From assembly GCA_903827955.1 (NCBI GenBank), contig CAIKKJ010000034.1, positions 2,946-66,945 of the forward strand: a stretch of 64,000 bases of DNA, written 5' to 3'. How positions within the stretch are numbered: the first letter of the stretch is position 1; each line of letters starts with the position of its first letter. The notes under the pieces were generated by a model that saw only the letters and a list, made by a program, of their open reading frames with translations, had not been told where the DNA came from and searched no databases. A program made the translations under genes and the position numbers. Origin of the DNA: an uncultured Verrucomicrobia subdivision 3 bacterium. Its GTDB lineage: Bacteria > Verrucomicrobiota > Verrucomicrobiia > Limisphaerales > UBA11358. This document shows positions 1 through 64,000 of this stretch, piece after piece.

Positions 1-164
1 TCACCAGCGAGCGTGCGATTGCGAAGCACCTGCGTCATCGCCTTGTGACCCGCCACACGGCGAAAGCTGCCATCATCCAACAGCACGGGATTAGATTTCG
101 CCCAGGCGTTCCAAGCACGGCGCTGGTCGCGATTCAATTTTTTCCATTCGGTCGATAATTTCAT
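1..164 (-). CDS. hypothetical protein, N-terminal part only (continues beyond window start)
   Basis: ATG at 164-162 overlaps the stop of the upstream portal gene (ATGA at 161-164). Frame is open to position 1 (MKLSTEWKKLNRDQRRAWNAWAKSNPVLLDDG...). No family recognised. Confidence 0.4.
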   Translation of the reverse strand, partial: MKLSTEWKKLNRDQRRAWNAWAKSNPVLLDDGSFRRVAGHKAMTQVLRNRTLAG

Positions 165-1747
165 GGCGTCGTTTGTGGTTGTGCCGGAGGCGTTGCTACG
201 GGCGGGGTAGTGCCAGCATTAGGAAGACCCCCGGTCTGTTTCTCCTGACCGTTTTGAAAATTGCCCGTGCGGCTCGCACTGGGTTGTCCAGCTTTGACGA
301 GATTCTTTTCTTCATCATCCGTGCGTCCAGTGGGCAGGACTTCACCTTTACGGAAGAGATCAAACATGGTGGCCTGAGAGATGGCTCCAGCCTGCCAGGC
401 CGAGACGATGGCAGTGAGTTCCAGACTGGTCAGACCTTTGGCGGTGAAGTCAGTATTGATCTGGAGCAGGACGAGAGATTCACTGATGTCTTCGGGATAC
501 TGTTCAGTGGAGTTCCACCAATAGACCCAGCGAAGGACTTGGCTGATGGAGTCAGAGACAGACAAAGCCAGTGTCATCAAGATGCTATTCTCACCAGCTT
601 GACGGAGTTCAATGGCATCAGCAGTTTCACCGACACGTTTGGTGTCTTCCAGCATCCGGGAGCCGAGGACAGCCATGAGCCGTTCATCACGGTTTTGAGC
701 ATTCTCAAAGGTGGACAGACCATGACCTTTGAATTCAAGGAAGCCGGCGACAGCACCGACCGTGTCCGAGACCCAAGCCGTGCTGCTGCCGATGCGTAGC
801 TCCGAAGTTTTATCAAAGCCAGCGACCCAAGCGGTAGGCAGAGCAGTGAAGTGCAAGCCATGCTTGTAGTCAGCATCCAGACGGTAGTGATCCAGATTGA
901 CGGAGATGATGTCAGCCAGCGGCATCTTGTCCACGTCGGGCAGTGCGTTGCGTGGACCATGAAAGACAAAGGGAATCAGCGGCAGCGTTTTGCCCAGGCG
1001 GAGCGGCACACGGCTTTCCACCAGCGTCCATTTGGTCTTGGCTTGGCTGGCCTTTTGGCCGGGCCAGAAATTACCCATCCAAGAGGATTGGCTGTTCGCA
1101 CGGTGGCCGTCCGCAAGGACTTGCCAGACTTCGACAACGTAACGAGTGCTACCATCGGGCAGCACTTCCAACTTCAGCACGCGCACCGTTTCCGTAATTT
1201 TCACGGCGAACGGATCAGCATCGTCGGGACGTTCCACCATTTCACGGAGCGCCACCATCGTAACCACGTTGCGGCCATTGATGCGGGCAGCTTGCCAATT
1301 CAAAATATCCTCGGCGGCATAGCGGACAACATAAGCACGAGATTCACCATCGGCCTGCCAATCAATCAGCGTGCCACAGCGACCCACAGCAAGGACTTCA
1401 CCGACGACACCCTTGCAGAAAGTGAAGAGCGACGTGCCCATCAAATCCACGTCATCGGTGAAGACACGCAAGGCACCACCGACACCAGCATGGCGGTCAG
1501 GAAGTTTCACTTCGGGATCACGACGAAAGAGCAAACCGAGGAAGCCATCACAGGTGCGCGACGTGGCATTAAAGAAACAAGCACGGGATTTGTAGCCGAG
1601 ATAATCGTCATCCGTTTGGGAATCCAGACGAGGGAGATACATGATGCCACCAAGTTTCACGGCATCTTCACCAGCGATGACATCACGGGCGCGAAGCCAG
1701 GCAGGCAGGCTTGCGTCGTAATCAGGATGTGTCGAGTTCGCTGGCAC
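161..1747 (-). CDS. phage portal protein (DUF4055-like portal family), copy 1
   Basis: 528-aa ORF with GTG start. Roughly 55-60% identical by eye over its full length to ORF 14035-15558, which sits in portal-scaffold-capsid order. Shared blocks: STHPDYDAS..AW.RARDV.AGEDAVK, HYRL.ADYKHG.HFTALPTAWV.GFDK, SAWQAGAISQ.TM. Family name is from memory, not searched. Confidence 0.75.
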   Translation of the reverse strand: MPANSTHPDYDASLPAWLRARDVIAGEDAVKLGGIMYLPRLDSQTDDDYLGYKSRACFFNATSRTCDGFLGLLFRRDPEVKLPDRHAGVGGALRVFTDDVDLMGTSLFTFCKGVVGEVLAVGRCGTLIDWQADGESRAYVVRYAAEDILNWQAARINGRNVVTMVALREMVERPDDADPFAVKITETVRVLKLEVLPDGSTRYVVEVWQVLADGHRANSQSSWMGNFWPGQKASQAKTKWTLVESRVPLRLGKTLPLIPFVFHGPRNALPDVDKMPLADIISVNLDHYRLDADYKHGLHFTALPTAWVAGFDKTSELRIGSSTAWVSDTVGAVAGFLEFKGHGLSTFENAQNRDERLMAVLGSRMLEDTKRVGETADAIELRQAGENSILMTLALSVSDSISQVLRWVYWWNSTEQYPEDISESLVLLQINTDFTAKGLTSLELTAIVSAWQAGAISQATMFDLFRKGEVLPTGRTDDEEKNLVKAGQPSASRTGNFQNGQEKQTGGLPNAGTTPPVATPPAQPQTTP

Positions 1748-1920
1748 GCGGCGACTCTAGCACGGGATTTTTTTGCAATCGGATCACCCCAAAACTCACG
1801 ACTGCCAGAAGATGCCACACGCTGTCACACACCGTCACACGCTGCCAAACAAATTTCTCATTCCCGATTGACGATTATTTTATTTCTCCCGTCGGCAACG
1901 CGCGGCCGTGATGGCAGCAC

Positions 1921-2330
1921 AAAGTTAGTTCGCTGCGCTCAACAAAAATATCAGTTCGCGCTTTGCTCTGCGTCGCGCTCAACAATGACGAATCGCGCTC
2001 AAGTTCACGGTTTCCATTGTTCACGTTGTGCGGAGGTTTTATTGCTCGCTCTGCTCGGAGAATTGAGCCGCACATCAGGCGCGCACGCGGACGCCTGACG
2101 CTCATGCTCGGCAGTCCAGCGGCAGCCCGCTAAAGCGGTCTGCCACTGGCCATGCCGAGCACCGGCACGCCTTCATCGGCTCACGAGTGCCAACTTACGG
2201 CGTGCCTTTCGCTCCATCGCGTGCGCGTAGCACGGTTCAGGTTCGCGAATGTTAACGGCGCGCTTCATCATTCAGGTTCGCCACGCAACGGCGCGCTGGC
2301 AGGCATCGAACCCTCGTCGCTTCGCTCCTC
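1921..2330. repeat. copy A of a three-copy structured non-coding element (candidate ncRNA or att-associated element)
   Basis: Colinear with 4348-4850 and 16986-17388. Starts AAAGTTAGTTCGC. Contains paired segments 2075-2081/2092-2098, 2106-2113/2153-2160, 2116-2125/2140-2149, 2127-2130/2135-2138 and 2164-2171/2199-2206. No conserved ORF. Confidence 0.8.
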
Positions 2331-2395
2331 GACTGTGGTAAATGTATTCGCCGCACATTATGCGGCGATTAAGGCCCCAATTCACCGCACGCATC

Positions 2396-2426
2396 ACTTG
2401 ACTGATAACTTGACTGACACTTGACT
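2396..2426 (+). promoter_or_regulatory. three direct repeats of ACTTGACT (starts 2396, 2408, 2419)
   Basis: Period is 11-12 bp and each unit contains the -35-like hexamer TTGACT. Located between repeat copy A and the HEPN gene. Function (operator, iteron or promoter) is not determinable from sequence. Confidence 0.35.
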
Positions 2427-2555
2427 CATCTTTCTTCGGCTGACGGCGTGACCATATTGCCGCCAGCGATGGTTTCTGTTGCAGACATCATCGGTTTCCG
2501 TGATTCTGTGCCTGACCATAAAACTTTTCGGCTGAAGTTAGCGGGTGATCCATTT

Positions 2556-3095
2556 ATGTCGCGTGCATCCAACACATTTCTCGAAGCCATCAAGGACGCG
2601 GAAATCCTGCTCGCACAATTCGATGCCATCAACACGAAGCCGCCACCGCCCCACGCCGAGGTTCTAAAACGCGCCGGACTCATCATGGCTCTTACCGCCT
2701 GGGAAACTTACGTCGAAGACCGGGCTGCTGAAGCGCTGGAAGAACGCATCAAGGCTTTGTCTGGCAGTCCTTTTGCGGATTTGATCAAAAAGAAATTCCA
2801 GAAAGATTTGAAGCGCTTGAACAATCCCAACTCCACCAAGACCTGCAATTTGTTCATGGACTATTTGGGCATGGATATCGCGCAGCATTGGACCTGGACC
2901 AACATGGACGTGAAGATGGTGAAGCAGCGGCTCGACGACCTGCTTGCGAAGCGTGGCAGCGCGGTGCATCGCTCCAAGGCCGCGGCCGCCAGCCCTCAGA
3001 ATGGTCATTTGGTGAAGCGCGAGGAACTCGACAAGGGCATCAAGTTTTTGAAGACGCTGGTGGAGCGAAGTGAAAAGGCGTTCACTTCCGCCTGA
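2556..3095 (+). CDS. HEPN-domain protein (RiboL-PSP-HEPN-like)
   Basis: ORF is open from TTG 2421, but third-position GC rises only after ATG 2556. KRGSAVHRS fits the HEPN Rx4-6H motif. The WETYVEDR helix resembles RiboL-PSP-type HEPN proteins (recollection). Confidence 0.55.
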   Translation: MSRASNTFLEAIKDAEILLAQFDAINTKPPPPHAEVLKRAGLIMALTAWETYVEDRAAEALEERIKALSGSPFADLIKKKFQKDLKRLNNPNSTKTCNLFMDYLGMDIAQHWTWTNMDVKMVKQRLDDLLAKRGSAVHRSKAAAASPQNGHLVKREELDKGIKFLKTLVERSEKAFTSA

Positions 3096-4257
3096 CTTCA
3101 CTCAAGCTTTCGCCGGGCGTCAGGTGCGCCGGCTCTTCGAGGATGTCCAGCAGGGCATTGGCGCAATACACGCGACCACGTTTAGCGTCACCGACTTGCT
3201 TCACGATTTTCAACCGTTCCAGCCGTTCGATGGCGCGTTGCGCCGTGGTAAAGGCAAACCCCAGTTTTTCCGCCGCACCCTTCGCGGTGATGAACGGATT
3301 CGAGGCCAGCAGTTCCACCACGCGCAGCGGCGCGTGGGTGGAGTCGCCGGAGACTGTTTTCTGCCACTCGGCCAGCAGGGCGTTCATGCGGGTCGCCCGG
3401 CTCAAGGCGTCTTCCGACATGCGGGCCACGCCGAGCAGGAAGTATTCGAGCCATTCATTCCATTCGCCCCGCTCGCTGACACCCCGAAGCCCTTCGTAAT
3501 AATCGCGACGCGCCTCTTCAAAAAATGCTGAAAGATACAGCAGCGGTGTCGGCAGGATGCCGCGTTCGATCAGAAAGAGCGTGATGAGCAAACGCCCCAC
3601 GCGGCCATTGCCGTCAAGGAATGGATGAATGGCTTCGAATTGGTAGTGTGCCAGCGCAACGGTCACCAGTGGCGGCAGATCGGAGTCATGCACAAACTTT
3701 TCCCACGCCGCCAGGCAGGGCTCGATTTCAGCCGGTGGTGGCGGCACAAACGAGGCTGTCTCCGGCGTGCTGCCCGGTTTGCCGATCCAGTTCTGGATTT
3801 TGCGGAAGCGTCCGGGCATGGCCCGTTCGCCGCTGACACCGGTCATGAGTTTTTCATGCAGCTCCCGGATGATGCGGATGCACAGCGGCAGATCCTTCAG
3901 GCGCTTGATGCCATGTTCCAGCGCGATGACGTAGTTTCCCACTTCCCGCAAATCTTCGGGACTGCGTTCCACGACCGCGCCGGCTTCCGCCGCCAGCATT
4001 TCGCCGAGCGTCGCCTGTGTCCCTTCAATCTTGCTCGATAGCACGGCTTCCCGTTTTACGAATGGACGCATCAGCACATGCGGATTCGGCAGACGACCGC
4101 CTTCCCCCGCCAGCTTCCCAACCAGACGATCCGCCTCCGACAACACCCGCATCAGCCGCGGAGTCCAGATGATCTTCGGCGGCAAGGGTGCCGGCACAAA
4201 GGCGGCATATTTGCCCAGCGGCACTTTGCGTCCAGGAATGTTTAATTTGCTGGCCAT
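3082..4257 (-). CDS. Fic family protein (AMPylase-type, with N-terminal inhibitory motif and C-terminal wHTH-like tail)
   Basis: HPFLDGNGRVGRLL matches the Fic motif HxFx(D/E)GNGRxxR. SSKIEG matches the inhibitory (S/T)xxxE(G/N) motif. ATG 4257 (MASKLNIPG...) is preferred over the ORF opening at 4302. The 3' end overlaps the HEPN gene by 14 nt, convergently. Confidence 0.85.
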   Translation of the reverse strand: MASKLNIPGRKVPLGKYAAFVPAPLPPKIIWTPRLMRVLSEADRLVGKLAGEGGRLPNPHVLMRPFVKREAVLSSKIEGTQATLGEMLAAEAGAVVERSPEDLREVGNYVIALEHGIKRLKDLPLCIRIIRELHEKLMTGVSGERAMPGRFRKIQNWIGKPGSTPETASFVPPPPAEIEPCLAAWEKFVHDSDLPPLVTVALAHYQFEAIHPFLDGNGRVGRLLITLFLIERGILPTPLLYLSAFFEEARRDYYEGLRGVSERGEWNEWLEYFLLGVARMSEDALSRATRMNALLAEWQKTVSGDSTHAPLRVVELLASNPFITAKGAAEKLGFAFTTAQRAIERLERLKIVKQVGDAKRGRVYCANALLDILEEPAHLTPGESLSEVRRK

Positions 4258-4273
4258 AACGTTGCTTTCGGTC

Positions 4274-4302
4274 GTGATAATAGCACAACCTGCTATTATC
4301 AC
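4274..4302. promoter_or_regulatory. perfect 12-bp inverted repeat GTGATAATAGCA-caacc-TGCTATTATCAC upstream of fic
   Basis: Read directly from the sequence. Lies 17 nt upstream of the fic ATG (4257). Operator-like geometry. Confidence 0.5.
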
Positions 4303-4347
4303 AAAAGCACAAATACGCTAATAGCGGGATTCCTTGTTTTCACGGCT

Positions 4348-4850
4348 AAAATTGAGTTCGCTGCGCTCGACAGAATTTAAGTTCGCGCTGCACTTCGCTC
4401 GCGTGCTCAACAGGAGAACACGAACGCGCTCGGATTCACGGTCTCCACGCTCGAACGTTGTGCGGAGTAATGTTAGATCGCTCCGCTCACAGAATTGTCC
4501 CGCACATCAGGCGCGTGCGCGGACGCCTGACGCTCATGCTGGCGGCGGCGGCTAACGCCACCGCTACGCCAGCACCGGGCCGCCTTCACAGGTTTACGAA
4601 TGGTTTCTCACGGCGGCCCTTTCGCTTCCGCGCGCACGCGTCGAACGTCGCAGGTCATCGAACGGTTTCCGCGCGATCCAACCATTCGGGTTGGCGGATG
4701 ATTTAAGCGCGCGGCCAGGCGGGGAAAAGTTAGTGGATTGCTGACTCGTCGCTGTCGCTCCTCGCGGGGGGCGAACGCGCACTGCGTTTGCGGTCGCCTT
4801 TTTGTTTTCAGAGGCCGCGAGGCTTCGCCACGGCCAAGACACAGCAATAT
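4348..4850. repeat. copy B of the three-copy structured non-coding element
   Basis: Starts AAAATTGAGTTCGC. Paired segments: 4460-4465/4500-4505, 4507-4513/4524-4530, 4538-4552/4557-4573, 4577-4584/4612-4619, 4628-4635/4707-4714. Shares an extra 3' block (CGCGAGGCTTCGCC...CAGCAATA) with copy C only. Confidence 0.8.
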
Positions 4851-6020
4851 CACGCCCAGGCCGGCGGCTTGGGCGTGCCGGCCATGCAACAGTTCCCGGC
4901 TGTCACAGAGCGGACACTTGCGCTCGTGCCTCGCGCCAAGTATCCGCACTGTTCGGCCCGCGCCCGTGACGGACTCGTCAGTTTGCGCCCAAGCTGCCCG
5001 CCGGCTGTTATTGATGTCACGCACCACCAAAGCGATGGAACTTGCCATGTTGGTCAGCTCACAAATCTCCCCGTCCCCTGGTCTCATTTGATCCAGCCAA
5101 GCCCGCAAATTATCATGAACGGGCACAATTCGACGACTGGCCGTCTTTGATTTGGTGACGCGCACTACCACGTAATCTTTTGCCAATTGCAGGTCCGCCC
5201 ACTCCAGCCGTTGGAGTTCCGCATGGCGCACGCCCGCAAAAGCCCCGATCACCATGAATGGCTTAATCCGCTCCGGCGTGAAGCAAAGAATTTCAACCAG
5301 CTCTGCCGGCGTGAAAAATTCGGTTTCCGTCGGCGGCTCTTTGATCGCCGGCACCGCGCATAATTCGTCATGGTCCCGGGGCAAATACCGCCGCCGCATG
5401 GCGTATATGAATAATGAATTGATGGCCTTGCGCAGGTTGTTTTGCGAACACGCCCCCACACCTAGTCCCCGCAGCCACTCATTAATTTCAGGCCCGCGAA
5501 TATCGGTGATGTTCCCCTTGAACCGCTTTGTGAATTGTCCCAAGGCATGGCGCATGGACTTGATATAGCTGTCGGTCAGCAACGCCTCGTCTTTTGAATT
5601 CAGCAACTCCTCCACCACGTCCGCGACGGGCATTTTCAATCGGCCCGGTGCCCACTCCAGAAAGTAATCCACAGCCTCGTGCAAATGCACTGTGCCCAAT
5701 TTCTTCATGGCCTCCGCATACTCCATCGCCGCCGACTGGACACTCACGCCGAGCGGATCCAGATAGAACCGTGCCGCTTTATAGTCCAGCCGGTCGTTGG
5801 GACTTAATTCGAGCACGAGCCCCTCCTGCTTGTCCAATTTACCAGCTACAAATCTGGCCTCTTTTTTAGCTTTTTCAAAATCAGAAAAAACCGTCCGCTT
5901 GCGCATCCTGCCCAGATAATAACTGACAAAATAATCCACCCGTCCCTTATTCATGCAGCGATAGATTTTAACCTGCACGGAGCCTTTTTGGATCACGACT
6001 GGAAATGTTTCATCGTCCAT
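4608..6020 (-). CDS. tyrosine recombinase/integrase, probably 3'-truncated (reading frame runs into repeat copy B)
   Basis: ATG 6020 (MDDETFPVVIQKG...). Catalytic Arg box AFAGVRHAELQRLEWADL and beta-hairpin Lys (VTKSKTASRRIVPV) are present. No HxxR...GH...Y block follows. The last ~90 codons are antisense to repeat copy B and look non-protein-like. Confidence 0.6.
   Translation of the reverse strand: MDDETFPVVIQKGSVQVKIYRCMNKGRVDYFVSYYLGRMRKRTVFSDFEKAKKEARFVAGKLDKQEGLVLELSPNDRLDYKAARFYLDPLGVSVQSAAMEYAEAMKKLGTVHLHEAVDYFLEWAPGRLKMPVADVVEELLNSKDEALLTDSYIKSMRHALGQFTKRFKGNITDIRGPEINEWLRGLGVGACSQNNLRKAINSLFIYAMRRRYLPRDHDELCAVPAIKEPPTETEFFTPAELVEILCFTPERIKPFMVIGAFAGVRHAELQRLEWADLQLAKDYVVVRVTKSKTASRRIVPVHDNLRAWLDQMRPGDGEICELTNMASSIALVVRDINNSRRAAWAQTDESVTGAGRTVRILGARHERKCPLCDSRELLHGRHAQAAGLGVILLCLGRGEASRPLKTKRRPQTQCAFAPREERQRRVSNPLTFPRLAARLNHPPTRMVGSRGNRSMTCDVRRVRAEAKGPP
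4770..4808 (+). terminator. candidate intrinsic terminator inside copy B
   Basis: GGCGAACGC (4770-4778) pairs with GCGGTCGCC (4790-4798) with one mismatch, followed by TTTTTGTTTT. This segment is an insertion specific to copy B. Confidence 0.45.
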
Positions 6021-6150
6021 GCTTGATTTTACAACGCCGCAACCTCTTTTGCAGCCTGTCCCCAGCACTGGGGACAAGACGAAAATTCCCGCTGTGTTAA
6101 TCTAAAGTCGTTGGGAGTAGTGACCCAACCGAAAAACAAGTGTTGAAGAA

Positions 6151-6182
6151 GCCCGGCGTAGTGTCCGGGCTTTTTTCTTTTT
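6151..6182 (+). terminator. intrinsic terminator (GCCCGG-cgtagtgt-CCGGGC + TTTTTTCTTTTT)
   Basis: Hairpin and T-run read directly. No plus-strand gene lies upstream, only two further hairpins (6058-6075, 6104-6128). Confidence 0.6.
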
Positions 6183-6443
6183 ACGAAGCAGTTGCCACCG
6201 CCGGAAACTTCACTGCATCCCGCCATTGCGCCACATCGTCCACGCGCTCCCGCTGATAAATCTGGTGAATCAGTTCCGACGAATGGTTCACCAGCCGCAA
6301 GCCCACCCGATTATCACACGACCCGGCCCATGCCGCTCATCCGAAAATTCTTCCCTTCGGATTTTCGTCCGGTCCGGGCAGCCGGCGTGTTCAGTTTCCG
6401 CTTTCGCTATTTCCGCGTTGAAAATCTGGCCCGTGCGGCGGTT

Positions 6444-7514
6444 TCAAAAGTGAAACTCCGGTTCCGGCGGCGATCCTTTCCGCCGCTTTGGCACCTTGAG
6501 CTTTTCCGCCTCCGCTTTCCAGCGGGCGATCATCTTCTGGATCTGCCCGCACTGGTAACGCATCCGCAGTAAATCATCCATCAACTCGCGCCGTATCTGC
6601 CCGGCCAGCGTCTCATGATCGCTGCGGCGGGAAAAATCCCACGCCGGTTTCCTGCGCTGCTGGGTGATCTGCCGTTTGATTTCGCGCAAGGAAGTTTTCA
6701 ATTGCGCCGTGATCCGTTGCAGCAGCGAGGCGCTGGTGTTCGCGGTGGTGCCGCTTTCACCAATCTCGCAAAGCGTGAGAATGACTTCCAGTTGCTCCGC
6801 GTCGCCCGCTTCGTAGGCAATCTGCGCCTCATGCCACCATTCGGTCTTCTGTGCCGTCATTTCCTGCTGACTGTCCGGATGCAATTGGCGCACCAGCTTT
6901 CGATAAAGTTCCTTGAGCCGTTTGGACGCATGCGGCGGTGGCATTGGCTCGCCCGGCGGTTCGTCCTCGGGACCGAGATAGTCTCGGGGATGCGCATCCG
7001 CCCCGAAACGACGATGGAATTCTTTCTTAATTTTCTCCAGCAGGGGATCCTCGTCGAAGTCTTCAGATTCCGGTCCCGACCCAAAGGCATCCCGCTTCCC
7101 TTCCGCATTGTCGCCGGCGGGCGGGGGAGGCGACGAGCCGGGGTTTTCACGGCGATCCATTACCCGCTGATAGGCCCGCGCGTCGGAAAACCCGCCGAAC
7201 TGGGCCTCATAATCGACCTGTTCGATGAGCAGACTATCCCTTTCCATCTGCAGATTAAGTTCCCGGAGTTCCGTGAGCAGCGCTCCAAAATGACTGTGCA
7301 TCCAGCGCATGAACTGCGGCTCATCCGTCTGGTGAAATTGGTCGAGCACACTCCGCGATTTTGCCAGATCGCGCAACGCCTTCTCGTAGTCCTTCTTGAT
7401 CTTTTTCCGGATGCCCGTGCCATCCACCCGCACCATCGCGCGGCAATGAATGGCCGGTTTGGCATCATCAACGGCTTGGCTGTTGATCGGTTTTCTAGTC
7501 GCGCGGCGTGGCAT
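6444..7514 (-). CDS. J-domain-like protein
   Basis: 356 aa. KELYRKLVRQLHPDSQQE contains the HPD tripeptide in a J-domain-like helix context. The rest is charged and coiled-coil-like. Start not verified. Confidence 0.45.
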   Translation of the reverse strand: MPRRATRKPINSQAVDDAKPAIHCRAMVRVDGTGIRKKIKKDYEKALRDLAKSRSVLDQFHQTDEPQFMRWMHSHFGALLTELRELNLQMERDSLLIEQVDYEAQFGGFSDARAYQRVMDRRENPGSSPPPPAGDNAEGKRDAFGSGPESEDFDEDPLLEKIKKEFHRRFGADAHPRDYLGPEDEPPGEPMPPPHASKRLKELYRKLVRQLHPDSQQEMTAQKTEWWHEAQIAYEAGDAEQLEVILTLCEIGESGTTANTSASLLQRITAQLKTSLREIKRQITQQRRKPAWDFSRRSDHETLAGQIRRELMDDLLRMRYQCGQIQKMIARWKAEAEKLKVPKRRKGSPPEPEFHF

Positions 7515-7658
7515 TGAAGAAAGCGTGGCAAAGTATCACTTCGCCCCCGGTGCCGCCACCACATTACCACACGCCCCGGACAACGGCATTCCTCCCGAAA
7601 ATCATCATGCGGATTTTCGTATTGTCCGGGCATCTGGTAGCCGATCCGGCACGAGCTT

Positions 7659-9326
7659 TCAGCCTTTCAGCAACTTCAGCAATCGCTTCTTGTCCTTCTG
7701 ATTCTTCTTGCCCGTCATACCCTCGATAATTTTCCGCATCTCCGCTTTCTGTTTATCCGCCTCGGCCTCGGTTGCAAGTGGCGCCGCCACCGACACGACC
7801 TTTTCTTCCTCCGCCCCATAGGTCAGCAGCGCCGGCATTGCCTTGTTCAGCGCCGTTCGGAACGCCTCGCGCCCCGGCTGGAAATAATGTTTCAGCACAA
7901 TGTCAGTCGTCTTGTGCCCTGTCACCTTCTGCACCAGTTCCAGCGCCACCCCGGCCGTCAGCGCCAGCGTCACCCACGTCACGCGGAAGCTGTGGAAATC
8001 CCGCACGCTCGCCGATCGCAAGCCATGTTTCCGTTCCACATACAAACCGGCTTTTTCCATGCCGTCTTTCACGCTGTCGCCTTTGTTCGCGTGGCTGGAG
8101 CCGCGCACAATCAGGCACCCGATGGCCTGTTCAATCTCGTTGAGATAACCCGAGACGCTGCCTTTGCTCACATTGACCGCCGCCATTACAGATTGGATGT
8201 TGTTACCATCCATGTAGTGCCGGAACACCATCGCCATCCGGGATCGTTTCTCGCCTTCCGGCAACGCCGCGATGTATTTCTCGCCTCGCTCCCGCGCCAG
8301 CGCGTCGGAAACTTCCGGCAACGCTTTCGTTTCTTCCCCCGCCTCCACTGGTTTTCTGAGCCCCACCGCCAGAATCTTTTTCACGCGCCAGGTGATGCCA
8401 TCCGGGTTTTCATCATACATCTCCGCTTGGTCAGGAAAAACATAACCGGTGAGTTTCGGCCCTGCCTCTTTTGCCAGCTTTTTCAGCTCCGCTGCCAGCA
8501 TGGGGAAAATGGGGATGCTAACGGTCTGACCGGTCTTCGAGGTTTTTACCGTGATGAAATGGTTTTTCAAATCCACATCCTTCCATTCCAGCAGACAACA
8601 ATCCCCGCGCCGCATGGCGGTGCACATTCCCGTGATGATGATCGGCCGAATGAAATCATCGTCCTTCGCCGCCTCATTGATTGCCCCCAGTTCTTCCGGC
8701 GAGAATGGCTGGCGAAACACAGTTTCCGTTTCCTTCGTCGGTGTGTCGGCAAAATGGTTGATGGCGCCCGCCGGCAGCAGATGCTTAAAAGTTGCCCGTA
8801 GCAGCTTGAGCGTGTCATTCCAGGTTTTGCCCGTGACGTGCCGCCCAGCCTCCTCGTCCAGAAAAGACCGGGCCATCGTTCCCGTAACGAAGGCGATTTC
8901 GACCACCTTGGGATTTTTCTTCTGCACGAATTCTACAAACCGGTTTAAGGTGGATTCGCACTGCTTCGCGTAGCGGGCATTCGGCGCTCGTCGCCGCGCA
9001 ATCTTCCCCCATTCCGCCGCTAGGTTTTCCAACTTCACCGACTTGATGGTTTCTCCAGTCTCATGCTCATACAATTTCTTTATCAAACGCACCGCCCCCT
9101 GTTTTGAGCGCGCCTCCTCGACGATTTGATTCAGCTTCGCTTGGGCGGCAACGCGCGAACATTCAAACGCCGTGTCGCCCGCTTCTTTCAGCGATTGGGA
9201 TTGCGGAGGCGTGCCGGCGATTTTAACGCCGAGATTGGCGCAGAATCGTTTGCCATTAATTTCATAACGGCCATACCAGAAGGGACGCAGTTGGCCGCTT
9301 AATTTCCATCGCAATTCGAGGGGCAT
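7659..9326 (-). CDS. tyrosine recombinase/integrase (phage integrase family) with a long insertion in the catalytic domain
   Basis: Catalytic signature is complete: R (TAMRRGDCCLLEW), K (VKTSKTGQTV), HSFRVTW, TGHKT, KHYF. A ~150-aa insert with an HTH-like segment lies between the K and HxxR boxes. Confidence 0.85.
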   Translation of the reverse strand: MPLELRWKLSGQLRPFWYGRYEINGKRFCANLGVKIAGTPPQSQSLKEAGDTAFECSRVAAQAKLNQIVEEARSKQGAVRLIKKLYEHETGETIKSVKLENLAAEWGKIARRRAPNARYAKQCESTLNRFVEFVQKKNPKVVEIAFVTGTMARSFLDEEAGRHVTGKTWNDTLKLLRATFKHLLPAGAINHFADTPTKETETVFRQPFSPEELGAINEAAKDDDFIRPIIITGMCTAMRRGDCCLLEWKDVDLKNHFITVKTSKTGQTVSIPIFPMLAAELKKLAKEAGPKLTGYVFPDQAEMYDENPDGITWRVKKILAVGLRKPVEAGEETKALPEVSDALARERGEKYIAALPEGEKRSRMAMVFRHYMDGNNIQSVMAAVNVSKGSVSGYLNEIEQAIGCLIVRGSSHANKGDSVKDGMEKAGLYVERKHGLRSASVRDFHSFRVTWVTLALTAGVALELVQKVTGHKTTDIVLKHYFQPGREAFRTALNKAMPALLTYGAEEEKVVSVAAPLATEAEADKQKAEMRKIIEGMTGKKNQKDKKRLLKLLKG

Positions 9327-9329
9327 AAT

Positions 9330-9358
9330 AGGTGTCTTTCAAGGGTTAAGAGACACCT
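9330..9358 (-). promoter_or_regulatory. 8-bp stem hairpin (AGGTGTCT...AGACACCT) abutting the integrase start codon
   Basis: Inverted repeat read directly. Ends 3 nt upstream of the ATG at 9326. Could be an operator or a translational hairpin. Confidence 0.3.
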
Positions 9359-9464
9359 AAAACATACAGCAAAACCCCGAACCGATTCAAGGAAAAAACC
9401 AACCAAACCACCAACCATAAGCCCTAAGCTGACACAAAAAGCCATATAAAGCCCATATTTTGCG

Positions 9465-9522
9465 TAAGCTCGTCAGGCTCATAACCTGAAGGTCGTTGGT
9501 TCAAATCCAGCCCCCGCAACCA
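9465..9522 (+). tRNA. tRNA-Met (CAT) 3' fragment: anticodon arm, variable loop, T arm, acceptor 3' strand and CCA; the 5' acceptor strand and D arm are missing
   Basis: Anticodon stem TCAGG/CCTGA (9473-77/9485-89), loop CTCATAA. T arm GTTGG-TTCAAAT-CCAGC (9495-9511). CCCCGCA-A-CCA ends at 9522. The required 5' strand TGCGGGG is absent upstream. Confidence 0.65.
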
Positions 9523-9528
9523 ATTTCC

Positions 9529-9563
9529 GGCCTTGAGACTCACGTTTCAAGGCCGTTTTTGTT
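9529..9563 (+). terminator. intrinsic terminator after the tRNA fragment
   Basis: GGCCTTGA (9529-36) pairs with TCAAGGCC (9547-54), followed by GTTTTTGTT. Confidence 0.7.
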
Positions 9564-9681
9564 GGGTTTTATGAGATTTCCCCGAATTGGCCTCACGCTT
9601 CTGAAAAGTGCCGAACACCCTGAATTGCGCCGGACAAATCACCCACAACCGCACACACAAATCACCCACACACACAATTCG

Positions 9682-10305
9682 TCACTTCATTTCTTTGTTC
9701 GCATCTGCCAAACCGCGTAATTGGCCGTGACGATGAGCAAAAAACCAAAGGCCAACCGCCGCAGCAACAGCGCCCAAAATCAAAAGCTCGTTACCGACGA
9801 TCAGCGACGGAAGCACCATAAGCGCAATGCCGCCGGCCAGAATTGCAACGCTCGTCGTCACGCTGCCGATGATGACTTGCAACGGAGGATAAAAGATGGA
9901 CGCCAGGCCGAACAGGAACATGGCGACGCCGACCCAAACAATTCCCTTGAGGCTCGCCAGCTTTGCGCTCAATTCGCGCGCCGTGTCTTTTTGAGCCGCG
10001 CCCAATTCCGTCTTGGCCCGCGTTTCTTCATGCTCGACGACCGGCATCGGCGCGCTGACAACCACCACTTGGTTGCTGGCGGACTCGAGCCGCGAACCGG
10101 CCGGCACGGTGTAGCTCCGCGTTTTCACCGTCTCTTGATCCTGCCGCGAGGCTTGCGCCGGGTTGTCGCCTTGCACGACGGTTTGACCGATGACACCGGA
10201 CGTGGAGGCGCGGCCACCCTTCAACGGAGCCAGATTGCAGCCGCAGAGCAAACCCGCCGCCGCGATGACAGCAATATCAATCAGCACAAATTTGGTTTTC
10301 GACAT
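9682..10305 (-). CDS. membrane protein, lipoprotein-like N-terminus, three C-terminal TM helices
   Basis: N-terminal AAGLLCGC lipobox-like signal and hydrophobic C-terminal third. Last gene of the head-module operon. Confidence 0.5.
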   Translation of the reverse strand: MSKTKFVLIDIAVIAAAGLLCGCNLAPLKGGRASTSGVIGQTVVQGDNPAQASRQDQETVKTRSYTVPAGSRLESASNQVVVVSAPMPVVEHEETRAKTELGAAQKDTARELSAKLASLKGIVWVGVAMFLFGLASIFYPPLQVIIGSVTTSVAILAGGIALMVLPSLIVGNELLILGAVAAAVGLWFFAHRHGQLRGLADANKEMK

Positions 10306-10307
10306 AA

Positions 10308-10628
10308 TTATTTTCCTTCCTGAAATCGGCGCAGTTCAAACGCGCAGTCATTAAGCGCCGCCGTGTTGTGGTCAATGCAGACGGCCAACTTCATCGCCGT
10401 CTCATTTTGCTTTTCGATGATTTGCGTCAGGGCCGCATGATGCTCGTCGCGCAACGCCTTGTGATCCGAAATCACGGTTTGAAGCTGTTGCACCAGCCAA
10501 TAAATCACCACGCCGCAAACGAGCAGCAGCAGGCAAAACGCCGCGAGAAACAACCAGCGGTCATTCATGCTGGCAGCGTGATCCACCGCTTGGAGAAAAT
10601 CGGCCGTGTTCATATTGGTCATATTCAA
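10308..10628 (-). CDS. small membrane protein (one TM helix + coiled coil)
   Basis: 106 aa. Has the WLFLAAFCLLLLVCGVVIYWLV helix. Start overlaps the stop of the upstream gene by 4 nt. Confidence 0.5.
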   Translation of the reverse strand: MNMTNMNTADFLQAVDHAASMNDRWLFLAAFCLLLLVCGVVIYWLVQQLQTVISDHKALRDEHHAALTQIIEKQNETAMKLAVCIDHNTAALNDCAFELRRFQEGK

Positions 10629-11179
10629 ACGCGTTGCAGTCGCACCATGCCGCTGGTCGCGCTCATCGGCACACCGTATTTCGCCAGCATCACCTGCGCG
10701 ACTTGCGACAAGACCGGACGGCGATCCGTTTTGTCGTAACCGGTTTGGTTGCCACCGGTGTTTTGATATTTCAATCCCTCACCGGCAGGCGCGGCGGTGC
10801 GGTCGGCAATCAAAAGTTCCCGCGCCATTTCACACGTCGCCTGGACAACGGCTTTCGGCACGCTGTCGAAGCGAACGTAATCCGATGGAATCGGCAGCAA
10901 CGCTTGCAGCGGGACATGAATCGCATCGGGTTCAGGACACCGGGCGCGAGGCCATTGCAAACCTTGCACGGCGTTCGCGCGCGTGCCGTTGAACTGAAAT
11001 TCCGCGTCAACCAACCGCGACGCCATCACGAGCGCCACGGCCTTTTGAGCGTCCGTCGCCGCCGTCCATGCCGAGGCGTAAAGATGGCCGTCGTGATAGG
11101 CGTTGCCATCGGTCAAGTCCGCGTAAGCGTTGGCATCCACCAATCCCGCGCCGGTTTCTTTGATCAGGGTGAGCGACAT
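10625..11179 (-). CDS. phage head-tail adaptor-type protein (DnaT-like / gp6-like family)
   Basis: Pattern ANAYADL..GNAY......AWTAATDAQKAVALVMASRLVD..F.F.G.......LQWPR is as I remember it for this phage family. Lies in the capsid operon. Confidence 0.5.
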   Translation of the reverse strand: MSLTLIKETGAGLVDANAYADLTDGNAYHDGHLYASAWTAATDAQKAVALVMASRLVDAEFQFNGTRANAVQGLQWPRARCPEPDAIHVPLQALLPIPSDYVRFDSVPKAVVQATCEMARELLIADRTAAPAGEGLKYQNTGGNQTGYDKTDRRPVLSQVAQVMLAKYGVPMSATSGMVRLQRV

Positions 11180-11188
11180 AAAGTTTAG

Positions 11189-11845
11189 CTAAATGACCGC
11201 AGACCAAGGCGACCAGACGCCGGCCACCTGATAACAGCAGGTGCAGCTTCCAAATTGCTGCGCGCTTTGCGCCTGTGTCGGCGATAAAACATCGTAGGCA
11301 GCGTTCGACTGATCCGCGCTGTCCGCCCAGCCCTGTATGGAACCGGAACCGTCATAGCCGCCATCGTTTTGAGCGAATCGCCAAACGCTCGTAGCCACCG
11401 GCGCGGTGCCCAAGAAATAACCGCCCACGCTCACCAAAGTGGGAGCATCCAGTGGCGCAGGAGCATCGCTCGGATGCACCGCGTTACTGTGTTGAGTGAT
11501 TTCCTTGCCGTCCGCGTCCACGCCGACGATGTAATGTAGTTCCTCGCCATCCGGCGCAAACTGCCGCGCATCGCCATACATCCAATAGCCGGTCGGCAGG
11601 AAATAAGTCGCGCCGCCGTCGAGACTCAGCCAGACATTCCATTTGTAAGGATTCGGCAAGTCCCAATCCCATTGCAGCAAGTCAGGCCAAGCCGCGCGCA
11701 AGACAGGCGGCGGCAACAAATGTCCTTTGCGCCGTTGCTCCGCCAGCCATGTCCGCCGTTGCAGCGGCGTCCAGGGCGCGTTACGGCGCGGCGGTTTTGG
11801 CAGGGCTTGCGACATCGTCAGGCTTGGAAATTTTGGCCGGTTCAA
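11189..11845 (-). CDS. hypothetical phage protein
   Basis: 218-aa ORF in the head operon. Start uncertain (alternative ATG at 11815). No family recognised. Confidence 0.45.
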   Translation of the reverse strand: MNRPKFPSLTMSQALPKPPRRNAPWTPLQRRTWLAEQRRKGHLLPPPVLRAAWPDLLQWDWDLPNPYKWNVWLSLDGGATYFLPTGYWMYGDARQFAPDGEELHYIVGVDADGKEITQHSNAVHPSDAPAPLDAPTLVSVGGYFLGTAPVATSVWRFAQNDGGYDGSGSIQGWADSADQSNAAYDVLSPTQAQSAQQFGSCTCCYQVAGVWSPWSAVI

Positions 11846-11960
11846 CCGCTGGCGTTTTCACCACAGGTTGAACCGGCGCGGTTTTGGTCGGAAGCGGCGG
11901 CGTGGCCTCGATAAAGGGACGCCGCTTTCGCCGAATGATGGGAAACAATTTGTCCATGAA

Positions 11961-12188
11961 TCAGATCGCGTTAGCGCCGATGGCAATTTGTTTCCAGTTT
12001 GTGCCGTCCGAAATGGCGAGGCACGGCACGGAGCCAGTGCCGCCAACGGACAGATAGATCATGCGGCGCGGAAATTTCGCCGCCGTGACGCCAGCAGCGA
12101 CCGCCGCCGCGACGTTGGTAAATGTCGGAATCTGGATTTGTTCACCCGAACGAATCCGCTCGAAACTGCGAGGTTGAAGTTTGCCCAT
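11961..12188 (-). CDS. small hypothetical phage protein
   Basis: ATG 12188 (MGKLQPRSFERIRSGEQIQIPTF...) avoids overlap with the capsid gene. 75 aa. Confidence 0.45.
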   Translation of the reverse strand: MGKLQPRSFERIRSGEQIQIPTFTNVAAAVAAGVTAAKFPRRMIYLSVGGTGSVPCLAISDGTNWKQIAIGANAI

Positions 12189-12238
12189 AATTTTAATTGG
12201 TAAAGCGGCGTGCCGGCGCGAACCGGCACGCCAATGGT

Positions 12239-13249
12239 TCAGATGTTGTGTGTCACGGCCACGACCGGGACGTTTTTGTTTTCCCACACGCGCACCCAGT
12301 TGGCGGCGGTGGCCAGTTCAGCGTTGGTCGGATTTGCACCGGCCACGCTCGCGCTGGTGAACTTCACACCGCGAGGGTGCAGGATGAAGCGGCGACGATT
12401 GACGAGGAACGTGTCGCTGTTGAGAGCGTCACGCGCCATTTCCATGCCTTCCGTGCCGTGACCGCCTTCGACAGGCGCACCGTTCAGATCGGCAAAGCCC
12501 ATACCGAACGCACCGTTGCCGAATAGATAGGTCGTATAGACCACGCCGTCAGTCGTGCCAGCGCGCGACGGGCAGCCGTCATCCACGATGACCCGACGGC
12601 CTTGGAACGTCTTGATTTGAGTTTCACCCTGGCTGTCCGGGATAAAATCAATCAGGTCGAGCTTGCGCAGCGCGGCTTCCACTGCGGAGTGCATCGCCAC
12701 GGCCACGAGCCGGTCGCCACGGTCGCCGAGGCGTTGCGTCGCATCCACGAAGGTTGCGCCGTTAAGCCGGGTGGCCGAGGTTTGCGCCGCGACGCTTTCG
12801 GATTGGATCGCCAACAGATTGCCCGCCATGCTCGCCGCACCGAAAACGCCGGTGAGGGAGTTGATGAGCATATACTGGTTCTGACGGTTCCAGTAATCGG
12901 CGATAAAGTCCGCCAGCGCCAGCGCCGGATCGTCACCGGCAACTTGCGTCGCCAGATGATTCCACGACCACGCATTGCCGTCGTTGTGGATGCGGGCGAT
13001 GTCCTGGTCAGCGACCAGTTTCGCCGGCACGAGCGGTGCCGAATCGGAAAGCGGCTGGCGGTTGCCCGTCAGATCATTCCAGTGGGGCATGTTGACTTGC
13101 GTGCCGCCGAGGGCCGCGCGCTCGTCATAGTCCGGCGTGCGGATGACAATGCCGGATTGAAACAGGTCGGATTTTTCCGCCGTGCGTTGAAGGACGTAGC
13201 CAGCGAATTGCGCTGGCACGATGATGTCTGCAAGTTGTGTCTTTGCCAT
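12239..13249 (-). CDS. major capsid protein (HK97-fold, N4-gp56/T7-like type)
   Basis: 336 aa, directly after the scaffold gene. The N-terminus MAKTQLADIIVPAQFAGYV resembles this capsid family (recollection). Confidence 0.7.
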   Translation of the reverse strand: MAKTQLADIIVPAQFAGYVLQRTAEKSDLFQSGIVIRTPDYDERAALGGTQVNMPHWNDLTGNRQPLSDSAPLVPAKLVADQDIARIHNDGNAWSWNHLATQVAGDDPALALADFIADYWNRQNQYMLINSLTGVFGAASMAGNLLAIQSESVAAQTSATRLNGATFVDATQRLGDRGDRLVAVAMHSAVEAALRKLDLIDFIPDSQGETQIKTFQGRRVIVDDGCPSRAGTTDGVVYTTYLFGNGAFGMGFADLNGAPVEGGHGTEGMEMARDALNSDTFLVNRRRFILHPRGVKFTSASVAGANPTNAELATAANWVRVWENKNVPVVAVTHNI

Positions 13250-13272
13250 AAACTAATTTTGGTGTTGTGACC

Positions 13273-14028
13273 TCACGCGGCGGCTTTCAAACGGGCAGCC
13301 AGCGCAGGATCGGTTTTCTGCAATTTCATTTGCTCCGTGAGATTCCACGTTTCCTTGCGGAACGGGTTTTTCGCGGACCGGTTGCCAGCCCCACCGGAGC
13401 CGGAGCCGGCAGCACCGCTGCCAGCGTTTGCTTCAAACAGGTGCGGCGCGTCGGACACCAACGCATCCACCCATTCGGCCAAAGTCAAAGCAGCCGCGCC
13501 GTCCTTGCCCGTGCGGGCAGTCTGGCCGTCGGCCTCAAAAGCCTGCGGCACGCCGTTGACGAGCTTGAACGTCTGGCGAGCACGCGAAGTGATGTCAGGA
13601 ATCGCCGTCGGCCGCAGACCACGTTTCGTGGCTTCGGTCACGACGGCTTGATCAATCTGAATTGCCGACAAGCGGCCAAGCAGCGTGTCACGCTCGCCGG
13701 TCACGGCGGAAAATTGTTTGTCCCAATCCGTCTTGGCCGTCTTGAGCCGCGCGTCCAAGACCTCTTGAAATTTGCCGTCCTTCAGCCGTTGTTCATCTTC
13801 CAAACGCTGCTTGTCGGCGGCGAGCTGACGCACGGCGTCAGGGTCAATGCCTTCAAACTTCTTGAGCTGGTTCGTCAGCGTGATGTTGTTCTGGCGGAAC
13901 TCATCCAGCTTGGTTTGACTCACGACGCCATCGGCATCCAGCACGAACGCACCGTCGCGCTCGACGTAAAAGGATTGATGTTCAGCAGGGATTTCCTGCT
14001 TCGTTGCATATTTGAATTTCAGGGGCAT
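13273..14028 (-). CDS. phage scaffolding protein
   Basis: 251 aa, lying between portal and capsid. Charged coiled-coil middle, Gly/Ser-rich segment and basic C-terminus. Confidence 0.65.
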   Translation of the reverse strand: MPLKFKYATKQEIPAEHQSFYVERDGAFVLDADGVVSQTKLDEFRQNNITLTNQLKKFEGIDPDAVRQLAADKQRLEDEQRLKDGKFQEVLDARLKTAKTDWDKQFSAVTGERDTLLGRLSAIQIDQAVVTEATKRGLRPTAIPDITSRARQTFKLVNGVPQAFEADGQTARTGKDGAAALTLAEWVDALVSDAPHLFEANAGSGAAGSGSGGAGNRSAKNPFRKETWNLTEQMKLQKTDPALAARLKAAA

Positions 14029-14034
14029 AAACTT

Positions 14035-15558
14035 TTAATTCACGGTTACAGGGTTGGCGTTCACATCACCGGGAACCGTCGGCGTGACGGGAACAGTTGG
14101 TTTGGTTTTCTTCTCGCTGGCGAGCAAGGCTTGCTCTTCTTCGTTCGTGCGACCGGGAGCGATGACCTCGCCAGCACGGAACAGGTTGAGCATCGTGTCC
14201 TGACTGATGGCGCCAGCTTGCCACGCGGAGACGATGGCGCTGATTTCCTGATACGTCATGCCAGCGAAATTGAAATCCGTGTTCAGGCTGGCAAGCACGA
14301 GGTCCGCACCGATGGCGTCAGGAATCGGCTCGGTCGAGTTCCACCAATAGACCCAGCGAAGCACCTGCGTCAGCGACGCGCTGACGCTCAAGGAAATGGT
14401 GTTCAAGATGGAGTTCTCGCCAGATTGACGGAGTTCGATGGCGGCAGCGGTTTCACCGACACGCTTGCGGGATTCGAGCATCCGCGTGCCGAGGACGGCC
14501 ATCAGTTGCTCGTCACGATCCATCGCACGCTCAAAGGTGGACAGACCTTGACCGTGAAATTCCAAGAAGCCAGCCGTGGCACCAGGAGTTTCCGCGACCC
14601 ATGCCGTGCTGCTACCAATGCGCAGCGTCGAAGCCTTGTCAAAGCCACTCACCCAAGCCGTCGGCAGGGCGGTGAAGTGCATACCATGCTTGTAGTCGGC
14701 ATTGAGACGGTAGTGATCGAGGTTGACGGCGATGATGTCTTCCAGCGGAATCTTGTCCACGTCAGGCAGCGAGTGACGCGGGCCGTGAAAGACAAAGGGA
14801 ATCAGCGGCAGAGATTTTCCAAGACGCAGCGGCGTGACGGTTTCAATCAGCTTCCATTCGAGACGTGTGCGAGCACGTTGACCGGAGGTGACGGGATTCT
14901 TGGGCAGCTTGCGCCAGACATCCACTTGATAAGTCCAATCAGTTTGCTCGTCGTTGCTAGACGATTGCGAAGGGACGAGTTTCAGGACGCGCAGTTGCGG
15001 GTAGGCAGTCGGACAGAAGGAGTCAGTGACCGAGGCAGTGTCTTGAAAAGTTTCTTGCAGGACTACCAGCGTCAGGACGTTGCGACCATTCACGCGCTGC
15101 GTCTGCCAGTTGATGATGTTTTCAGCAGCGTAGGCGACAGCATAGGCGCGTGGTTCAGTCTCGTTGTTCCAGTCAATCAGCGTGCCAGCACGACCGACGT
15201 TGATGATTTCCGTGACGAGCTTCTTCGAGAAGGCAGTCAGTGGCGTGCCAAGCATATCGGCATCGGCGACGAACTCAGCAAGCGAAGAACCGACACCGTT
15301 GGACTTGTCGGGCAGTTTGAAGGTTGGATCACGACGGAAGACCAGACCGACGAAGCCATCAGCCGTGCGAGCAGAAGCGTTGAAGAAAGAAGCACGGTTT
15401 TTGTAAGCGAGATATTCCTTGTCGTCCTGACAGTCCAGACGTGGCAGATACTTTTCAGCAGCAGCTTTGACGGCATCCTCACCGGCGAAGACATCACGGG
15501 CACGTTGCCATGCAGCGATGCTGGCGTCGTAATCAGGATGTGTCGAGTCCACTGGCAC
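14035..15558 (-). CDS. phage portal protein (DUF4055-like portal family), copy 2
   Basis: 507 aa with GTG start. Paralogue of 161-1747. First gene of a portal-scaffold-capsid operon. Confidence 0.8.
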   Translation of the reverse strand: MPVDSTHPDYDASIAAWQRARDVFAGEDAVKAAAEKYLPRLDCQDDKEYLAYKNRASFFNASARTADGFVGLVFRRDPTFKLPDKSNGVGSSLAEFVADADMLGTPLTAFSKKLVTEIINVGRAGTLIDWNNETEPRAYAVAYAAENIINWQTQRVNGRNVLTLVVLQETFQDTASVTDSFCPTAYPQLRVLKLVPSQSSSNDEQTDWTYQVDVWRKLPKNPVTSGQRARTRLEWKLIETVTPLRLGKSLPLIPFVFHGPRHSLPDVDKIPLEDIIAVNLDHYRLNADYKHGMHFTALPTAWVSGFDKASTLRIGSSTAWVAETPGATAGFLEFHGQGLSTFERAMDRDEQLMAVLGTRMLESRKRVGETAAAIELRQSGENSILNTISLSVSASLTQVLRWVYWWNSTEPIPDAIGADLVLASLNTDFNFAGMTYQEISAIVSAWQAGAISQDTMLNLFRAGEVIAPGRTNEEEQALLASEKKTKPTVPVTPTVPGDVNANPVTVN

Positions 15559-15695
15559 GAGCGGACTCTAGCACGGGTTTTACAACGATTTTGCCTGACC
15601 CAAAAGACTCACTAGACGGCTGCTGACACAAGATGTCAGCAGATGACCGATGCAGACGGTTTTTTTAAGATTTTGTATTTGACGGGTTTCAAGAT

Positions 15696-16727
15696 TCACG
15701 GATGCACGAGACGAAAGAATTTATTTCCAGTCGAGACAGGAATCGTGACGGTGACGGTGGAAGCATTGCTGCTGATGTTGCCGGTGTAGGCAGTCCAGTT
15801 GGTAGAGCCAAGATTCGTGGTTTGTTGCAGCGAGAAGCCTGATGCTCCCGAAGGCCAGGACAGTGAGAGGTTGGTTCCATTCGAGACGATTCCAGATAAA
15901 GGCGGTGAGACGACCGGCATCGGTTGACCATCCACTTTGGCACGGAGGACAGCAGCGGTGTATGGCGACAGAGACGAAAAGAATGTATATCCGGTGATGG
16001 TTTGAAGTTGGTTGACCGAGACGAGATAGTTTGTCCAAGGTGCAGACCGGATTCCGGCGATGTTCGGGATGTTGACGGCGATGACACGGGTTGCAGTCGT
16101 GATACGATTGGTTGCCATGTCAGTTCCGTTGGTGACGATGACGATGATTTTCCAGACGTTCGACGGAATATAGACCAGACCAGCAGCATTGATTTGATTC
16201 GTCCCGAATCCACTTGGCCCACAGGTTATCAAGACTTCATTTCCCTGTGAGGCAATCGTCCGACAGTAGGTTTCAAGATTTGCCCACACACCCTGATTGT
16301 TGTCCGGTGTCTGCGGAATGATGTTCGACATGAAGAATACCAGGTCGTTGACTTCGACGCTGACAGTTCGATCTCCAGATGGACACATGTGTCCACGGTC
16401 ATATCCCGATCCACTGTAATCCGTGGGTTTGACCTCATAAAAACTTGATGGCAAGTTCGTGTCCAATAAGAAATTTCCACGTCCACTTGAGCCTACGTCG
16501 TCAGTCGTTAAGTCCCAGCTTGCCCAATTTGGTTCCCGAAGATTGTCGTTGTAGTCTAGGGCTTCGGCGGCGCGTTGAATCAGATAGTGACTGTGGTTAT
16601 TCGTGTCAGACGTGGCGTTGCTGGGATTGCCAAGTTGCATTTGAAATTCGGTCCCGATTTTGGCGTGAGCAGAAAAGACGTTGATGGCAAAGAGAAGCAC
16701 GCTGGCGGTGAGCCAGCTTTTCGTCAT
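15696..16727 (-). CDS. secreted DNA/RNA non-specific endonuclease (Serratia NucA / DRGH family) with C-terminal beta-sandwich-like domain
   Basis: SGYDRGHMCPSGDR carries the DRGH active-site motif and NIIPQ..DNN follows. Signal peptide MTKSWLTASVLLFAINVFSAHA from ATG 16727. GC is visibly lower than in the neighbours. Confidence 0.8.
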   Translation of the reverse strand: MTKSWLTASVLLFAINVFSAHAKIGTEFQMQLGNPSNATSDTNNHSHYLIQRAAEALDYNDNLREPNWASWDLTTDDVGSSGRGNFLLDTNLPSSFYEVKPTDYSGSGYDRGHMCPSGDRTVSVEVNDLVFFMSNIIPQTPDNNQGVWANLETYCRTIASQGNEVLITCGPSGFGTNQINAAGLVYIPSNVWKIIVIVTNGTDMATNRITTATRVIAVNIPNIAGIRSAPWTNYLVSVNQLQTITGYTFFSSLSPYTAAVLRAKVDGQPMPVVSPPLSGIVSNGTNLSLSWPSGASGFSLQQTTNLGSTNWTAYTGNISSNASTVTVTIPVSTGNKFFRLVHP

Positions 16728-16985
16728 TTTGTTTGTGGCGTTTCGGTTCAAGCTGCGAACGATTAGGATAGCACAATTCGCGATGTTGTCTTTAAGCATT
16801 TCGACGATTCAATTTTCGGCAGCAATCGAGAAGTTTGGTTTAAGATTTTTTCATCTTTTGACCCCGGTAATTTTTTTGCGTGTGATAATTCGTGAGACTT
16901 TTATTTTTCGACACGGGCGACCAGATGAAGTTGTGTGTCGTGGGCAATGTGAATGTTTGTGGTAATTCGGATGCGCTCGAAAGAC

Positions 16986-17388
16986 AAAGTTAGTTCGCGT
17001 TGCTCAACAGATAATTCAGTTCGCGCTTTGCTCTGCGACGCACTCATCCAACACGAACGCGCGCAACCATTCACGGTTTCCATTTGCGAACGTCATCAGG
17101 CGCGTGCGCGGATGCCTGACGCTCATGCTGGCGGCGGCGGCTAACGCCACCGCGACGCCAGCACCGGCACGCCTTCACTGGTTTACGAAAGTCACACTCG
17201 GCGTGCCTTTCGCTACAGCGCGCACGCGGCGGACATCGCAGGTTGGCGAATGTTTGCAGCGCGATTTAACCATTCAGGTTGGCGGATGATTTAGCGCGCT
17301 GTCAGGCAATGAAACCTCGTCGCTATCGCCGAAGACGAAAGCATTAGCATCGCGAGGCTTCGCCCGATGCAAGGCATCAGCAATAGTC
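16986..17388. repeat. copy C of the three-copy structured non-coding element
   Basis: Starts AAAGTTAGTTCGC. Paired segments: 17096-17102/17113-17119, 17127-17141/17146-17162, 17166-17173/17200-17207, 17216-17223/17294-17301. Lacks the 46-nt hairpin present in copies A and B. Confidence 0.8.
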
Positions 17389-17812
17389 GCGGCGACGGTC
17401 CAGCTTTCGGTCGCTTCGCTGCTCGCCGGTGCGGCTCGCACCTACGCTCCCGAAACTGGCCGCCCCCGCTGGAAAAACCAAATCAGTCCGAGACCCCGGC
17501 GCAGGGTTTCGTTGGCCTGCTGGCTCAGGTTTGACCCTGTCCCCCGCAAACTGGCCATCATTCCACTAGACCCAACGCCGGGGACTCAGAGAAATTGGCA
17601 CCGCGCTATCGCGACTGTGCCGGGAAACGAAGTGACCCGGCAAAAAAATTGAAGCGGCTCCGCTCACGGGGTTGGCATGACGGAACATCTCCGGCTACGG
17701 TGCTCGTGCCTGCGCGCCTGTGCCTCCGATTTGCTTCCGAGACATTCACACAACACATATTGTGTGTTTGGTCGGTGAAACCACGCCGACACCTCCCACA
17801 TAAATTCTGATC

Positions 17813-18742
17813 GTGCCGACACACCACGAACCTGCCGACATTGACGTCGCCAAAGAAACCTGGGCCGAATTCTTGCGGCAATGTCACCCCGAAGAATTTC
17901 GCAAAGGCGGCAACCGCGTTTGCGTGCCGATGATTGTCGGCGACGAAATCCTTGGCGTCATCATTCTTGGCGACCGCGTGGGTGGCGCGCCGTTCAGCTG
18001 GCAGGATTTTGATTTGCTCAAATGTATCGGCGACCAGGTGGCCGCTGGTCTGCTCAACACACGCCTTTCCCAAAAGCTCGTCCAGGCCAAGGAACTCGAA
18101 GCTTTCCAGACCATGTCCGCGTTTTTTGTGCATGACATGAAAAACACCGCCAATACGCTAAACCTGATGCTGCAAAATTTACCCGTGCATTTCGACAATC
18201 CCGAATTTCGCGCCGACGCCTTGCGCGGAGTCGCCAAAACCGTCGGCCGCATCAACCATCTCATCGGCCGCCTCGGCTCCATCCGCAGCGAACTCCAGAT
18301 CAAACCTGTCGAAGCCGACCTGAACGCCGTCATCGCCAAAGCCCTCGAAGGCTGGGAAGAAATTGCGGGCCTTAATCTCAAAAAGGAATTCACCGCACTG
18401 CCGAAATTCCTTTTTGACCCCGAACAGATGTTGAAAGTCGCTACCAACCTCATCTTCAATGCCCGCGAAGCTGTCGCTCAAGACGGACAGGTGCAAATCC
18501 ATACCGCACAGAAAAACGGCTACATCATTTTGACTGTCACTGACACCGGCTGCGGCATGAGCCCCGAGTTTCTGAATCGCCAGTTGTTCCGCGCCTTTCA
18601 GACCACCAAGAAAAACGGACTAGGCATCGGCATGTTTCAGAGCAAGATGATTGTCGAAGCGCACAAAGGCCGTCTGGAAGTTGAAAGCGAATCCGGCAAA
18701 GGCACCACCTTCCGCGTCGTGCTGCCGTTGAAAACCAAATAA
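17813..18742 (+). CDS. histidine kinase, PrsK-like (PEP-CTERM-system type), 5'-truncated: end of GAF + HisKA + HATPase_c only
   Basis: FFVHDMKNTANTL H-box, NPEF, N-box NLIFNAREA, DTGCGM, GLGIG. An in-frame stop lies at 17808-17810 immediately upstream. No TM or sensor region is present, and the sequence starts in mid-GAF. Confidence 0.7.
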   Translation: MPTHHEPADIDVAKETWAEFLRQCHPEEFRKGGNRVCVPMIVGDEILGVIILGDRVGGAPFSWQDFDLLKCIGDQVAAGLLNTRLSQKLVQAKELEAFQTMSAFFVHDMKNTANTLNLMLQNLPVHFDNPEFRADALRGVAKTVGRINHLIGRLGSIRSELQIKPVEADLNAVIAKALEGWEEIAGLNLKKEFTALPKFLFDPEQMLKVATNLIFNAREAVAQDGQVQIHTAQKNGYIILTVTDTGCGMSPEFLNRQLFRAFQTTKKNGLGIGMFQSKMIVEAHKGRLEVESESGKGTTFRVVLPLKTK

Positions 18743-18873
18743 CTTTCCCCCTGCCCTCCACGTCCGAGTCAACAGCACATCAAGATTGTTCAACAAGTTC
18801 TCCAGATTTTACCCCTCCGCCGGTGCGGAAAAATCCCAACCAAAGTCTTTGGGCCGGATCCACTACAGTCATT

Positions 18874-20148
18874 TTACTTGGCAGCGGGCAGGCCGGACAC
18901 CTCCGCATTTTCCAGTTTGAACAACTCACCATTCGGGACAGTGATGGAAACATTTTTCAACAGCACGCCCCGGGCATTGGAAATGGAAAAAGGTTTCGCG
19001 GCAGAAATGGTCACGTTCTCAAAAATCACGTTTGAGATGCAGCTTTCGGGCAAACCCAAAATCAATCCCGCTGCCTTCGGGCAGGTCGCGGTCAAATTGC
19101 TGATACGGATATTCCGATAGACCGGAATATTGCCGCCGGACACAGCGTTGGTCGGGGCACCGGATTGTTTTTTGTCGCCAGCTGACGTGCCCTGATAAAC
19201 CGTCGTGAACGTAATGGCAGGATTCACGTTCTTCATCGAGATATTGTCACAAAAAATATTTTCCACGATGCCGCCGCGCCGCGTGTCCGACTTGATACGG
19301 ATGCCATTTTCAGTGTTTTCAAACGTGCAATTCTTCACCGTCACATTGCGCACGCCGCCCGCCGTCTCACTGCCGATGCTCATGCCGTGACCGTGCAAAA
19401 ATGTGCAGTCAGTGATGGTGAAATCTTCGCTCTGAAAAATTACATCTTTGTTTTTCTTGCCGGCCTTGATAGCTACATTGTCGTCGCCCACATCAATCTT
19501 GCAATGCGTGATGAGGTAATGGTGTCCGCTCGGATCCATCGCGTCCGTGTTTGCCGCGCGTTCAGGTGCGAGGAAGGTGACATTGGTGATGACCACGTCA
19601 TCGCAATCCGTCGGCACGAAATGGAACTTCGGTGAATTTTGCAGCGTGATATTTTCCACCCGCAAATTTTTGCTGCGCTCGATGACAATCAAATTCGGAC
19701 GCGGCAGTGTGTAGCCGGATTTTATTTGCCGCGCTTTTTCTGCTTCCGGCCACCAGACAAAGCCGTTGCCATCAATCACACCGCTGCCAGTGAAAGTCAC
19801 GTCGGTCAAATCCTTGCCGCTGATGAACGGAATAAAATCACTGCCCTTCGCCTGCCACCAGTCGCCGGGCGTCTTCATGAAATCCATCTGGTTCGTGCTG
19901 GCAAAAAGCGTCGCGCCGGCGTCGAGCTGAAAGATTGTCTTGGAATAAATCCTCAGCGGCTGGCTTAAATAATTGCCCGCCGGAAATTTCACGGTGCCAC
20001 CGGCTTCCTTACAGGCATCAAGCGCCTGCTGAATGGCGGCGGTATCAAACGTCTGGCCGTTGCCCGTCGCACCAAAATCACGGACGCTCACGCTGGCAGC
20101 GAACAACGGCAGACCAAGGGATAAGAAAAGTGCGGCGAAAATTTTCAT
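18874..20148 (-). CDS. glycoside hydrolase family 28 (polygalacturonase-like)
   Basis: NTDAMDP, GDDNVAIKAG, GHGMSIGSE and RIKS motifs are present. Signal peptide runs from ATG 20148. Confidence 0.85.
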   Translation of the reverse strand: MKIFAALFLSLGLPLFAASVSVRDFGATGNGQTFDTAAIQQALDACKEAGGTVKFPAGNYLSQPLRIYSKTIFQLDAGATLFASTNQMDFMKTPGDWWQAKGSDFIPFISGKDLTDVTFTGSGVIDGNGFVWWPEAEKARQIKSGYTLPRPNLIVIERSKNLRVENITLQNSPKFHFVPTDCDDVVITNVTFLAPERAANTDAMDPSGHHYLITHCKIDVGDDNVAIKAGKKNKDVIFQSEDFTITDCTFLHGHGMSIGSETAGGVRNVTVKNCTFENTENGIRIKSDTRRGGIVENIFCDNISMKNVNPAITFTTVYQGTSAGDKKQSGAPTNAVSGGNIPVYRNIRISNLTATCPKAAGLILGLPESCISNVIFENVTISAAKPFSISNARGVLLKNVSITVPNGELFKLENAEVSGLPAAK

Positions 20149-20269
20149 GGAATGAACCAAGGATGCATCAGAAACGCACGCTTTGAAACCGGTGAATTGA
20201 GCAAACCGCCTTGAAAAAATTGCACCGGTAGCTGACCGCGCAGCTTTCAATGCGCGTTTTAACTAAGTT

Positions 20270-20572
20270 TCAAACCAACGCTTCCTCTTCCTTGACCGCC
20301 TGCGTCTTTAATTCCTCCAACGAACGGAAACGGCTGGCGGCGAATCCGGCTTCCACGCCAAGCTTGTTGGTGGGATTGTAGATGCCGGTGAGCAGAATGG
20401 ACTGCTCCAGCACGCGCCGCATGTCCATGATGAGTTCGTCCGCGCGCACGCCCACGCGCACGGCGCGCACGACGTAGACCGTGTCCAGCACCGGCAGTTG
20501 CAGATACAATTCCTTGACCGATTCCGGCCACTTGTCATCCACGAGCACAACTTTTTGTCCGACGTTAAACAT
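20270..20572 (-). CDS. hypothetical protein (100 aa)
   Basis: ATG 20572 lies 2 nt after the glyA-fusion stop. Only this C-terminal part of ORF 20270-21007 looks protein-like. Confidence 0.45.
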   Translation of the reverse strand: MFNVGQKVVLVDDKWPESVKELYLQLPVLDTVYVVRAVRVGVRADELIMDMRRVLEQSILLTGIYNPTNKLGVEAGFAASRFRSLEELKTQAVKEEEALV

Positions 20573-20574
20573 TT

Positions 20575-22749
20575 TCAGTAGGGCAGTGGGAATTTCGCCG
20601 TCAAAGCGCGGACGCGGTCGCGGACTTTGTGGGCGGCATCCACATTTTTCACATCCATCAACACTTCCGAAATCATGTCGGCGATGGCGGCCATCTCCGC
20701 TTCCTTCATGCCGCGCGTGGTGCAGGCGGGCGTGCCGAGACGGATGCCGCTGGCTTGGAATGGCGAGCGCGTCTCGTTCGGGATGGTGTTCTTGTTGACC
20801 GTGATGCCGGCTTCGTCGAGCGCGATTTGCGCGTCTTTGCCGGTGACGTCTTTTGCGCCGACGTCCACGAGCATGAGATGATTGTCCGTGCCGCCGCTGA
20901 TGAGGCGGTAGCCGTTGCGCGTCATGCCGGCGGCGAGCGCGGCGGCGTTCTTCACGATTTGTTGCTGATAGGTTTTGAAGCTCGGCTGCAGCGCTTCGTG
21001 GAAACAAACCGCTTTGCCAGCGATGACGTGCTCGAGCGGGCCACCTTGAATGCCGGGGAAAACCTGCGAGTCAATGGCCTTGGCATATTTTTCCGGGCAG
21101 AGAATCAAACCGCCGCGTGGACCGCGCAACGTCTTGTGCGTCGTGGTCGTCACAAAATCCGCGTGACCCACGGGACTCGGATGAATCCCCGCCGCGACGA
21201 GACCGGCGATGTGCGCGATGTCCGCGAGCAGCATCGCTCCGACTTCGCGGGCGATTTCGCCCATGCGTTGAAAATCAATGATGCGCGGATACGCGCTCGC
21301 GCCGATGGTGATCATCTTCGGCTTGTGCTCGCGCGCCATCGCGGCGACTTGGTCGTAATCAATCCGCTCGGTCTGGAGGTTCACGCCGTAGTGGACGATC
21401 TCAAAAAACTTGCCGGAGAAATTCGCCTTGTTGCCATGCGTCAAGTGACCGCCGTGGCTCAAGTCCATCGTCAGCATCTTGTCGCCGGGTTTCAAGAATG
21501 CAAAATACACCGCCATGTTCGCGCCGGAACCGGAGTGCGGCTGGACGTTCGCGTGTTCTGCGCCGAATAATTTTTTCGCGCGGTCAATCGCGAGTTGCTC
21601 GATGCTGTCCACGTTTTCGCAGCCGCCATACCAGCGCTTCTTCGGATAACCTTCGGCGTATTTGTTCGTCAGCACGGAGCCTTGCGCTTCCATGACGGCC
21701 GGGCTGGTGAAATTTTCCGACGCGATCAACTCGATGTTTTCCTGCTGGCGCGTGCGCTCGAGTTCGATGGCGCTGGCAATTTCAGAATCCACATTCGCGA
21801 TGCGCAGATTGGCGGGCGCGAACTTCGCGTCCATTTTGCGCACGCGACGTTCGTGGCGCCCACCTTCAAACTTCGCGCCAAGGAACGCGTCGAGAATTTT
21901 CTTCGCGAGGTCAGGCGAGGTGGTTTTGCCGGCGAGGCAGAGAACGTTCGCATCGTTGTGCTGGCGCGTCATCGCCGCCGTAGCCGCATCGGTGACGAGC
22001 GCAGCGCGGATGCCGGCAACTTTGTTGGCCGTGATGCTCACGCCAATGCCGGTGGTGCAGACGAGCAAACCGAGTTCTGCCGTGCCCGCCGCGACGGACT
22101 TGGCGACGGCGAGCGCGTAATCGGGATAATCACAGGATTCCTTCGAGTCCGTGCCGTGGTCGGCGATGGTCAAGCCGAGGCTGCGGAGGTGCGTCTTGAG
22201 GACTTCTTTGATTTCAAATCCGCCGTGGTCCGCACCGAGCGCGACGTTGACGGTCGAAGTGTTGGACTGGCTGCCGGATTTTTGCAAAAGGTTGGATTGT
22301 TCCATAAATTTAATCAGCGTGACGATGCCTTGTTCGATTTGATCGCGACATTCCACATAGACATCATACGGGCTGCCTATGGGATCGCTGATGTCTTTTT
22401 CGTAAGGTTCGAGCGTGTCGTCAAATTCACGCAGCAAAAAAGTTTTTTCCACTGCCGACGGGTAAAGCAACAGCACCGTGTCCACATGACTGTGTGTCAT
22501 CCCGAAAATATAATCAGCCGAGCGCACCATCTCCGCCGTAAGGGCGTTGCTGCGCTGCGCAGAGATGTCCAGACCTAGTTCGCGCATCGCCTTGACCGAG
22601 TGATGCGTGGGCGGCTGGCCGTCCATCGCGCCAAGGCCGGCGGACAGCACGCGGAATTCACCGCGCCCTTTAATGGCGTGGCGAAAAAGCCCTTCGGCCA
22701 TCGGACTGCGGCAAACATTGCCCGTGCAGAGAAATAAAATTGTCTTCAT
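20575..22749 (-). CDS. glyA: tri-functional fusion: LMW protein-tyrosine/arginine phosphatase + ribose-5-phosphate isomerase B + serine hydroxymethyltransferase
   Basis: One uninterrupted frame carries [13 protein letters not shown] (LMW-PTP P-loop), [13 protein letters not shown]...CTTGIG (RpiB/LacAB) and [30 protein letters not shown]...[14 protein letters not shown] (SHMT with PLP lysine). Confidence 0.85.
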
Positions 22750-22800
22750 CAAACCCGAGCCGTAAAAGGTGATTGGCCGGAGGCGAATCGTCAATGCGAA

Positions 22801-23478
22801 TCAGCCGCGCGTCGGTTTCAAAATTGCCAGCGCCTTCAGCAAATCCACCGCCCGCGCCAGCGCCGGGTCATGGATGACCGGCTGCGACGACTCTGGGCGC
22901 GGCGATAACGTCTCTTCGTTCGCATCCTCGCCGTCTTTGATTTTGCGATGCACCAGCTCCGCCTCCGTCATGTGATCCACGAACGGGAGCAATTCATTTT
23001 TAGTGGCTGTCGTGAGCAGGCTGCTCGTGGCGGGCGCGGCAAAGGGGTTCTCCAGAAATTTTTTCTCGTCCTCCGCACTTACCGCCACGGTGATATCCGG
23101 CGTAAGTTTCCCCGGCGCGTTGGTGCTGCCGATGACCACGGCCGCGCCCGCCACGCGCAACTGCCGAGCGAGTTCCGCCGCCGCGCCGCGCGTCGGGCCG
23201 TTCACCAGCACGACGAGCCGGGATTTTTTGGCAGCAAAAATAGTTTCCGCCGCGCCCGCCGCCGCTTCGAGGCCATCGGCGAAACGCAGGTCAAGCACCG
23301 TGCCTGCGAGACGGTTCGTCGGCTGGAGTGCGCGCCATTGGTCGGGGAAATTTTCCGTGAGGTGCGCGGCGCGGACGCAAAGGACGTTGCCCTCCAGCAC
23401 CGAGACAAAAAGATTTGTTTCCGCCGCTGGCAACGACGCTGCTAAACCGGTGAAAACCAAAAGGCAAAACCATTTCAT
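22801..23478 (-). CDS. secreted S41-peptidase-like domain protein (probably non-catalytic)
   Basis: Signal peptide from ATG 23478. VLDLRF..G and LVNGPTRGAAAELA resemble the S41 core, but the usual catalytic Ser position is not Ser. Confidence 0.4.
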   Translation of the reverse strand: MKWFCLLVFTGLAASLPAAETNLFVSVLEGNVLCVRAAHLTENFPDQWRALQPTNRLAGTVLDLRFADGLEAAAGAAETIFAAKKSRLVVLVNGPTRGAAAELARQLRVAGAAVVIGSTNAPGKLTPDITVAVSAEDEKKFLENPFAAPATSSLLTTATKNELLPFVDHMTEAELVHRKIKDGEDANEETLSPRPESSQPVIHDPALARAVDLLKALAILKPTRG

Positions 23479-23522
23479 GCGCCGAAACAATGCGTCAGCT
23501 TTGGCGGAAAGTAAAGCGGACA

Positions 23523-24869
23523 TCAGGCGCCAATGCGGGCGAACGACGCGTCCAAAACCTCCAGCAGAAAATCCGCATCCGCCATCGTAATGCACATCGG
23601 CGGCGCGAAACGGATCGTCTGCCCGCGCAAACCCCCTTTGCCGATGAGCAATCCCAGCTCGCGGGCGTGCTCCAGCACGGCGGCGCATTCCGCACTCGCG
23701 GGTTCCTTGGTCACGCGATCTTTCACCATCTCAATGCCAATCATCAAACCTTTGCCGCGCACATCGCCGATGATCTTGTGTTTCTCCTTCAGTTTGGCGA
23801 GCCCGGCGTGGATGTGCGTGCCGAGTTTGTGGGCGTTGGCTTGGAGATTATCGCGCTCGATGACTTCAAGCACGGCTTTGCCAATAGCGCTGACCACGGG
23901 ATTGCCGCCGAACGTATTGAAATGAATTTTGCCGAGGAGCGACTGCGCAATCTTATGCGTCGTCACGACGGCCGCGAGCGGTGCGCCGTTGCCGATGCCC
24001 TTCGCCATCGTCACGATATCGGGAATCACGTCCTGCGTCTCAAAGCCCCAGAAATGCGTGCCGGTGCGGCCAAAACCGGTCTGCACTTCGTCCGCGATGC
24101 ATACGCCGCCCGCCGCGCGGACGTATTCGTAGGTCTGCTTGAGATAACCCTGCGGAAATTCCACGAAGCCGCCAACACCTTGGATGGATTCGGCGATGAA
24201 GCCCGCAACTTTGCCGGGCGTGGCAAAATCAATCACCTCTTTGACATCGTTCGCATACTTCTTGCCCGCGTCCGCGTCGTCGTAGCCGAAGGGCCCGCGA
24301 TATTGATACGGCGCGAGTGCGTGATGCACGCCGAAGCTGTGCGGCACGTTGTATTTCCAGGTGCTGTGCGCCGTGACGCCCATGCCGGACGCGTTGCCGC
24401 CGTGATAGGCGTTACGCAGCGCGATGATGTCAAAATTCTGCGTGTAAGCGCGTGCCATGAGCAGCGCGAGGTCGTTCGCCTCGGAACCGGAGTTCACAAA
24501 ATAAACCGCCTTCAATTCACCCGGCATTTTGGCGGCGAGTTTCTCGGCATACGCGCCGACGTTCGGGTTCAGATAGATTGTTGTGGAATGTTGCAGCAAC
24601 GCGTTCTGCGTGTTCATCGCTTCCAGAACGTGCGGGTGGCAATGCCCGACGCTCACCGTCACGATGCCGCCGAGACCATCGAGATAGCGTTTGCCAGTTT
24701 CGTCCCAGAGATATTGCATCGAACCCTCGACGACCATGAGCGGATTCTTATAGTAGAGAAAAATCCCGGGATTCATGAACTGTTTCCGTTGAGCCAAAAC
24801 ATCGGCGGCGCAAGGTCCGGTGTATTTTTGTGGTTGATGAGTGGTCGGGGGCAGGGTTGGTGTTTTCAT
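23523..24869 (-). CDS. class-III (omega) aminotransferase, candidate beta-alanine aminotransferase
   Basis: [20 protein letters not shown] and TMAKGIGNG (PLP lysine) motifs are present. Lies in the pyrimidine-catabolism cluster. Confidence 0.8.
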
Positions 24870-24894
24870 TTTGCTTCTTCTTTCTTTGGTTAAA

Positions 24895-26400
24895 TCATTT
24901 TTGCGGCGTCGACGCAAGCTTGCGTCCGATGAGATAAACGACGAAGGCCACGGCAAAGCCGATGAACCACGCGTAGTCGTAAAGGTGCGCGAGTGCTGCG
25001 GGAATGCTTTCAGCCGACAATGCTTTGATGTTCACGAGAAATCCGGGTAAGCTCGGCAACGCGCCCAGCACCAGCGCGAGCAGCGACACGAGACTAAAGC
25101 CGTTGGTGAAACGAAATTCTCCATCAGTCTTGTAGAGTGCGGGCACGTCTAGCTTGCATTTGCGGCAGACGAAATAATCCGCGATCAAAATCCCGCCAAT
25201 CGGTCCGAGCAGCGCGCTGTAAGCGATAAGCCAGGTGAAGATGTAACCGCTTGGGTCAGCCACGAGTTTCCACGGCATCATTAGCACACCGATTATGCCG
25301 GTAATGAACCCACCCAGCCGGAAGGAAATTTTGCCGGGCGCGAGATGCGAGAAATCATTCGCCGGCGAAACGACGTTCGCCGCGATGTTCGTTGCCAGCG
25401 TAGCGATGCACAATGCCAGCATCGCCAGCACCAGCACGGCGGGGTTCTGGAATTTCGTGAGCACCTCCACCGGATCCCAAATCGTCTGGCCGAAGATGAT
25501 GGTCGTCGCCGAAGTCACCGCCACGCCGATGAACGCGAAAAGCGCCATCGTCGTCGGCAGACCAAGCGCCTGGCCGATGACCTGGTCGCGCTGCGTTTTG
25601 GCGTAGCGCGAGAAGTCGGGGATGTTCAGCGAAAGCGTCGCCCAGAAACCGACCATGCCCGTCAGCGCGGGGAAAAAGTAGCTCCAGAATTTTCCCGCCT
25701 GCGGCTGCCCTGCGTCGAACTGCGACGGCTGCGATAGGATCGGTCCAAAGCCGCCAGCCGTGCGATACGCCCACCACAACAGCAGCAAACCGAGCGCAAT
25801 GAGCAGCGGCGCCTTGATGTTCAGCAGCCAGCGAATCGTTTCGATGCCGTGATAAATCAACCACATGTTGATGCCCCAGAAAAACAGGAAGCACAAAAAC
25901 TGTCCGCCCGTGATGCCCAGCCAGTTCGTCGCCGGTTCCGGATGCAGGTGAAAGATGACGACACAAATCTTGTAGATCGCCGCGCCACCAATCCACGTCT
26001 GGATGCCGAACCAGCCGCATGCGACGAACGCGCGGAGAACCGCCGGCACGTTCGCTCCCAGCGTGCCGAACGCAGCACGGCAATACACCGGAAACGGAAT
26101 TCCGTATTTCGTCCCGGCATGAGCATTGAGAATCATCGGAATCAGCACGATGACGTTTGCTAGAAAAATCGTCAGCACCGCCTGCCACCAGTTCATGCCG
26201 CCGCTGATGAGCGACGACGCCAGCATGTAGGTCGGGATACAAGCCGACATCGAGATCCACAACGCCGCGAAACTCAACGCGCCCCACTTGCGTCGTGACA
26301 TCGGCACCGGCGCGAGGTCGGCATTGAACAGTCGGCTCTGCGCGATGCCCGCTTCGACATCGGGAGCGTTCTCGGCCAAGCCGGAAGCGTTGGGGTTCAT
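24895..26400 (-). CDS. NCS1 family nucleobase:cation symporter (cytosine/uracil/hydantoin permease type)
   Basis: 501 aa with 12 predicted hydrophobic segments. The N-terminal L.N.DLAPVP...R.W motif is typical of NCS1. Confidence 0.8.
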
Positions 26401-26413
26401 GCGTGGAAAATTT

Positions 26414-26851
26414 TCATACGCCGATGTCCTCGTTCCACAACTGCGGTTTGGCCGCGATGAAATCCTTCATCATCTGGATGCACTCGGCGTTGTTCAGCAC
26501 ATCCACCTTTACGCCGTGCGAGCGCAGGTGTTCCTCGTCGCCCAAGAACGTGACGTTCTCGCCGACCACGACGTGCGGAATCTTGTAGAGCTTGATCGCG
26601 CCCGAACACATCGGACACGGCGACAGCGTGGTGTAAATCGTGCAACGCTCGTAAACCTTGGCGGGCAGACGACCGGCATTTTCGAGCGCGTTCATCTCGC
26701 CGTGATGAATGACGCTGCCGTGCTGCACGCGCTGGTTGTGACCGCGCCCGATAATCTTGCCGTCGCACACAAGGACGGAGCCGATGGGAATGCCGCCCGC
26801 AGCGAGGCCTTTTTTTGCCTCGTCAATTGCTGCTTGTAAGAAGAGGTCCAT
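26414..26851 (-). CDS. cytosine deaminase, Fcy1-type (CMP/dCMP deaminase zinc-binding fold)
   Basis: HGEMNALEN and TLSPCPMCSGAI zinc motifs are present. Close overall resemblance to yeast Fcy1 as I remember it (GRGHN.R...GS..HGE...LEN.GRL...VY...T.YTTLSPC.MC.GAI..Y.IP..VVGEN). Confidence 0.8.
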   Translation of the reverse strand: MDLFLQAAIDEAKKGLAAGGIPIGSVLVCDGKIIGRGHNQRVQHGSVIHHGEMNALENAGRLPAKVYERCTIYTTLSPCPMCSGAIKLYKIPHVVVGENVTFLGDEEHLRSHGVKVDVLNNAECIQMMKDFIAAKPQLWNEDIGV

Positions 26852-26856
26852 AAAAA

Positions 26857-28239
26857 TTAGAAATGACTTGGGTTGCGTTGCAGAAATTTCCCGTGGCCGT
26901 GCTTGCCGACGAATTTGCCATCACGCACGGCTACTTGCCCGCGCACGGTAACGTCGCTCGGGCGACCTTCGAGTTTCCAGCCTTCAAACGCGCTGTAATC
27001 GAGATTCATGTGTTGCGTCTTCACGGAGATTTTACCGCGATAGTCTGGATCGAATACCACAAGGTCGGCGTCTGCGCCGGGCTGGATCGTGCCTTTGCGC
27101 GGGAACAAGTCGAACGTCTTCGCGACCTGCGTGCTGGCGACGTTCACGAACGTGTGCAGGTCAATCTTCCCTGTCTTCACGCCGTAGGTGTAGAGCAGGT
27201 TGATGCGTTCTTCAAGCGACGGAATGCCGTTCGGGATTTTTGTGAAATCATTTTTGCCCATCTCTTTCTGCTTCCGAAAATCAAACGGCGCATGGTCGGT
27301 AGCGACGGTTTGCACGAGGCCGTCGCGGAGGCCGTTCCAGAGAATTTCCTGATTCCGCTTGTCGCGCAGCGGCGGCGACATGACGAATTTCGCGCCTTCA
27401 AACTTCGGCTTCTCCGCGTAAGTTTTATCGAGCGTGAGATACTGGATGAGCGTTTCGACCGCGACGCGCACCCCGCGTTGGCGAGCGGCGATGGCTTGGT
27501 CGAGCGCTTCCTTGCAACTCAAGTGAACAATGTAAGTTGCCGCACCGGTGAGTTCGGCAAAGGTCATCAAATGATGCACGCCTTCGGCTTCGACTTGAAC
27601 GGGCCGGCTCGGCTCGTGAAATTCTGAACCCGTTTTTTTTGCAGCAATCAATTCTTTGCAACGCTCACTGACCAGCGTTTCGTTCTCGCAATGCGCCGTG
27701 ACGATGACGCCAAGTTCCTTCGCCAGTTTGAGTGTGCGATAAAGCTCCGTGTCGTCCACGCCAAACGCGCCCTTGTAGGCGAGGAAGATTTTGAAGGAGC
27801 TGATGCCGCGCTTCACGATCTCGCGGAGTTGTTTCTCCGTCGTGTCGTCGAACTTCGTCACGCCCATGTGAAACGTGAAGTCGCACGCAGACTTGCCGAC
27901 GGCCTGTTTCATCCAAAGCTCAAAACTTTTGAGGGCGTCGTCCTTGCGCGCCGGACAGCACATCTCAATAAGCGTCGTCGTTCCGCCGACCAGCGCGGCC
28001 TCGCTGCCGGTGATGTAATCGTCCTTCGCCATCGTCCCCATAAACGGCAGATAAATGTGGACGTGCGGGTCAATGAAGCCGGGGAAAACAAATTTGCCTT
28101 TCGCATCAATTACCGTCGCGCCTTTCGGTGGCGTGATGCTGCGGTCAATGCGCGTTATGGTTTCGTTCTCGCAGAAGATGTCGGCCACGTAGCGTTCGCT
28201 CGCGGTTACAATTTCGCCGTTCTTGATTAAGAGACTCAT
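26857..28239 (-). CDS. dihydropyrimidinase / D-hydantoinase
   Basis: Amidohydrolase signature GFIDPHVH. Length of 460 aa and overall pattern are typical of dihydropyrimidinases. Confidence 0.85.
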   Translation of the reverse strand: MSLLIKNGEIVTASERYVADIFCENETITRIDRSITPPKGATVIDAKGKFVFPGFIDPHVHIYLPFMGTMAKDDYITGSEAALVGGTTTLIEMCCPARKDDALKSFELWMKQAVGKSACDFTFHMGVTKFDDTTEKQLREIVKRGISSFKIFLAYKGAFGVDDTELYRTLKLAKELGVIVTAHCENETLVSERCKELIAAKKTGSEFHEPSRPVQVEAEGVHHLMTFAELTGAATYIVHLSCKEALDQAIAARQRGVRVAVETLIQYLTLDKTYAEKPKFEGAKFVMSPPLRDKRNQEILWNGLRDGLVQTVATDHAPFDFRKQKEMGKNDFTKIPNGIPSLEERINLLYTYGVKTGKIDLHTFVNVASTQVAKTFDLFPRKGTIQPGADADLVVFDPDYRGKISVKTQHMNLDYSAFEGWKLEGRPSDVTVRGQVAVRDGKFVGKHGHGKFLQRNPSHF

Positions 28240-28250
28240 AATCTTTTTTA

Positions 28251-28330
28251 GACAGGATTAACAGAATTCACAGGATTTAAACCAGCGGACTCATTCGAAA
28301 ACAATCCTGCATAATCCTGTAAACCCTGTC
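28251..28330. repeat. REP-like palindromic element built from CAGGAT(T) units
   Basis: Left arm is GACAGGATTAACAGAATTCACAGGATTT. Right arm is AATCCTGCATAATCCTGTAAACCCTGTC. Lies directly after the mmsA stop. Its arm recurs at 44629-44656. Confidence 0.7.
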
Positions 28331-28331
28331 T

Positions 28332-29831
28332 TCACTTTTTCTCCGTGTGCCAAATATCGCCCTCGCCATAACTGAACCAGCGGCTTGTCGTCACCTTTTG
28401 TTGCGTGAAGAACTGCACGCCTTCGCGGCCTTGCATGTGCAGGTCGCCGAAGAACGATTCGTCCCAGCCGTTGAACGGAAACCACGCCATCGAAGCGGGC
28501 ACGCCGATGTTGATGCCGATCATGCCGGCCTTGGCCCTATGCTTGAACTCGCGCGCGGCCTTGCCACTGCGCGTGAAGATGGACGCGCCGTTGCCATACA
28601 TGGATTTATTCGCCAGCTCGATGGCCGCGCCCAAATCTTCCATGTGCATGACGTTCAGCACCGGGCCGAAAATTTCCTCCTTCGCAACGGTCGTGCCGCT
28701 TTGGACGTGGTCGAGAATTGTTGCGCCGACATAAAATCCATTCGGCGCTTCGGAAACTTTTACGCCGCGACCGTCGGCCAAAACTTTTGCGCCTTGCTGT
28801 TCGCCGATGCTGATCAATTCCTGCACGCGGTCGCGATGCTGGCGCGAAATGACCGCGCCCATGTCCGGCTGCTTCTCACGATCGGTCGGGCCGACTTTGA
28901 TGCGTTTGGTGGCTTCAACCAGCGTGGGCAGAACTAATTTCTCCGCCGCGCCTACTACCACAGCCGTTGAACCCGCCATGCAACGTTCGCCCGCGCAACC
29001 GAACGCAGCTTCGATGACGCCACGCGTGGAATTTTCCACATCGGCGTCAGGCATGATGATGACGTAATTTTTCGCGCCGCCATTGGACTGGACACGCTTG
29101 CCGTGCTTCGTGCCGGTCTCGTAGATGTAGCGTGCGATGGGTGTTGAGCCGACGAATGAAATCGCCTTCACCTTCGGGTGCGTCAGCAGCGCGTCCACGA
29201 CTTCGCGTCCGCCGTGAACGATGTTCAGCACGCCTTTCGGCAGTCCGGCTTTCTCAAAAAGTTTCGCGATCTTCAGAGCAGTGAGCGGAACTTTTTCGCT
29301 CGGCTTGAGGACGAACGTGTTGCCACACGCGATGGCGATGGGATACATCCAGAGCGGGACCATCGCGGGAAAATTGAACGGCGTGATGCCGACACACACG
29401 CCGAGCGGCTGGCGGATCGCTTCACAATCAATGCCACGCGCGATGTTCTCCAGCACTTCGCCCATCATCAGCGACGGCACGCCGAGCGCGAACTCAATGA
29501 CTTCCATGCCGCGCTTCACGTCGCCGCGCGATTCCACGAGCGTCTTGCCATGCTCGCGCGTATTGCTGCGGACGATCTCCTCGAAATGTTCCTCCATCAG
29601 CATCTTGAATTTGCCGAGGATGCGGGCGCGTTCGACTGGGGGCGTTTCCATCCATGCGGGGAATGCAGCCTGCGCGGCTTCGACAGCGGCATTGGCTTCG
29701 GCCACGCTGCCGACGGGACATTCAGAAATCACTTCGCCGATGGAAGGATTGAACACCGGCGTGCGCGCGGTGGAGGATTCAATCCATTCGCCGCCGATGA
29801 AATTGGGACAAGGTTCTAAATTTTTTGACAT
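28332..29831 (-). CDS. mmsA: CoA-acylating methylmalonate/malonate-semialdehyde dehydrogenase
   Basis: ALDH-family protein with FGCAGERCMA catalytic Cys. ATG 29831 (MSKNLEPCPNFIGGEW). Confidence 0.85.
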   Translation of the reverse strand: MSKNLEPCPNFIGGEWIESSTARTPVFNPSIGEVISECPVGSVAEANAAVEAAQAAFPAWMETPPVERARILGKFKMLMEEHFEEIVRSNTREHGKTLVESRGDVKRGMEVIEFALGVPSLMMGEVLENIARGIDCEAIRQPLGVCVGITPFNFPAMVPLWMYPIAIACGNTFVLKPSEKVPLTALKIAKLFEKAGLPKGVLNIVHGGREVVDALLTHPKVKAISFVGSTPIARYIYETGTKHGKRVQSNGGAKNYVIIMPDADVENSTRGVIEAAFGCAGERCMAGSTAVVVGAAEKLVLPTLVEATKRIKVGPTDREKQPDMGAVISRQHRDRVQELISIGEQQGAKVLADGRGVKVSEAPNGFYVGATILDHVQSGTTVAKEEIFGPVLNVMHMEDLGAAIELANKSMYGNGASIFTRSGKAAREFKHRAKAGMIGINIGVPASMAWFPFNGWDESFFGDLHMQGREGVQFFTQQKVTTSRWFSYGEGDIWHTEKK

Positions 29832-29840
29832 AAAAGTTTT

Positions 29841-29909
29841 GCCACAGAGACACCGAGGCACAGAGAATATTTATTTTGGGGAACTCTGCGTCTCTGCGCC
29901 TCTGTGGCT
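29841..29909. repeat. REP-like palindromic element built from CACAGAG units
   Basis: GCCACAGAGACACCGAGGCACAGAGAA ... CTCTGCGTCTCTGCGCCTCTGTGGC. Lies directly after the stop of the PreA-like gene. A second copy is at 41970-42039. Confidence 0.7.
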
Positions 29910-29916
29910 ATTATTT

Positions 29917-31047
29917 TTACCGCGCTAGATCATTTGACTGCTTTACGAAATCATCGCCACTCCATTCACCATCCGCCTGCACCATTTTCTTGGGCGCAGC
30001 AGCGGAGGCGGCTTTTTGCGCGGCTTTACGTTCGGTCTGGCGTTTCACGAGATCGGCGTGCGTGGTGAAATACGGAAGCGCCTTGCCCTTGAAATCGGCC
30101 AGCGTCTCGAACTTATGCTTGGCCATGAACGCGAGCAGTTCGTCGCACATCGGTTTGACGTGTTCGTAACCAAACTTCATCACGCCAGTGCAGACTTGCA
30201 CGGTGTCGCCGCCGAGCAAAATAAATTCCGCCGCGTCGTGGCCGCTTTCCACACCGCCGATGGCCGAGAGCGAGCGTCCGGGAAATTCTTTTTGAATCAG
30301 CGTCGCCACTTCCATCACCATGCGGAGCGCAATGGGCTTCACGGCCTTGGATGAATAACCGCCGGGCGTCGTGTAACCTTCCACGCTCGGCTCGGGGCGC
30401 AGTGTGTCGAGGTTCACACCGATAACGCTGCGGATCGTGTTGATGGCCGCGATGCCGTCCGCGCCGCCGCGCAACGCCGCGCGCGAAGGGTCTTCGATGT
30501 GTGTGATGTTCGGCGTCATCTTCGCCCAGAATGGAATCTTGGTCGCGCCTTTCACCCAGCCGCAAACTTCTTCGAGCACGTCCGGGTCTTGGCCCATCGC
30601 CGCGCCCATCTTGCGTTCCGGCAAACCGTGCGGACAGGAGAAATTCAATTCAAACGCCGCGACGCCACACGCCTGCGAGCGCTCGACCAATTCCACCCAA
30701 CGATCCTTGTTGTATTCTTCCATAATGCTCGCGATGAGCACGCCATCCGGGTGCAGGTCTTTGCAGCGTTTGAATTCGTCCTCCCACAACTTGAACGGGC
30801 GGTCGCTGATCAACTCGATATTTTCCCAGCCTATGACTTCGCCGCTCGTCGCGAGCAGCTTGCCGTAGCGAGGCGTGACGTTGACGACTTTGCTCGCGTC
30901 GAGCGAAACGGTTTTAGCGATGACCGCGCCCCAACCTTCCTTGAAGGCGCGAGAGATCACGTTGAGGTTTGTTCCCGGCGGGCCCGAACCGATGACAAAT
31001 GGATTGGGCAGTTTGAGTCCGTCAACGGTGGTGGCTAATGTCGACAT
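29917..31047 (-). CDS. dihydropyrimidine dehydrogenase catalytic (PreA/DHOD-like, FMN) subunit without Fe-S domain
   Basis: ELNFSCPHG...KMGAAMGQ and GGV.SG motifs of the DPD/DHOD family are present. The C-terminal tail has no Cys clusters. Confidence 0.75.
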   Translation of the reverse strand: MSTLATTVDGLKLPNPFVIGSGPPGTNLNVISRAFKEGWGAVIAKTVSLDASKVVNVTPRYGKLLATSGEVIGWENIELISDRPFKLWEDEFKRCKDLHPDGVLIASIMEEYNKDRWVELVERSQACGVAAFELNFSCPHGLPERKMGAAMGQDPDVLEEVCGWVKGATKIPFWAKMTPNITHIEDPSRAALRGGADGIAAINTIRSVIGVNLDTLRPEPSVEGYTTPGGYSSKAVKPIALRMVMEVATLIQKEFPGRSLSAIGGVESGHDAAEFILLGGDTVQVCTGVMKFGYEHVKPMCDELLAFMAKHKFETLADFKGKALPYFTTHADLVKRQTERKAAQKAASAAAPKKMVQADGEWSGDDFVKQSNDLAR

Positions 31048-31140
31048 ACGTTTAATTCCTTGTTAATCGTGCGTAACTTTTAACTCGCTTTGGCGGCAAT
31101 GGCGACAATAATTTTTCGGAAAAGGAAACCACTGGCGCAC

Positions 31141-32385
31141 ATGAATCCAATACTGAGCCCCAAACGCACCGTCGCCGAACTGAAGGAACTCCGCGCGCTT
31201 ACCGGCGATGCGAACGGCGCGCAACGCGTCGCCTTCACACCGATGTGGGTGAAGACGCGCGCGTGGCTGCGGGAAAAACTCGCCGGGCTGCCGTTGGAAA
31301 TGCACACCGATGCCGCCGGAAATTTTTGGGCCACGCTGCGCGGCGAATCGGAAAAATCCCTGCTCATCGGCGGCCACATGGATTCCGTGCCGAACGGCGG
31401 CTGGTTGGACGGCTGCCTCAATGTTATGGCTGGCGTAGAAATTCTCCGCCGCATCAACGCGCAATATAACGGCAAGCCGCCCGTTACGATTCGCTTGGTG
31501 GATTGGGCCGATGAGGAAGGTGCGCGATTTGGCAAAAGTTTGTTCGGCTCGTCGGCGTGTTCCGGCAATTTGAATCTGGACGAAGCGCGCGGCTTGAAAG
31601 ACAAAAATGGAATCACTTTGCCGGACGCCTTGAAAAATGTCGGCATTGATTTCGAGCGCGTGAAGGACAGCCACAAGGAACTCAAGAACGCCGCCGCTTA
31701 TATCGAATTGCACATCGAGCAAGGCCCGGTGCTGCTGGATTTGGATTTGCCGCTCGGCGCGGTGCTCGGCACGTTCGGCGTCGAGCGGCACGCCATCACG
31801 TTTCACGGCCAAGCCGCGCATTCCGGCAGCACACCGATGAACCGTCGCAAAGACGCATTTCTCGCTGCTGCCAAGATGAGTTCCGAAATTTACGCAATTG
31901 CCGAGCGCAGCGGCAGCGGTGTCTGCACGATTGGTTCTTGCATAACAAAACCAGGAATCGTCACGAGCGTGGTTGAAGAATGTCGCATCACTTTAGATCA
32001 ACGCCATCTGGATGCAGGAAAGCTCGCCTCCATGTTAGCCGAAGCTAAATCTGCCAGCGAAAAATTTGCGAAGGCAGGCAATGTCTTAGTTTCGTGGGAA
32101 CGCCTCTGGCAAATCGCGCCGCGTCCGTTCAACACCGAACTCATCGCGCTGTGCGACGAATCCATCCGCGAAACCTGCGGCCAAGTTCATCGCCTCCCCA
32201 GCGGCCCGTTGCACGACGCCGCCGAAGTCGCCGCCGCCGGTGTGCCGACCGTGATGATGTTCGTCCAAAGTTTGCACGGCATCAGCCACAACAAAATTGA
32301 GGACACGAAGGAGGAGCATCTGGAACTCTGCGTCACCGCCTTCGACAAACTCGCGGAGAAAACGATACGGTGGATTGAAAAATAA
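31141..32385 (+). CDS. M20-family carbamoyl-amidohydrolase (beta-ureidopropionase / allantoate amidohydrolase type)
   Basis: GGHMDSVPNGGWLDG, WADEEGARFG and FHGQAAHSGSTPM motifs are present. ATG 31141. Confidence 0.8.
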   Translation: MNPILSPKRTVAELKELRALTGDANGAQRVAFTPMWVKTRAWLREKLAGLPLEMHTDAAGNFWATLRGESEKSLLIGGHMDSVPNGGWLDGCLNVMAGVEILRRINAQYNGKPPVTIRLVDWADEEGARFGKSLFGSSACSGNLNLDEARGLKDKNGITLPDALKNVGIDFERVKDSHKELKNAAAYIELHIEQGPVLLDLDLPLGAVLGTFGVERHAITFHGQAAHSGSTPMNRRKDAFLAAAKMSSEIYAIAERSGSGVCTIGSCITKPGIVTSVVEECRITLDQRHLDAGKLASMLAEAKSASEKFAKAGNVLVSWERLWQIAPRPFNTELIALCDESIRETCGQVHRLPSGPLHDAAEVAAAGVPTVMMFVQSLHGISHNKIEDTKEEHLELCVTAFDKLAEKTIRWIEK

Positions 32386-32532
32386 CAACCGCAGTAACAC
32401 TAGAGTAGCATCGGAAGCGAGCGCTCCAACTCTGGACTACGACACGATTCCCCTGCCCTACGCCGGCCAGCCGATGCCCAAGAAAAAAACTTTGTCGGAT
32501 TTTCAACGGCGGTGGCGATATGCTTCGTGAGA

Positions 32533-34116
32533 ATGAGCGACCCCACTGCCACGCCCGACCACGAACTGCTCCGGCAATTCACCCGCGACCATTCGCAGGC
32601 CGCCTTCACCGCGCTCGTCCAGCGCCATGTGAATCTGGTCTATTCCGCTGCGCTCCGGCAGGTGCGCTCGCCGCAACTCGCCGAGGAAGTCGCCCAATCC
32701 ACCTTCGCCGATCTCGCGCGGGAGGCCGCCAAGCTCAAGCCCGACACCATCGTCACCGCGTGGCTGTATCAAGTAGCGCGGCGAACCGCCGTGGATGTCG
32801 TCCGCAAAGAATCCCGCCGCCAGTTGCGCGAACAAATCGCCGTGGAGATGAATGCTATGAACGCGACCGCCAACGAATGGACGCAAATCGAACCGCTGCT
32901 CGACGACGCCATGGCCGCGCTCGACGAAGCCGACCGCGCCGCCGTGTTGCTCCGCTATTTCGAGAACCAATCCCTCCGCGACGTCGGCCAGCAACTTGGC
33001 GTGGGCGACGATGCCGCGCAAAAGCGCGTGAGCCGCGCGGTGGAACGACTGCGGGAATTCTTTGCCAAACGCGGCGTCAGCGTCGGCGCGGGCGGATTGG
33101 TCGTCGTCATCTCGGCCAACGCCGTGCAAGCCGCGCCGGTGGGCTTGGCCGTTACCATTTCCGCCGCCGCGCTCGCGGGCACGGCGGCCACCACTTCAAC
33201 CCTCATTGCCGCCACCACCAAAACCATTGCCATGACCACACTCCAAAAAACTCTCGTCACCGCCACCGTGGCCGTGCTTGCCGGCGCGGGTATTTACGAA
33301 GCCCGCCAAGCCTCGCAGCTGCGCGAGCAAGTCCAGACGCTCCAGCAACAGCAAACGCCGCTGGCAGAACAATTGGACAAGTTGCAGAGCAGTTTCACTG
33401 ACGCAACGAACCGACTGGCGGATTTGCTGGCGGAAAATGCGCGGCTGAAATCAAATCCTTATCAGAGCGAGCTTTTGAAGTTACGTGGAGAAGTTGGTGT
33501 TTTGCGAGCTCAACTGGCCGATGCAAACAATACCAAGAAGCAGTCCGAACAACCGCCACTGGCAACGGCGCGTGAGTATTACAATCGGGCAAGTCAGCAT
33601 TCCATGAATCACGAGTATGAAGCGCAACTTGAAGATCTCAATAAAGCCATCGAACTCGACCCAACTATGTCTGAAGCTTACATGGAGCGCGGCAATCTTT
33701 ACTCCTCGAATTTACCGAAAGAAAAAGGTGGCGATGAAATGGCGGTGGCTGACTACACTCGTTGCTTGGAGATAAAACCGGATGATTTTTCGTCGCGCTG
33801 GAATCGAGCAAACCACTACAAAAGTTTGGGGAAACCCGACTTGGCCATCGCTGACTGGACAGCCATCATTCAAGGTGACGTTGATTTTTCACTTCAAGGC
33901 GAAGGGAAAACCAAGTCCATCGCTGGCGGATATTTTTGGCGAGGCGATGTCTATCAATACAGTAAGCGCGATTATTCCAAAGCCATTGCTGACTACACTG
34001 CAGCGTTGCAGCTAGATCCAAACAGGGAGTGGGCGCATCGCGAACGTGGGAAATGTTACGAACAACTTGGAGAGACTGAAAAAGCACAACAGGATTTTGC
34101 AATCGAGCCAAAATAA
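32533..34116 (+). CDS. ECF-type sigma-70 factor fused to TM segment, coiled coil and TPR repeats
   Basis: Region 2 is HVNLVYSAALRQV...; region 4 is AAVLLRYFENQSLRDVGQQLGVGDDAAQKRVSRAVERLR. A hydrophobic stretch, a Q/L-rich coiled coil and TPR-like repeats follow. Confidence 0.8.
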   Translation: MSDPTATPDHELLRQFTRDHSQAAFTALVQRHVNLVYSAALRQVRSPQLAEEVAQSTFADLAREAAKLKPDTIVTAWLYQVARRTAVDVVRKESRRQLREQIAVEMNAMNATANEWTQIEPLLDDAMAALDEADRAAVLLRYFENQSLRDVGQQLGVGDDAAQKRVSRAVERLREFFAKRGVSVGAGGLVVVISANAVQAAPVGLAVTISAAALAGTAATTSTLIAATTKTIAMTTLQKTLVTATVAVLAGAGIYEARQASQLREQVQTLQQQQTPLAEQLDKLQSSFTDATNRLADLLAENARLKSNPYQSELLKLRGEVGVLRAQLADANNTKKQSEQPPLATAREYYNRASQHSMNHEYEAQLEDLNKAIELDPTMSEAYMERGNLYSSNLPKEKGGDEMAVADYTRCLEIKPDDFSSRWNRANHYKSLGKPDLAIADWTAIIQGDVDFSLQGEGKTKSIAGGYFWRGDVYQYSKRDYSKAIADYTAALQLDPNREWAHRERGKCYEQLGETEKAQQDFAIEPK

Positions 34117-34122
34117 ATTCGT

Positions 34123-35412
34123 TCAAAACGCCTTCGCCGCGATGTCGCGGCGGAAATGCGCGCCTTCAAACTGGATGCACTCCACGGCGGCATAGGCGGC
34201 GGCTTGGGCGGTGCGTAAATCTTTGCCGAGCGCGGTCACGCCGAGCACGCGGCCGCCGTTGGTCACGATCTGGCCGTCTTTCAAAGCCGTGCCCGCATGG
34301 AAAACTTTTGTGCCGGGCAATTTGTTCGCGGCATCCAAGCCGGTGATGATTTTGCCCTTGGGATAATTCCCCGGATAACCGCCGCTGGCCATGATGACGC
34401 AGACGCTGGCTTCGGGTTTCCATTTCAATTCGTGTTTGGCCAACGTGCCGCTCGCACTGGCTTCGAGCAATTCCACGAGATCGTTTTCGAGGCGCGTGAG
34501 ATAGACTTGCGTCTCGGGATCGCCGAAGCGCGCGTTGAATTCGAGGATCTTCGGGCCGTTTTTTGTGAGCATCACGCCGGGATAGAGCAAGCCGCGATAA
34601 TCAATGCCCTCGGCCACGCAACCGCGCATGAAGGGTTCGAGCACTTTGTTGGCAACCTCGGCGAGCTGCGTGTCGTTGAGGAATGGCGTGGGCGAATACG
34701 TGCCCATACCGCCGGTATTCAGGCCTTCGTCGTTTTCGAGCGCGCGCTTGTGATCCTGCGATGTGGGAAAAATCTTCGCCGTCGTGCCGTCGCACAACGC
34801 GTGGAGCGACACCTCGATGCCTTCGAGAAATTCCTGGATGACGACGTTTGCGCCCGCAGCGCCGAACGCCTTGCTGACCATGATTTCATCCACCGCCTTC
34901 TCGGCTTCGGCTTGGTTGTGGCAGATCAAAACACCTTTGCCGAGGGCGAGGCCATCGGCTTTCACGACGCACTTGCCGCCGAGCGTGGCGCAAAATTTCT
35001 TCGCAGCGGCGACATCGGAAAAAGTTCCCGCAGCGGCGGTCGGGATGCCGTATTTCTCCATGAACTTCTGCGAGAAAACTTTCGACGCCTCGAACTGCGA
35101 CGCCTTCTGATTCACGCCCCAAATTTTCAGGCCGTGCTGCTGGAACAGATCCACGATGCCGAGCGCGAGCGGGTTGTCCGGACCGACGACGGTGAAATCC
35201 ACGCGCTTCTCCTGCGCGAACGCGAGCAGCTTGGGCAAATCCTCCGCGCTGATGCCGACGCATTCCACGGCGCTGCCGTTCTGAGCGAGGCGTTCCTGTG
35301 CGATGCCGACATTGCCGGGCGCGCACCACATCTGCGTGGCATGCGGCGATTGCGCGAGTTTCCAGACGAGGGCGTGTTCGCGTCCGCCCGAACCGATGAC
35401 CAAAATTTTCAT
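34123..35412 (-). CDS. purD: phosphoribosylamine-glycine ligase
   Basis: MKILVIGSGGREHALVWKL N-terminus with an ATP-grasp pattern. 429 aa. Confidence 0.9.
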   Translation of the reverse strand: MKILVIGSGGREHALVWKLAQSPHATQMWCAPGNVGIAQERLAQNGSAVECVGISAEDLPKLLAFAQEKRVDFTVVGPDNPLALGIVDLFQQHGLKIWGVNQKASQFEASKVFSQKFMEKYGIPTAAAGTFSDVAAAKKFCATLGGKCVVKADGLALGKGVLICHNQAEAEKAVDEIMVSKAFGAAGANVVIQEFLEGIEVSLHALCDGTTAKIFPTSQDHKRALENDEGLNTGGMGTYSPTPFLNDTQLAEVANKVLEPFMRGCVAEGIDYRGLLYPGVMLTKNGPKILEFNARFGDPETQVYLTRLENDLVELLEASASGTLAKHELKWKPEASVCVIMASGGYPGNYPKGKIITGLDAANKLPGTKVFHAGTALKDGQIVTNGGRVLGVTALGKDLRTAQAAAYAAVECIQFEGAHFRRDIAAKAF

Positions 35413-35451
35413 GCGGGCAAATTGAAGCAGGAAGCGGGCGATGAGGCAATT

Positions 35452-37281
35452 TTACTTGCCGGGAGAAACGATCGGCTGCAACTCGACCTCCAGCACGAGG
35501 TTGCCGCTGGCCGGAACCGTCACATTTACGGCGAGCATATTGAAACTGGGGTTCGGCTCGTTCACGCCGTCGTCCGGCGGCTGAGCACTGGCGATTTCAA
35601 ATCTGGCGTTGGCGGGCGAAATAATTTTTGCGGCGAGCGTTTTGCCATTCAGCCGCAGCATGGCCTGATTCATTTTCAAATTGATTTTTGCGGCCGTGAC
35701 CATCTGCCAGCGGATAGAGAGTCCGGGCTGCGCTGAAGTAATTTCATCGCGTATGCGAACGGAGCGGTTTTCGCCGATGAAAAATTGGCGCACGACATTG
35801 CTGGCCTGGCCGGAAAAAATTTCGGAGAGATCAATCGTCGCGGAGTTCGTGGTGAAGCGCGTGATGCGCGCATCGCCTTTCACGTGATGTAACAGCCCGC
35901 CAAGCGTGAGCGTGTTGTGGCTGAAATTATTCAGCCGGAAGACGCGCCACCGGTCGCTGTTCTGTGACATGTTGAAAAGCGCCCAGCCTTTCGATTCAAC
36001 CGAAAGATAATCCTGCGCGCCAAGGTCGCTGGCCCAGCGAACGCCGTCGGCATCGAGCACAAACGAACCAGCGTCCATGTGCGCGTGGTTCAAGCTGGCT
36101 GAACCGCCCTTCACGGCAAGGAACATGGCGTTGGCATCCGTCCACGAACTGCGTAAAATACCAATCGGATTCGGGCCATCACCAAACCATGTAAGTGGAA
36201 ACGTGGGCGCGGGAATTTCTTCGGGCAGCCCTTTGCACCAAAGCGCGAGCAACGGATTCAAGCTGTCATCGTGTCTGCCGTTGGGCGATCCCGAAAGTTT
36301 TTGCCGGAGAATCCGGTTTTGAGAATAAACAATCGTCGGGTCTTTGAGTCGTTGGGCGAACCAGAATATGGTGGGGTCAAAAACTACGCTGTCGTGGCCA
36401 TCGGAAAAATTAAACGCCCGTCCGGTCGGTCCGATTTGCTCGATGAGCGCCGCTGCGCTCGCGAGGAAGCCAAGTGATTTGGAGAGGTTCCAGTCCGTGC
36501 CCAGCGCCGACTCCAGCGCCGAGATCATCAGCACCTGATACGTAGTGCCGTAATTCCAATACCCCGGGCCTTCAGGATAAACGCCGAGCGGCGCATAAGG
36601 TTCCAGTCCGTTGGGGTTGTTTTTCTTGGCGAGAGTGAGCATTTGCCGCGCGATGGCTGGTTCCTCATCAGCGATCGCCAAAGCTCCAAGCGTCAGCCCG
36701 CCGTAACAAACCTGGTTCCAATTCATCGTCGCATGCGTCCAGAAATAGTTCGTGTTGAGTCCCGGTGTGAGTCCCTTTTCAATCATCGCCTGGCGCAACG
36801 TGCTCCGCGTGGCGGACGGCAGGTCAGCAAACAGCCAGTCGTAACCGATCGCCACGGCGGCGGTCATCTCCGCGGTGTCGAGAAAATGCTTCGTGTTCCA
36901 ATCATTGAACGCGGCGACCGTCAGCAAGTCTTTCTCAGCATGGTCGAGAAAAACTTTTTCGCCGGTCACGCGGTAGGCGAAGCTGCACAACTGCACCCGA
37001 CGAAACGTTTCGCGTGATACGGCCAGCAATCGTTTGCCGTCCTTTTTGTAGATGATAGTCGGTCCGGTCAGTGTCGCGCGGGCCTCCTCAACGACGCGCT
37101 TGAGCAACGCGTCGAGTTGCGGGTCGCTTTCGCGACGGTGACGGATGTCGTCCCAATCCGCACCGGTGATGATCAACCGGGGATGTTCGGGACGCAGGCC
37201 AGTCAAAATATCCGGCGCATCCCCGGCCAGCGCCGTGAAGGCCATCAACCCGGCGGAGAGTAACGTAAGAATTTTTTTCAC
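35452..37281 (-). CDS. heparinase II/III-like polysaccharide lyase family protein
   Basis: Signal peptide present. NHAHMDAGSF motif of the Hepar_II_III family, with an alginate-lyase-like N-domain. Confidence 0.7.
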   Translation of the reverse strand: MKKILTLLSAGLMAFTALAGDAPDILTGLRPEHPRLIITGADWDDIRHRRESDPQLDALLKRVVEEARATLTGPTIIYKKDGKRLLAVSRETFRRVQLCSFAYRVTGEKVFLDHAEKDLLTVAAFNDWNTKHFLDTAEMTAAVAIGYDWLFADLPSATRSTLRQAMIEKGLTPGLNTNYFWTHATMNWNQVCYGGLTLGALAIADEEPAIARQMLTLAKKNNPNGLEPYAPLGVYPEGPGYWNYGTTYQVLMISALESALGTDWNLSKSLGFLASAAALIEQIGPTGRAFNFSDGHDSVVFDPTIFWFAQRLKDPTIVYSQNRILRQKLSGSPNGRHDDSLNPLLALWCKGLPEEIPAPTFPLTWFGDGPNPIGILRSSWTDANAMFLAVKGGSASLNHAHMDAGSFVLDADGVRWASDLGAQDYLSVESKGWALFNMSQNSDRWRVFRLNNFSHNTLTLGGLLHHVKGDARITRFTTNSATIDLSEIFSGQASNVVRQFFIGENRSVRIRDEITSAQPGLSIRWQMVTAAKINLKMNQAMLRLNGKTLAAKIISPANARFEIASAQPPDDGVNEPNPSFNMLAVNVTVPASGNLVLEVELQPIVSPGK

Positions 37282-37284
37282 GAG

Positions 37285-39666
37285 TTATTTCAGATCAGCC
37301 CCAAACTTTATTTCCGCACCGCGAGCCAGCATAAATTCTTTTGTGAGATTCCCATTACGAATCTTCACCGGGCCAGTGCCGCTGAGATTTTTGATCTTAG
37401 CCGCGTCGAGTCTGCCGTTTTTCCATTTGATGCCGACCTCGTAACCACCGCGCGCACGCAGGCCGGAAACCGTTCCCTCCGGCCACGCGGCTGGCAGCGC
37501 GGGGAGCAGTTCAATTTCACCCGCCTGACTTTGCAGCAGCATTTCCGCGATGGCTGCCGTGCCACCGAAGTTGCCGTCAATCTGGAACGGCGGATGCGCG
37601 TCGAATAGGTTGGGATAAGTGCCGCCGCCGCTGCCGCCGAAGTCCGTGCCTTTGCCGCCGGCCGGTTGCAACAGGTTTTGCAGCAGCTTGAATGTGCGGT
37701 CGCCGTCGTGCAGCCGCGCCCAGAGCGCCATGCGAAACGCCGTGGCCCAGCCGGTGCTTTTGTCACCGCGCAGATCGAGCGACTTGCGCGCAGCCTCAGC
37801 GAGCGCAGGCGTGGCGGTCGGTGAAATTTCATCGCCCGGATACAAGCCCCATAGATGCGAGACGTGCCGGTGCGTCGGTTCCGGCTCCTGATATTCTTCG
37901 AGCCATTCCATCACGCGCCCGTCGCTGCCGATGCGCGTGGGCGGCAGTCGGTCGCGCTTCGTTTTCAATTCGACAGTAAATTTTTTATCCACGCCGAGGA
38001 TTTCCGCCGACTCGATGACCGCGCCGAAAAGAAAACGCAGCAACTGGTTGTCCAGCGTCGGGCCGAGACAGACATGCGCATTCTGGCCGTTCGTCATCGT
38101 GAACGCGTTCTCCGGCGAATTCGCCGGCGCGGTCACGAGCCAGTGGTGCGACGGCTCCTCGATGAGCGTGTCCGCAAAAAATACCGCCGAGCCGCGCAGC
38201 ACGGGATAGGCACGTTTCAAAAATTCCCTATCTCCGGTAAATCTCCAATGCTCCCACAGGTGATGGCACAGCCAAGCGGCATCGCTCGGCGTGAGTCCCC
38301 ACGCCGCGCTTTCGCCGGGCGAGGTGAAGCCCCAGGCGTTCGCCAAAACGTGTGCTACCCAACCATTGGCATTGTAATATTTTTTTGCCGTGACCGCGCC
38401 CGGCGCTTGTAACGATTCGATGTAGGCGAATAGCGGCTCGTTTAGCTCCGTCAGGTTGCAGACCTCCGCGGGCCAGTAAATCATCTGGAGGTTCACATTC
38501 AGGTGATAGTCCGCGCCCCACGGCGGCGAAACCGTGTCCGCCCACAACCCTTGAAGGTTCGCGGGCATGGAACCGGGCCGTGACGATGAAATCAGCAGGT
38601 AACGACCAAAGTTAAAATACAGAACCGCGAGCGACGGGTCGTGCGCCAAGTCTTTTGCCGCGATGCGCTCCGGCGTGGGCTTCGTGGAAATTTCTGAATT
38701 CGTGGAAGCTAAATCCAGTTTCACGCGATTGTAAAATTTCTGGTAATCCGCAACGTGGGCGGCCAGTAGCGCGGAATAATCGTTCTTCTCCACCGCATTC
38801 AGATCATTCTCCACTGCCACCGCAACATCCCACCGCTTGGTTTTGGCAAAACGCTCATAATCCGTCACAGCCGCGATGAACATAAGAACTTCGTCCGCGC
38901 CGCTCACGACTATTTTTCCATCCGCCGCCGCGATTTTTCCACCGGTGTTTCGCACGCGCAGTCGCGCGGCATATTTCACGCCTTCACCACCCGCGCCGTT
39001 CGTCATGGCACCGGTCATCAGCAATTCGTCATTGCCGACATTTTTGGTTTTGAATCGTTCCGGCCGGTCGAGCATCGCTTCAAAAGAAATTTGCCCCGGC
39101 TTGTCCGCCGTAAGCCGCATGACGATGATCTGATCCGGCGCGCTCACAAAAATCTCGCGGGTGAACTTCACATCGCCGCGCGAAAAATCCGTGCGCGCCG
39201 TGGCCGCGGTCAAATCCAGTTCGCGGCGGTAATCCGTAGCGGCGTTCGTATCGGCATACGAAAATTTCAGGCGCAAATCGCCGAGCGTTTGATACGAGCC
39301 GTAAGGCACTTCGCCCGGATGACCGTTCGCCGAGCCGCGCCCGGCGCAGGTAAAATTGCGATTCACCAACCGCTCGGCTTCGACGTTTTTGCCTTCAAGC
39401 AGCAGCCGGCGGATTTCCGGCAGCGCGGCGGCGGCGTTCGTGCGGTCGGCGTCCTGCACCGAGCCAGACCACAGCGAATTCTCGTTCAACGCCACGCGTT
39501 CGTCCTCGATGCCGCCGAAATCCATCGCGCCAAGGCGTCCGTTGCCGAGGGGCGTGGACTCCAGAAAATTTTTTGCGGGCTTCGCGAGCCAGACGGTGGT
39601 GTCCGGCGAAAGAGCGAAGGCGGATGAAGTCGCAGCGAGCGCGAGCAGCGTCAGGAGTTTTTTCAT
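37285..39666 (-). CDS. glycoside hydrolase family 95 (alpha-L-fucosidase type)
   Basis: Signal peptide present. The [10 protein letters not shown]...NE.SLWSG N-terminus is typical of GH95. 793 aa. Confidence 0.8.
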
Positions 39667-39672
39667 GCTGTA

Positions 39673-41904
39673 TTAATTTCCAGTCTGCTGGACGATTTCG
39701 GCGGACTCAAGTTTCAACACGGTTTCGTTCGTTCCGAAATCTGGACGGTCTTTCGGCTCGATGAAAATGGGCGCGTCTTTGCGCAGCGGCAAAATCTCCA
39801 GCCGCAAATCGCCGGTGAAAATTTCCTGACCGTAGCGATTGAGTCCCAGATCAAACGGTCGGCCGGCGAAGAAATTATCTGCGATCAACTTGCCATTCAG
39901 CGTAAGCCGCGCGGCGTCGCCGATGTAACGGATGCGGAGCAATGGATTTTTCGCGAGGTCGATTTTGGCAGGTAGCTTGATTTGCCAGACGGCGGCGTTC
40001 GTGAAATCGGAATCCGTCGGCGCGGCCGCGATCTGGGATTTGCCAACGAGCGGGATGTCGCGGGCTGGGCCGGCGTTGCGAAGCGAGGTGGCTTCCACTT
40101 TTTGCTTTGCGAACTTCAAGGGCACTTCGATGGAAACCTTGTCGTCAATTTTTTGCAATGCGAGCGAATCAGCTTCGTTCAGCAGATAGATTTGAATCGG
40201 TTTCCCGGACGCACTTTTCAGATTCGTTGGACGTTTGCGATCGGGTTTCAGCCCGAAAAATTCAGCGGGCGATGACTTCAGGCTTTTCGAATCGAAAACA
40301 AATTCTGCGGGCACGCCGGGGGTTTCCGCGAAGAAAAATGTGTTGCCGTGGCGGCAAATCGGTTGGGCGGTAGCATAAATCAATTTCGCGCCGCCAAGGT
40401 CCATGTTGAACGGCCAGAAGTAAAATCCGTCTGCCGGAATCGTCACGGGCTGCTGCGGGAAGACGAGTTCGCCGCCGGGCAGATGCAGTTTGAATTGAAA
40501 ATTGGTTTTGGCAGGCAATGGATGGAGCCGCTGATAATTGTTCACGAACACATAGCCACTGTTGCCATCGGAACGCACGGACCAGCGCAAGGTGGTAAAA
40601 TCATTTTTGTTCGTCACACGCAAGTCGGGCAACGTCGTCGGCATTTGTGCGAGCGGCGCACCGAAGTCGTGAAGGAACAAATGCAGCCGACGTAACCAAT
40701 AGTATTGCGGATTGATCTGGCCGAACTCGCCGATGGGCGCGTTGAAGTCGTAGGACTTCACCGGCAGATCATTCACGTAGCCGGTGGCGGTGGATTCTTG
40801 GAGCGTCGAGAGTTTGCCATCGGGATTTTGGCCGCCGTGATACATGTAATAGCCCAGCAGCGAACTGCCACTGCCGAGTTGCGTGAGCACCACGGCCTCG
40901 ACATCGCGCTCGTCGTAATTGATGCGGCGGTGATACGAAGCAGGCATACCGCCACCGATTTCGCAGGTGAGATGCGGGTATTTTTCCGTGCCGCTGGTAT
41001 CGCCGGCCTTTTCAACTTTCAACGTGTCATTGCCCACGCCGGTGTCGGTGCGCGTGATTTTAAAGGTGAAATTTTCCCAATCGTTGCCGTCCATCGGCTT
41101 GATGTTGCGCGACCAGAAACCGTCGGGATACGCGCCGAAGAGCGGCAGCAATTCACCGAGCGGCACCGGCGTCTTCATCGCGGGCCAGCCGGTCTTGATG
41201 TAGAGCGGCACGTCAAGGCCGGCCTCAATCGCCATTTTTTTCAGCGCCATCAAATAATTTGGCGAGCCGCCGAATTCATTGTCCACCTGGATGCCGATGA
41301 CCGGGCCACCATCTTTCCAAAGTTGGCCGGAAAGTTGTTTGGCGATTTCGGCGTAGAGAATTTTCGTCGCGGCGAGAAAGTTGGTATCCGTCGAGCGCAG
41401 CTTCCAGTCCTTGTGCGCCTGCACCCAGTCGGGAAAACCACCGTTGCGCACTTCGCCGTGACACCACGGGCCACAGCGGACAATCACTTTCAGTCCCAAT
41501 TCACCGCACGTCTGCAAAAATTTTTTCATATCACGCTGGCCACTCCAATCCCATTGACCCTCGATTTCCTCGTGATGAATCCAGAAAACGTAAGTCGCCA
41601 CGATGTCCACGCCGCCGGCTTTCATCTTGCGCAATTCCTCGCGCCACTCGGCTTGCGGCACGCGCGAGTAGTGCATTTCGCCCATCACCGGAAATACGGG
41701 CGCGCCGTCGAAGAGCAGGCTGCGACTGTTCACGGAGATTTCGTGACCAGCGGGATTTTTGGTGGTGCCGAGTTTGAAATAACCCGTCTCAGCCGGCGGC
41801 GGCGTTTGGATACTGGCGGAAACAACTTCAGCGTGAAGCGAAAAGGAAATTGCCAAGCTGGCGCAGACACCGGCCAGCACCAGTTTTGTAGAACGGGAAA
41901 TCAT
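39673..41904 (-). CDS. glycoside hydrolase family 35 beta-galactosidase
   Basis: GEMHYSRVP...W...L.KMKAGG...V.TYVFW..HE and QVDNEFG motifs are present. Confidence 0.8.
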   Translation of the reverse strand: MISRSTKLVLAGVCASLAISFSLHAEVVSASIQTPPPAETGYFKLGTTKNPAGHEISVNSRSLLFDGAPVFPVMGEMHYSRVPQAEWREELRKMKAGGVDIVATYVFWIHHEEIEGQWDWSGQRDMKKFLQTCGELGLKVIVRCGPWCHGEVRNGGFPDWVQAHKDWKLRSTDTNFLAATKILYAEIAKQLSGQLWKDGGPVIGIQVDNEFGGSPNYLMALKKMAIEAGLDVPLYIKTGWPAMKTPVPLGELLPLFGAYPDGFWSRNIKPMDGNDWENFTFKITRTDTGVGNDTLKVEKAGDTSGTEKYPHLTCEIGGGMPASYHRRINYDERDVEAVVLTQLGSGSSLLGYYMYHGGQNPDGKLSTLQESTATGYVNDLPVKSYDFNAPIGEFGQINPQYYWLRRLHLFLHDFGAPLAQMPTTLPDLRVTNKNDFTTLRWSVRSDGNSGYVFVNNYQRLHPLPAKTNFQFKLHLPGGELVFPQQPVTIPADGFYFWPFNMDLGGAKLIYATAQPICRHGNTFFFAETPGVPAEFVFDSKSLKSSPAEFFGLKPDRKRPTNLKSASGKPIQIYLLNEADSLALQKIDDKVSIEVPLKFAKQKVEATSLRNAGPARDIPLVGKSQIAAAPTDSDFTNAAVWQIKLPAKIDLAKNPLLRIRYIGDAARLTLNGKLIADNFFAGRPFDLGLNRYGQEIFTGDLRLEILPLRKDAPIFIEPKDRPDFGTNETVLKLESAEIVQQTGN

Positions 41905-41969
41905 CTCCGCAGATTACGCGGCTGGTGCGAATTTGGAATCCAAAATCTGACGCCAATTCTGGGGATATT

Positions 41970-42039
41970 GCCACAGAGCCACAGCGGTCGCAGAGAAAAA
42001 TGTTTGATTCCGACTCTGTGTTCTCTGTGCCTCTGTGGC
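41970..42039. repeat. REP-like palindromic element built from CACAGAG units (second copy)
   Basis: GCCACAGAGCCACAGCGGTCGCAGAGAAA ... CTCTGTGTTCTCTGTGCCTCTGTGGC. Lies directly after the purM stop. Confidence 0.7.
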
Positions 42040-42046
42040 TAAAAAA

Positions 42047-43096
42047 CTATTCGACGCGTGCCACGCCCTTGCCCTTGACGACTTCGCCGATGATCCAAGC
42101 TTTGTGCTTCTGCGACTTGATGAATTTCAAAACGTCATTCGCTTTTTCCGCCGACACGATGGAAACCATGCCGATGCCCATGTTGAAGACCTGATAGAGT
42201 TCGTCGTCCGGCACGCCGCTTTTTTGCTCGATGATTTTGAAAATCGGCAGCATGTCCCACGAACCTTTTTTGATGACACAATCGAGCGACTTCGGCAGCA
42301 CGCGCGGGATGTTGTCCACGAAACCACCGCCGGTGATGTGGGCAAAGGCGCGCACCAAATCCGATTTGCCGTTGAATTTCTTCAACAACTTCTGCACCAG
42401 CGGCCCGTAGCTGATGTGTTCCGCTAGCAATTCTTCGCCGATGGATTTCTTGAGGCCGGGAACTTTGCTGGACGGTTTGTAGCCGAGCTGCTCGAAGAAA
42501 ATTTTGCGGCCGAGCGAATAGCCGTTCGTGTGCAAGCCGCTCGATTCGATGCCGATGACTACGTCGCCGCGCCGGATGGTTTTCTGGCCGTTCAGCATCT
42601 TGGATTTTTCCACCACGCCGACAATCGTGCCGCTCACATCGTATTCGCCCTTCTGGTAAAAGCCCGGCATCTGCGCCGTCTCGCCGCCGATGAGCGCGCA
42701 GTTGTTTTCCGCGCACGCGCGCGCGAAGCCCTTGATGATGTCCGTGAACACGTGCGGCTCCAGTTTGCCCGTGCCGAGATAATCGAGGAAGAACAGCGGC
42801 TCCGCGCCCAGCACCGCGATGTCGTTCACGCAATGGTTCACGAGGTCCGCGCCGATGGTGTCGTGCTGATCCAGCGCGAAGGCGAGCTTGAGCTTCGTGC
42901 CGACGCCGTCCACGGACGACACGAGGACCGGCTCGCGATATTTTTTCACGTCCAGCGCGAAGAGGCCGCCGAAGCCGCCGACCTTGCCGAGCACCTCGCG
43001 GCGCTGCGTGCTGGCGAGCAATTGCGGCAGCGTGGCCTTGACGCGATTGCCCAGATCAATGTCCACGCCGGCGGCGGCGTAAGCTTTTTGTTTCAT
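42047..43096 (-). CDS. purM: phosphoribosylformylglycinamidine cyclo-ligase
   Basis: ATG 43096 (MKQKAYAAAGVDIDLGN...). DGVGTK and GGETA motifs are present. The ORF-track extension to 43327 is not protein-like. Confidence 0.9.
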   Translation of the reverse strand: MKQKAYAAAGVDIDLGNRVKATLPQLLASTQRREVLGKVGGFGGLFALDVKKYREPVLVSSVDGVGTKLKLAFALDQHDTIGADLVNHCVNDIAVLGAEPLFFLDYLGTGKLEPHVFTDIIKGFARACAENNCALIGGETAQMPGFYQKGEYDVSGTIVGVVEKSKMLNGQKTIRRGDVVIGIESSGLHTNGYSLGRKIFFEQLGYKPSSKVPGLKKSIGEELLAEHISYGPLVQKLLKKFNGKSDLVRAFAHITGGGFVDNIPRVLPKSLDCVIKKGSWDMLPIFKIIEQKSGVPDDELYQVFNMGIGMVSIVSAEKANDVLKFIKSQKHKAWIIGEVVKGKGVARVE

Positions 43097-43142
43097 GCGG
43101 CGGAAAGTAAAACTGTAAAACGCGGCGCGGGCGAGAAAATTT

Positions 43143-44576
43143 CTATTGAGATTGGAAATACAACATATCCTTTGCTCGGCTACGAACATTCGGATCAGGA
43201 TCTTTCTCCGCCAGTTCACGAAGTTTCGGAACCGCTTCGGGAACAATGTGTGGACGCATGACGGGAATTCGAAATTCGTTAAAAACCTCCAAGGTTCCAA
43301 GTCGCACTTGTGCATCAGGGTTCTCAAGACCTTTCAACAAATCTGGTGTATTCGTTCTCATGGTTTGTCCAAGTAAAAATATAGCGCTGTCTTTATAAAT
43401 GCCGTGAATGTTGCCGCTTACCCACTCCTTTGCCATAGTGATGAAAGCCGCTTCAGAATGGCCGGCCATGTTGGCAAGAGTTTCTTCCGCGTCCAAAACT
43501 ACATACTCATTGGAGCTGGAGAGGTTCATTCCTAAAGCAGAAATGTATTCATCTGAAGTTATGCCGATTTCGCTGAGCGTCCGATTGGCATCAATGCGAG
43601 TTTGAGTTTCGGGATGAGAAAGACATTTGAGTAATGCCGGAACGGCCTCGTAGCTATTTGTGCCCAACCTGCCCAATGTGTAAATCGTTTGCTGGCGGAC
43701 ATACATCTCTGGGTTTTCCAAATCTTTGATTAAAGGAGCGAGCGCATTTGGAGTTTCGGGCGCAATTATCTTAACGGCCACAGCCGCGTGCATTCGCAGA
43801 GAGAAATATTGACTGCGACTGGCGACTAAAAGAATGGGGATGGCAGGACGTGCATCATTTCCAAAAGATGCCAGAGCATCGGCGATTCCGTCACGGTATT
43901 CAGTAGCCGTGTTCGTGAATGCAATCATCAATGTCGGAATTATCACTTCCGGCTGATTTTTTCCAACGACTGCCAAAGCTCCGGCTATTGCCCTTCGGTT
44001 TGCATCATCGGTAAGTTTGTCATTGATGACACCTGTTAAGACCGGCAGAAAAATGTCTGCGTAGTTCGTCCCCAATAGAGCCATCGCCCCAGAAATTCCA
44101 CCTCGATTATGCACTGGCGATGAATTGGTGAGCGCATTGATGAGAATCGGAATGATAATTTCCAATTTGTTGCGGCCAACATTCGCCAAAGCTTCTGCCG
44201 CCACATCTTGAGCTCCAATCTCGCCGTTCCTCAAATACTCCGTCAAAATGGGCGCTGCCTTTTCCGCATTCGTTCCCATGCTGCCTAAAGTCTGCATTGC
44301 AAACTGAAGGACGCGGACATTCCGATATGAAATGCGAATCCGGTTCGTTGTATTTTGTTGGGGGTGGAATTTGTTAGTCGTTAGAAATTCAATCAAAACA
44401 GGAATTGCATTTGTCCCAAGATTTTCAACTTTCGGGGGAATTAAAGTTGGCTGGCGTGAACGACTCGACAAAGCGGGAAGCAGCATCGCAGCCAAAACTG
44501 CAATCACACAAATCACCACCAACAATTCAATCAGCGTGAGTCCGCTGACTTTGCCTCTTCCCGAAAGTGCTTTCAT
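43143..44576 (-). CDS. HEAT-repeat protein with prepilin-type N-terminal cleavage/methylation domain
   Basis: GLTLIELLVVICVIAVLAAMLLPAL lies at the N-terminus. It is followed by about ten HEAT/PBS-lyase-like repeats (..AA.ALG..G...IP.L...L...). Confidence 0.7.
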   Translation of the reverse strand: MKALSGRGKVSGLTLIELLVVICVIAVLAAMLLPALSSRSRQPTLIPPKVENLGTNAIPVLIEFLTTNKFHPQQNTTNRIRISYRNVRVLQFAMQTLGSMGTNAEKAAPILTEYLRNGEIGAQDVAAEALANVGRNKLEIIIPILINALTNSSPVHNRGGISGAMALLGTNYADIFLPVLTGVINDKLTDDANRRAIAGALAVVGKNQPEVIIPTLMIAFTNTATEYRDGIADALASFGNDARPAIPILLVASRSQYFSLRMHAAVAVKIIAPETPNALAPLIKDLENPEMYVRQQTIYTLGRLGTNSYEAVPALLKCLSHPETQTRIDANRTLSEIGITSDEYISALGMNLSSSNEYVVLDAEETLANMAGHSEAAFITMAKEWVSGNIHGIYKDSAIFLLGQTMRTNTPDLLKGLENPDAQVRLGTLEVFNEFRIPVMRPHIVPEAVPKLRELAEKDPDPNVRSRAKDMLYFQSQ

Positions 44577-44628
44577 GGCTAATGCCACTGTAACTCCGCC
44601 CGCCCCGGCGACAAGCCGGAAATCTTCA

Positions 44629-44656
44629 GACAGGATTCACAGGATTATGCAGGATT
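44629..44656. repeat. half copy of the CAGGAT(T)-unit REP-like element
   Basis: GACAGGATTCACAGGATTATGCAGGATT. An 18-nt run (ACAGGATTATGCAGGATT) is identical to the reverse complement of 28304-28321. Confidence 0.6.
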
Positions 44657-44884
44657 AAATGGACTCACTCGCTCCCGCTCGTTCGGCCCTGCGGGCCTTC
44701 GGTTTCACCGAATTCCTTTCGCCGTTTCCCAAACGGCTCAAGTCTGTTCATTTTGTTAATTCTGTCTCCTCCGTTTTCGCTCGCACCGCCGCTTGGCGAA
44801 GTTCCTGCTTAACTCCCGTTGGCGGCAAAAAAATTCCGCCCGTCGCAACGTCGCGACGAGATGATTTTAACCAAAATAATTTGC

Positions 44885-47008
44885 ATGGGTGCTTTAAGCG
44901 ATCGGATGCGGGGCTTGCTCAAACACGGTGATTTGTGGCTGATTTTCGGGCTTTTCGGCACGATTCTGCTGCTGATCCTGCCCGTGCCGCCGTTTCTTTT
45001 GGACCTGCTGCTGACGGTGAGCATCGGGCTTTCGCTGCTGACGTTGCTGGTCATTCTTTACCTGCGCACTCCGGCAGAATTTACCGGGTTTCCCACGCTG
45101 CTGCTCTTCATCACGCTTTATCGCCTCGCGCTGAACGTCGCTTCCACGCGCCTGATTTTGCTCGATGGCTACGCGGGGCACATCATCGAGGCGTTCGGAA
45201 ATTTCGTGGTGCGTGGCAATTACGTCGTCGGTCTCGTCGTCTTCGCGATTCTCGTGCTGATCAATTTTATCGTCATCACGAAGGGCGCGGGGCGCATCGC
45301 GGAAGTCGCGGCGCGCTTCACGTTGGACGCGATGCCCGGCAAACAGATGGCGATTGACGCGGAACTCAACGCCGGTCTCATCAACGAATCCGAGGCGCGC
45401 ACTCGCCGCCGCGCGGTCGAGGAAGAAGCGGATTTCTACGGCGCGATGGACGGTGCAAGCAAGTTCGTGCGCGGTGATGCAATCGCGGCGATTTTAATCA
45501 CTTTGATCAATGTTATCGGGGGTTTTGCGGTGGGCATCATGCAAAAGGGCATGACGATGAACGAGGCGCTCTCGCGCTTCACGATGCTGTCCATCGGCGA
45601 CGGTCTGGTCTCGCAAGTGCCCGCGCTCATCACGTCGGTGGCGGCGGGTATTTTGGTGACGCGCGCGACGTCGAAGGCGGATTTGGGACGCGAGTTGAGC
45701 CGGCAACTTTTGTTTTATCCGAAGGCGCTGACGATTCTCGCGGTGATGCTCGGCGTCATGGCGCTGGTTCCCGGTTTGCCGACCGTGCCGTTCCTCACGA
45801 TGGCGGCGGTGGTCGGATTGCTGTCGCACACGATCAACAAAAGCGGGATGCCCGACATGGGCGCGGCTTCAGCGGCGACCGCCGGCGGCATGAACGGCAA
45901 ATCGGCGGACGCAAAAACTCCTGCCGGCGGTTCCGCGACGGCGGCCGAGGCGAAGGCCACGGACAAATTGGAAAATCTCCTCGCGCTCGACACGTTGCAA
46001 ATCGAACTCGGCTACGCGCTCGTGGCGATGGCCGACGGCAAAAAAGGCGGCGACCTTTTGGAGCGCGTCACCGGCGTGCGCAAACAGTTCGCCACAGACA
46101 TGGGTTTGCTGATTCCGCCGATCAAATTGCGCGACAATCTACAACTCGGAAACAACGAATATCGCTTTGTTTTAAAGGGCAATCCCATTGCGCAAGGCCA
46201 GTTGACGCCGAACCACTGGCTCGCGATGAACGCGACGAACAGCAAGGTGACACTCAAGGGAATTCCGACGGTCGAGCCGGTGTTTCAACTGCCGGCGACG
46301 TGGGTTACCGAAGTCGAACGCAAGAACGCCGAGGTCGCGGGCTTCACCGTCGTGGACGCGCCGTCGGTGCTCATCACGCATCTTTCCGAAACCGTGCGCC
46401 GCCACAGCCACGAAATTTTGACGCGGCAGGACGTGCAATCGCTGCTCGATAATTTGAAGCAGACGCATCCGGCGGTGGTGAACGAATTGATCCCCGGCCA
46501 GTTGAGCATCGGCCAGGTGCAACGCATTTTGCAGAATCTTTTGGCGGAAGGAATTTCCATCAAAAACCTCGCAGGCATTTTGGAAAAAGTTGGCGACTTC
46601 GCGTCGCTCACGAAAAATCCGGACGAACTTTCCGAGCACGCCCGCCGCGCGCTCGGCGCGCAGCTCTCGCGGCAATATCAGACGGAAAACGGCAGCGTCC
46701 GCGCCATCACGATTGATCCGAAGCTTGAAGCGCAGCTTGCGCTCGGCGTGCGGCAGTCCGCAAACGAGGTCGCGCTCGTCATCGAGCCGCGCGTGGCGCG
46801 GCACGTCATTGATTCGCTGTCGCGCGTCATCCAGCAGATGCTCGCGGCGGGACAGCAGCCGGTGGTGTTGTGCGCGCCGCAACTGCGACTAGCGTTCCGC
46901 CGATTTTTTGAGAACACCTTCAGCGACCTCGCCGTCTTGTCTTACGCGGAAATTCCGCCGCGCGTGCAGGTGCAAAACGCGGCGGTGATTCCTGGAATTG
47001 AAGCATGA
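44885..47008 (+). CDS. flhA: flagellar type III export apparatus protein FlhA
   Basis: FHIPEP family pattern (PGKQMAIDA, GDG...QVPAL). Start uncertain: the ORF opens at 44819, and ATG 44885 was chosen. Confidence 0.9.
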   Translation: MGALSDRMRGLLKHGDLWLIFGLFGTILLLILPVPPFLLDLLLTVSIGLSLLTLLVILYLRTPAEFTGFPTLLLFITLYRLALNVASTRLILLDGYAGHIIEAFGNFVVRGNYVVGLVVFAILVLINFIVITKGAGRIAEVAARFTLDAMPGKQMAIDAELNAGLINESEARTRRRAVEEEADFYGAMDGASKFVRGDAIAAILITLINVIGGFAVGIMQKGMTMNEALSRFTMLSIGDGLVSQVPALITSVAAGILVTRATSKADLGRELSRQLLFYPKALTILAVMLGVMALVPGLPTVPFLTMAAVVGLLSHTINKSGMPDMGAASAATAGGMNGKSADAKTPAGGSATAAEAKATDKLENLLALDTLQIELGYALVAMADGKKGGDLLERVTGVRKQFATDMGLLIPPIKLRDNLQLGNNEYRFVLKGNPIAQGQLTPNHWLAMNATNSKVTLKGIPTVEPVFQLPATWVTEVERKNAEVAGFTVVDAPSVLITHLSETVRRHSHEILTRQDVQSLLDNLKQTHPAVVNELIPGQLSIGQVQRILQNLLAEGISIKNLAGILEKVGDFASLTKNPDELSEHARRALGAQLSRQYQTENGSVRAITIDPKLEAQLALGVRQSANEVALVIEPRVARHVIDSLSRVIQQMLAAGQQPVVLCAPQLRLAFRRFFENTFSDLAVLSYAEIPPRVQVQNAAVIPGIEA

Positions 47009-48018
47009 AGCTGTCGTCGTTCACCGCTGAAAACGCCAATGATGCCGTGCGTTTGGTGCAAGCCAACCTCGGCCCGGACGCGGTGATCATCAGCGTGCGC
47101 AAATTGCCGGGCAACGGTTTTGCGCGGCTGCTGCATCGCGGCGGACAGATCGAAGTGACGGCTGGTGTGCCGGAAACTTCGCAGCCGCGCCACGTCGTGC
47201 CGGCGGGCGTGAAGGCGTATTCGCCGTTCAACGAAAACGAAGAAGCCCCGGAAATTTCCGTCCGCGCGCCGCACCGCTGGCGCAGCGTGGCTTGGTTGGA
47301 ATCGCTCGGCCTGCTGCCGGAATACGCGGACCGGCTGGAACAAAAAATTATTTCGTCCCACGGCGCGTTGCCACCCGCCAATCCGATCGAGGAATGGCAT
47401 TGGGTGCGCGATTCGCTAGCGACATTCTGGCGTTCGCATCAACACGCAGAAAACGGCACAGGACGGCCGCATGTTTTCATCGGCCCGCCCGGCGTGGGTA
47501 AGACGACGGCAATCTGCAAATGGCTGACGACCGCCGTGCTGCGTAACGGCCAGCGCGCCAGAATTTCGCGGCTGGATGGCGAGACGGTGAACACGGCGGA
47601 ATTTCTCACGCTGCATTCCGAAATGCTCGGCGTGACGTGCGAACGTTTCTGGAGCGAGCCGACGGGCGCGGAGGATTTGCTGTTCGTGGATCTGCCGGGC
47701 GTGGAGCCGCACAATCCGAAGGCGCTGGCGGTGTTGCGCGACGTTTTATTTTCGCTGCCGCAGCCGCACATCCATTTAGTTTTGAACGCGGCCTACGAAA
47801 CGACCCTGCTGTTCGAGCAATTCAATGCGTTTGCGCCGTTGATGCCGGAGGATTTGATTTTCACGCACCTCGACGAGGAGCATCGCCGCGTGAAACTCTG
47901 GAATTTTGTGCTCGGCACAAACTGCCCGTTTGGGTGGCTGGGCGGCGGGCAAAAAATTCCGGGTGAATTCGTGAAAGCGGATTCGAAAATTTTATTTCCA
48001 CACGAAAAGCCCCATTAA
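47005..48018 (+). CDS. flhF: flagellar biosynthesis GTPase FlhF
   Basis: SRP-type GTPase motifs (FIGPPGVGKTT, DLPG) with the typical N-terminus MKL.SF.A....DAV.LV...LGPDAVI. Start overlaps the flhA stop. Confidence 0.8.
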   Translation: MKLSSFTAENANDAVRLVQANLGPDAVIISVRKLPGNGFARLLHRGGQIEVTAGVPETSQPRHVVPAGVKAYSPFNENEEAPEISVRAPHRWRSVAWLESLGLLPEYADRLEQKIISSHGALPPANPIEEWHWVRDSLATFWRSHQHAENGTGRPHVFIGPPGVGKTTAICKWLTTAVLRNGQRARISRLDGETVNTAEFLTLHSEMLGVTCERFWSEPTGAEDLLFVDLPGVEPHNPKALAVLRDVLFSLPQPHIHLVLNAAYETTLLFEQFNAFAPLMPEDLIFTHLDEEHRRVKLWNFVLGTNCPFGWLGGGQKIPGEFVKADSKILFPHEKPH

Positions 48019-48090
48019 AATTGGCGATTCAGGTTTTGTGAAAATCTAAAAACGGGCTGGCAAAGAGCTTGCTAAAGGAGGGGAACGAAG

Positions 48091-48333
48091 ATGAAAGCAA
48101 TAATGATTTTAGGCGCGAACGTGGGTTTTGTCCTCGGCATGAGCGCCAGCATTTGGGGTGATTGTTCCTGGCCGGTCGCGCTGGGACACGCGGGTGCCAC
48201 GGCGCTGGTCGGCGGCATCCTCGGCCGCTGGTGGGGGAAAATCTGGTTCACCGAACTGCACGACGCCCTTGAACAACGCCGCCGCGAACGCGCCGCCGCC
48301 GCCGCCGAATCGAAATCTCCCGCCAAAGCTTGA
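48091..48333 (+). CDS. small membrane protein
   Basis: 80 aa with two hydrophobic helices. Position corresponds to where flhG is usually found, but there is no ATPase motif. Confidence 0.4.
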   Translation: MKAIMILGANVGFVLGMSASIWGDCSWPVALGHAGATALVGGILGRWWGKIWFTELHDALEQRRRERAAAAAESKSPAKA

Positions 48334-48351
48334 TCCGGAATTACCAACCGC

Positions 48352-48657
48352 ATGAAAAAACAAATTTCTAACGAACGCGAGTTGCTCCAGCAGCACACGC
48401 CGCTGGTGTCCGCGCTGGTGAAACAGATTGCCGGCACCATACCGCCGGTGTGCAGCACCGAACACCTGCACGGGCTGGGACTCATCGCGCTGCTCGACGC
48501 AGTGCGGTGCTATCCGCCGGCCTGCCAGCTTTCGTTTGAAACATTCGCCCGCATTCAGATTCACGGTGCGCTCATCAGCGAAATCCGCCGCGCGCAAGAT
48601 TGGTTCCATTCCGAATCAGATTCACCGGCGCTAACCCAAAAACCTATTTTCGCATGA
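48352..48657 (+). CDS. sigma-70 region-2-only protein (FliA-like fragment)
   Basis: LVSALVKQIAG......EHLHGLGLIALLDAVRCY......SFETFARIQIHGALISEIRR resembles sigma-70 region 2.1-2.4. The ORF stops after 101 aa, and no region 3 or 4 is found in any frame downstream. Confidence 0.5.
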   Translation: MKKQISNERELLQQHTPLVSALVKQIAGTIPPVCSTEHLHGLGLIALLDAVRCYPPACQLSFETFARIQIHGALISEIRRAQDWFHSESDSPALTQKPIFA

Positions 48658-48870
48658 AAACTTTGACTGCTCCGACCACTGACACTGCCGCCGCCACGCC
48701 TGCCCGCCGTCAAACTCTGCGACGCGCCGGCGTTTGGAAAAAATTTAATTCTCACCCGCGATCAAATCTCCGAACTGCTCGCCGCCAACGCACCGGCGCT
48801 CGGCACTAATTTTTCCGGCGCCGAGGCCATCAAAATTTCCCGCCGCGCGCGGACGTTCGGCGAATCGGAC

Positions 48871-49488
48871 GTGCTCGGCCTGCTCACCGCTGCGCTGCAA
48901 CAAGATTTCATCAAGGACAAAGGCCAGCTCGAACTGCGCCTCGCCCAGCCGTGGAACCCGCTCGTTTTGCCGGATGAACCGCTCACGCTCGACGTGCAGG
49001 AACTGCCTACCGCCGGCGTCACGCAAAGTTTCATCCTGCGCTTCGCCCTGCGCACGCCGCACGAAACGCTCGGCACTTGGACCGCCAATCTCAAAGCCGG
49101 CGTCTGGCGCGAAGTCTGCGTGGCCAGCCGTCAGGTCAAACGCGGCGAGGCCGTGACGGACAACACATATTCCCGCGAACGCCGCGACATTTTGAACCAG
49201 CGCGAACAGCTCGCCGATCTTTCCGCCAGCGACGACGCGCTCGAATTCACCGAGTCTGTGCCCTCCGGCGTGCCGTTGCTGCTGCGCATGGTCAAGGCGC
49301 GCACTGTCATTCACCGCGGCCAGCAGGCCGATGCGCTCGTGCAGGACGGCGGCTTGAGCGTGAAAACGAAGGTGGAAATTCTGGAAGACGGCGCGCCCGG
49401 CGATTTCATCCACGCCCGCAACTCCGCCACGCACCGCGACCTCACCGGCAAAGTGCTCAATGAAAAAACCATTTTGATCTCGCTATGA
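48871..49488 (+). CDS. flgA: flagellar basal-body P-ring formation chaperone FlgA (5' end uncertain)
   Basis: SAF/ChapFlgA-like C-terminus (V..A.R.I.RG......V......ARN..T.R...G.V). GTG 48871 is the first canonical start, but the frame is open and protein-like from 48667. Confidence 0.65.
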   Translation: MLGLLTAALQQDFIKDKGQLELRLAQPWNPLVLPDEPLTLDVQELPTAGVTQSFILRFALRTPHETLGTWTANLKAGVWREVCVASRQVKRGEAVTDNTYSRERRDILNQREQLADLSASDDALEFTESVPSGVPLLLRMVKARTVIHRGQQADALVQDGGLSVKTKVEILEDGAPGDFIHARNSATHRDLTGKVLNEKTILISL

Positions 49489-50120
49489 AAATGAAATCAC
49501 CCAAAACATTTTTTACCGCCGCCATCGCCGTCATCGCCCTGTCCCAGTTGCCCGCCACTGCGCAATCGCTCTGGCACGACGAGTCCGCGCGGCCAATGCT
49601 GGCCGACAAACGCGCCTGCGCCGTGGGCGACATCCTCACCGTGCTCGTGCAGGAAAACAGCACAGCCACGAAGAAAAATACCACGTCCACGTCCAAGAAC
49701 AGTGCGCAGGACGCCAGTGTCTCGACGTTTTTATACGGCGCCGGCAGTGGCGCCACCGCCCTGCTCTCGCGCGGCGGCCAGATGCCCGCGTTGAAATACA
49801 GTTCCAAAAACAGCTTCGATGGCGGCGGCTCGATTGACAATTCCCAGGCGCTCGTCGCGAGCGTCGCGGTGAAGGTGATTGATGTGCTGCCGAACCGCTG
49901 CCTCGTCATCGAAGGTCAACGCGAAACATCTTTCAGCGGCGAAAAAGAAAGCGCCACGCTCCACGGCATCGTCCGCCCGGAAGACATCTTGGCGAACAAC
50001 ACGATTTACAGCTACAACATCGCCGACGCCAAGGTGGAAATCCTCTCGAAGGGCGTCATCACCGACAACCAGCGCCGCGGCTGGTTCAGCTACGTCTGGA
50101 ACAAAGTCACCCCGTTTTGA
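49485..50120 (+). CDS. flgH: flagellar L-ring protein FlgH
   Basis: Signal peptide present. LW.D...R....D.RA..VGDILTV.V.E and the rest of the FlgH pattern. Confidence 0.85.
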   Translation: MKMKSPKTFFTAAIAVIALSQLPATAQSLWHDESARPMLADKRACAVGDILTVLVQENSTATKKNTTSTSKNSAQDASVSTFLYGAGSGATALLSRGGQMPALKYSSKNSFDGGGSIDNSQALVASVAVKVIDVLPNRCLVIEGQRETSFSGEKESATLHGIVRPEDILANNTIYSYNIADAKVEILSKGVITDNQRRGWFSYVWNKVTPF

Positions 50121-50121
50121 T

Positions 50122-51351
50122 ATGCCACTCGTTCCCCGTTCACTCCGTCCCCGTTCACGCATCGCCAGCGAGGCGCGGGCGTTGCCGCTGGAAAAAACCT
50201 CCTGCTCGGCCGTCAGAAAAAATCCGGACACGGAGTTCAAAAAGATTTTTCCGCTGCCGGCCGCGCTGGGGATTTTTCTCGCCCTACTCATGCCGCTTTC
50301 AAGCTTCGCCACCGGCGTGAAATTGCGGGACCTCGTCATGATTTCCGGTGCGCGCGACAACCAACTCGTCGGCTACGGACTCGTCGTCGGACTCGCGGGC
50401 GATGGCGACAAGGATCAGATTTACACCAAGCAGAGCGTGGCGAACATGCTCTCGCGTTACGGCGTCAACATTCCGGCGGCGACGATTTCCGCCAAAAATG
50501 TCGCCGTGGTGATGATCACCGCCGACATCCCGCCGTTCATCAAGCCCGGCGCGCGGATTGACGTGACCATCGCCTCCATCGGCGATGCCAAATCGCTTTC
50601 CGGCGGCGTGCTGCTGCAAACGCCGATGATCGGCGCGGACAACAAAGTTTATGCCGTCGCGCAAGGCCCGCTCGTGCTCGGCGGCTTTTCCGCCGGCGAA
50701 GGCGGCGGCGGCGGCGCGACCGTCACCAAAAATCATCCGACGACGGCGCAGATCATCAACGGTGCGCTGGTGGAAAAAGAAATTCCCACGCAGTTCGTCC
50801 ACGACAGCTCGCTGCAATTGCTGCTGCGCGAACCGAGTTTCAATTCCGCCGCTGCGATGGCCGTGGCCATCAACGAAGTTTACACCAACGCTGCGCACGC
50901 TGTGGATTCCGCCACCGTGCTCGTGCAGATGCCCGAAGGCACGGAGGGCACGCCGGTGGATTTCATCGCGCAATTAAACAAGATTGTCGTCACGCCCGAT
51001 ATGCCGGCGCGCATCATCATCAATGAGCGCACCGGCACGATTGTCGCCACGGCGGACATCCACATCTCCGCGTGCGCCGTCGCCTGCGGCAACATCACTA
51101 TCAACGTCGCGCAGTCGCTGGATGTTTCGCAGCCCGGCGCGTTCAGCGGCGGCAGCACCGCCGTGACACCGCGCACGGACACGAAAGTTTCCGAAAGCAA
51201 ATCCGGCCTGATTCCGCTGCCGGAATTGCCGACGGTGGAAAAAGTCGCCTCCGCCCTAAACGCGCTCGGCGCGACGCCGCGCGACATGATGTCCATTTTC
51301 CAAGCCATGAAACAGGCCGGCGCGTTGCAGGCCGAACTCGTCACCCGCTGA
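50122..51351 (+). CDS. flgI: flagellar P-ring protein FlgI
   Basis: RDNQLVGYGLVVGLAGDGD and ...QALKQAGAL.AEL pattern. Start uncertain: the signal peptide begins about 40 codons after ATG 50122. Confidence 0.85.
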   Translation: MPLVPRSLRPRSRIASEARALPLEKTSCSAVRKNPDTEFKKIFPLPAALGIFLALLMPLSSFATGVKLRDLVMISGARDNQLVGYGLVVGLAGDGDKDQIYTKQSVANMLSRYGVNIPAATISAKNVAVVMITADIPPFIKPGARIDVTIASIGDAKSLSGGVLLQTPMIGADNKVYAVAQGPLVLGGFSAGEGGGGGATVTKNHPTTAQIINGALVEKEIPTQFVHDSSLQLLLREPSFNSAAAMAVAINEVYTNAAHAVDSATVLVQMPEGTEGTPVDFIAQLNKIVVTPDMPARIIINERTGTIVATADIHISACAVACGNITINVAQSLDVSQPGAFSGGSTAVTPRTDTKVSESKSGLIPLPELPTVEKVASALNALGATPRDMMSIFQAMKQAGALQAELVTR

Positions 51352-51680
51352 TGAACATCACCAACATCCAATCGAAATTCGACGCGAGCAACGTCCCGGT
51401 GGAATCGCTCGCGGGAAATAAAAATTTGTCCGAAGACCAGAAAATCGCCGAGGCCAGCCGGCAGTTCGAGGCGATTCTAGTGCGGCAATTTTTGAACGAG
51501 TCGCAGAAAACCGTCATCCAGTCGTCGTTCTCCGACAATTCTGCGTCTGCCGGCATTTATCAGGACATGGTCACCAACCAACTGGCCGACAGCCTCACCC
51601 GGCATGGCGGCATCGGCCTCGCAAAAACTTTTGAGCAACAGCTCACCCATCATCACACCGTTACGACTCCCAAAACATGA
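51351..51680 (+). CDS. rod-binding protein (FlgJ N-terminal domain only)
   Basis: Rod-binding pattern A.RQFEAILVRQFL. ATG overlaps the flgI stop. No muramidase domain. Confidence 0.65.
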   Translation: MNITNIQSKFDASNVPVESLAGNKNLSEDQKIAEASRQFEAILVRQFLNESQKTVIQSSFSDNSASAGIYQDMVTNQLADSLTRHGGIGLAKTFEQQLTHHHTVTTPKT

Positions 51681-52174
51681 AAGAACTTTTGTCCAACCTC
51701 ATCGAAGCCCTGCGCGAGGAGTTGAAGCAATACGGCGAGATGCTCGCCCTGCTCGACCAGCAGCAGCAACTCGTCATGCGCCGCCAGACCGGCGACTTGC
51801 CCCACAGCGCCAACAGCATCAACGCCCAGGCCGAAATTTTGCGCGGCGCGCGGCACGAACGCGAACAGCGCCAGCGCAATCTCGCCCGCCTGATGGATCT
51901 GCCGGAAGATGCCAATTTCAAAATCCTGCTGCCAAAACTGCCTGCCGATTATCAGCCGCTTCTGGATGCGCTCGTGTCCGAAAACAACGAGCTACTCACC
52001 CGCGTGCAGGCGCGCGCACGGCAAAATCATTTATTGTTGAGTCATTGCGTGGATCTGATGCAGCAGCTCATCCACTCGATTTTTCCGGCAGTGAAACCGG
52101 TGACTTACGACGGCCACGGCCACACGCCGCTGGTCGCGGTTCCGGCGCAGTCACTGTATCAGGCCGTCGGTTGA
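51677..52174 (+). CDS. flgN: FlgN-like flagellar chaperone
   Basis: 165 aa, helical. L..L...L..E...Y..L..LL..Q pattern, directly upstream of flgK. Confidence 0.55.
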   Translation: MKELLSNLIEALREELKQYGEMLALLDQQQQLVMRRQTGDLPHSANSINAQAEILRGARHEREQRQRNLARLMDLPEDANFKILLPKLPADYQPLLDALVSENNELLTRVQARARQNHLLLSHCVDLMQQLIHSIFPAVKPVTYDGHGHTPLVAVPAQSLYQAVG

Positions 52175-52181
52175 ATTTTTT

Positions 52182-53570
52182 ATGCTCGGACTTTTCAGCA
52201 CCCTGGATCTGGCGAAGCGTTCCATGCAGACGCAGATGACCGGCGTGGAGGTGGCGGGGCAGAACATCGCCAACGTCAACACGCCCGGCTATTCGCGCCA
52301 GCGCGTGGACATCGCCACGACCGCTGACATTGCCACGACAGCGGGCATGCAAGGCACCGGCGCGCAGGCCGTCCGCATCCAGCAAATCGTCAGCGACCTG
52401 TTGAACGGCCAGATTCAATCGAACGCCAGCGACCTCGGCTACCAGCAAGGCCGGCAGACTGCATTGCAAAGCACGCAGGACATGCTCGGCGAAATTTTGA
52501 ACAGCACCAACGGCACGAGCAGTTCCGGTTTGTCGAGCCAGTTGAATAATCTGTTCAGCGCGTTTCAAGGCCTGGCAACTTCACCAAATTCCGCTTCCGC
52601 GCGTCAGACACTTCTGGGTGCGGCGCAAAATGTGGCGACTTCGTTCAACCAGATCAGCAAGCACCTTTCCGAGCTGAACACATCGCTCAACACCTCGCTG
52701 ACAAGCGATGTGAATTCCGCGAACAAGCTGCTCGCACAAGTCACGGAACTAAATAAACAGATTTACACCGCCGAATTTTCCGGCGGCGCGGCGAATGATC
52801 TACGCGACCAGCGCGAGCAGGCGCTGGAAAATTTGTCCAAGCTGACAGATTTCACCACCGGCGCGGATTCAAAGGGCGAAATCACCGTGACTATCGGCGG
52901 CCAGACGCTGGTGAACGGCGCGCAGCAACTGGATTCGCTTAAGACTTACGACGGCGGCGGCGGCCAACTCCTCGTGCAGACGGCCACCGGCGCGGTCAAT
53001 CTGTCGCTAACGCGCGGCACGATGCAGGGAACGATTTCCGCGCGCGACAACGAACTCGCCACGATGCAGACCAAGCTGAATTCGCTCGCGGTGCATTTGA
53101 GCGGCGCGGTGAACGGCATCCACAACGTCGGCTTCAGCCCCAGCGGCACGACGGGCGCAAATTTTTTCAACGGTATCAGCGCGGCAACCATTTCCGTCAA
53201 CCCGACGCTGCTGGATGACCCGACGTTGATCCAGACTTCCAACGGCCCGTCGAGTGATAATTCCGTGGCGCTGCAACTGTCGCAGCTGGCATCGTCGCCG
53301 CAGGCGGGTTTGAGCAACGAGACGTTCACGGATTTTTACGGCAGCGCCCTCGCCGGCCTAGGCACGGCGTTGAGCGACGCCAACACGCAGGTCACCAGCC
53401 AGCAGGCGGTCACGAACATGCTCACCACGCAACGCGGCGCCATCAGCGGCGTGAACATTGACGAAGAGATGACGAATCTGCTGACGTTCCAGCGTTCCTA
53501 CGCGGCCTCGGCGGAATTGCTCAAGACCGTTGACCAGATGATCCAGACCACCTTGGGATTGAAGAACTAA
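52182..53570 (+). CDS. flgK: flagellar hook-associated protein 1 FlgK
   Basis: N-terminal TG.EV.GQNIANVNTPGYSRQ and C-terminal ISGVN.DEEM.NLL.FQR.Y.A.A. Confidence 0.9.
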   Translation: MLGLFSTLDLAKRSMQTQMTGVEVAGQNIANVNTPGYSRQRVDIATTADIATTAGMQGTGAQAVRIQQIVSDLLNGQIQSNASDLGYQQGRQTALQSTQDMLGEILNSTNGTSSSGLSSQLNNLFSAFQGLATSPNSASARQTLLGAAQNVATSFNQISKHLSELNTSLNTSLTSDVNSANKLLAQVTELNKQIYTAEFSGGAANDLRDQREQALENLSKLTDFTTGADSKGEITVTIGGQTLVNGAQQLDSLKTYDGGGGQLLVQTATGAVNLSLTRGTMQGTISARDNELATMQTKLNSLAVHLSGAVNGIHNVGFSPSGTTGANFFNGISAATISVNPTLLDDPTLIQTSNGPSSDNSVALQLSQLASSPQAGLSNETFTDFYGSALAGLGTALSDANTQVTSQQAVTNMLTTQRGAISGVNIDEEMTNLLTFQRSYAASAELLKTVDQMIQTTLGLKN

Positions 53571-53578
53571 AATAATTT

Positions 53579-54523
53579 ATGCGCGTCTCCATCCATGCCT
53601 ACACCGACTCGATGTTGAACCAGTTCAATGCGCTCGCTGGCCGGCAATTCAATTTGCAAAACCAGGCCTCGACCGGGCTGCGCGTGCAGTCCGCTTCCGA
53701 CGACCCGGCGGCGATGGCAAACACGCTGGCGCTCATCGCCAAAAAAAATGCAGACACGCAATACGCACAGAACATCACTACCCTGCAAGATCGGGGCAAC
53801 CTGATTTACGGCGTGCTGCAAACGCTCCAAGCTCACACCACCCGCGCCGGTGAACTCGCCACCATCGGCGCGAACGACCCTACCTCCAGCGACGCCTTGA
53901 AAAATTACGCCAAGGAAGTGAACGACATGATCGAGGACACGGTGAAGCAGGCAAATTCGAAAGACACCACCAGCGGGACGTATCTCTTCGGCGGCACTGC
54001 CAGCAATTCGGCGCCGTTTAGTGTGACGCGCAATGCCAACGGCGACATTTCCGGTGTGACCTACAACGGCTCCAGTTCGGTGAATCAATCGGAGATCGGC
54101 GAGAACCAGACGTCTTCAGTGGATGTGCCGGGCGTGAACAACGGCGCGACCGGTGCGCGCGGCCTATTCACCGACAGCCAGTCGGGCGCAGATTTTTTCA
54201 ACCACCTGATTTCGTTGCGCGACCATTTGCTCGCTGGCAACAAGACGGCAATCACCAGCAACGACTCGCCGAACATTCAGAAGGACGAAAACAATCTTGC
54301 CTACCAAGTCGCCAGCAACGGCGTCGCGCAAAACCGGCTCGCCACAGCGGCCTCGTTTATCTCCGACCATTCGCAATCACTCGACAAAGCGATTTCGAAT
54401 CAGTCGTCCGCCGACCTCGTGCAAACGATGGTCGAGTTGAACCGTGCACAAAACGGTTATCAAGCCGCGTTACAGACGAGCGCGAAGGTCATGCAGATGT
54501 CCATCCTGAATTACATTTCATGA
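53579..54523 (+). CDS. flgL: flagellar hook-associated protein 3 FlgL
   Basis: Flagellin-like N and C termini. Follows flgK. Confidence 0.85.
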   Translation: MRVSIHAYTDSMLNQFNALAGRQFNLQNQASTGLRVQSASDDPAAMANTLALIAKKNADTQYAQNITTLQDRGNLIYGVLQTLQAHTTRAGELATIGANDPTSSDALKNYAKEVNDMIEDTVKQANSKDTTSGTYLFGGTASNSAPFSVTRNANGDISGVTYNGSSSVNQSEIGENQTSSVDVPGVNNGATGARGLFTDSQSGADFFNHLISLRDHLLAGNKTAITSNDSPNIQKDENNLAYQVASNGVAQNRLATAASFISDHSQSLDKAISNQSSADLVQTMVELNRAQNGYQAALQTSAKVMQMSILNYIS

Positions 54524-54731
54524 AAACCGAAACCCACTTGGAAATGCGCCGGCTGGCTGACTGGGAAAATCTTTCCCCGGCGGAGCAGATTTTGCCGGGC
54601 GGCTGGGCGGAAAAAGTTTCTACTTGGAATAAAATCGATTCAAAACCAAAAAAATGGCTGTTTTTCGTGAGTTTTCGCGTTAGTGCGCGAAAATTATTAC
54701 GTGGCACGGCCGTTGCTTAAGGATACCTGCA

Positions 54732-55169
54732 ATGAAATGCGCTGAAATGACGGAACCTGAAATCACGGCAAGGACGCCGCACACCAACCATGTGCGAATC
54801 CCCACCGGGCTGTTGGGTTTCGAGCAGATCAAGGACTACGTCCTCACGTCGAACCCCGACGAAGAGCCGTTCGCTTGGCTGCACGTCCAAGACAACTCGG
54901 CGCTGGCCTTCGTGGTCATTGACCCGTTCGTCGCGTTGCCGAGCTACTCGCCGGACATCCCGAAAATGGATGTGGAATTCCTTGGCTTGGCAGATTCCGC
55001 CGACGCCATGTTGCTCGCCATCGTGACCGTCAAAGACGACGGCGCCGCGACGATGAACCTGAAAGGCCCGCTCGTCATCAACCGTCACACGCACACCGGC
55101 AAACAGGTGATCATCAGTAACGCGGGCGATTACTCGATCAAACATCCGCTGCCGGCGGCACAGGAATAA
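54732..55169 (+). CDS. fliW: flagellar assembly factor FliW
   Basis: GLLGFE....Y.L.......PF.WL......LAFVVIDPF pattern. Confidence 0.85.
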   Translation: MKCAEMTEPEITARTPHTNHVRIPTGLLGFEQIKDYVLTSNPDEEPFAWLHVQDNSALAFVVIDPFVALPSYSPDIPKMDVEFLGLADSADAMLLAIVTVKDDGAATMNLKGPLVINRHTHTGKQVIISNAGDYSIKHPLPAAQE

Positions 55170-55181
55170 AAGGGAATAACT

Positions 55182-55424
55182 ATGCTCATCCTCTCGCGCA
55201 AAATCGGTGAAAGCATCGTGATTGATGGACGTATCCACGTCAAAGTCATGCGCGTCGACGGCGAAGTGGTGAAGCTCGGCATCGAGGCCCCGATGGAAGT
55301 GCCCGTGCATCGCCAGGAAGTTTACGAAGAAATCCAGCGCAGCAATCAGGCCGCGCTGACCAAACAAAACGCGCCGCTGCCAAAATTGCCGAAGCTCGGC
55401 GGTGTGTCGAAAAAGTTGAAATGA
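55182..55424 (+). CDS. csrA: carbon storage regulator CsrA
   Basis: MLILSRKIGESIVIDG.I.V.V......VKLGIEAP..V.VHR.EVYE.I. Confidence 0.95.
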   Translation: MLILSRKIGESIVIDGRIHVKVMRVDGEVVKLGIEAPMEVPVHRQEVYEEIQRSNQAALTKQNAPLPKLPKLGGVSKKLK

Positions 55425-55573
55425 ATTTTGCGGCGCAAGCCGCAGCAGTTGTCCAGTGATTATCGTCGTCACTAACCACGATGGCGAGACCACTGGCTCC
55501 TTCCCCGGGCGGGTCAGCAATGGCCCGCCCGGCCTTAAACTCGCACGGATGCGAACTGATTTTATAGCCAAGA

Positions 55574-58500
55574 ATGAACCCTGCATCCAAGCCTGTTCAC
55601 ATTCTGAAACCGCATCGGCCGGAATTTCTCTGGAGCCCCACGCGCACCGAACTCATCACCACCAAATTCATGCGCAACCGCGTGCTCTTCACCACGCTCG
55701 CGCACCAAATGCTTCCGCGGCTGCGAAAGGAAAAGAATCGTCCGCTGCGCCTGCTCTTCTGGGCCTGCTCCACCGGCGCGGAACCTTACACGCTGAAATT
55801 TCTCCTTGGTCCTGACTCGCAAGACGAAATCGTCGGCATTGATTTCGATGCCGGTGCGATCAAGCAGGCGCAATCAGCCGCGTATCATCCGGACACCTGG
55901 ACGATGTTCTTCGACGGCCAGAAGAAACTGCTGACCGAAGCCGAGGTGAACGAATTTTTTGAACCAGCCATGGCAGAACCCACCCGCACCGTCGCGGCCA
56001 AGTATCGCAAAAACGTCCACTTCATGACCGGCGATCTTTTTTCGCTGACGCCAGCGGTTCCCGAAAAAAGTTTTGACCTCGTCGTCTGCAACAACCTCTT
56101 GCTGCATCTCAAAGACGCCACGGCGGATGCCGCGTTTGATTATCTGTTGCGCTATGTCGGCGACGGCGGCCTGCTGCTCACTTCCGGTTGTAATCCCAAG
56201 GTGCGTGCCACGGCGGCCCATCGCCTGAATCTTTTGCCGTTGCCCGAAAAAATCACAGAGATTAGTCAGAACTGGGCGGGCGTCTCCGGCGCATGGCATT
56301 TTGCGCAGCGTCCGGCTTGGGCGTGGCCCGATCTGGTGGAAAGCGACCCCGATTACGCGTTTCAAGCAGGCGAAATCTTCCAGCGCGATCCCGAAAACTC
56401 CGTGGAAATTCAGGCTGAATCTGCTCCTGCTGTCAGCCCGCAAAAATCTTCTCCGAAGAATATCATCATTACCGGCTCGACGTTCTGGAATCCGGGCGAT
56501 GACTTTGTCCGCGAAGGGGTGATCCGCGTGCTACGCGAAACCTTGCCCGGCGAAACGCTTAATTTCCTTTTCTACAATTTTAATCCCGATGCTTTGCCAC
56601 ACGTTGGCGAGCTTCCGCACAGCAACGTTGTCTCTCATGGCGATTTGGAAAGTTTCCGCGACCATGTAGATGCTATCGTCGTTGTCGGCGTCTCAGCGGG
56701 ACACGAGCTGAAACCGCTCTACCGCTGGGTGCTTGCTAATAATCTTGCTCAAAAAGTTTTTCTCATCAGCGGCCATTACGAAAGCCCCTACGCGGCGGAA
56801 CACATTGTGCAGGAACCTGAAGCGTCCATCTTCCGTCAGGCGCGCGTGCTCATTGGTCGCACCACCAAGTATCCCGAATTCATCCGCGATAACAACATTG
56901 CCTATCATCGCGTGAATTGCCCCGCGCTACTGTCTGTGGCGGAAGTCAAAGCTGTTGCTAGTGGGAAAAAAATCGAGCGCATCGGGTTTTCCATCCAGCT
57001 CCCGCCGTCCTTGGGCGGAATCATCAACCAATCCTGCGGCGAGGAACCGTATCGCCTCACGTTGGAAGCGCTGCATTCGTTGGCCAAGGATTACGCGGTC
57101 GAAGTCGTTGCGCATCACAAGACGGAATATTTTCATTTTCTTAAAGAGCTTGCAGGCACCGGAATTCCCGTGGTGTTTTCATCGTTCTATCAGGATCTGT
57201 TTGCGACCTACCGCCGCTACGACTTGGTCGTGACCACGCGGCTGCACACGAGTTTGTTTGCCAACGGCCACGGCATCCCCGGCATCATCATCAACGACAC
57301 TGACCGCCACACGCACGCGCTCGAAGGTTTTCTCCATTCGCCGTGGGTTAATACCCGCGAAACTTTTCAGGCCGCTTTCGCCCGTTGGCAACAGGCTGAC
57401 TTAAGTGCCGTTGCTCTTGAATCACATAATTTCAAATCTGATTTAATTTCCCGCTACGTCCAAATCCTCCGCCCCGCTATGACTGAGCCAACTCAAACTC
57501 CCGTTGCGACTGCCAACACCATTCTCGCGACGGCAAAACATATACCCATCGCGACCAATCTGGACGGCGCGAGCCGCATTCTATTCGTCCGCACGGATTC
57601 CATCGGCGACGCCGTGCTTGCCTCCAGCATGCTGGAGCCGTTGAAGCAGCGTTATCCGAACGCTGAGATTGGCGTGTTGTGCCAGGCGCATGTCGCGGAA
57701 CTATTCGCCGCGTCTCCGTTTGTCAGTTCCGTCATTTGTTACGAGCGTAAACAAGTTGAAACCAATTCTGTCGCCCGCGCAGAAATTCTCGCGGAGATCG
57801 CCGCGTTCAAGCCGGACGTCGTTTTGAATTCCGTCCGCCCGCGTGACAAATTTTCGGATGACCTCACGCTTGCCATCGCAGACACGCTCCACATCGCCAT
57901 CGAAGGCGACCTCTGCAACATCACGCCCGCTGATCGCGCCGCCGCGCGGAACCATTACGAATTTATCATCCCGACGCCGGACGAGCACCGCATCGAACTG
58001 GCTCGTCATTCAGATTTTCTGCGCGGCCTCGGCATCGAAACGTCCTCCTTGCAGCCCGTGACCTGGACCACGCCGGAAGATGAATTGCTCGCGGATGAAT
58101 TCTTCAAAGTGCAGGAATTGAATCCGAATAAAACCATCGCCGTTTTTCCCGGCGCGCAGCACGACGTCCGTGTTTATCGCGGTTATGCGAGCGCTTTAAA
58201 AAATCTTTCCGGCTACCGCTTCCTGATCTTCGGCGACGCTTCGCAGTCCAAGCTGGCTGAAGAAATCGAATTGCAGATGCCCGGCCGCACCGTAAATCTT
58301 TGTGGGCGCTCCACGCTTCGCGAAACGATCGCGCTCGTGCGTCGCTGCCGGCTTTACGTGGGCGCGGAATCCGCCGGGGCGCATATCGCCTGCGCGGTCA
58401 GTGTGCCGAACGTGGTGTTGTTCGGCGGTGGACATTTCGCCCGCTTCATGCCTTACAGCCCGCTGACCTCGTCGGTGGTGTTGCCGCTGAATTGTTTCGG

Positions 58501-59830
58501 TTGCAACTGGCGTTGTTCCTTCAAGCGCCCGCATTGCACGAAAGATCTCGCATCGGATGTCCTCGCCGAAGCCATCCGTCAGACGCTGGAGAAAAAATCC
58601 TCGCGCCCGCGCTTCTTCCTTCAATCCGCGAATTCTTGGAAGGGCGGCATGAACCTGCCGCTTTGGCAGCGACCAGACGCGTGGCTCAAAGGTTTGGACG
58701 CGGAAGTCATCGAAGTGGATAGCACATCAAAAATCACTCCGGATAATTTGGTAGCCGATTTCAAGCTGCCGGTGCCGCCGCCGCCTTCAAACCACGAACG
58801 CGTGGCTTGTCCTTCCTGCGGCGGTCACGATGCCAAGCGCATGCGTCAAAGTGCGGACATTGTGCAGTGCGACACTTGCCAAACCGTTTATCTGCGCACG
58901 CGCCTCACGCGTGACGCAATGCGCAAGCTTTACCAAAGCTACGCCGACGACGGCTCGCACATGGCGTTGCCGAAGTCGCTGGCTGACGCGGAACAAAGCG
59001 GATTGAAGCGCGATTATTTTTTGAATGAAATTTTACAATTCGTGCAACCCGGCGGCGGCTTTCTCGATGTGGGCTGCGGGTGGGGCGCGTTTCTTTTGAA
59101 CGCCCGCAGCAAAGGTTTTTCCCCGCGTGGCATTGAGTTGACGAAAGCCTGCGTGGGCTATGCGAACTCGCAATTGCAGATTCCCGTGACCGATGTGCAA
59201 CTGGATGAATGCGATATCGCGCCCGGCAGCCTGCGCGTGGTAACGATGAACCATGTCTTTGAACATCTTCCGGATCCGCGGGCAGCCTTGAAGAAAATCA
59301 TTGAAGCCTTGGAACCCGGCGGAATGTTCTGCGGCATCGTGCCGAACTTCGATTCCGTCTGCTCGGAAGTCCTCGGTGAAAAATGGTTTTGGCTTGATCC
59401 GAATTATCATTACCAGCATTTCACGCCCGCCACGGTGCGCAAAATCCTGGAAACCGCCGGCCTGGTCGTGGAAAAAATCTATACCGCCACCGGTGATTAC
59501 GGCGTGGAAGCCGTCCGCAAAGTTTGTCAGCAACGCGACCCGCAGTGCGCCGATGATCATTATTTTCAAACCGAACTGGCGCGCTATGAAATAGCCGGGC
59601 ACGGCGAGGAAATTCGTTTCTTCGCCCGCAAACCGGCGACGCCCGCACCTGTTCCGCCCAAAGTCGAGACCATCGCGGATGACAAAATGCTGCTCATCCC
59701 CGAAATCATGCCGGAGCCTGCGCCCGTGGTGTCGGTCAGCCACGCCGAGTTCCACCGCCGCCCGCGGCATCCCGTAAACCACACAGGTTTCCTCGTTCTG
59801 CACGAGGTTGATGGCTCCGGCATTCTTTAA
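55574..59830 (+). CDS. 1418-aa multidomain enzyme: CheR-type SAM methyltransferase + polysaccharide pyruvyl transferase + GT9 (heptosyltransferase-family) glycosyltransferase + zinc-ribbon/class-I SAM methyltransferase
   Basis: FMRNRVLF...LRLLFWACSTGAEPYTL...FDLVVCNNLLLHL (CheR). NPGDDF...TTRLHTSLFANGHGIPGI (PS_pyruv_trans). RILFVRTDSIGDAVLASSMLEPLKQRYP...GAESAGAHIA (GT9). CPSCGG...CDTC, then FLDVGCGWGAF...VTMNHVFEHLPDP (MTase). The last ~65 codons are antisense to cheB. Confidence 0.75.
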   Translation: MNPASKPVHILKPHRPEFLWSPTRTELITTKFMRNRVLFTTLAHQMLPRLRKEKNRPLRLLFWACSTGAEPYTLKFLLGPDSQDEIVGIDFDAGAIKQAQSAAYHPDTWTMFFDGQKKLLTEAEVNEFFEPAMAEPTRTVAAKYRKNVHFMTGDLFSLTPAVPEKSFDLVVCNNLLLHLKDATADAAFDYLLRYVGDGGLLLTSGCNPKVRATAAHRLNLLPLPEKITEISQNWAGVSGAWHFAQRPAWAWPDLVESDPDYAFQAGEIFQRDPENSVEIQAESAPAVSPQKSSPKNIIITGSTFWNPGDDFVREGVIRVLRETLPGETLNFLFYNFNPDALPHVGELPHSNVVSHGDLESFRDHVDAIVVVGVSAGHELKPLYRWVLANNLAQKVFLISGHYESPYAAEHIVQEPEASIFRQARVLIGRTTKYPEFIRDNNIAYHRVNCPALLSVAEVKAVASGKKIERIGFSIQLPPSLGGIINQSCGEEPYRLTLEALHSLAKDYAVEVVAHHKTEYFHFLKELAGTGIPVVFSSFYQDLFATYRRYDLVVTTRLHTSLFANGHGIPGIIINDTDRHTHALEGFLHSPWVNTRETFQAAFARWQQADLSAVALESHNFKSDLISRYVQILRPAMTEPTQTPVATANTILATAKHIPIATNLDGASRILFVRTDSIGDAVLASSMLEPLKQRYPNAEIGVLCQAHVAELFAASPFVSSVICYERKQVETNSVARAEILAEIAAFKPDVVLNSVRPRDKFSDDLTLAIADTLHIAIEGDLCNITPADRAAARNHYEFIIPTPDEHRIELARHSDFLRGLGIETSSLQPVTWTTPEDELLADEFFKVQELNPNKTIAVFPGAQHDVRVYRGYASALKNLSGYRFLIFGDASQSKLAEEIELQMPGRTVNLCGRSTLRETIALVRRCRLYVGAESAGAHIACAVSVPNVVLFGGGHFARFMPYSPLTSSVVLPLNCFGCNWRCSFKRPHCTKDLASDVLAEAIRQTLEKKSSRPRFFLQSANSWKGGMNLPLWQRPDAWLKGLDAEVIEVDSTSKITPDNLVADFKLPVPPPPSNHERVACPSCGGHDAKRMRQSADIVQCDTCQTVYLRTRLTRDAMRKLYQSYADDGSHMALPKSLADAEQSGLKRDYFLNEILQFVQPGGGFLDVGCGWGAFLLNARSKGFSPRGIELTKACVGYANSQLQIPVTDVQLDECDIAPGSLRVVTMNHVFEHLPDPRAALKKIIEALEPGGMFCGIVPNFDSVCSEVLGEKWFWLDPNYHYQHFTPATVRKILETAGLVVEKIYTATGDYGVEAVRKVCQQRDPQCADDHYFQTELARYEIAGHGEEIRFFARKPATPAPVPPKVETIADDKMLLIPEIMPEPAPVVSVSHAEFHRRPRHPVNHTGFLVLHEVDGSGIL

Positions 59831-60721
59831 CTGCTGCATGCCTTGCGCGCCATCGCGCCCCATGCCCGTGAGTAAAACGCCGACGGCATTCGCCCCGGCG
59901 CAACGCGCGGCGGAATTAAACAGCATGTCCACCGCCGGTCGCGTATGGTGTATCGGCGGATCCTGCCGCAACTGAACCCGGTAAGCATTATTTTCCCAAC
60001 CGACGACCATGTGATAGTCGCCCGGGGCAACCAATGCCGTGCCCGGCCGCGCTTCATCGCCATGCACCGCCTCGCGCACTTCCATGGCGCATACCTCATT
60101 CAAGCGGTCGGCAAACGTCTTGGAAAAAATCGGCGGGATGTGCTGCACGATCAAAATGGCCGGCAAACCCTCGGGCAGTCGCATGAGCACGTCCTTGATC
60201 GCTTCGGTGCCGCCGGTGGAGGCGCCAAGCACGATGAGCTGGCGTGACTGATAATTTCCCGCCGCTTCGACGTGGCCGACGGGCGCGGACTTGACCGCCG
60301 GACGCAAATTGGTCAAGCGTGCGCGGATTGCGCCCTTGACGCGACGCGCCAGCTGGTCGCGCAAATCGCCGAGGTTCCAGGCAGACTGCGGCTTGGCCAA
60401 CACGTCCACCGCGCCAAATTCCATCGCGTCCAGTGCGGCCTTGGAGCCAGCCTGGGTCAGCGAGCTGATGATGATGATCGGCATGGGCCGATGCTGCTGC
60501 ATGATGCGGAGGAACGTCAGTCCATCCATGCGTGGCATCTCGATGTCGAGCGTCATCACGTCGGGGTTCAATTCCAGAATTTTTTCGCGTGCCACGAACG
60601 GATCGCACGCGGTGCCGACCACTTCGATTTCTGGATCTTGCGACAAAGCCTCGGTGATCATCCGCCGCACGACGGCAGAATCATCCACAACCAGCACCCG
60701 GATTTTTTTGGCAATGCTCAT
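59033..60721 (-). CDS. cheB: chemotaxis response regulator protein-glutamate methylesterase CheB (recognisable CheB ends near 59735; first in-frame stop only at 59033)
   Basis: REC domain (VLVVDDS...DIEMPRMDG) and methylesterase domain (LGASTGG, VQHIP, TGMGRDGA, VVYGMP). The ~230 codons after GVAD are antisense to the methyltransferase domain of 55574-59830 and are not CheB-like. Confidence 0.8.
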   Translation of the reverse strand: MSIAKKIRVLVVDDSAVVRRMITEALSQDPEIEVVGTACDPFVAREKILELNPDVMTLDIEMPRMDGLTFLRIMQQHRPMPIIIISSLTQAGSKAALDAMEFGAVDVLAKPQSAWNLGDLRDQLARRVKGAIRARLTNLRPAVKSAPVGHVEAAGNYQSRQLIVLGASTGGTEAIKDVLMRLPEGLPAILIVQHIPPIFSKTFADRLNEVCAMEVREAVHGDEARPGTALVAPGDYHMVVGWENNAYRVQLRQDPPIHHTRPAVDMLFNSAARCAGANAVGVLLTGMGRDGAQGMQQLKNAGAINLVQNEETCVVYGMPRAAVELGVADRHHGRRLRHDFGDEQHFVIRDGLDFGRNRCGRRRFAGEETNFLAVPGYFIARQFGLKIMIIGALRVALLTNFADGFHAVITGGGIDFFHDQAGGFQDFAHRGGREMLVMIIRIKPKPFFTEDFRADGIEVRHDAAEHSAGFQGFNDFLQGCPRIRKMFKDMVHRYHAQAAGRDIAFIQLHIGHGNLQLRVRIAHAGFRQLNATRGKTFAAGVQKKRAPPAAHIEKAAAGLHEL

Positions 60722-61593
60722 ACCATGCTCATGAAAGTATCCACCTTATCAAAGGAGGCGCGCACCTCGGCGACCATCGCTTCAAGCCGGTTTTCGTTGA
60801 TGTTCAGCGTAGCGACGGCCTGCGGATTCACGCGCACGGCAAAACCATCCCAGCCCGGCGCGGAACCAGCGAGATGGGCGAGGCAGTTTGCCAGGTGCGT
60901 GACGACGGATAATTTCGGCAGCGGCTCGACCGTGGGGTTATGGTGATTAGCCGTCGCCTCAATGATCTCTTCCGGCAGATGCCATGATTTCAAAAGACAC
61001 GCGCCCACTTCGCCGTGGTCGGTGCCTAAAATGGTCTTTTCCGCCTCGCTGCGGGAAAGTTTCTGCTGCTCGATCAACTGCCGGATGGAAATCTGGAGGT
61101 CCGGCGTGAGCGCCTGGCTCATCACCAGCTTGCCAATGTCGTGCAGCAATCCGACAGTGAACGCGATGGGTTTTTCCACATTCATGCCGGTGGTTTCCAC
61201 CGCGATGATTTCCGCCGCCGAGGCGGTGATGAGCGAATGCCGCCAGAGTTCGCTGGCTTCGACCGCGTAGCCGGGCAGCGGCACGACCATCGCGCTGCCA
61301 AAGGCGAGCGTGAGGACGATGTGCAAAATCTGCTGGTGGCCCAAAATCAAAACGGCCTGATCTACGGAGGTGACCGGTTCATCAAGGCCGAAATACGGCG
61401 AGTTGCAGGCCCGGAGCAATTTCGCGGTGAGAATGTTGTCGCACTTGATAGCGTGGACGATTTCTTCGTTATCGGCCTCCGGCTGATCGAGCAGGTTGAC
61501 GAGCTTGAGCGCGGCCTGCGAAACCGGCGGCAAATTTTTGACGCGAGCGATGAGCTGTTGCGCCGGCGAGGCTGGAGGTAGCGTGGCGGTCAT
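60718..61593 (-). CDS. HDOD domain protein
   Basis: LPPVSQAALKLVNLL.......EIV..I..D..LTAKLLR..NSPYFGL...V.SV.QAV..LG, with an HD-like core LLHDIGKLV. Confidence 0.8.
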   Translation of the reverse strand: MTATLPPASPAQQLIARVKNLPPVSQAALKLVNLLDQPEADNEEIVHAIKCDNILTAKLLRACNSPYFGLDEPVTSVDQAVLILGHQQILHIVLTLAFGSAMVVPLPGYAVEASELWRHSLITASAAEIIAVETTGMNVEKPIAFTVGLLHDIGKLVMSQALTPDLQISIRQLIEQQKLSRSEAEKTILGTDHGEVGACLLKSWHLPEEIIEATANHHNPTVEPLPKLSVVTHLANCLAHLAGSAPGWDGFAVRVNPQAVATLNINENRLEAMVAEVRASFDKVDTFMSMV

Positions 61594-62120
61594 AACGGAT
61601 ATGGGTCGAGGCCCGGAGATTTGATGGTGGTATTGCCGTTGGCGAGGTCGAACCGGATGGTGCGGGACACGAGCCCGCCGGTTTCACCCGCGTGGACGGC
61701 CAGCCCCTGTTGGATCATTAACTTTTTGAACGCGTCCACGTTGCGGATGCCGATGTTGAAAATACCTTTTTCATCCAGCATCTGCGCCCCGCCGGCAACT
61801 TTCACGATGAGCCGCGAGCGATCTGCGCCGAGATTGTAGGCCGCATGGAACAGGCGGGGCACGCCCGTGTCCACAAACATATAGGGCATGGTCACGGCCT
61901 TGGCCGGGTCAATGTTGGAATCAGGCAACATGAGGTGCAACAGTCCGCCAATTTTTTTCAGCGGGTCGTAAATGGTGATGCCGAGACAGGAGCCAAGGGA
62001 GTAAGTCACGATTTCCGCACTGCCGTCGTTGCTCACCGCCATGTCGGCCACGCCAACGACCAAGGTTTTGCGCGGTGGCGGGATGACCCATCTGCTTGTC
62101 GGTGGCATAGTGTAAATCAA
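61590..62120 (-). CDS. cheD: chemoreceptor glutamine deamidase CheD
   Basis: TYSLGSCLGITIYDP....GGLLH.MLP pattern. Stop overlaps the HDOD start. Confidence 0.85.
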   Translation of the reverse strand: MIYTMPPTSRWVIPPPRKTLVVGVADMAVSNDGSAEIVTYSLGSCLGITIYDPLKKIGGLLHLMLPDSNIDPAKAVTMPYMFVDTGVPRLFHAAYNLGADRSRLIVKVAGGAQMLDEKGIFNIGIRNVDAFKKLMIQQGLAVHAGETGGLVSRTIRFDLANGNTTIKSPGLDPYPL

Positions 62121-62396
62121 ATTCGCCGTCCATCCGGGGACGCGTTATCCGTGGCATGTTTTGGCTATCGCCGTTCATGAACCATTTCGTGAAATAAATT
62201 TCGGATTGAACCAGGCGTCCGTGCCGCCCGCCATGTCCAGCCAGTCCAAACTGTCTGGCCAGTGTGGTATCGGCGGCAATCCGCGCCGCTTTAGGAAAGT
62301 TTTGCCGCCGGAAAAAATCTGCCGCCCGCGCTCAAGCTCAGGGCGTTTTCTGCCGAAGAGATGACGGGATGAATTCCCTTTTTGCAGCCATCTGAC

Positions 62397-64000
62397 ATGA
62401 GCGCCATTTTGAACGAGAGCCGACCGGCCACCGTCGCGGAAACCCTTCCGCCGTTGACGCCCAGTCCCGCCAAGCCGCGTGGTGCCGAACAAGAACTGTT
62501 CTGGCAAAACCGCGAGCTGACGGCATTCCACCGCATCTCGGAGGTAATGTTGTCCGGCGAGTCAGAGCAGCTCGTGTTCGACACCATCGCCCGCGAAACG
62601 AGCGGCATGACGGACTTTCCGATGGTCTCCATCGAACTCTGCGATTTTCACCGTGCGGTGATGATCTATCGCGGCGCGCACGGCATCCCGCTGCACGAGA
62701 TGCCCACACCGTTCGAAGTGCCGATGGATGTCACACTCTCCGGCCAGGTCGCGCACACGGGCGAGCCGCTGGTGGAATACAACGTCTCCGACCGCCGCGA
62801 ATACGCCGCGCCCATCCTGCGGCTGTTCGGCGTGCAAACCTTTGTCTGCGTGCCGATCAAGTCAGACGGCAAAATCGTGGGCACACTCTCGCTCGCGCAC
62901 CGCGAAAAAGTTTCCGTCGAGCCGCGCGTGGTGAAAGCCGCATCCAGCCTCGCAAATTATCTCGCCACGCAGTTCGACCGGCTGCTTGCCCGCGAAGCAG
63001 CGCGCCGCAGCGAGGCGGAACTGTCCACGGTCTATGACCGCGTGCCCAATGCGCTGTGCCTGTTCGATGAGGAATTGAACATCATCCGCGCCAACCGCTC
63101 GGCCAATGAATTTGCGGGCCGCAACCGGGAAAAAGATTCACCGGCGCGGCTCGGCGAATTTTTTCGCTGCAAAAACTTTTCCGCCGAACACGGCACCGGC
63201 TGCGGCCAGCCGGCCACCTGCCTCGGCTGCAGCCTGCGGCGCGTGCTGGTGGAAACCCTGACCACCGGCAAAAACTTGCGGCGCGTCAAGATGACCAAAC
63301 CGCTCCAGCGCGCGGACCAGACGGTGCAGGTGGTGCTGCTCGTCTCCACCGAGCGCATCCAGTTTCACAACACCGTCCGCGTGCTGATGTGCCTGGAAGA
63401 CATCACGCAAAATGTCCGCGCCGACGAGCAGATCCGTTCGCAGGCGGCGTTGCTGGACATCACGCGCGACGCAATTTTTGTCCGCGATTTTTCCGACCGC
63501 GTTTTGTATTGGAACGAAGGCGCGCACCGGCTTTACGGCTGGACACCCACCGAGGCGCAGCAGCGCACCAGCACGGAATTGCTGGCGGGCGAAGACCCGG
63601 CGGAAACCGGCCGCGCATTGCAGGCCGTGATGCAGGCCGGCGAATGGACGGGTGAGATGAAACATAAATCCCGGGACGGCCGCACGCTCATCATTCAAAG
63701 CCGTTGGACGCTTATGCGCGAACGCGATGGCAAGCCAAAGGCCATCCTCATCGTCAACGCGGACATCACGGAAAAAAAACAGCTTGAATCGCAGTTGCTC
63801 CGCAGCCAGCGGCTCGAAAGCATCGGCACACTCGCCAGCGGACTGGCCCACGATCTGAACAACGTGCTCGCGCCGATCATGATGGCCGTGCAGTTCATCA
63901 AGGAAAACCACGAGGACGACAGCATCCGCGCGTGTTTCCAAACCCTGGAAACGTGTTCGCGCCGCGGCGCGGACATCATCCGGCAGGTGCTCATGTTCGC
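62397..64000 (+). CDS. GAF-PAS-PAS sensor histidine kinase, 3' end beyond window
   Basis: My own translation from ATG 62397 is open to the window end. A GAF-like segment, two PAS-like segments (a Cys-rich GTGCGQPATCLGC loop in the first) and the H-box ESIGTLASGLAHDLNNVL are present. Confidence 0.8.
   Translation, partial: MSAILNESRPATVAETLPPLTPSPAKPRGAEQELFWQNRELTAFHRISEVMLSGESEQLVFDTIARETSGMTDFPMVSIELCDFHRAVMIYRGAHGIPLHEMPTPFEVPMDVTLSGQVAHTGEPLVEYNVSDRREYAAPILRLFGVQTFVCVPIKSDGKIVGTLSLAHREKVSVEPRVVKAASSLANYLATQFDRLLAREAARRSEAELSTVYDRVPNALCLFDEELNIIRANRSANEFAGRNREKDSPARLGEFFRCKNFSAEHGTGCGQPATCLGCSLRRVLVETLTTGKNLRRVKMTKPLQRADQTVQVVLLVSTERIQFHNTVRVLMCLEDITQNVRADEQIRSQAALLDITRDAIFVRDFSDRVLYWNEGAHRLYGWTPTEAQQRTSTELLAGEDPAETGRALQAVMQAGEWTGEMKHKSRDGRTLIIQSRWTLMRERDGKPKAILIVNADITEKKQLESQLLRSQRLESIGTLASGLAHDLNNVLAPIMMAVQFIKENHEDDSIRACFQTLETCSRRGADIIRQVLMF

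Follow-up and report, generated by a model that had tools for sequence, protein, structure and literature searches.

Two diverged portal genes and a conserved structured RNA gene in probable capsid-encoding islands of Verrucomicrobiota

Portal genes and head modules

The window, a 64,000-nt stretch of one contig (C34) from a Verrucomicrobia genome, contains two portal genes, each followed by further head genes, that were assigned to two neighbouring islands (island 1 and island 2):

161-1747, minus strand: portal-1, 528 aa, GTG start, island 1 (PF13264, DUF4055, 1.6e-36)
1-164, minus strand: 5′ part of o200, a 200-aa accessory ORF whose remainder lies left of the window
14035-15558, minus strand: portal-2, 507 aa, GTG start, island 2 (PF13264, 2.9e-38; phrog_145, 4e-116)
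13273-14028, minus strand: scaffolding protein, island 2 (phrog_206, 2.6e-39)
12239-13249, minus strand: major capsid protein, island 2 (phrog_247, 1.8e-92)
9682-10305, 10308-10628, 10625-11179, 11189-11845 and 11961-12287, minus strand: island-2 head-completion genes, assigned by synteny in relatives
10625-11179, minus strand: head-tail adaptor Ad1, one of these genes (phrog_477, 1.2e-28; PF20557)

The PF13264 scores of portal-1 and portal-2 (125.9 and 131.6 bits) lie far above the curated cut-off of 25, the phrog_145 alignment spans residues 3-490 of portal-2, and both are, as judged from these matches, DUF4055/phrog_145 portal proteins. As the first-pass annotation had proposed, they are intact, diverged paralogues with GTG starts: both ORFs are uninterrupted, and the proteins are 61% identical over 495 aa. 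The start codon of each is the first GTG past an in-frame stop, and protein conservation extends from residue 1 on. In the portal tree, portal-1 belongs to a clade of 19 rows and portal-2 to one of 22 rows, each with 100% support. The shared start region that the first-pass annotation had pointed out is not distinctive, as the nucleotide identity of the two genes is 0.79 at the 5′ end, below the 0.84-0.85 of the DUF4055 core. The genome contains four portal paralogues, and the repeat described below lies upstream of every one.

The stop codon of portal-1 (TGA, 163-161) overlaps the ATG of o200 (164-162), and the predicted ATGA coupling of portal-1 to the next ORF was, thus, borne out at 164-161. 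The o200 product has no match in PHROGs; homologues are found between portal and scaffold genes in the related loci L046-L048 and L080. It had also been claimed that the genes downstream of the two portals differ, a view that was not sustained when the analysis was extended to the left. The contig continues for 2945 nt beyond the window, and there the scaffold and major capsid genes of island 1 come after o200, each 64% identical to its island-2 counterpart, so that portal-1 is also backed by scaffold and capsid genes, with one extra ORF between.

The portal leaders

A common leader before both portals was confirmed, with 19 of the 25 nucleotides directly upstream identical in the two genes, compared to 14 of 35 in the next stretch. 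The elements of the two leaders are as follows:

1748-1774, minus strand: portal-1 leader, with TG (1762-1761), TAGAGT (1759-1754), a 6-nt spacer, C at -1 and then the GTG; A-tract at 1768-1774
15559-15582, minus strand: portal-2 leader, with TG (15573-15572), TAGAGT (15570-15565) and C at -1

The motif TGnTAnnnT, ending exactly 6 nt before the start codon, was found in 45 of 53 portal genes with a GTG start, compared to one of 39 with an ATG start; T at -7 and C at -1 are present in all 53 of the former. We infer that the leader would act as an extended -10 promoter from which transcription begins at the GTG, producing a leaderless portal mRNA. A scan for two-hexamer sigma-70 promoters returned nothing at the portal leader, because the scan demands a -35 hexamer.

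A structured RNA gene divergent from the portals

Upstream of each portal lies a copy of a repeat that appears to be a conserved structured RNA gene of about 320-450 nt, transcribed away from the portal. The window contains three copies:

1919-2345, plus strand: RNA copy A, pointing away from portal-1, whose start is 173 nt distant
4347-4803, plus strand: RNA copy B, with a terminator-like hairpin and T-run at 4781-4803
16915-17345, plus strand: RNA copy C, including an upstream block of about 70 nt common to most family members; host genes lie 3′

The placement that the first-pass annotation had described, with copy A beginning 173 nt from portal-1 and copy C standing beyond a nuclease gene before portal-2, was reproduced. 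A full-length comparison of copies A and B gives 71% identity. In an alignment of 55 sequences, 94.6% of cells were paired, compared to 83.1% in shuffles, and compensatory double changes occurred at 24 of 40 pairs. The covariation score of 0.267 compares with 0.091 for shuffled alignments (none of 500 shuffles reached the observed value), and slid controls gave at most 0.078. The fold includes conserved unpaired stretches, and the 5′ part of the RNA has three hairpin-like GUUCGC...GCUCAAC motifs. A hairpin-terminator with a T-run lies 3′ of the repeat on the RNA-sense strand. Counts of G-U versus C-A pairs were 28 versus 6 on seven sequences, a ratio biased by the fold, and were balanced on 55 sequences (one pair with 23 G-U, another with 22 C-A). 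The strand and the ends given for the RNA gene are predictions. Rfam 15 gave no match to the RNA when the window was searched at the gathering score or when copies A and D were searched with E-values as high as 5, and ARAGORN likewise gave none.

Further copies of the RNA were sought with nhmmer profiles. Of the loci ascertained by the portal, 54 have 3 kb or more of sequence upstream, and in 40 of these the RNA is found on that side; it stands upstream of a portal in 15 of 24 flanked metagenome loci ascertained by the RNA, and in all five IMG/VR contigs picked by an RNA pattern. The co-occurrence of the repeat with this portal family, which the first-pass annotation had made the test of its proposal, is therefore real, and the arrangement was found again in dozens of other genomes. 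Where the two are paired, the RNA is always divergent, 0.1-3.4 kb upstream of the portal, and in minimal cases the distance is 115-175 nt. About a third of the RNA copies lack a neighbouring portal, among them the remaining 9 of the 24 RNA-ascertained loci, and 14 of the 54 portal loci, including one clade with five of five, have no RNA. Two portal subclades keep the order TerS-TerL-portal-scaffold-capsid without a detectable RNA, one in five of five members and another with five lacking and one carrying the RNA. One genome of the genus (G035) has 13 RNA matches on eight contigs versus four portal matches. The unit of repeat and portal is best read as gene order conserved within one family of islands; adjacency this close and persistent would also be expected from a functional link.

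As far as sampled, the RNA is known only from Verrucomicrobial islands and their remnants. Both RNA and portal are missing from 30 of 41 genomes of the genus; because the RNA is absent from these genomes, it is not a host core gene, and the idea of a host core RNA gene used as attB was ruled out. In a comparison of empty-site synteny for contig C196, which carries copy E, a 330-aa flank gene had no homologue at E <= 1e-20 in 20 relatives, and the GH28 gene is multi-copy.

A cargo hotspot between the RNA and the portal

A hypervariable hotspot, in which accessory and defence genes collect, would be bounded by the RNA gene and, at its other border, by the conserved promoter and 5′ end of the portal gene. 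The gaps between RNA and portal contain 78 ORFs in 61 clusters, mostly singletons, with Pfam matches to AIPR, SRAP, PD-(D/E)XK nuclease, DNA methylase, Kinase-PolyVal, UDG, AAA ATPases, Endonuclease_NS, Fic and HEPN. Such a hotspot would account for the nuclease gene before portal-2 and for the HEPN and Fic genes that separate copy A from copy B:

2421-3095, plus strand: HEPN RiboL-PSP cargo protein (PF18735, 9.8e-22)
3082-4302, minus strand: Fic/DOC cargo protein with wHTH; an 88% identical Fic lies between two RNA copies in locus L048
15696-16799, minus strand: secreted DNA/RNA non-specific endonuclease, cargo (PF01223, Endonuclease_NS, 3.8e-47); a 68% identical homologue occupies the same place in locus L018

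The hotspots of satellites and prophages (P2/P4, PICI cargo regions; see also PMC10085698) are similar in having a fixed site between core genes, at which variable, defence-type genes are swapped among relatives. Unlike the P2/P4 and PICI hotspots, one anchor here is a non-coding RNA gene, and one clade has the RNA on both sides of the cargo.

Island architecture and attachment sites

The canonical island would be inserted at the 3′ end of a tRNA gene, with the order int ... TerS-TerL-few small genes-RNA (opposite strand)-variable cargo-portal-scaffold-capsid-adaptors-tRNA. The order TerS-TerL-RNA(-)-cargo-portal was observed in IMG/VR contigs, in many MAGs, and on contig C200 of the same genome, where the terminase genes match phrog_6299 (TerS, 4.8e-20) and phrog_979/PF03237 (TerL). 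Contig C200 has a 23-nt tRNA-Gly fragment (15356-15378) after the h9682 gene, and an intact tRNA-Gly gene with an integrase 39 kb away (53.4-54.8 kb); the intact tRNA, the 3′ direct repeat and the tyrosine integrase inside that characterize a tRNA-targeting island are, thus, all present. Twelve relatives carry an intact tRNA gene no more than about 2 kb past the head module and, where mapped, 0.1-0.4 kb past the h9682 homologue. The genes found also include integrases and one for an 89-aa HTH_17 protein; no primase-replicase gene was recognised. Several islands per genome are common, and tandem or multiple islands also occur in closed chromosomes.

The corresponding features of the window are as follows:

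9467-9522, plus strand: 3′ fragment of tRNA-fMet, 56 nt, matching the intact gene of contigs C5 and C152 at 100% identity
7659-9326, minus strand: tyrosine integrase (PF00589, 1.1e-12; phrog_1, 1.1e-35), adjoining the tRNA fragment at the attR end of island 1
4608-6077, minus strand: tyrosine-integrase ORF with integrase homology at residues 44-332 only, its C-terminal part running antisense through RNA copy B

The 56-nt fragment, which lies beside the integrase gene at 7659-9326 and where relatives carry an intact tRNA gene after the h9682 homologue, is the attachment-site junction of islands 1 and 2. The window would, then, hold two islands in head-to-tail order at tRNA-fMet, joined at 9467-9522 and both having lost the terminase side, and portal-1 and portal-2 would be the opening genes of the head operons of islands hosted by Verrucomicrobiota (Limisphaerales). 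TerS and TerL are missing from both window islands, and because of this the copies are probably decaying. The ORF at 4608-6077 is probably a truncated integrase, since its homology stops at residue 332 and its C-terminal part is antisense to RNA copy B. The notion of integrases that target the RNA was rejected, as most tblastn matches to residues 438-489 of this ORF are antisense-translated RNA. Contig C5, which carries a head-module end together with the intact tRNA-fMet gene, shows no sequence overlap with the left end of contig C34.

Taken with their head genes, the two portals probably represent two diverged, decayed copies of a tail-less, capsid-encoding (cfPICI-like) island of Verrucomicrobia. 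It is considered likely that the portals, the leader promoter, the RNA gene and the hotspot are together the conserved synteny of one island family, a reading that makes no appeal to a physical partnership of RNA and portal.

Alternative explanations

The repeat copies might instead be attL and attR sites bounding portal elements, such that their adjacency to portals only marks element ends. Copy C abuts host genes and copy E has host-like genes 5′, copies B and C enclose 12 kb with integrases, and doubled copies flank cargo, all of which would be expected of such sites. This reading is, nevertheless, highly improbable, because the RNA is internal in at least 30 loci on large contigs, lying between TerS/TerL and the portal, and the real attachment sites are tRNA genes or their fragments, with the tRNA-fMet fragment standing in the middle of the interval from B to C; copies A and B, with only 71% full-length identity, are also unlike the short identical cores of recent integration. 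The attachment site of the islands is a tRNA gene and not the repeat. That the elements are ordinary tailed prophages, complete or decaying, with tail and lysis genes too diverged to be recognised and with the RNA as a gene of that phage lineage, was judged unlikely. Many ORFs have no match in Pfam or PHROGs, IMG/VR calls related contigs viral, and the loss of the terminase genes from both window islands is consistent with decay. However, in at least 12 loci the head module ends at the tRNA attachment site right past the adaptor-side genes, where tail genes normally come, and the frequency of multiple islands per genome also speaks against a tailed prophage. The att-bounded region of C200 has defence and recombination genes, and its scanned ORFs include none that is tail-like and none with a tail or lysis match in PHROGs or Pfam, while many match nothing. 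Portal-1 in an ordinary complete prophage, a finding that would have told against the proposed unit, was not what was observed. The presence of both portals on one contig could, finally, be an artefact of assembly, if chimeric contigs had been joined at the repeat or strains mixed, since the source is a MAG of 213 contigs with 3.4% contamination, in which repeats break the assembly and the ends of several contigs lie within or close to the repeat. This is scarcely plausible: at 61% identity the portals are too different to be strain variants, islands 1 and 2 meet at a tRNA fragment rather than at the repeat, and tandem or multiple islands recur in other assemblies, the closed chromosomes included, with parts of two head modules on one contig each in L047 and in L094 (same contig as L118).

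The first-pass annotation had further speculated that the RNA acts with the portal or packaging machinery. In the phi29 system, a prohead RNA (pRNA) of about 120-174 nt serves DNA that carries a terminal protein and is packaged with a single ATPase, without a small terminase. The island RNA resembles pRNA as a structured RNA encoded by a phage or island, with its gene in the packaging region. By this analogy, it could be a packaging or morphogenesis cofactor that works with the portal or terminase: its gene is embedded among the packaging and head genes, flanked by TerL and the portal and pointing away from the portal promoter, at short distances in the minimal cases; the association with the portal holds when ascertained from either side; and the fold is strongly conserved, conserved unpaired stretches included. 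Such a role was, on balance, judged very unlikely, and several results speak against an obligate one. The two portal subclades without the RNA (five of five, and five of six) still keep TerS-TerL-portal-scaffold-capsid, RNA copies occur without a portal (9 of 24) and outnumber portals in G035, and unrelated cargo genes usually stand between RNA and portal. Unlike phi29, the islands have a classical TerS and TerL terminase; the RNA is two to three times the size of pRNA and is missing from related islands with the same portal, whose N-terminus is alike in RNA-plus and RNA-minus clades. The pRNA covariance model, RF00044, gave no match over the window at the gathering score, or to copies A and D at E up to 5. 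The evidence for a pRNA-like role, thus, goes no further than synteny within one island family, and this part of the earlier proposal was set aside. GOLLD and ROOL, the large structured RNAs associated with prophages, offer another comparison; the island RNA is likewise a long, strongly covarying non-coding RNA of phage-like elements, but it is shorter and does not match their Rfam models.

Under the preferred reading, in which the unit reflects shared gene order within one family of islands, a trans-acting role is the most likely one for the RNA, as a putative protein-binding or regulatory RNA encoded by the island. A further reading, of low probability, is that the RNA is a working part of the island's life cycle rather than a passive neighbour and belongs to a new class of large, satellite-encoded RNAs that bind the capsid, portal or terminase, or a protein of a helper phage or defence system. 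It might then be, for example, a scaffold or assembly cofactor, a decoy or a timing sensor for the divergent head operon, with the GUUCGC...GCUCAAC motifs as repeated protein-binding sites.

Relation to capsid-forming satellites and significance

The islands share with capsid-forming PICIs (cfPICIs; PMC10085698) an integrase and their own TerS, TerL, portal, capsid and head-tail adaptor, along with an AlpA/Xis-like HTH protein. The cfPICI gene set (capsid, portal, adaptor, TerS, TerL) is present in the island family and on C200, and TerS and TerL are missing from the window islands. Tail and holin genes, which the same source lists as "forbidden" components of cfPICIs, were not recognised among the scanned ORFs of the att-bounded C200 region, and both kinds of island occur several to a genome and carry accessory and defence cargo. 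The differences include the host phylum, the presence of a scaffold protein with no prohead protease or HNH gene recognised, the lack of an identified primase-replicase, and the DUF4055-type portal. In the consulted sections of PMC10085698, no conserved structured RNA gene or cargo hotspot is mentioned for the TerL-portal interval of cfPICIs.

Satellites of all four families were found mostly in Proteobacteria and Firmicutes (PMC10085698, 2023). The present analysis places capsid-forming, satellite-like islands in Verrucomicrobiota, a phylum that this survey does not name for satellites. With a promoter motif placed at the start codon, a major structural operon of this phylum may be translated from leaderless mRNAs that initiate at GUG. 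The interval between RNA and portal would be a fixed address for anti-phage and accessory genes, and may be useful for defence mining in bacteria of peat, soil and lakes. The packaging module of these islands also contains a previously undescribed, strongly covarying RNA of about 400 nt, which may have a role in capsid assembly, in regulation or in conflict with helper phages.

The two portal operons and their leader

The window carries two portal genes, one in each of its capsid-encoding islands, together with a non-coding repeat of ~350-450 nt that is present in three colinear copies.

Features of the window
161-1747, minus strand: portal-1 (island 1), match to PF13264 (DUF4055)
1748-1774: leader of portal-1, TGnTAnnnT motif
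1919-2345, plus strand: repeat copy A, starting 173 nt from the portal-1 start
1928-1945, 1954-1985, 2040-2060: GTTCGC...GCTCAAC motif (columns 19-35 and 46-113 of A3, the alignment of RNA copies, plus an optional 46-nt insert)
4347-4800, plus strand: repeat copy B, colinear with A and C
9467-9522: tRNA-fMet fragment, 56 nt, 100% identity to the genome's tRNA-fMet (residues 22-77)
14035-15558, minus strand: portal-2 (island 2), match to PF13264 (DUF4055) and to phrog_145 'portal protein' (residues 3-490, 4e-116)
15559-15582: leader of portal-2, TGnTAnnnT motif
15696-16799: secreted Endonuclease_NS gene (3.8e-47), between portal-2 and copy C
16984-17345, plus strand: repeat copy C, beyond the nuclease gene as seen from portal-2

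Both portal genes are uninterrupted and have GTG starts, as the first-pass annotation had stated; each begins at the first GTG past an in-frame stop, and they are 61% identical (495 residues). The start region that they were said to share is not uniquely conserved, since nucleotide identity is 0.79 in the first 40 codons and 0.84-0.85 in the DUF4055 core. As had been described, the stop codon of portal-1 and the start codon of the following ORF overlap (ATGA, 164-161). Contig C34 extends 2945 nt to the left of the window, and this extension, a check set beforehand, revealed more of the island-1 head operon: the coupled 200-aa gene (o200), the scaffold gene, the major capsid gene, and a homologue of ORF 11189-11845. 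The scaffold and capsid genes are each 64% identical to their island-2 counterparts. The o200 product had no PHROG match; in relatives L046-L048 and L080, its homologues likewise stand between the portal and scaffold genes. Thus, the two portals head the same operon, and the "different downstream genes" of the earlier description are reduced to one optional inserted gene.

When the upstream 70 nt of 93 portal starts were aligned, the leader common to the two portals proved to be a family-wide feature of GTG starts. The TGnTAnnnT motif, whose hexamer stops exactly 6 nt short of the GTG, was found in 45 of 53 GTG-start portals and in only 1 of 39 ATG-start portals; all 53 GTG-start portals have T at -7 and C at -1, and an A-tract lies at -24 to -21. 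The motif is also present in clades that lack the repeat (e.g., L070, L074). This geometry would fit an extended -10 promoter with a transcript beginning at the start codon, so that the portal mRNAs of Verrucomicrobial islands may be leaderless and GUG-initiated; alternatively, the motif could be a translational operator.

A structured RNA, probably divergent from the portals

The repeat is a structured RNA gene. In a 55-sequence alignment, the structure consists of 40 pairs in seven helices, including a candidate pseudoknot, with 94.6% of cells paired (83.1% in shuffles) and changes on both sides in 24 of the 40 pairs. The covariation score was 0.267 versus 0.091; none of 500 shuffles reached 0.267, slid-partner controls gave at most 0.078, and one helix had no unpaired cell among 385. 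No match to an Rfam 15 family, tRNA, or tmRNA was found. G-U counts do not decide the strand. Because a hairpin and T-run follow copies B, D, and F on the plus strand of the window (E has a weaker T-tract), and most copies have a further ~70-nt block in common on the 5′ side, we place transcription on the plus strand, which would make it divergent from the portals.

Columns 226-231 of A3 covary with 417-422 (U-A in 34 sequences, C-G in 21, none unpaired at 230/418), and this pairing crosses the closing helix 239-244/507-512, which may reflect a pseudoknot, or alternative conformers formed by the CGCG-rich segments. The 5′ part contains two or three occurrences of the GTTCGC...GCTCAAC motif, one of them split by a variable hairpin; the motif could be a repeated protein-binding hairpin or DNA site.

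Linkage of RNA and portal

The source genome is a fragmented metagenome-assembled genome (3.86 Mb, 213 contigs), in which nine repeat matches lie on six contigs. Four portal paralogues were found by tblastn (two on C34, one each on C55 and C200), each followed by scaffold and capsid genes, and each of the four has a divergent repeat copy upstream, extending what had been noted for the two in the window.

Portal-based retrieval yielded 91 loci, of which 11 are IMG/VR contigs and 80 come from genomes. Almost all belong to Verrucomicrobiota, Limisphaerales, or 'subdivision 3' genomes, often several per genome; loci of related genomes are not independent samples. The repeat profile (nhmmer) matched 62 of the 91, on the strand opposite to the portal and 0.1-3.4 kb upstream, with one exception (L094), where the plus-strand RNA copy diverges instead from a further portal fragment on the minus strand. 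Where at least 3 kb of upstream flank was available, the RNA preceded the portal in 40 of 54 loci. In the mapped loci, TerS-TerL comes first, then 2-3 kb with a conserved 209-aa gene, the repeat (opposite strand), variable DNA, portal, scaffold, capsid, three small genes, the head-tail adaptor Ad1 (10625-11179 in the window), and two more genes; the repeat thus lies inside the element, with the terminase module on one side and the head module on the other.

Ascertainment from the RNA side, with the pattern CCTGACGCTCATGC-N55-85-CCTTTCGCT, agrees with this picture. All five IMG/VR contigs found had already been retrieved through the portal. Metagenomes gave >120 stretches; among the 24 copies with at least 3 kb on the 5′ side, 15 had a divergent portal within 0.4-3.2 kb and nine had none. 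The predicted co-occurrence of the repeat with this portal family in other genomes is therefore borne out. A host core gene was ruled out: among 41 genomes of the genus, 11 carry the RNA, nine the portal, eight both, and 30 neither.

Metagenome loci L127, L130, L131, L176, L204, L141, and L164 have no portal on the 5′ side of the RNA. One portal-less subtype lacks the first 38 positions and adjoins small zinc-ribbon and secreted-protein genes. In L204, a tyrosine integrase gene lies ~7 kb upstream of the RNA, which is near the opposite end of the 9-kb contig.

Capsid islands at tRNA genes

In 12 relatives, the head module is followed within ~2 kb by an intact tRNA gene (Met in several; Gly, Leu, Ala, Cys, Thr, or Asn in others), which lies, where mapped, 0.1-0.4 kb after the homologue of the last island-2 head gene (ORF 9682-10305). 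In the window, the tRNA-fMet fragment stands between that gene and the integrase 7659-9326. On C200, the last head gene is followed by a 23-nt fragment of tRNA-Gly, and the intact tRNA-Gly stands 39 kb away, accompanied by a tyrosine integrase. Besides packaging and head genes, this interval encodes an exonuclease, an 89-aa HTH_17 (AlpA/Xis-like) protein, a QueC-like protein, a PLD-SNF2 helicase, a pair of ParB-like proteins, and a serine recombinase. Among the ORFs scanned, many of them unannotated, none matched a recognisable tail or lysis family. The elements are tRNA-targeting islands encoding capsid and terminase and, as far as can be recognised, no tail. This gene content resembles the cfPICI design described in PMC10085698.

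Island 1, which begins left of the window, reads capsid-scaffold-o200-portal-1-A-HEPN/Fic-B-integrases-attR; island 2 follows head to tail and ends at copy C beside host genes (histidine kinase, GH28, SHMT). ORF 4608-6077 (minus strand) has integrase homology only in residues 44-332, and its architecture suggests a deletion; its last ~40 codons are antisense to copy B, so tblastn 'integrase' matches beside other RNA copies mostly reflect RNA conservation. Both window islands lack TerS and TerL; they have probably decayed, or else rely on functions provided in trans. The only large terminase gene found in the genome is on C200 (PF03237; phrog_979; TerS, phrog_6299), where the repeat separates it from the portal. 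For four portal/scaffold/capsid modules there is a single recognisable TerL, so that most islands of this genome would need either to borrow a terminase in trans or to be defective. Identical tRNA-fMet genes at two contig ends (C152:38955-39031 and C5:2090-2166), one with host flank and the other with the head-module end of an island, point to a tandem array longer than the window shows. Further along the window, ORF 20575-22794 (minus strand, 739 aa) looks like a three-domain fusion of low-molecular-weight phosphatase (19-160), RpiB (184-321), and serine hydroxymethyltransferase (333-708).

The interval between RNA and portal is a cargo hotspot. Gaps >600 nt hold 78 ORFs (at least 100 aa) in 61 clusters, mostly singletons, with Pfam matches in relatives to AIPR, ATPase_2/DUF234, DUF4143-AAA, SRAP, PD-(D/E)XK nuclease, N6/N4 DNA methylase, Kinase-PolyVal, UDG-like, and DUF6448, and in the window to Endonuclease_NS, HEPN RiboL-PSP, and Fic. 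Two RNA copies bracket cargo in L048 (with a Fic 88% identical to that of the window), L092, L095, L094, L037, and the window's island 1 with C55. Short N-terminal portal fragments are common beside RNA copies and would fit recombination between two conserved anchors. Separately, ~20 kb of cargo between the AlpA-like gene and the integrase on C200 (32986-53242; L121, L122) looks like a defence island nested in a capsid island; there, the QueC-like protein has 700 aa and the helicase 1105 aa, alongside a 1418-aa protein, the ParB-like pair, and the large serine recombinase.

A proposed role for the RNA in packaging

The recurring repeat-portal unit had invited the idea that the RNA acts with the portal machinery as phi29 pRNA does. 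The unit is real, and in the portal tree the RNA is present in both of the separate, fully supported clades that contain portal-1 and portal-2. However, an obligate cofactor is difficult to reconcile with other observations. RNA-minus loci concentrate in a basal group, in which one clade lacks the RNA in five of five loci and another in five, with one locus carrying it, and both keep TerS-TerL-portal-scaffold-capsid. Some RNA copies stand without a portal, unrelated cargo usually separates the two, the islands have a classical two-subunit terminase, and the repeat has no match to the phi29 pRNA model. A pRNA-like packaging cofactor is considered highly improbable. These last four points are compatible with an accessory role of the RNA, be it in assembly, in regulation, or in conflict with helper phages; the broader reading, in which the RNA would be a functional partner of the island's morphogenesis or hijacking, is considered unlikely.

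Follow-up and report, generated by a model that had tools for sequence, protein, structure and literature searches.

The locus raises the question of what three diverged, non-coding repeats are doing beside phage head genes on a contig of an uncultured Verrucomicrobia bacterium, and on which strand and in which form they act. An earlier note on the 64,000-nt stretch analysed here (the window) had described three colinear, diverged non-coding copies, A, B and C, and blastn, profile search and alignment bore this out. The window has no copies besides A (1921-2333), B (4349-4765) and C (16986-17337), whose mutual identity is 72-78%. When each copy was compared with the window by blastn, matches were found only at the places of A, B and C (A/B, 71% over 371 nt, E 1e-38; A/C, 67% over 413 nt, E 1e-32; B/C, 86% over 216 nt, E 1e-66). 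No fourth copy was found in the window by profile search, and neither search found module copies in its 46 kb of host DNA.

Three module copies in two decayed islands

The sequence details reported for the copies were also recovered. Each copy carries a pair of GTTCGC direct repeats 25-26 nt apart (starts at 1928/1954 in A, 4356/4381 in B and 16993/17019 in C), and the ordered blocks TTCACGGT.TCCA, CATCAGGCGCG..CGCGGA.GCCTGACGCTCATGCT, CACCGG..GCCTTCA, CCTTTCGCT and CCTCGTCGCT were confirmed. The 46-nt indel proved to be a hairpin that is present in A and B and missing from C. Likeness among the copies is mosaic, as had been claimed: the hairpin TGGCGGCGGCGGCTAACGCC.. is common to B and C, and A and C have GGCACGCC..GGCGTGCC where B reads GGGCCGCC..GGCGGCCC. 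The sequence GTTCGCNNNGCTC occurs 4 times in the window, versus 0.38 expected. The element itself stood as described and only its ends had to be moved, since three-way homology stops at about 2333, 4765 and 17337. The longer versions of B (to 4850) and C (to 17388) take in a terminator-like hairpin at 4766-4812 and small hairpins, which lie outside the three-way homology and belong to the next block. The copies and their surroundings, with head genes named by PHROGs and block positions referring to a second conserved block described below, are as follows.

161..1747, minus strand: portal protein 1 (DUF4055 / phrog_145), first head-operon gene of island 1
1921..2333: copy A of the roughly 400-nt structured module, 174 nt from the start of portal gene 1 (nhmmer E 5e-101; covariation)
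2421..3095, plus strand: HEPN RiboL-PSP, accessory, between A and B
3082..4302, minus strand: Fic/DOC with wHTH, accessory, between A and B
4349..4765: copy B, which represents the B-type subfamily and carries an additional AAAAGTTAGTGGATTGCTGA insert; the Fic gene starts 47 nt away (nhmmer E 7e-125)
4766..4812, plus strand: G+C-rich covarying stem, then TTTTTGTTTT, directly after copy B
4817..4839: small hairpin GGCCGCGAGGCTTCGCCACGGCC, which the minus strand reads as GGC-GAA-GCC (GNA triloop)
4897..4992: fragment of the second block (positions 5-99 of 959), holding a 16-bp covarying hairpin
5000..6077, minus strand: tyrosine integrase remnant, lacking the C-terminal catalytic region
7659..9326, minus strand: full-length tyrosine integrase, 555 aa
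10625..11179, minus strand: head-tail adaptor Ad1, island 2
12239..13249, minus strand: major head protein, island 2
13273..14028, minus strand: head scaffolding protein, island 2
14035..15558, minus strand: portal protein 2, 61% identical to portal 1
15696..16799, minus strand: DNA/RNA non-specific endonuclease (EndoNS), accessory, between portal 2 and copy C
16880..16985: portal-proximal conserved extension of copy C, TTCGACACGGGCGACCAGATGAAG..GGTAATTCGGATGCGCTCGAAAGAC, common to most relatives
16986..17337: copy C, lacking the optional 46-nt hairpin, 187 nt from the start of the EndoNS gene (nhmmer E 4e-94)
17323..17823: fragment of the second block (positions 301-772 of 959), after copy C

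Two decayed islands lie in tandem in the window, one with copies A and B and the other with C. The first runs portal 1, A, HEPN, Fic, B, truncated block and truncated integrase, and the second runs head genes, portal 2, EndoNS, C and partial block, after which host genes begin. The deletion that truncated the integrase also removed the rest of the block whose fragment lies at 4897..4992; the listed ORF of this integrase continues to 4608 through non-coding sequence. No terminase or primase was found in the two islands of the window, and with the truncated integrase and the fragmentary block this means that the copies in the window may no longer work. The Fic gene has its own sigma-70-like promoter at 4304-4277. 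In most relatives, conservation runs about 110 nt further upstream of C, an extension that belongs either to the transcript or to the region controlling it. The stem and T-run after copy B are also present at the B-type copies of other loci and, judged by sequence, look like an intrinsic terminator on the plus strand.

Relatives, coding tests and family searches

Relatives of the module, which is about 350-420 nt long, were found at 10 loci in Verrucomicrobia MAGs, on more than 120 metagenome contigs from peat, bog, lake and soil, and on 6 IMG/VR contigs of 13-23 kb. A profile HMM search recovered 140 module copies, and 62 distinct full-length copies made up the alignment set. Each window copy was 81-87% identical to copies in other genomes, versus 72-78% to the other two window copies. 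Because each is closer to copies elsewhere than to its neighbours, comparison of the sequences indicates that A, B and C are separate lineages joined by tandem islands and cargo insertion, not products of local duplication.

The context of the module is consistent among relatives. A portal gene lies within 4 kb of the module in 23 of the 30 loci with enough upstream sequence, always on the strand opposite to the orientation in which the earlier note read the module, and the module is always on the portal-gene side in a fixed orientation. Variable accessory genes are located between portal and module or between two module copies; they are heterogeneous and about 40% are on the other strand, so that the module does not universally precede a gene. 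The carrier islands have one or two tyrosine integrases, sometimes primase, TerS and TerL, and then portal, scaffold, capsid and adaptor genes; full versions add primase/helicase, TerS and TerL, and in the related locus L036 TerL, TerS, primase/helicase and integrase were all named. The IMG/VR contigs show the same gene order, with the module between terminase and portal. Islands end at a tRNA (L036) or a tmRNA (L084) adjoining the integrase, which places the module inside the island and not at an att site. No tail genes were seen in the islands, where several ORFs are unnamed. Because head genes are present and tail genes were not seen, the gene content suggests that these islands may resemble capsid-forming satellites, elements of 10-25 kb with integrase, replication, terminase and head genes but no tail or lysis genes; the gene sets fit, on contigs that may be incomplete.

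The module does not behave as a protein gene. In the 62 distinct homologues each frame has an average of 2.5-5.8 stops, and of 1554 internal gaps 1308 have a length that is not divisible by three. Conservation lacks codon periodicity, and no conserved ORF was found. Two ORF "families" over the region (78 members on the plus strand, 34 on the minus strand) were rejected as low-complexity Arg/Ala/Pro translations of DNA that fails every coding test. Searches of Rfam 15 gave no match at the gathering threshold in the whole window and only noise at E<=10 over window positions 1800-5000 and L036 positions 1-2300, and in six related loci only tmRNA and tRNA scored, both outside the element. ARAGORN found no tRNA or tmRNA gene in the window, and the tRNAs of related loci do not overlap the element. 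Phage and plasmid collections gave no blastn match. There are no terminal inverted repeats flanking the copies and no transposase, and copies occur only beside head genes; the element is not an insertion sequence or a MITE. Taken over Rfam, ORF, inverted-repeat and transposase checks, the claim that the element is not a protein gene, IS, tandem repeat or named RNA was upheld, and no known-RNA match, mobile-element terminus or conserved ORF among homologues came to light. An antisense pairing of GTTCGC with the portal start was dismissed as coincidence, as the portal 1 start carries AGTTCGCTG and portal 2 has AGTCCACTG.

Conserved pairing in the module and a second block

Helices had been proposed in the element, and strong covariation across homologues supports them. 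We derived a module structure of 8 helices and 52 pairs by hand and tested it on the 62 distinct copies. In these pairs 96.2% of cells are paired, versus 85.3% in shuffles (reached in 0 of 500), and when helix partners were slid only 27-51% of cells were paired. Compensatory changes were found at 19 of the 52 pairs; 304 cells show double changes (shuffles, 108), and the covariation score is 0.261 versus 0.091. Long-range helices whose strands lie 90-300 nt apart covary, and compensation consists mostly of G-C to C-G and A-U to C-G swaps. Although overall identity between copies is only 54-72%, their loops and junction sequences are conserved. This pattern of substitution indicates that the module folds into a conserved multi-helix structure. 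A local hairpin CAGGCG..CGCCTG was discarded, since it is not kept in all subfamilies and its 3' half covaries with a distant CAGGCG instead.

A second conserved non-coding block of about 950 nt, which follows the last module copy, lies within 1.5 kb downstream of the module in 50 of 62 loci. It fails coding tests and has no conserved coding frame, and the ORF 17606-18133 on the minus strand inside the window's second fragment, a translation of the same low-complexity kind as the rejected ORF "families", is probably not a gene. When block structure was predicted on half of the sequences, the other half were 90% paired, versus 32-42% when slid, and 111 double-change pairs were counted versus 28-43 in slid controls. 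The fold z-score of the block is about -9, equal on both strands, and its closing helix of 21 bp is followed by a T-run on the plus strand. Module and block together form a heavily base-paired, non-coding region of 1.3-2 kb with about 320 conserved pairs. No description of such an RNA was found in the literature, and the two together are apparently an undescribed structured non-coding region.

Among helices predicted on both strands, the module has 2268 Watson-Crick cells, 4 G·U and 12 A·C; the corresponding counts for the block are 6507, 131 and 186. In these both-strand helices G·U is no more frequent than any mismatch, which is atypical for RNA. With G·U nearly absent, the usual wobble-based test of strand is lost.

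Strand, nature and role of the folded molecule

The folded molecule is probably RNA, and it is more likely than not to be read on the strand of the capsid genes, the minus strand of the window. On the minus strand, loops are GNRA in 23 of 33 cells and GNA in 87 of 158, versus none on the plus strand. Alifold energies are -578 on minus versus -524 on plus, and -191 versus -184. Fold z-scores likewise differ between minus and plus, at -3.26 versus -1.79 for copy A, -2.09 versus -0.67 for copy B and -2.63 versus -1.36 for copy C. Read on plus, 34% of unpaired residues would be C and Y·Y mismatches would be threefold over R·R. A sigma-70 scan and a by-eye look at aligned upstream regions gave no convincing promoter for the module on either strand.

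The plus strand assumed in the earlier note is not secure: the terminator-like hairpin of B-type copies speaks for it, whereas loop motifs and fold z-scores favour minus. We consider it rather unlikely that the module is a plus-strand non-coding RNA whose transcription starts in a divergent control region and proceeds away from the portal gene, either as a stand-alone stable RNA or as the first part of a leader for the plus-strand genes after the block (fam8, DUF6573 and others); it would then act in trans or on the leftward operon, not on the capsid genes. The covarying stem and T-run right after B-type copies would make a good plus-strand terminator, a T-run also follows the closing helix of the 950-nt block, and in five loci (L036, L131, L132, L134 and L136) TerL is convergent with a co-oriented set of module, block, fam8, DUF6573 and a 488-aa gene. 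A- and C-type copies, however, have no terminator, no plus-strand promoter was recognised in the scan and the aligned upstream regions, and the unpaired-base composition, mismatch spectrum and alifold energy side with the loop motifs and fold z-scores in favouring minus. In a candidate helix (A3, columns 113-120 with 239-246) C and U exchange opposite an invariant G, changes that are tolerated only on plus, but equally G·U-rich strand-specific helices occur on minus (588 cells), so that the A3 helix does not discriminate.

The strictness of the pairing also allows for action in DNA, an improbable reading in which a single-stranded or extruded strand would signal replication, priming or packaging, or supply the island with hairpin promoters. 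It would account for helices made up of Watson-Crick pairs only, in which G·U does not outnumber A·C, for compensation dominated by G-C to C-G and A-U to C-G changes, and for the many small minus-strand hairpins of the form GC-GNA-GC or GGC-GAA-GCC, which we take to be classic very stable DNA mini-hairpins, d(GCGAAGC). Early promoters of phage N4 are DNA hairpins with 3-nt loops, and full islands encode a primase and a helicase. Yet the primase-less islands (the window; L083 and L084) keep the region, in L036 some 4 kb separate the region from the primase gene, and the use of terminase and portal implies packaging of double-stranded DNA. About 320 nested, long-range, multi-branch conserved pairs over at least 1.3 kb would also have to be explained, and we know of no DNA signal that approaches this. 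It is highly improbable that the copies are a selfish or neutral repeat (MITE- or REP-like, or a quasi-palindrome preserved through template switching) that does nothing for the island. Several copies per genome, many small hairpins and a lack of G·U that would fit palindrome correction at the DNA level point that way, but position and orientation are fixed relative to the portal gene, copies are absent from the 46 kb of host DNA in the window, terminal inverted repeats are lacking, helices covary over 90-300 nt and loops and junctions are conserved at 54-72% identity. There is hardly any chance that the copies are att-site duplications, one left at each integration into a host non-coding RNA gene. 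Same-orientation direct repeats do bracket integrase-bearing mobile DNA, an integrase gene comes after B and host genes begin soon after C; tandem integration was nevertheless rejected and is already largely refuted, because in complete relatives the integrase adjoins the tRNA or tmRNA at which the island ends, and the module is 5-12 kb away. In the IMG/VR contigs the module has an internal place, flanked by terminase and portal. Every copy is of full length and has flanks of its own, tandem copies come from different old subfamilies, and no locus has a copy lacking island genes on both sides.

The reading that we prefer overall, and give about an even chance on the sequence evidence, is a new large structured RNA of satellite-like islands, made from the minus strand as a leader or processed RNA. 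On this view the head operon would be preceded by a long structured leader (or processed RNA) composed of block and module, and every copy in the window would have a gene just downstream (portal 1 for A, Fic for B, EndoNS for C). From its position, we tentatively suggest that the module could act in cis on the expression of downstream genes; capsid and accessory genes might, for example, be held back until a helper phage or an induction signal appears. The conserved module could also be a homologous landing pad for swaps of accessory genes between islands, which would explain the extra copies and the mosaic similarity. A bolder and doubtful proposal is that module and block are a new class of giant ornate nucleic-acid machine (1.3-2 kb, about 320 pairs) in capsid-forming satellite-like islands. 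Selection would favour perfect Watson-Crick pairing in its helices, and it would work on both strands, as single-stranded DNA or as rigid RNA architecture, with a direct role in the life cycle (helper-phage sensing, capsid assembly or packaging, or gating of defence cargo), not that of an ordinary leader.

Several known systems share features with the element. To our knowledge, no known satellite family has a conserved, structured non-coding region of 1.3-2 kb. The carriers are like capsid-forming satellites in their size of 13-23 kb, an integrase by a tRNA or tmRNA at one end, primase/helicase, TerS and TerL, their own portal, scaffold, capsid and adaptor, hotspots of defence-like genes, and in that no tail or lysis genes were seen; their proteins, however, matched only generic PHROG and Pfam head families, not cf-PICI markers. 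Phage operon leader RNAs (lambda nut/boxB, HK022 put) are 15-70 nt long and have a known protein or RNA polymerase partner. The element, if RNA, is like them structured, ahead of phage genes, present in more than one copy per genome and rich in small hairpins with GNRA-like loops, but it is 20-100 times larger. The PeSL of T4-type phages were reportedly described by Arbiol et al. in 2010 as "mobile regulatory cassettes". As with PeSL, repeated conserved non-coding cassettes flank variable accessory ORFs, and recombination can shuffle cargo and yield mosaic copies, whereas PeSL are short, with a promoter and one stem-loop, and the module is about 400 nt with at least 8 conserved helices. Integron attC sites are single imperfect palindromes of 60-140 nt with a GTTRRRY core, and the plasmid single-strand promoter Frpo is one hairpin of about 300 nt. 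The element shares with attC and Frpo/ssi the keeping of structure over sequence, strict Watson-Crick pairing, repeats next to cargo in one orientation and tyrosine recombinases, and differs in a multi-branched fold, the lack of an integron integrase and cargo in either orientation. It is not an integron attC site: copies are 350-420 nt and multi-branched, Fic has its own promoter, and the integrases match generic Phage_integrase only (core motif by eye).

The element combines several hundred nucleotides of conserved non-coding sequence, many covarying pairs and a phage-like carrier, as large ornate phage-associated non-coding RNAs do. GOLLD and ROOL are large ornate non-coding RNAs, often found in prophages, and are Rfam families (PMC12286853). 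Both form multimers. Like them, the element is long and non-coding, has dozens to hundreds of covarying pairs, sits in a phage-like carrier and was found by comparative sequence analysis. It differs from GOLLD and ROOL in host phylum and has no sequence or model similarity to them in Rfam, even at E<=10. It also lies between terminase and portal of a head-only island, almost lacks G·U pairs, and repeats one of its domains in tandem on either side of accessory genes.

Large, highly structured bacterial RNAs are generally known to be rare, and nearly every one has revealed unexpected biology (see also PMC12286853). The context here is specific and tractable: the junction of packaging and head genes of small capsid-encoding islands, a site of exchangeable defence-like cargo. 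If the molecule is RNA, it would be a new giant class and a first candidate for RNA-based control in capsid-forming satellites; should the Watson-Crick-only helices reflect a role as DNA or on both strands, the case would be even stranger. The region can serve as a practical marker for such islands and for their cargo hotspots in Verrucomicrobia.

Three module copies and their relatives

Alignment with MAFFT (mean column identity 73%) agreed with the three colinear copies, A, B and C, of a non-coding module of about 400 nt that the earlier note had described as an ordered series of blocks, and the paired GTTCGC words and the 46-nt indel it had pointed out were correct. The mosaic similarity it reported was recovered as one hairpin allele common to B and C and another common to A and C. 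All three copies are homologous over the following positions.

1921-2333, copy A
4349-4765, copy B
16986-17337, copy C

When searched against the window by BLASTn, each copy matched these three places only, with identities of 71% (A/B), 67% (A/C) and 86% (B/C, over the 3′ two-thirds), and a profile HMM search of the full 64 kb did not reveal a fourth. The sequence GTTCGCNNNGCTC occurred four times in the window, compared with 0.38 expected by chance.

A degenerate pattern from the most conserved module block, run on a species-representative genome set, matched 10 loci, all in Verrucomicrobia MAGs (Limisphaerales/subdivision 3) and several holding more than one copy. A second pattern matched at least 120 contigs in metagenomes of peat, bog, lake and soil, and also 6 IMG/VR contigs of 13-23 kb; module matches were absent from phage and plasmid collections. 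Among the matches listed, nhmmer recovered 140 module copies, and 11 loci besides the window carried two or three copies each in one orientation, spaced 0.8-5 kb apart in intact cases. The nearest identities to copies in other genomes were 87% (A), 87% (B) and 81% (C), compared with 72-78% among the window copies, which indicated that the three belong to distinct lineages and ruled out local duplication as their origin. At 4343-4872 of a related locus (L008; L-numbers denote loci from MAGs or metagenomes), rearranged, partly duplicated module fragments adjoining a truncated tRNA-like sequence look like a decayed or recombined copy.

Short repeats were observed beside several copies. Three closely spaced ACTTGACT repeats adjoin a module copy at 2389-2425 of the window, repeats of this type recur in L007 (after the first copy) and L118 (upstream of the second), and CCTTGACG is present three times upstream of the first copy in L027; these could be operator or promoter sites. 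Repeated CACACGCTG(T/C)CA words at 1815-1850, between the first portal gene and copy A, are kept in L004 and loosely in L007, and this stretch could be a control region of the head operon.

Covariation in the module and the adjoining block

The module is conserved, folded and non-coding. That it is not a protein gene, as previously claimed, was borne out by stops in every frame (means 2.5-5.8 across 62 distinct homologues); in the same homologues, 1308 of 1554 internal gap runs were not multiples of three, and no codon periodicity was found in module conservation. The claim that it is no named RNA also held, with no Rfam 15 match in the window at gathering scores and noise only at E ≤ 10. ARAGORN found no tRNA or tmRNA in the window, no inverted repeats were found flanking the copies, and we found no description of such an element in the literature.

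Applied first to 12 and then to 62 distinct copies, RNAalifold gave predicted helices rich in compensatory changes. A fixed structure of eight helices (52 pairs), derived from column-pair statistics, was paired in 96.2% of cells, compared with 85.3% after shuffling (0 of 500 shuffles as high) and 27-51% with partners slid. Cells changed on both sides numbered 304 (19 pairs) versus 108 in shuffles, and the covariation score was 0.261 versus 0.091 (shuffled) and 0.016-0.050 (slid). The best-supported elements were a hairpin whose loop GCTAACGC is conserved and whose stem occurs in at least five unrelated sequence versions; a hairpin GGCACGCC..GGCGTGCC, alternating with GGGCCGCC..GGCGGCCC or GGCCAGCC..GGCTGGCC; a 9-bp helix closing a domain of about 80 nt; and a long-range helix, CGCCTG/CAGGCG, enclosing both hairpins and the 9-bp helix, which is C-G in 44 sequences and U-A in 15.

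In 50 of the 62 loci, a second conserved non-coding block of about 950 nt (the big block; reference L036:1081-2039) was located within 1.5 kb after the last module copy, and in 48 of these the strand was the same. ORF clustering had returned large families overlapping and 3′ of the module, and these were rejected as genes because the sequences are Arg/Ala/Pro-rich translations of conserved DNA. The 33 distinct full-length versions of the block (identity 55-100%, median 69%) contain stops in all six frames in 31 cases, most of their indels have lengths not divisible by three, and neither codon periodicity nor an Rfam match was found. RNAalifold predicted about 280 pairs; one of the helices, of 20 bp, has 15 double-change pairs, and another, of 21 bp, closes a domain of 300 nt. 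When half of the sequences were used for prediction, the resulting structure was 90% paired in the other half, versus 32-42% with partners slid, and the held-out half showed 111 double-change pairs versus 28-43; a single sequence folds about 9 SD below shuffles on either strand. Together, the module and the covarying block indicate that the element first noticed is one domain of a structured non-coding region of 1.3-2 kb, at whose portal side the module is fixed. Small hairpins built of a covarying outer stem around the core GCGAGGCTTCGCC were also observed at 4817-4839 and 17352-17375 of the window, and three or four per block in relatives (e.g. L036 1289-1313, 1365-1389 and 1404-1427).

Satellite-like islands and their decay in the window

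Among the 30 loci with at least 3.5 kb of sequence on the portal side of the module, 23 carried a portal gene within 4 kb, always opposite to the plus strand on which the module was first read, and scaffold and capsid genes come after the portal in related loci. The portal-to-module gap (132-3188 nt) is filled by unrelated accessory genes, as are the gaps between tandem copies; examples are an AAA ATPase with DUF234, a DUF1349 protein, SRAP, a calpain-like protease, Sel1 and TPR proteins, a PLD nuclease, Fic and the non-specific endonuclease EndoNS. The module lies at the boundary of an accessory-gene hotspot. On its other side, longer contigs carry small genes (one DUF6573) and then TerL, TerS, helicase, primase and integrase, this series in the capsid-gene orientation throughout. 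The module is internal to the element, between terminase and portal. The IMG/VR contigs repeat the same gene order. This order points to an integrative element of 13-23 kb encoding a head and packaging enzymes, and since the island stretches examined showed neither tail nor lysis genes, the carrier resembles a capsid-forming satellite. The islands end at a tRNA in L036 and, in a shorter version, at a tmRNA in L084, which are likely their integration targets.

L036 12610-12684, minus, tRNA adjoining the island integrase
L084 5378-5731, minus, tmRNA adjoining the island integrase

The window retains the following parts of such islands.

161-1747, minus, portal protein 1 (DUF4055, phrog_145), the ORF left of A
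4608-6077, minus, integrase remnant (489-aa ORF): N-terminal domain and first catalytic Arg region, then non-coding read-through
4897-4992, big-block positions 5-99, after B
17323-17823, big-block positions 301-772, after C

HEPN and Fic genes are situated between A and B. The interval from B to C holds, all on the minus strand, the integrase remnant, a 356-aa ORF, a full integrase, two small ORFs, a head-tail adaptor, an unknown ORF, the major head protein, a scaffold protein, a second portal and EndoNS, and ordinary chromosomal genes begin about 0.5 kb right of C. The big block survives only as the two non-overlapping fragments, and no terminase, primase or small-gene homologues were found in the window. 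The fragment after B abuts the integrase remnant, which lacks the His/Arg/Tyr part present in its L083 homologue, and the break coincides with the fragment end at about 4993, indicating a deletion scar. We read the window as two decayed islands in tandem and in the same orientation: island 1, running off the left edge, comprises the head genes, portal 1, A, HEPN, Fic, B, the block fragment and the integrase remnant, possibly also the ORF and integrase that come next, and island 2 comprises the small ORFs, adaptor, capsid, scaffold, portal 2, EndoNS, C and a partial block, followed by host DNA. Two ENA metagenome contigs (L137 and L138) carry a portal identical to portal 1 in the same Fic-HEPN-portal order and, beyond it, genes of 200 aa and 257 aa and then one that is capsid-like, which shows that island 1 exists unchanged in independent samples.

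Several other ORFs were observed. A histidine-kinase-like ORF (17813-18742, plus) opens with only a partial GAF domain where block homology ends (about 17823), and may be a host gene truncated by insertion. One 739-aa frame (20575-22794, minus) combines low-molecular-weight phosphatase, RpiB and serine hydroxymethyltransferase domains, and may represent either a fusion or neighbouring genes not separated by stops. The island ORFs 6444-7514 (with a weak DnaJ-like stretch), 9682-10305, 10308-10628 and 11189-11845, all minus, have no family assignment; homologues of the second and fourth were found again in other islands.

Folded strand and proposed function

The folded strand is probably the window minus strand, that of the capsid genes. 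In a wobble count of helices predicted on both strands, G·U was as rare as mismatches in well-supported helices (module: 2268 Watson-Crick, 4 G·U and 12 A·C cells; big block: 6507, 131 and 186), with 10 pairs tolerating at least 15% G·U and 12 tolerating A·C. As G·U is no commoner than A·C, the usual signature of a transcribed strand is missing; compensatory changes are mostly transversion swaps (G-C to C-G or A-U to C-G, in either direction). The minus strand is favoured by hairpin loops, which there fit GNRA in 23 of 33 cells and GNA in 87 of 158 and never do so on the plus strand; by the small repeated hairpins, which there are triloops of the form GGC-G(A/G)A-GCC, including GGC-GAA-GCC; by unpaired positions, rich in C on plus and therefore in G on minus; by a threefold excess of pyrimidine-pyrimidine over purine-purine mismatches on plus; by lower alifold energies; and by fold z-scores (minus versus plus: A -3.26 and -1.79; B -2.09 and -0.67; C -2.63 and -1.36). 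Folding of the plus strand, for which a covarying stem and T-run after B-type copies (the subfamily with an extra insert), a T-run after the big block and co-orientation with the small genes downstream would speak, appears rather unlikely. A role at the DNA level, suggested by helices of Watson-Crick pairs only and by mini-hairpins resembling the very stable d(GCGAAGC) type, seems improbable.

Repeated short regulatory cassettes flank cargo in T4-type phages. These cassettes, nut/put leader RNAs, integron attC sites and plasmid single-strand promoters each have one trait in common with the module and fail on size or architecture. Closest in kind are GOLLD and ROOL, large ornate phage-associated RNAs (PMC12286853), which have no homology to the module or block and differ in context and modular repetition. 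The carrier resembles capsid-forming PICIs (PMC10085698). We rate the region as a new class of large structured non-coding element, and there is an appreciable chance that it is new in kind.

With the minus strand preferred, we infer that the module would be an RNA read with the capsid genes, each copy standing just ahead of a gene (A lies 174 nt from portal 1, B 47 nt from Fic and C 187 nt from EndoNS), as in 6 of 8 tandem loci examined. However, about 40% of cargo genes have the opposite orientation, and Fic has its own predicted promoter, which weakens the functional reading that follows. Judging by position only, the module may act in cis on the following gene or genes, where a satellite's obvious need would be for its head genes to stay silent before a helper phage or an induction signal arrives. 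As the conserved flank of the cargo slot, it may likewise be a site of homologous exchange between islands, which would explain both the second copies of a different subfamily and the mosaic of A, B and C.

What the first reader, a model, noticed from the sequence alone, without database searches (positions are those of the whole stretch)
2556..4257. HEPN + Fic convergent, overlapping two-gene cassette filling the 2-kb gap between repeat copies A and B
The only genes between copies A and B are a HEPN-motif protein (Rx4H: RGSAVH) and a Fic protein with an intact HPFLDGNGRVGR active site and an SSKIEG inhibitory motif. The two genes converge and their 3' ends overlap by 14 nt (3082-3095). Both domains are typical of toxin or abortive-infection modules, and their location between att-like repeats is typical of defence cargo. 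I do not know a described system that pairs these two proteins specifically. No MNT, antitoxin-like small ORF or DNA-modification gene is present.
Basis: partly seen in the sequence, partly recalled or inferred. Interest (0 to 1): 0.6.

Follow-up and report, generated by a model that had tools for sequence, protein, structure and literature searches.

The report
SoFic and HEPN cargo gene pair
Two real toxin-type genes, a known single-gene anti-phage enzyme (SoFic-type Fic) and a stand-alone HEPN RNase-like gene, sit tail to tail in the cargo slot of a small phage-like island; they travel together only in a narrow group of relatives and are most likely two independent defence genes, not a new two-gene system.

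Summary
The HEPN gene (2556-3095, +) and the Fic gene (3082-4257, -) are real and under purifying selection. They carry the stated motifs and overlap by 14 nt.

- **Fic:** it matches the PADLOC SoFic model over its full length (E 1.6e-115). SoFic is a known single-gene defence. This copy has its own conserved promoter and palindrome.
- **HEPN:** it belongs to Pfam RiboL-PSP-HEPN. This roughly 179-aa family has no conserved neighbour.
- **Pairing by HEPN identity:** Fic is adjacent in 9 of 9 loci at 80% identity or more (four lineages besides the window, with two non-orthologous Fic types). It is adjacent in 0 of 128 loci below 80%.
- **Genome counts:** Fic homologues occur in 127 of 401 genomes sampled from the phylum. 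The HEPN occurs in 1 of 401.
- **Decay:** in two lineages the HEPN is broken, by a nonsense codon or an IS truncation, while Fic stays intact.
- **Flanking repeats:** they are not att sites. They are diverged copies of a roughly 400-nt non-coding module that follows the portal gene in four capsid islands, and the slot beside it holds variable cargo.

Most likely these are two autonomous defence genes stacked in a hotspot. A Fic-controls-HEPN pairing is not excluded (about 0.1). The scan has noted Fic next to HEPN-like genes in other genomes before.

The parts
2556..3095 (+). HEPN_RiboL-PSP family gene, 179 aa, stand-alone predicted RNase
   Evidence: Pfam PF18735 at E 4.6e-22, 79.3 bits against a cut-off of 28.4. 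There are 1592 homologues, all of about 179 aa. dN/dS is 0.04-0.13. The AF2 model has pLDDT 89.3 and is all-alpha.
2952..2969 (+). Rx4H catalytic motif (RGSAVH, R133...H138)
   Evidence: R133, G134 and H138 are invariant in 76 aligned homologues.
3082..4257 (-). SoFic-type class II Fic AMPylase gene, 391 aa (Fic_N + Fic + C-terminal wHTH)
   Evidence: PADLOC SoFic PDLC03963 at E 1.6e-115 over model positions 5-359 of 361. Pfam Fic_N and Fic. PDB SoFic entries 3eqx, 3zcn and 9tc4, and 9vjc, match at E 1e-33 to 1e-39. phrog_5978 at E 2.5e-84. dN/dS is about 0.06.
3592..3627 (-). Fic active-site motif HPFLDGNGRVGR (residues 211-222)
   Evidence: It fits HxFx(D/E)GNGRxxR.
4021..4038 (-). N-terminal inhibitory-helix motif SSKIEG (residues 74-79), the mark of class II Fic
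   Evidence: It fits (S/T)xxxE(G/N). Fic classes are as described in PMC12249575.
3082..3095 (.). 14-nt overlap of the two 3' ends; hairpins at the junction
   Evidence: Sequence. The fold of 3050-3140 has z = -2.26. A terminator-like site lies on the minus strand at 3093-3076. The overlap itself is not conserved in relatives.
4274..4302 (-). Perfect 12-bp palindrome GTGATAATAGCA-N5-TGCTATTATCAC overlapping a sigma-70-like promoter of Fic (-35 at 4304-4299, -10 at 4282-4277); a probable autoregulatory operator
   Evidence: The roughly 115 nt upstream of Fic are about 90% identical among cassettes, against 79% for the coding DNA. A T-to-A change is mirrored on both arms of the palindrome. SoFic binds the 100 bp upstream of its own start codon (bioRxiv 10.64898/2026.07.09.737422).
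2395..2430 (+). Three direct TTGACT repeats about 11 nt apart, upstream of HEPN; conserved in the Fic1-type cassettes L102 and L009; marks the left edge of the shared cassette
2337..2390 (+). Orphan palindromic operator of the other (DUF4172-Fic) type: TTCGCCGCA-N5-TGCGGCGA plus a half-site
   Evidence: 85% identical to the region upstream of the Fic in L089. The same palindrome family, or a clear variant of it, lies upstream of most of the 20 DUF4172-Fic homologues and of L089. No gene of that type was found in this genome.
1921..2330 (+). Repeat copy A of the roughly 400-nt non-coding island module
4349..4730 (+). Repeat copy B of the same module
161..1747 (-). Portal protein (DUF4055) of capsid island I; the cargo slot begins after it
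   Evidence: Pfam PF13264 at E 1.6e-36. There are four such portals in the genome, each followed by cargo and then the repeat.

Best explanation
The interval holds two self-sufficient defence or toxin genes stacked in the variable cargo slot of a small capsid-encoding, phage-like island. It is not an interdependent two-gene system.

Gene 1 is a SoFic-type class II Fic enzyme. By analogy with characterised SoFic proteins, it is kept off by its N-terminal inhibitory helix. As a dimer it probably represses its own promoter through the conserved palindrome at 4274-4302. On phage infection it AMPylates a host protein and stops translation and growth. EF-Tu is the target reported for Shewanella SoFic.

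Gene 2 is a stand-alone RiboL-PSP-type HEPN protein with an invariant Rx4H site. It is predicted to be an RNase that acts on its own, as it does in more than a hundred other genomes where its neighbours are unrelated genes.

The two were joined tail to tail in a recent ancestor and have since moved as a roughly 2-kb cassette (about 2395-4356) among Verrucomicrobial genomes.

Shown here: family membership, motifs, selection, gene order, distribution, the island context and HEPN decay in relatives. Inferred: enzymatic activities, anti-phage role and autoregulation.
For: **Fic is a known autonomous system.**
- It matches the PADLOC SoFic model over its full length.
- SoFic is described as a single-protein defence (PMC12249575).
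- Homologues occur in 127 of 401 genomes sampled from the phylum, while the HEPN occurs in 1 of 401.
- The 11 nearest Fic homologues and 20 homologues of the second Fic type have no HEPN next door.
- The Fic has its own promoter and operator, conserved at about 90%. This matches the reported binding of SoFic to its own promoter.

**HEPN is autonomous.**
- 77 upstream and 77 downstream neighbours in 80 genomes share no family. They are a mix of NERD, SIR2, TIR, Mrr, SLATT, UvrD, integrases and other genes.
- Fic is adjacent in 0 of 128 loci below 80% identity.
- Family members also occur on 6 viral contigs without Fic.

**The pair is not co-dependent.**
- The HEPN has a TAG stop at codon 132, just before the catalytic motif, in three assemblies of the L009 lineage.
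- It is 5'-truncated next to an IS transposase in L105.
- Fic stays intact in the L009 lineage. In L105 only its C-terminal 272 residues lie on the contig, and they are unbroken.

**The site is a cargo hotspot.**
- Four DUF4055 portals in this genome are each followed by 0-2 kb of different cargo and then the repeat.
- The cargo is Endonuclease_NS, a PADLOC PDC-S01 ATPase, an unknown 245-aa protein, or this cassette.
- In L092 and L010 the HEPN alone sits between portal and repeat.

**The genes are separate transcription units.** They are convergent.
Against: - Every HEPN relative at 82% identity or more that has enough flanking DNA carries a convergent Fic 6-30 nt away (9 of 9 loci, four lineages besides the window, in different genomic contexts).
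- In one lineage (L089-L091) the Fic is a different subfamily, only 27% identical. A Fic has therefore been placed beside this HEPN at least twice.
- A relic of that second Fic type's operator also lies next to the HEPN in the window.
- AMPylation is the known way HEPN toxins are silenced, by MNT (PMC7641770), so a Fic partner would make mechanistic sense.
Confidence: 0.6

Rival explanations
1. The pair is a type VII-like toxin-antitoxin or abortive-infection module. The HEPN RNase is the toxin. The Fic enzyme does the job that MNT does in HepT/MntA, silencing the RNase by AMPylating it near the active site until infection disturbs the balance.
For: - Fic is adjacent in 9 of 9 close HEPN relatives, with two non-orthologous Fic types.
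- MNT neutralises HEPN by AMPylation (PMC7641770, PMC11586414).
- A nearly invariant Ser lies two residues after the catalytic His, where HepT has the modified Tyr.
- The nearest solved folds are HepT toxins, although weakly.
- Loss of the toxin with retention of the antitoxin, as in L009 and L105, is common in toxin-antitoxin decay.
Against: - More than 120 HEPN family members at 49-77% identity have neither Fic nor any conserved partner, so the protein does not need an antidote.
- The Ser is conserved in those loci too.
- The genes are convergent and not an operon, and Fic has its own conserved autoregulated promoter.
- SoFic-type proteins are toxic effectors in their own right.
- Fic homologues are common without the HEPN.
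Confidence: 0.1
2. The two genes are independent in biochemistry but coupled in use. Both shut down translation, so they form a two-pronged cassette that selection keeps together, possibly with cross-talk through overlapping convergent transcripts.
For: - The cassette is kept as a unit at about 79% DNA identity in unrelated genomic contexts.
- The convergent ends are always 30 nt apart or less, leaving no room for separate terminators.
- SoFic AMPylates EF-Tu and inhibits translation.
- HEPN-plus-Doc/Fic neighbourhoods were proposed as multi-level defence for PrrC/RloC loci (PMC3710099).
Against: - The HEPN was lost twice within the small clade while Fic was kept.
- The overlap itself is not conserved.
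- The association does not exist outside the clade.
- Persistence of two adjacent genes over this divergence can be simple linkage.
Confidence: 0.17
3. The cassette serves the island and not the host. It acts as an addiction or stabilisation module, or as a weapon against competing phages and helper phages, for the capsid island that carries it.
For: - It lies between the portal gene and the terminal non-coding module of a capsid island.
- Sister islands carry other nuclease or ATPase cargo in the same slot.
- SoFic-type and HEPN family members occur on phage genomes.
Against: - The same cassette sits outside any recognisable island in L118, L102 and L105.
- Nothing here distinguishes a benefit to the host from a benefit to the island.
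Confidence: 0.08

Closest known systems
SoFic single-gene anti-phage system (class II Fic with C-terminal wHTH; Shewanella oneidensis SoFic and E. coli EcSofic; PADLOC PDLC03963)
   Same: - The architecture is the same: an N-terminal helix with an (S/T)xxxE(G/N) inhibitory motif, a Fic core with HxFxDGNGRxxR, and a C-terminal wHTH.
- The PADLOC model matches over its full length, and solved SoFic structures match.
- A conserved palindrome lies in the 50 nt upstream of the start codon. This fits the reported binding of SoFic to its own promoter.
   Different: - It is not an orthologue of the Shewanella protein: the NCBIfam equivalog model scores 169 bits against a cut-off of 550.
- No small co-directional AS1-like antitoxin gene lies downstream. 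The downstream neighbour is the convergent HEPN gene.
- Activity and target are untested.
RiboL-PSP-HEPN family (Anantharaman et al. 2013, PMC3710099; Pfam PF18735)
   Same: The Pfam match is above the cut-off. The Rx4H motif is conserved. The family is bacterial and tied to defence or mobile contexts.
   Different: The family was described from fusions to endoRNase L-PSP and an operon with ParB. This clade is a stand-alone protein of about 179 aa with no fusion and no conserved partner. It matches no PADLOC, NCBIfam or PHROG model.
HepT/MntA (HEPN-MNT) type VII toxin-antitoxin systems
   Same: A small HEPN protein with Rx4H sits next to an AMP-transferase. HepT structures are the top-ranked fold neighbours, although not significantly.
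   Different: - The transferase is a Fic fold, not MNT.
- The genes are convergent, not an operon.
- The residue two positions after the catalytic His is Ser, not the AMPylated Tyr.
- The pairing is absent from almost the whole HEPN family.
Defence hotspots of prophages and satellites (P2/P4-type hotspots; capsid-forming PICI-like islands)
   Same: A fixed slot between conserved island features, here portal and non-coding module, is filled with different defence-type cargo in sister elements.
   Different: - The islands are Verrucomicrobial.
- The conserved boundary is a roughly 400-nt non-coding module, not a protein gene.
- I did not establish the island type here; earlier notes of this scan propose cfPICI-like.
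PrrC/RloC-type HEPN loci with Doc/Fic toxins (multi-level defence neighbourhoods, PMC3710099)
   Same: A HEPN RNase and a Fic/Doc protein modifier are encoded side by side in mobile defence loci.
   Different: There is no ABC-ATPase fusion and no restriction-modification genes. The HEPN family is different.

Membership tests
SoFic (single-gene defence system; class II Fic-wHTH) | Fic core motif HxFx(D/E)GNGRxxR | tested here: met
   HPFLDGNGRVGR at residues 211-222. Pfam Fic at E 1.8e-21.
SoFic (single-gene defence system; class II Fic-wHTH) | Inhibitory motif (S/T)xxxE(G/N) on an N-terminal helix of the same protein (class II) | tested here: met
   SSKIEG at residues 74-79, inside the Fic_N match at residues 37-117.
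SoFic (single-gene defence system; class II Fic-wHTH) | C-terminal winged-helix DNA-binding domain | tested here: met
   HTH_24 at residues 311-353, E 0.0017, below the Pfam cut-off. However, the PADLOC SoFic model covers residues 16-374, and PDB 9vjc aligns over residues 26-371.
SoFic (single-gene defence system; class II Fic-wHTH) | Full-length match to the detection model used by PADLOC | tested here: met
   PDLC03963 at E 1.6e-115, 384 bits, model positions 5-359 of 361.
SoFic (single-gene defence system; class II Fic-wHTH) | Orthology to S. oneidensis SoFic (NCBIfam equivalog NF046030, cut-off 550 bits) | tested here: not met
   169 bits. It belongs to the same family and architecture but is not an equivalog.
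SoFic (single-gene defence system; class II Fic-wHTH) | Protects against phage as a single gene | not testable with these tools
   Known for other members (PMC12249575). Untested for this protein.
HEPN superfamily, RiboL-PSP-HEPN family | Match to PF18735 above the gathering score | tested here: met
   79.3 bits against 28.4, over residues 14-176.
HEPN superfamily, RiboL-PSP-HEPN family | Conserved Rx4-6H motif | tested here: met
   R133 and H138 are invariant in 76 sequences.
HEPN superfamily, RiboL-PSP-HEPN family | All-alpha HEPN fold | tested here: inconclusive
   The AF2 model has pLDDT 89.3 and is all helical. Foldseek found no PDB match with E below 0.1. The top ranks are HepT toxins with TM 0.44-0.57. 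A profile search of PDB sequences found nothing.
HEPN superfamily, RiboL-PSP-HEPN family | Fusion to endoRNase L-PSP or an operon with ParB, as the family was first described | tested here: not met
   It is a stand-alone 179-aa protein. No ParB appears among 154 neighbours.
HepT/MntA type VII toxin-antitoxin | Adjacent MNT nucleotidyltransferase gene in the same operon | tested here: not met
   The only neighbour in the interval is a convergent Fic. No MNT family appears in the neighbour tallies.
HepT/MntA type VII toxin-antitoxin | Tyr two residues after the catalytic His (Rx4HxY), the AMPylation site | tested here: not met
   The sequence is RGSAVHRS, and Ser140 is nearly invariant.
   Fic is adjacent in 9 of 9 loci at 80% HEPN identity or more, but in 0 of 9 at 60-80% and 0 of 119 below 60%. 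No HEPN lies beside 31 Fic homologues. Fic occurs in 127 of 401 genomes and the HEPN in 1 of 401.
   The HEPN has a nonsense codon in L009, L118 and L119 and is truncated next to an IS in L105. Fic is intact in L009.
att-flanked integrated cassette | Short, near-identical direct repeats made by site-specific integration | tested here: not met
   The repeats are about 400 nt long and 70-84% identical. There are 7-8 dispersed copies, each next to an island portal.

The most novel reading that the evidence does not exclude
In this Verrucomicrobial clade a Fic AMPylase has taken over the role that MNT plays in HepT/MntA systems. It would hold a RiboL-PSP-type HEPN RNase in check by AMPylating it. 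That would make a new kind of type VII-like toxin-antitoxin or abortive-infection pair, assembled at least twice with non-orthologous Fic enzymes.
Probability: 0.1. Interest if true: 0.75.

Novelty: new member of a known kind. Interest (0 to 1): 0.3.

Why it matters
As it stands, the locus adds one more example of known defence genes stacked in a mobile-element hotspot. It also points to a widespread HEPN clade of about 179 aa as an untested candidate single-gene defence: the protein search returned 1592 homologues, and no defence-database model matches it.

The finding also gives a concrete operator candidate for a SoFic-type enzyme, which is useful for the open question of how these enzymes are kept silent.

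If the minority reading were true, it would show that two unrelated AMP-transferase folds can serve as antidotes to HEPN RNases. That would widen the type VII toxin-antitoxin concept.

Tried and rejected
- **A conserved partner of the HEPN.** I clustered all ORFs within 3.5 kb in 80 loci and tallied Pfam families for 77 upstream and 77 downstream neighbours. No shared family emerged. The 'conserved' antisense ORFs inside the HEPN gene are a by-product of gene conservation.
- **A hidden HEPN next to Fic homologues.** A profile built from the HEPN alignment found nothing beside 11 plus 20 Fic homologues. Pfam tallies of 61 neighbours listed no HEPN family among the 25 families shown.
- **The repeats as att sites.** Rejected: they are too long, too diverged and multi-copy.
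- **Rfam and tRNA scans of 1-12 kb.** These gave only a sub-threshold tRNA fragment at 9461-9519.
- **The Fic2-type operator as a general feature upstream of HEPN genes.** Rejected. A clear copy is found only in the window, with a degenerate trace in L102. Its only other genomic match lies inside a hydrolase gene.
- **A shared operator between Fic and HEPN.** The Fic palindrome and the TTGACT repeats upstream of HEPN are unrelated.
- **Base composition.** It does not set the cassette apart.
- **Solved-structure search by sequence for the HEPN.** It found nothing.
- **The 350-aa 'gene' after the HEPN in L092.** It is most likely not a gene. Four colinear pieces of the non-coding repeat lie within it, and it matches no family.
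Full report
**1. Observation**

The two ORFs are as described.
- The HEPN gene runs 2556-3095 on the + strand and encodes 179 aa. RGSAVH lies at residues 133-138.
- The Fic gene runs 4257-3082 on the - strand and encodes 391 aa. HPFLDGNGRVGR lies at residues 211-222 and SSKIEG at residues 74-79.
- The stop codons lie at 3093-3095 and 3082-3084, so the 3' ends overlap by 14 nt.
- Homologues of both proteins start at the same methionines.
- Pairwise dN/dS is 0.04-0.13 for the HEPN gene and about 0.06 for Fic. Both are real genes under selection.
- Nothing else credible is encoded between repeat A (1921-2330) and repeat B (4349-4730).

**2. What the two proteins are**

*Fic.*
- It has Pfam Fic_N and Fic domains and a weak C-terminal winged-helix match.
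- It matches the PADLOC SoFic model nearly end to end (E 1.6e-115).
- It matches a full-length phage protein family, phrog_5978, and the solved SoFic structures.
- It scores 169 bits on the NCBIfam SoFic equivalog model, whose cut-off is 550. It is therefore a family member and not an orthologue of the Shewanella protein.
- SoFic is described as a class II Fic that protects against phage as a single protein. An E. coli member is toxic and has a small downstream antitoxin, AS1 (PMC12249575).
- A 2026 preprint reports that Shewanella SoFic AMPylates EF-Tu, blocks translation, and as a dimer binds the 100 bp upstream of its own start codon (10.64898/2026.07.09.737422).

*HEPN.*
- It matches Pfam RiboL-PSP-HEPN (79 bits against a cut-off of 28).
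- It matches no PADLOC, NCBIfam or PHROG model.
- The protein search returned 1592 homologues, nearly all about 179 aa long.
- R133, G134 and H138 are invariant in 76 aligned homologues.
- An AlphaFold model is confident (pLDDT 89.3) and all-helical.
- Foldseek found no significant PDB match. The top ranks are HepT toxins of HEPN-MNT systems, with TM 0.44-0.57.
- The family was first described from fusions to endoRNase L-PSP and an operon with ParB (PMC3710099). Neither applies here.

**3. Is the pair a system?**

*From the HEPN side.*
- I fetched 80 genome loci, 80 metagenome loci, 6 viral contigs and the contigs of seven close relatives.
- I counted loci with at least 700 nt downstream of the HEPN (the six viral contigs were checked separately and have no Fic). 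A Fic gene starts within 300 nt in:
  - 9 of 9 loci at 80% HEPN identity or more;
  - 0 of 9 loci at 60-80%;
  - 0 of 119 loci below 60%.
- The immediate neighbours in the 80 genome loci share no family. They are a changing set of NERD, SIR2, TIR, SEFIR, Mrr, SLATT, UvrD, RelA/SpoT, integrase and transposase genes. This is the pattern expected of a stand-alone gene in defence islands and mobile elements.

*From the Fic side.*
- Homologues occur in 127 of 401 genomes sampled from the phylum. The second Fic type occurs in 28 of 401.
- The HEPN occurs only in the window's own genome in that sample.
- None of the 31 nearest Fic homologues has a HEPN next door.

**4. The shallow clade**

The nine positive loci fall into four lineages besides the window.
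- L009, L118, L119 and L120, L102, and L105 carry the orthologous Fic (87-89% identical).
- L089-L091 carry a different Fic (DUF4172-Fic, 27% identical), convergent and 30 nt away.
- The genomic contexts differ. They include an IS element and housekeeping genes in L118, ADP-ribosylglycohydrolases in L102, and an IS and a transporter in L105.
- DNA similarity to L009 covers only 2557-4356, so the cassette moves as a unit.
- The HEPN is not kept everywhere. In L009, L118 and L119 it has a TAG stop at codon 132, directly before the catalytic motif, and a TTG in place of the ATG. In L105 it is cut at the 5' end next to an IS transposase.
- Fic remains intact in L009, so Fic does not depend on the HEPN.
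- The 14-nt overlap exists only in the window. Relatives have 6-30 nt gaps.

**5. Regulation**

- The roughly 115 nt upstream of Fic are about 90% identical among cassettes, more than the coding DNA at 79%.
- This region contains a perfect 12-bp palindrome (4274-4302) overlapping a sigma-70-like promoter. A T-to-A change is mirrored on both arms in relatives.
- This fits the published promoter binding of SoFic and marks Fic as a self-contained unit. That the palindrome is an operator is inferred, not shown.
- The HEPN has its own conserved upstream elements. Three TTGACT repeats (2395-2430) are shared with L102 and L009. A block shared with L089 and L096 lies closer to the start codon.

**6. 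Context**

- The genome has four DUF4055 portal genes. Each is followed by 0-2 kb of DNA and then a copy of the roughly 400-nt repeat.
- The DNA in between differs from island to island:
  - an Endonuclease_NS gene in the second island of this window (15696-16799);
  - an AAA_14-DUF4143 ATPase that matches PADLOC candidate PDC-S01 on contig 55;
  - an unknown 245-aa protein on contig 200;
  - in the first island, repeat A followed by the HEPN-Fic cassette and repeat B.
- After repeat C the genes look chromosomal, for example a glycosyl hydrolase.
- In L092 and L010 (HEPN 77% identical) the order is portal, a small ORF, HEPN, then pieces of the repeat, with no Fic.
- In L089, L102 and L009 the repeat or its 5' part follows the Fic.
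- The stable relation is therefore HEPN beside the non-coding module, with Fic genes inserted between them in some lineages.
- The repeats are 70-84% identical and multi-copy, so they are not att sites.
- Earlier notes of this scan read the repeat as a structured non-coding RNA of capsid islands whose end is an insertion hotspot. My counts agree with the hotspot part. I did not test the RNA structure.

**7. An unexplained detail that bears on the pairing**

- At 2337-2390, between repeat A and the HEPN, lies a palindromic element: TTCGCCGCA-N5-TGCGGCGA plus a half-site.
- It is 85% identical to the region just upstream of the second-type Fic in L089.
- The same palindrome family, or a clear variant of it, lies upstream of most of the 20 homologues of that Fic type. 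It is therefore that family's operator.
- This genome has no such Fic gene at E 1e-80 or better. The only other match to the pattern lies inside a hydrolase gene.
- The relic shows that a second-type Fic, or its promoter, was once beside this HEPN too.
- This supports turnover of Fic genes at this spot. It is also the strongest hint that the HEPN-Fic association is not pure chance.

**8. Weighing**

For independence:
- Both families are autonomous almost everywhere.
- SoFic is experimentally sufficient on its own.
- The genes are separate, convergent transcription units.
- The HEPN decayed twice.
- The site is a hotspot.
- Fic genes are very common in this phylum.

For coupling:
- Fic is adjacent in 9 of 9 loci of the close clade.
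- Two Fic types have been juxtaposed to the HEPN, and there is an operator relic.
- There is biochemical precedent: HEPN toxins are silenced by AMPylation by MNT (PMC7641770, PMC11586414).
- HEPN-plus-Doc/Fic neighbourhoods have been noted before (PMC3710099).

The four first-type lineages share one ancestral cassette, so there are only two independent juxtaposition events. My estimates are:
- 0.6 for two independent genes stacked in a hotspot;
- 0.17 for a loosely coupled two-pronged cassette;
- 0.1 for a Fic-controls-HEPN toxin-antitoxin pair;
- 0.08 for an island-serving role.

**9. Earlier notes of the scan**

Other windows were noted with SoFic-type genes beside HEPN or HEPN-like genes. 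One note describes a Fic-wHTH-MNT fusion next to a HepT toxin. These notes are unchecked leads. Most follow-ups also concluded that the genes were independent cassettes. I did not use them as support.

**10. Verdict**

- The reading as a new two-gene system is mostly not supported.
- The locus is a known single-gene defence (SoFic type) plus an uncharacterised but ordinary stand-alone HEPN gene, in the cargo slot of a capsid island.
- Interest is modest. The HEPN clade as a candidate defence gene, the operator candidate and the residual Fic-HEPN question are the parts worth a bench test.

Noticed in passing
window 2337-2390: An orphan palindromic operator of the DUF4172-Fic type (TTCGCCGCA-N5-TGCGGCGA plus a half-site). 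It is 85% identical to the Fic-upstream region of L089, although no such Fic gene was found in this genome. It is better conserved than neutral DNA should be at this divergence (dS about 1.5).
   Followed up: partly
L204-L223 and L089, 20-130 nt upstream of each DUF4172-Fic gene: Most of the 20 second-type Fic homologues, and L089, carry one to three copies of a TTC(G/A)CCGCA-N4-8-TGCGG(C/T)GAA palindrome or a clear variant upstream of the start codon. This is a family-wide candidate autoregulatory operator. I did not find it described in the papers I read.
   Followed up: partly
window 2395-2430; L102 and L009 upstream of the HEPN: Three direct TTGACT repeats about 11 nt apart are conserved upstream of the HEPN gene in the first-type cassettes. 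They are absent from L089 and L096. Their function is unknown.
   Followed up: no
L009:2425-2964, L118:4001-4540, L119:765-1304: The HEPN gene of this lineage has a TAG stop at codon 132, just before the RGDAVH motif, and TTG in place of the ATG start. The change is identical in three assemblies from different projects. It is a recent pseudogene beside an intact Fic.
   Followed up: yes
window 15696-16799; G000 contig 55 (L004:153-1442); contig 200 (L002:734-1471): The slot between portal and repeat in the three sister islands holds an Endonuclease_NS gene, an AAA_14-DUF4143 ATPase matching PADLOC candidate PDC-S01 (E 8.9e-50), and an unknown 245-aa protein.
   Followed up: partly
L092:6671-7723: The called 350-aa gene after the HEPN has no family match. 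It overlaps four colinear pieces of the non-coding repeat, so it is probably not a gene.
   Followed up: partly
window 4608-6077: This integrase-like ORF matches Phage_integrase only weakly (25 bits, below the 27.1 cut-off, N-terminal part of the domain only). Its 3' end runs into repeat B, so it may be degenerate.
   Followed up: no
window 9461-9519: A tRNA-like fragment (Rfam tRNA at 27 bits, just under the gathering score; ARAGORN finds no tRNA) lies next to the second integrase (7659-9326).
   Followed up: no
window 6444-7514: A 356-aa protein with a weak DnaJ-domain match (E 9.7e-05, below the cut-off) lies between the two integrase genes. It has no PADLOC match.
   Followed up: no
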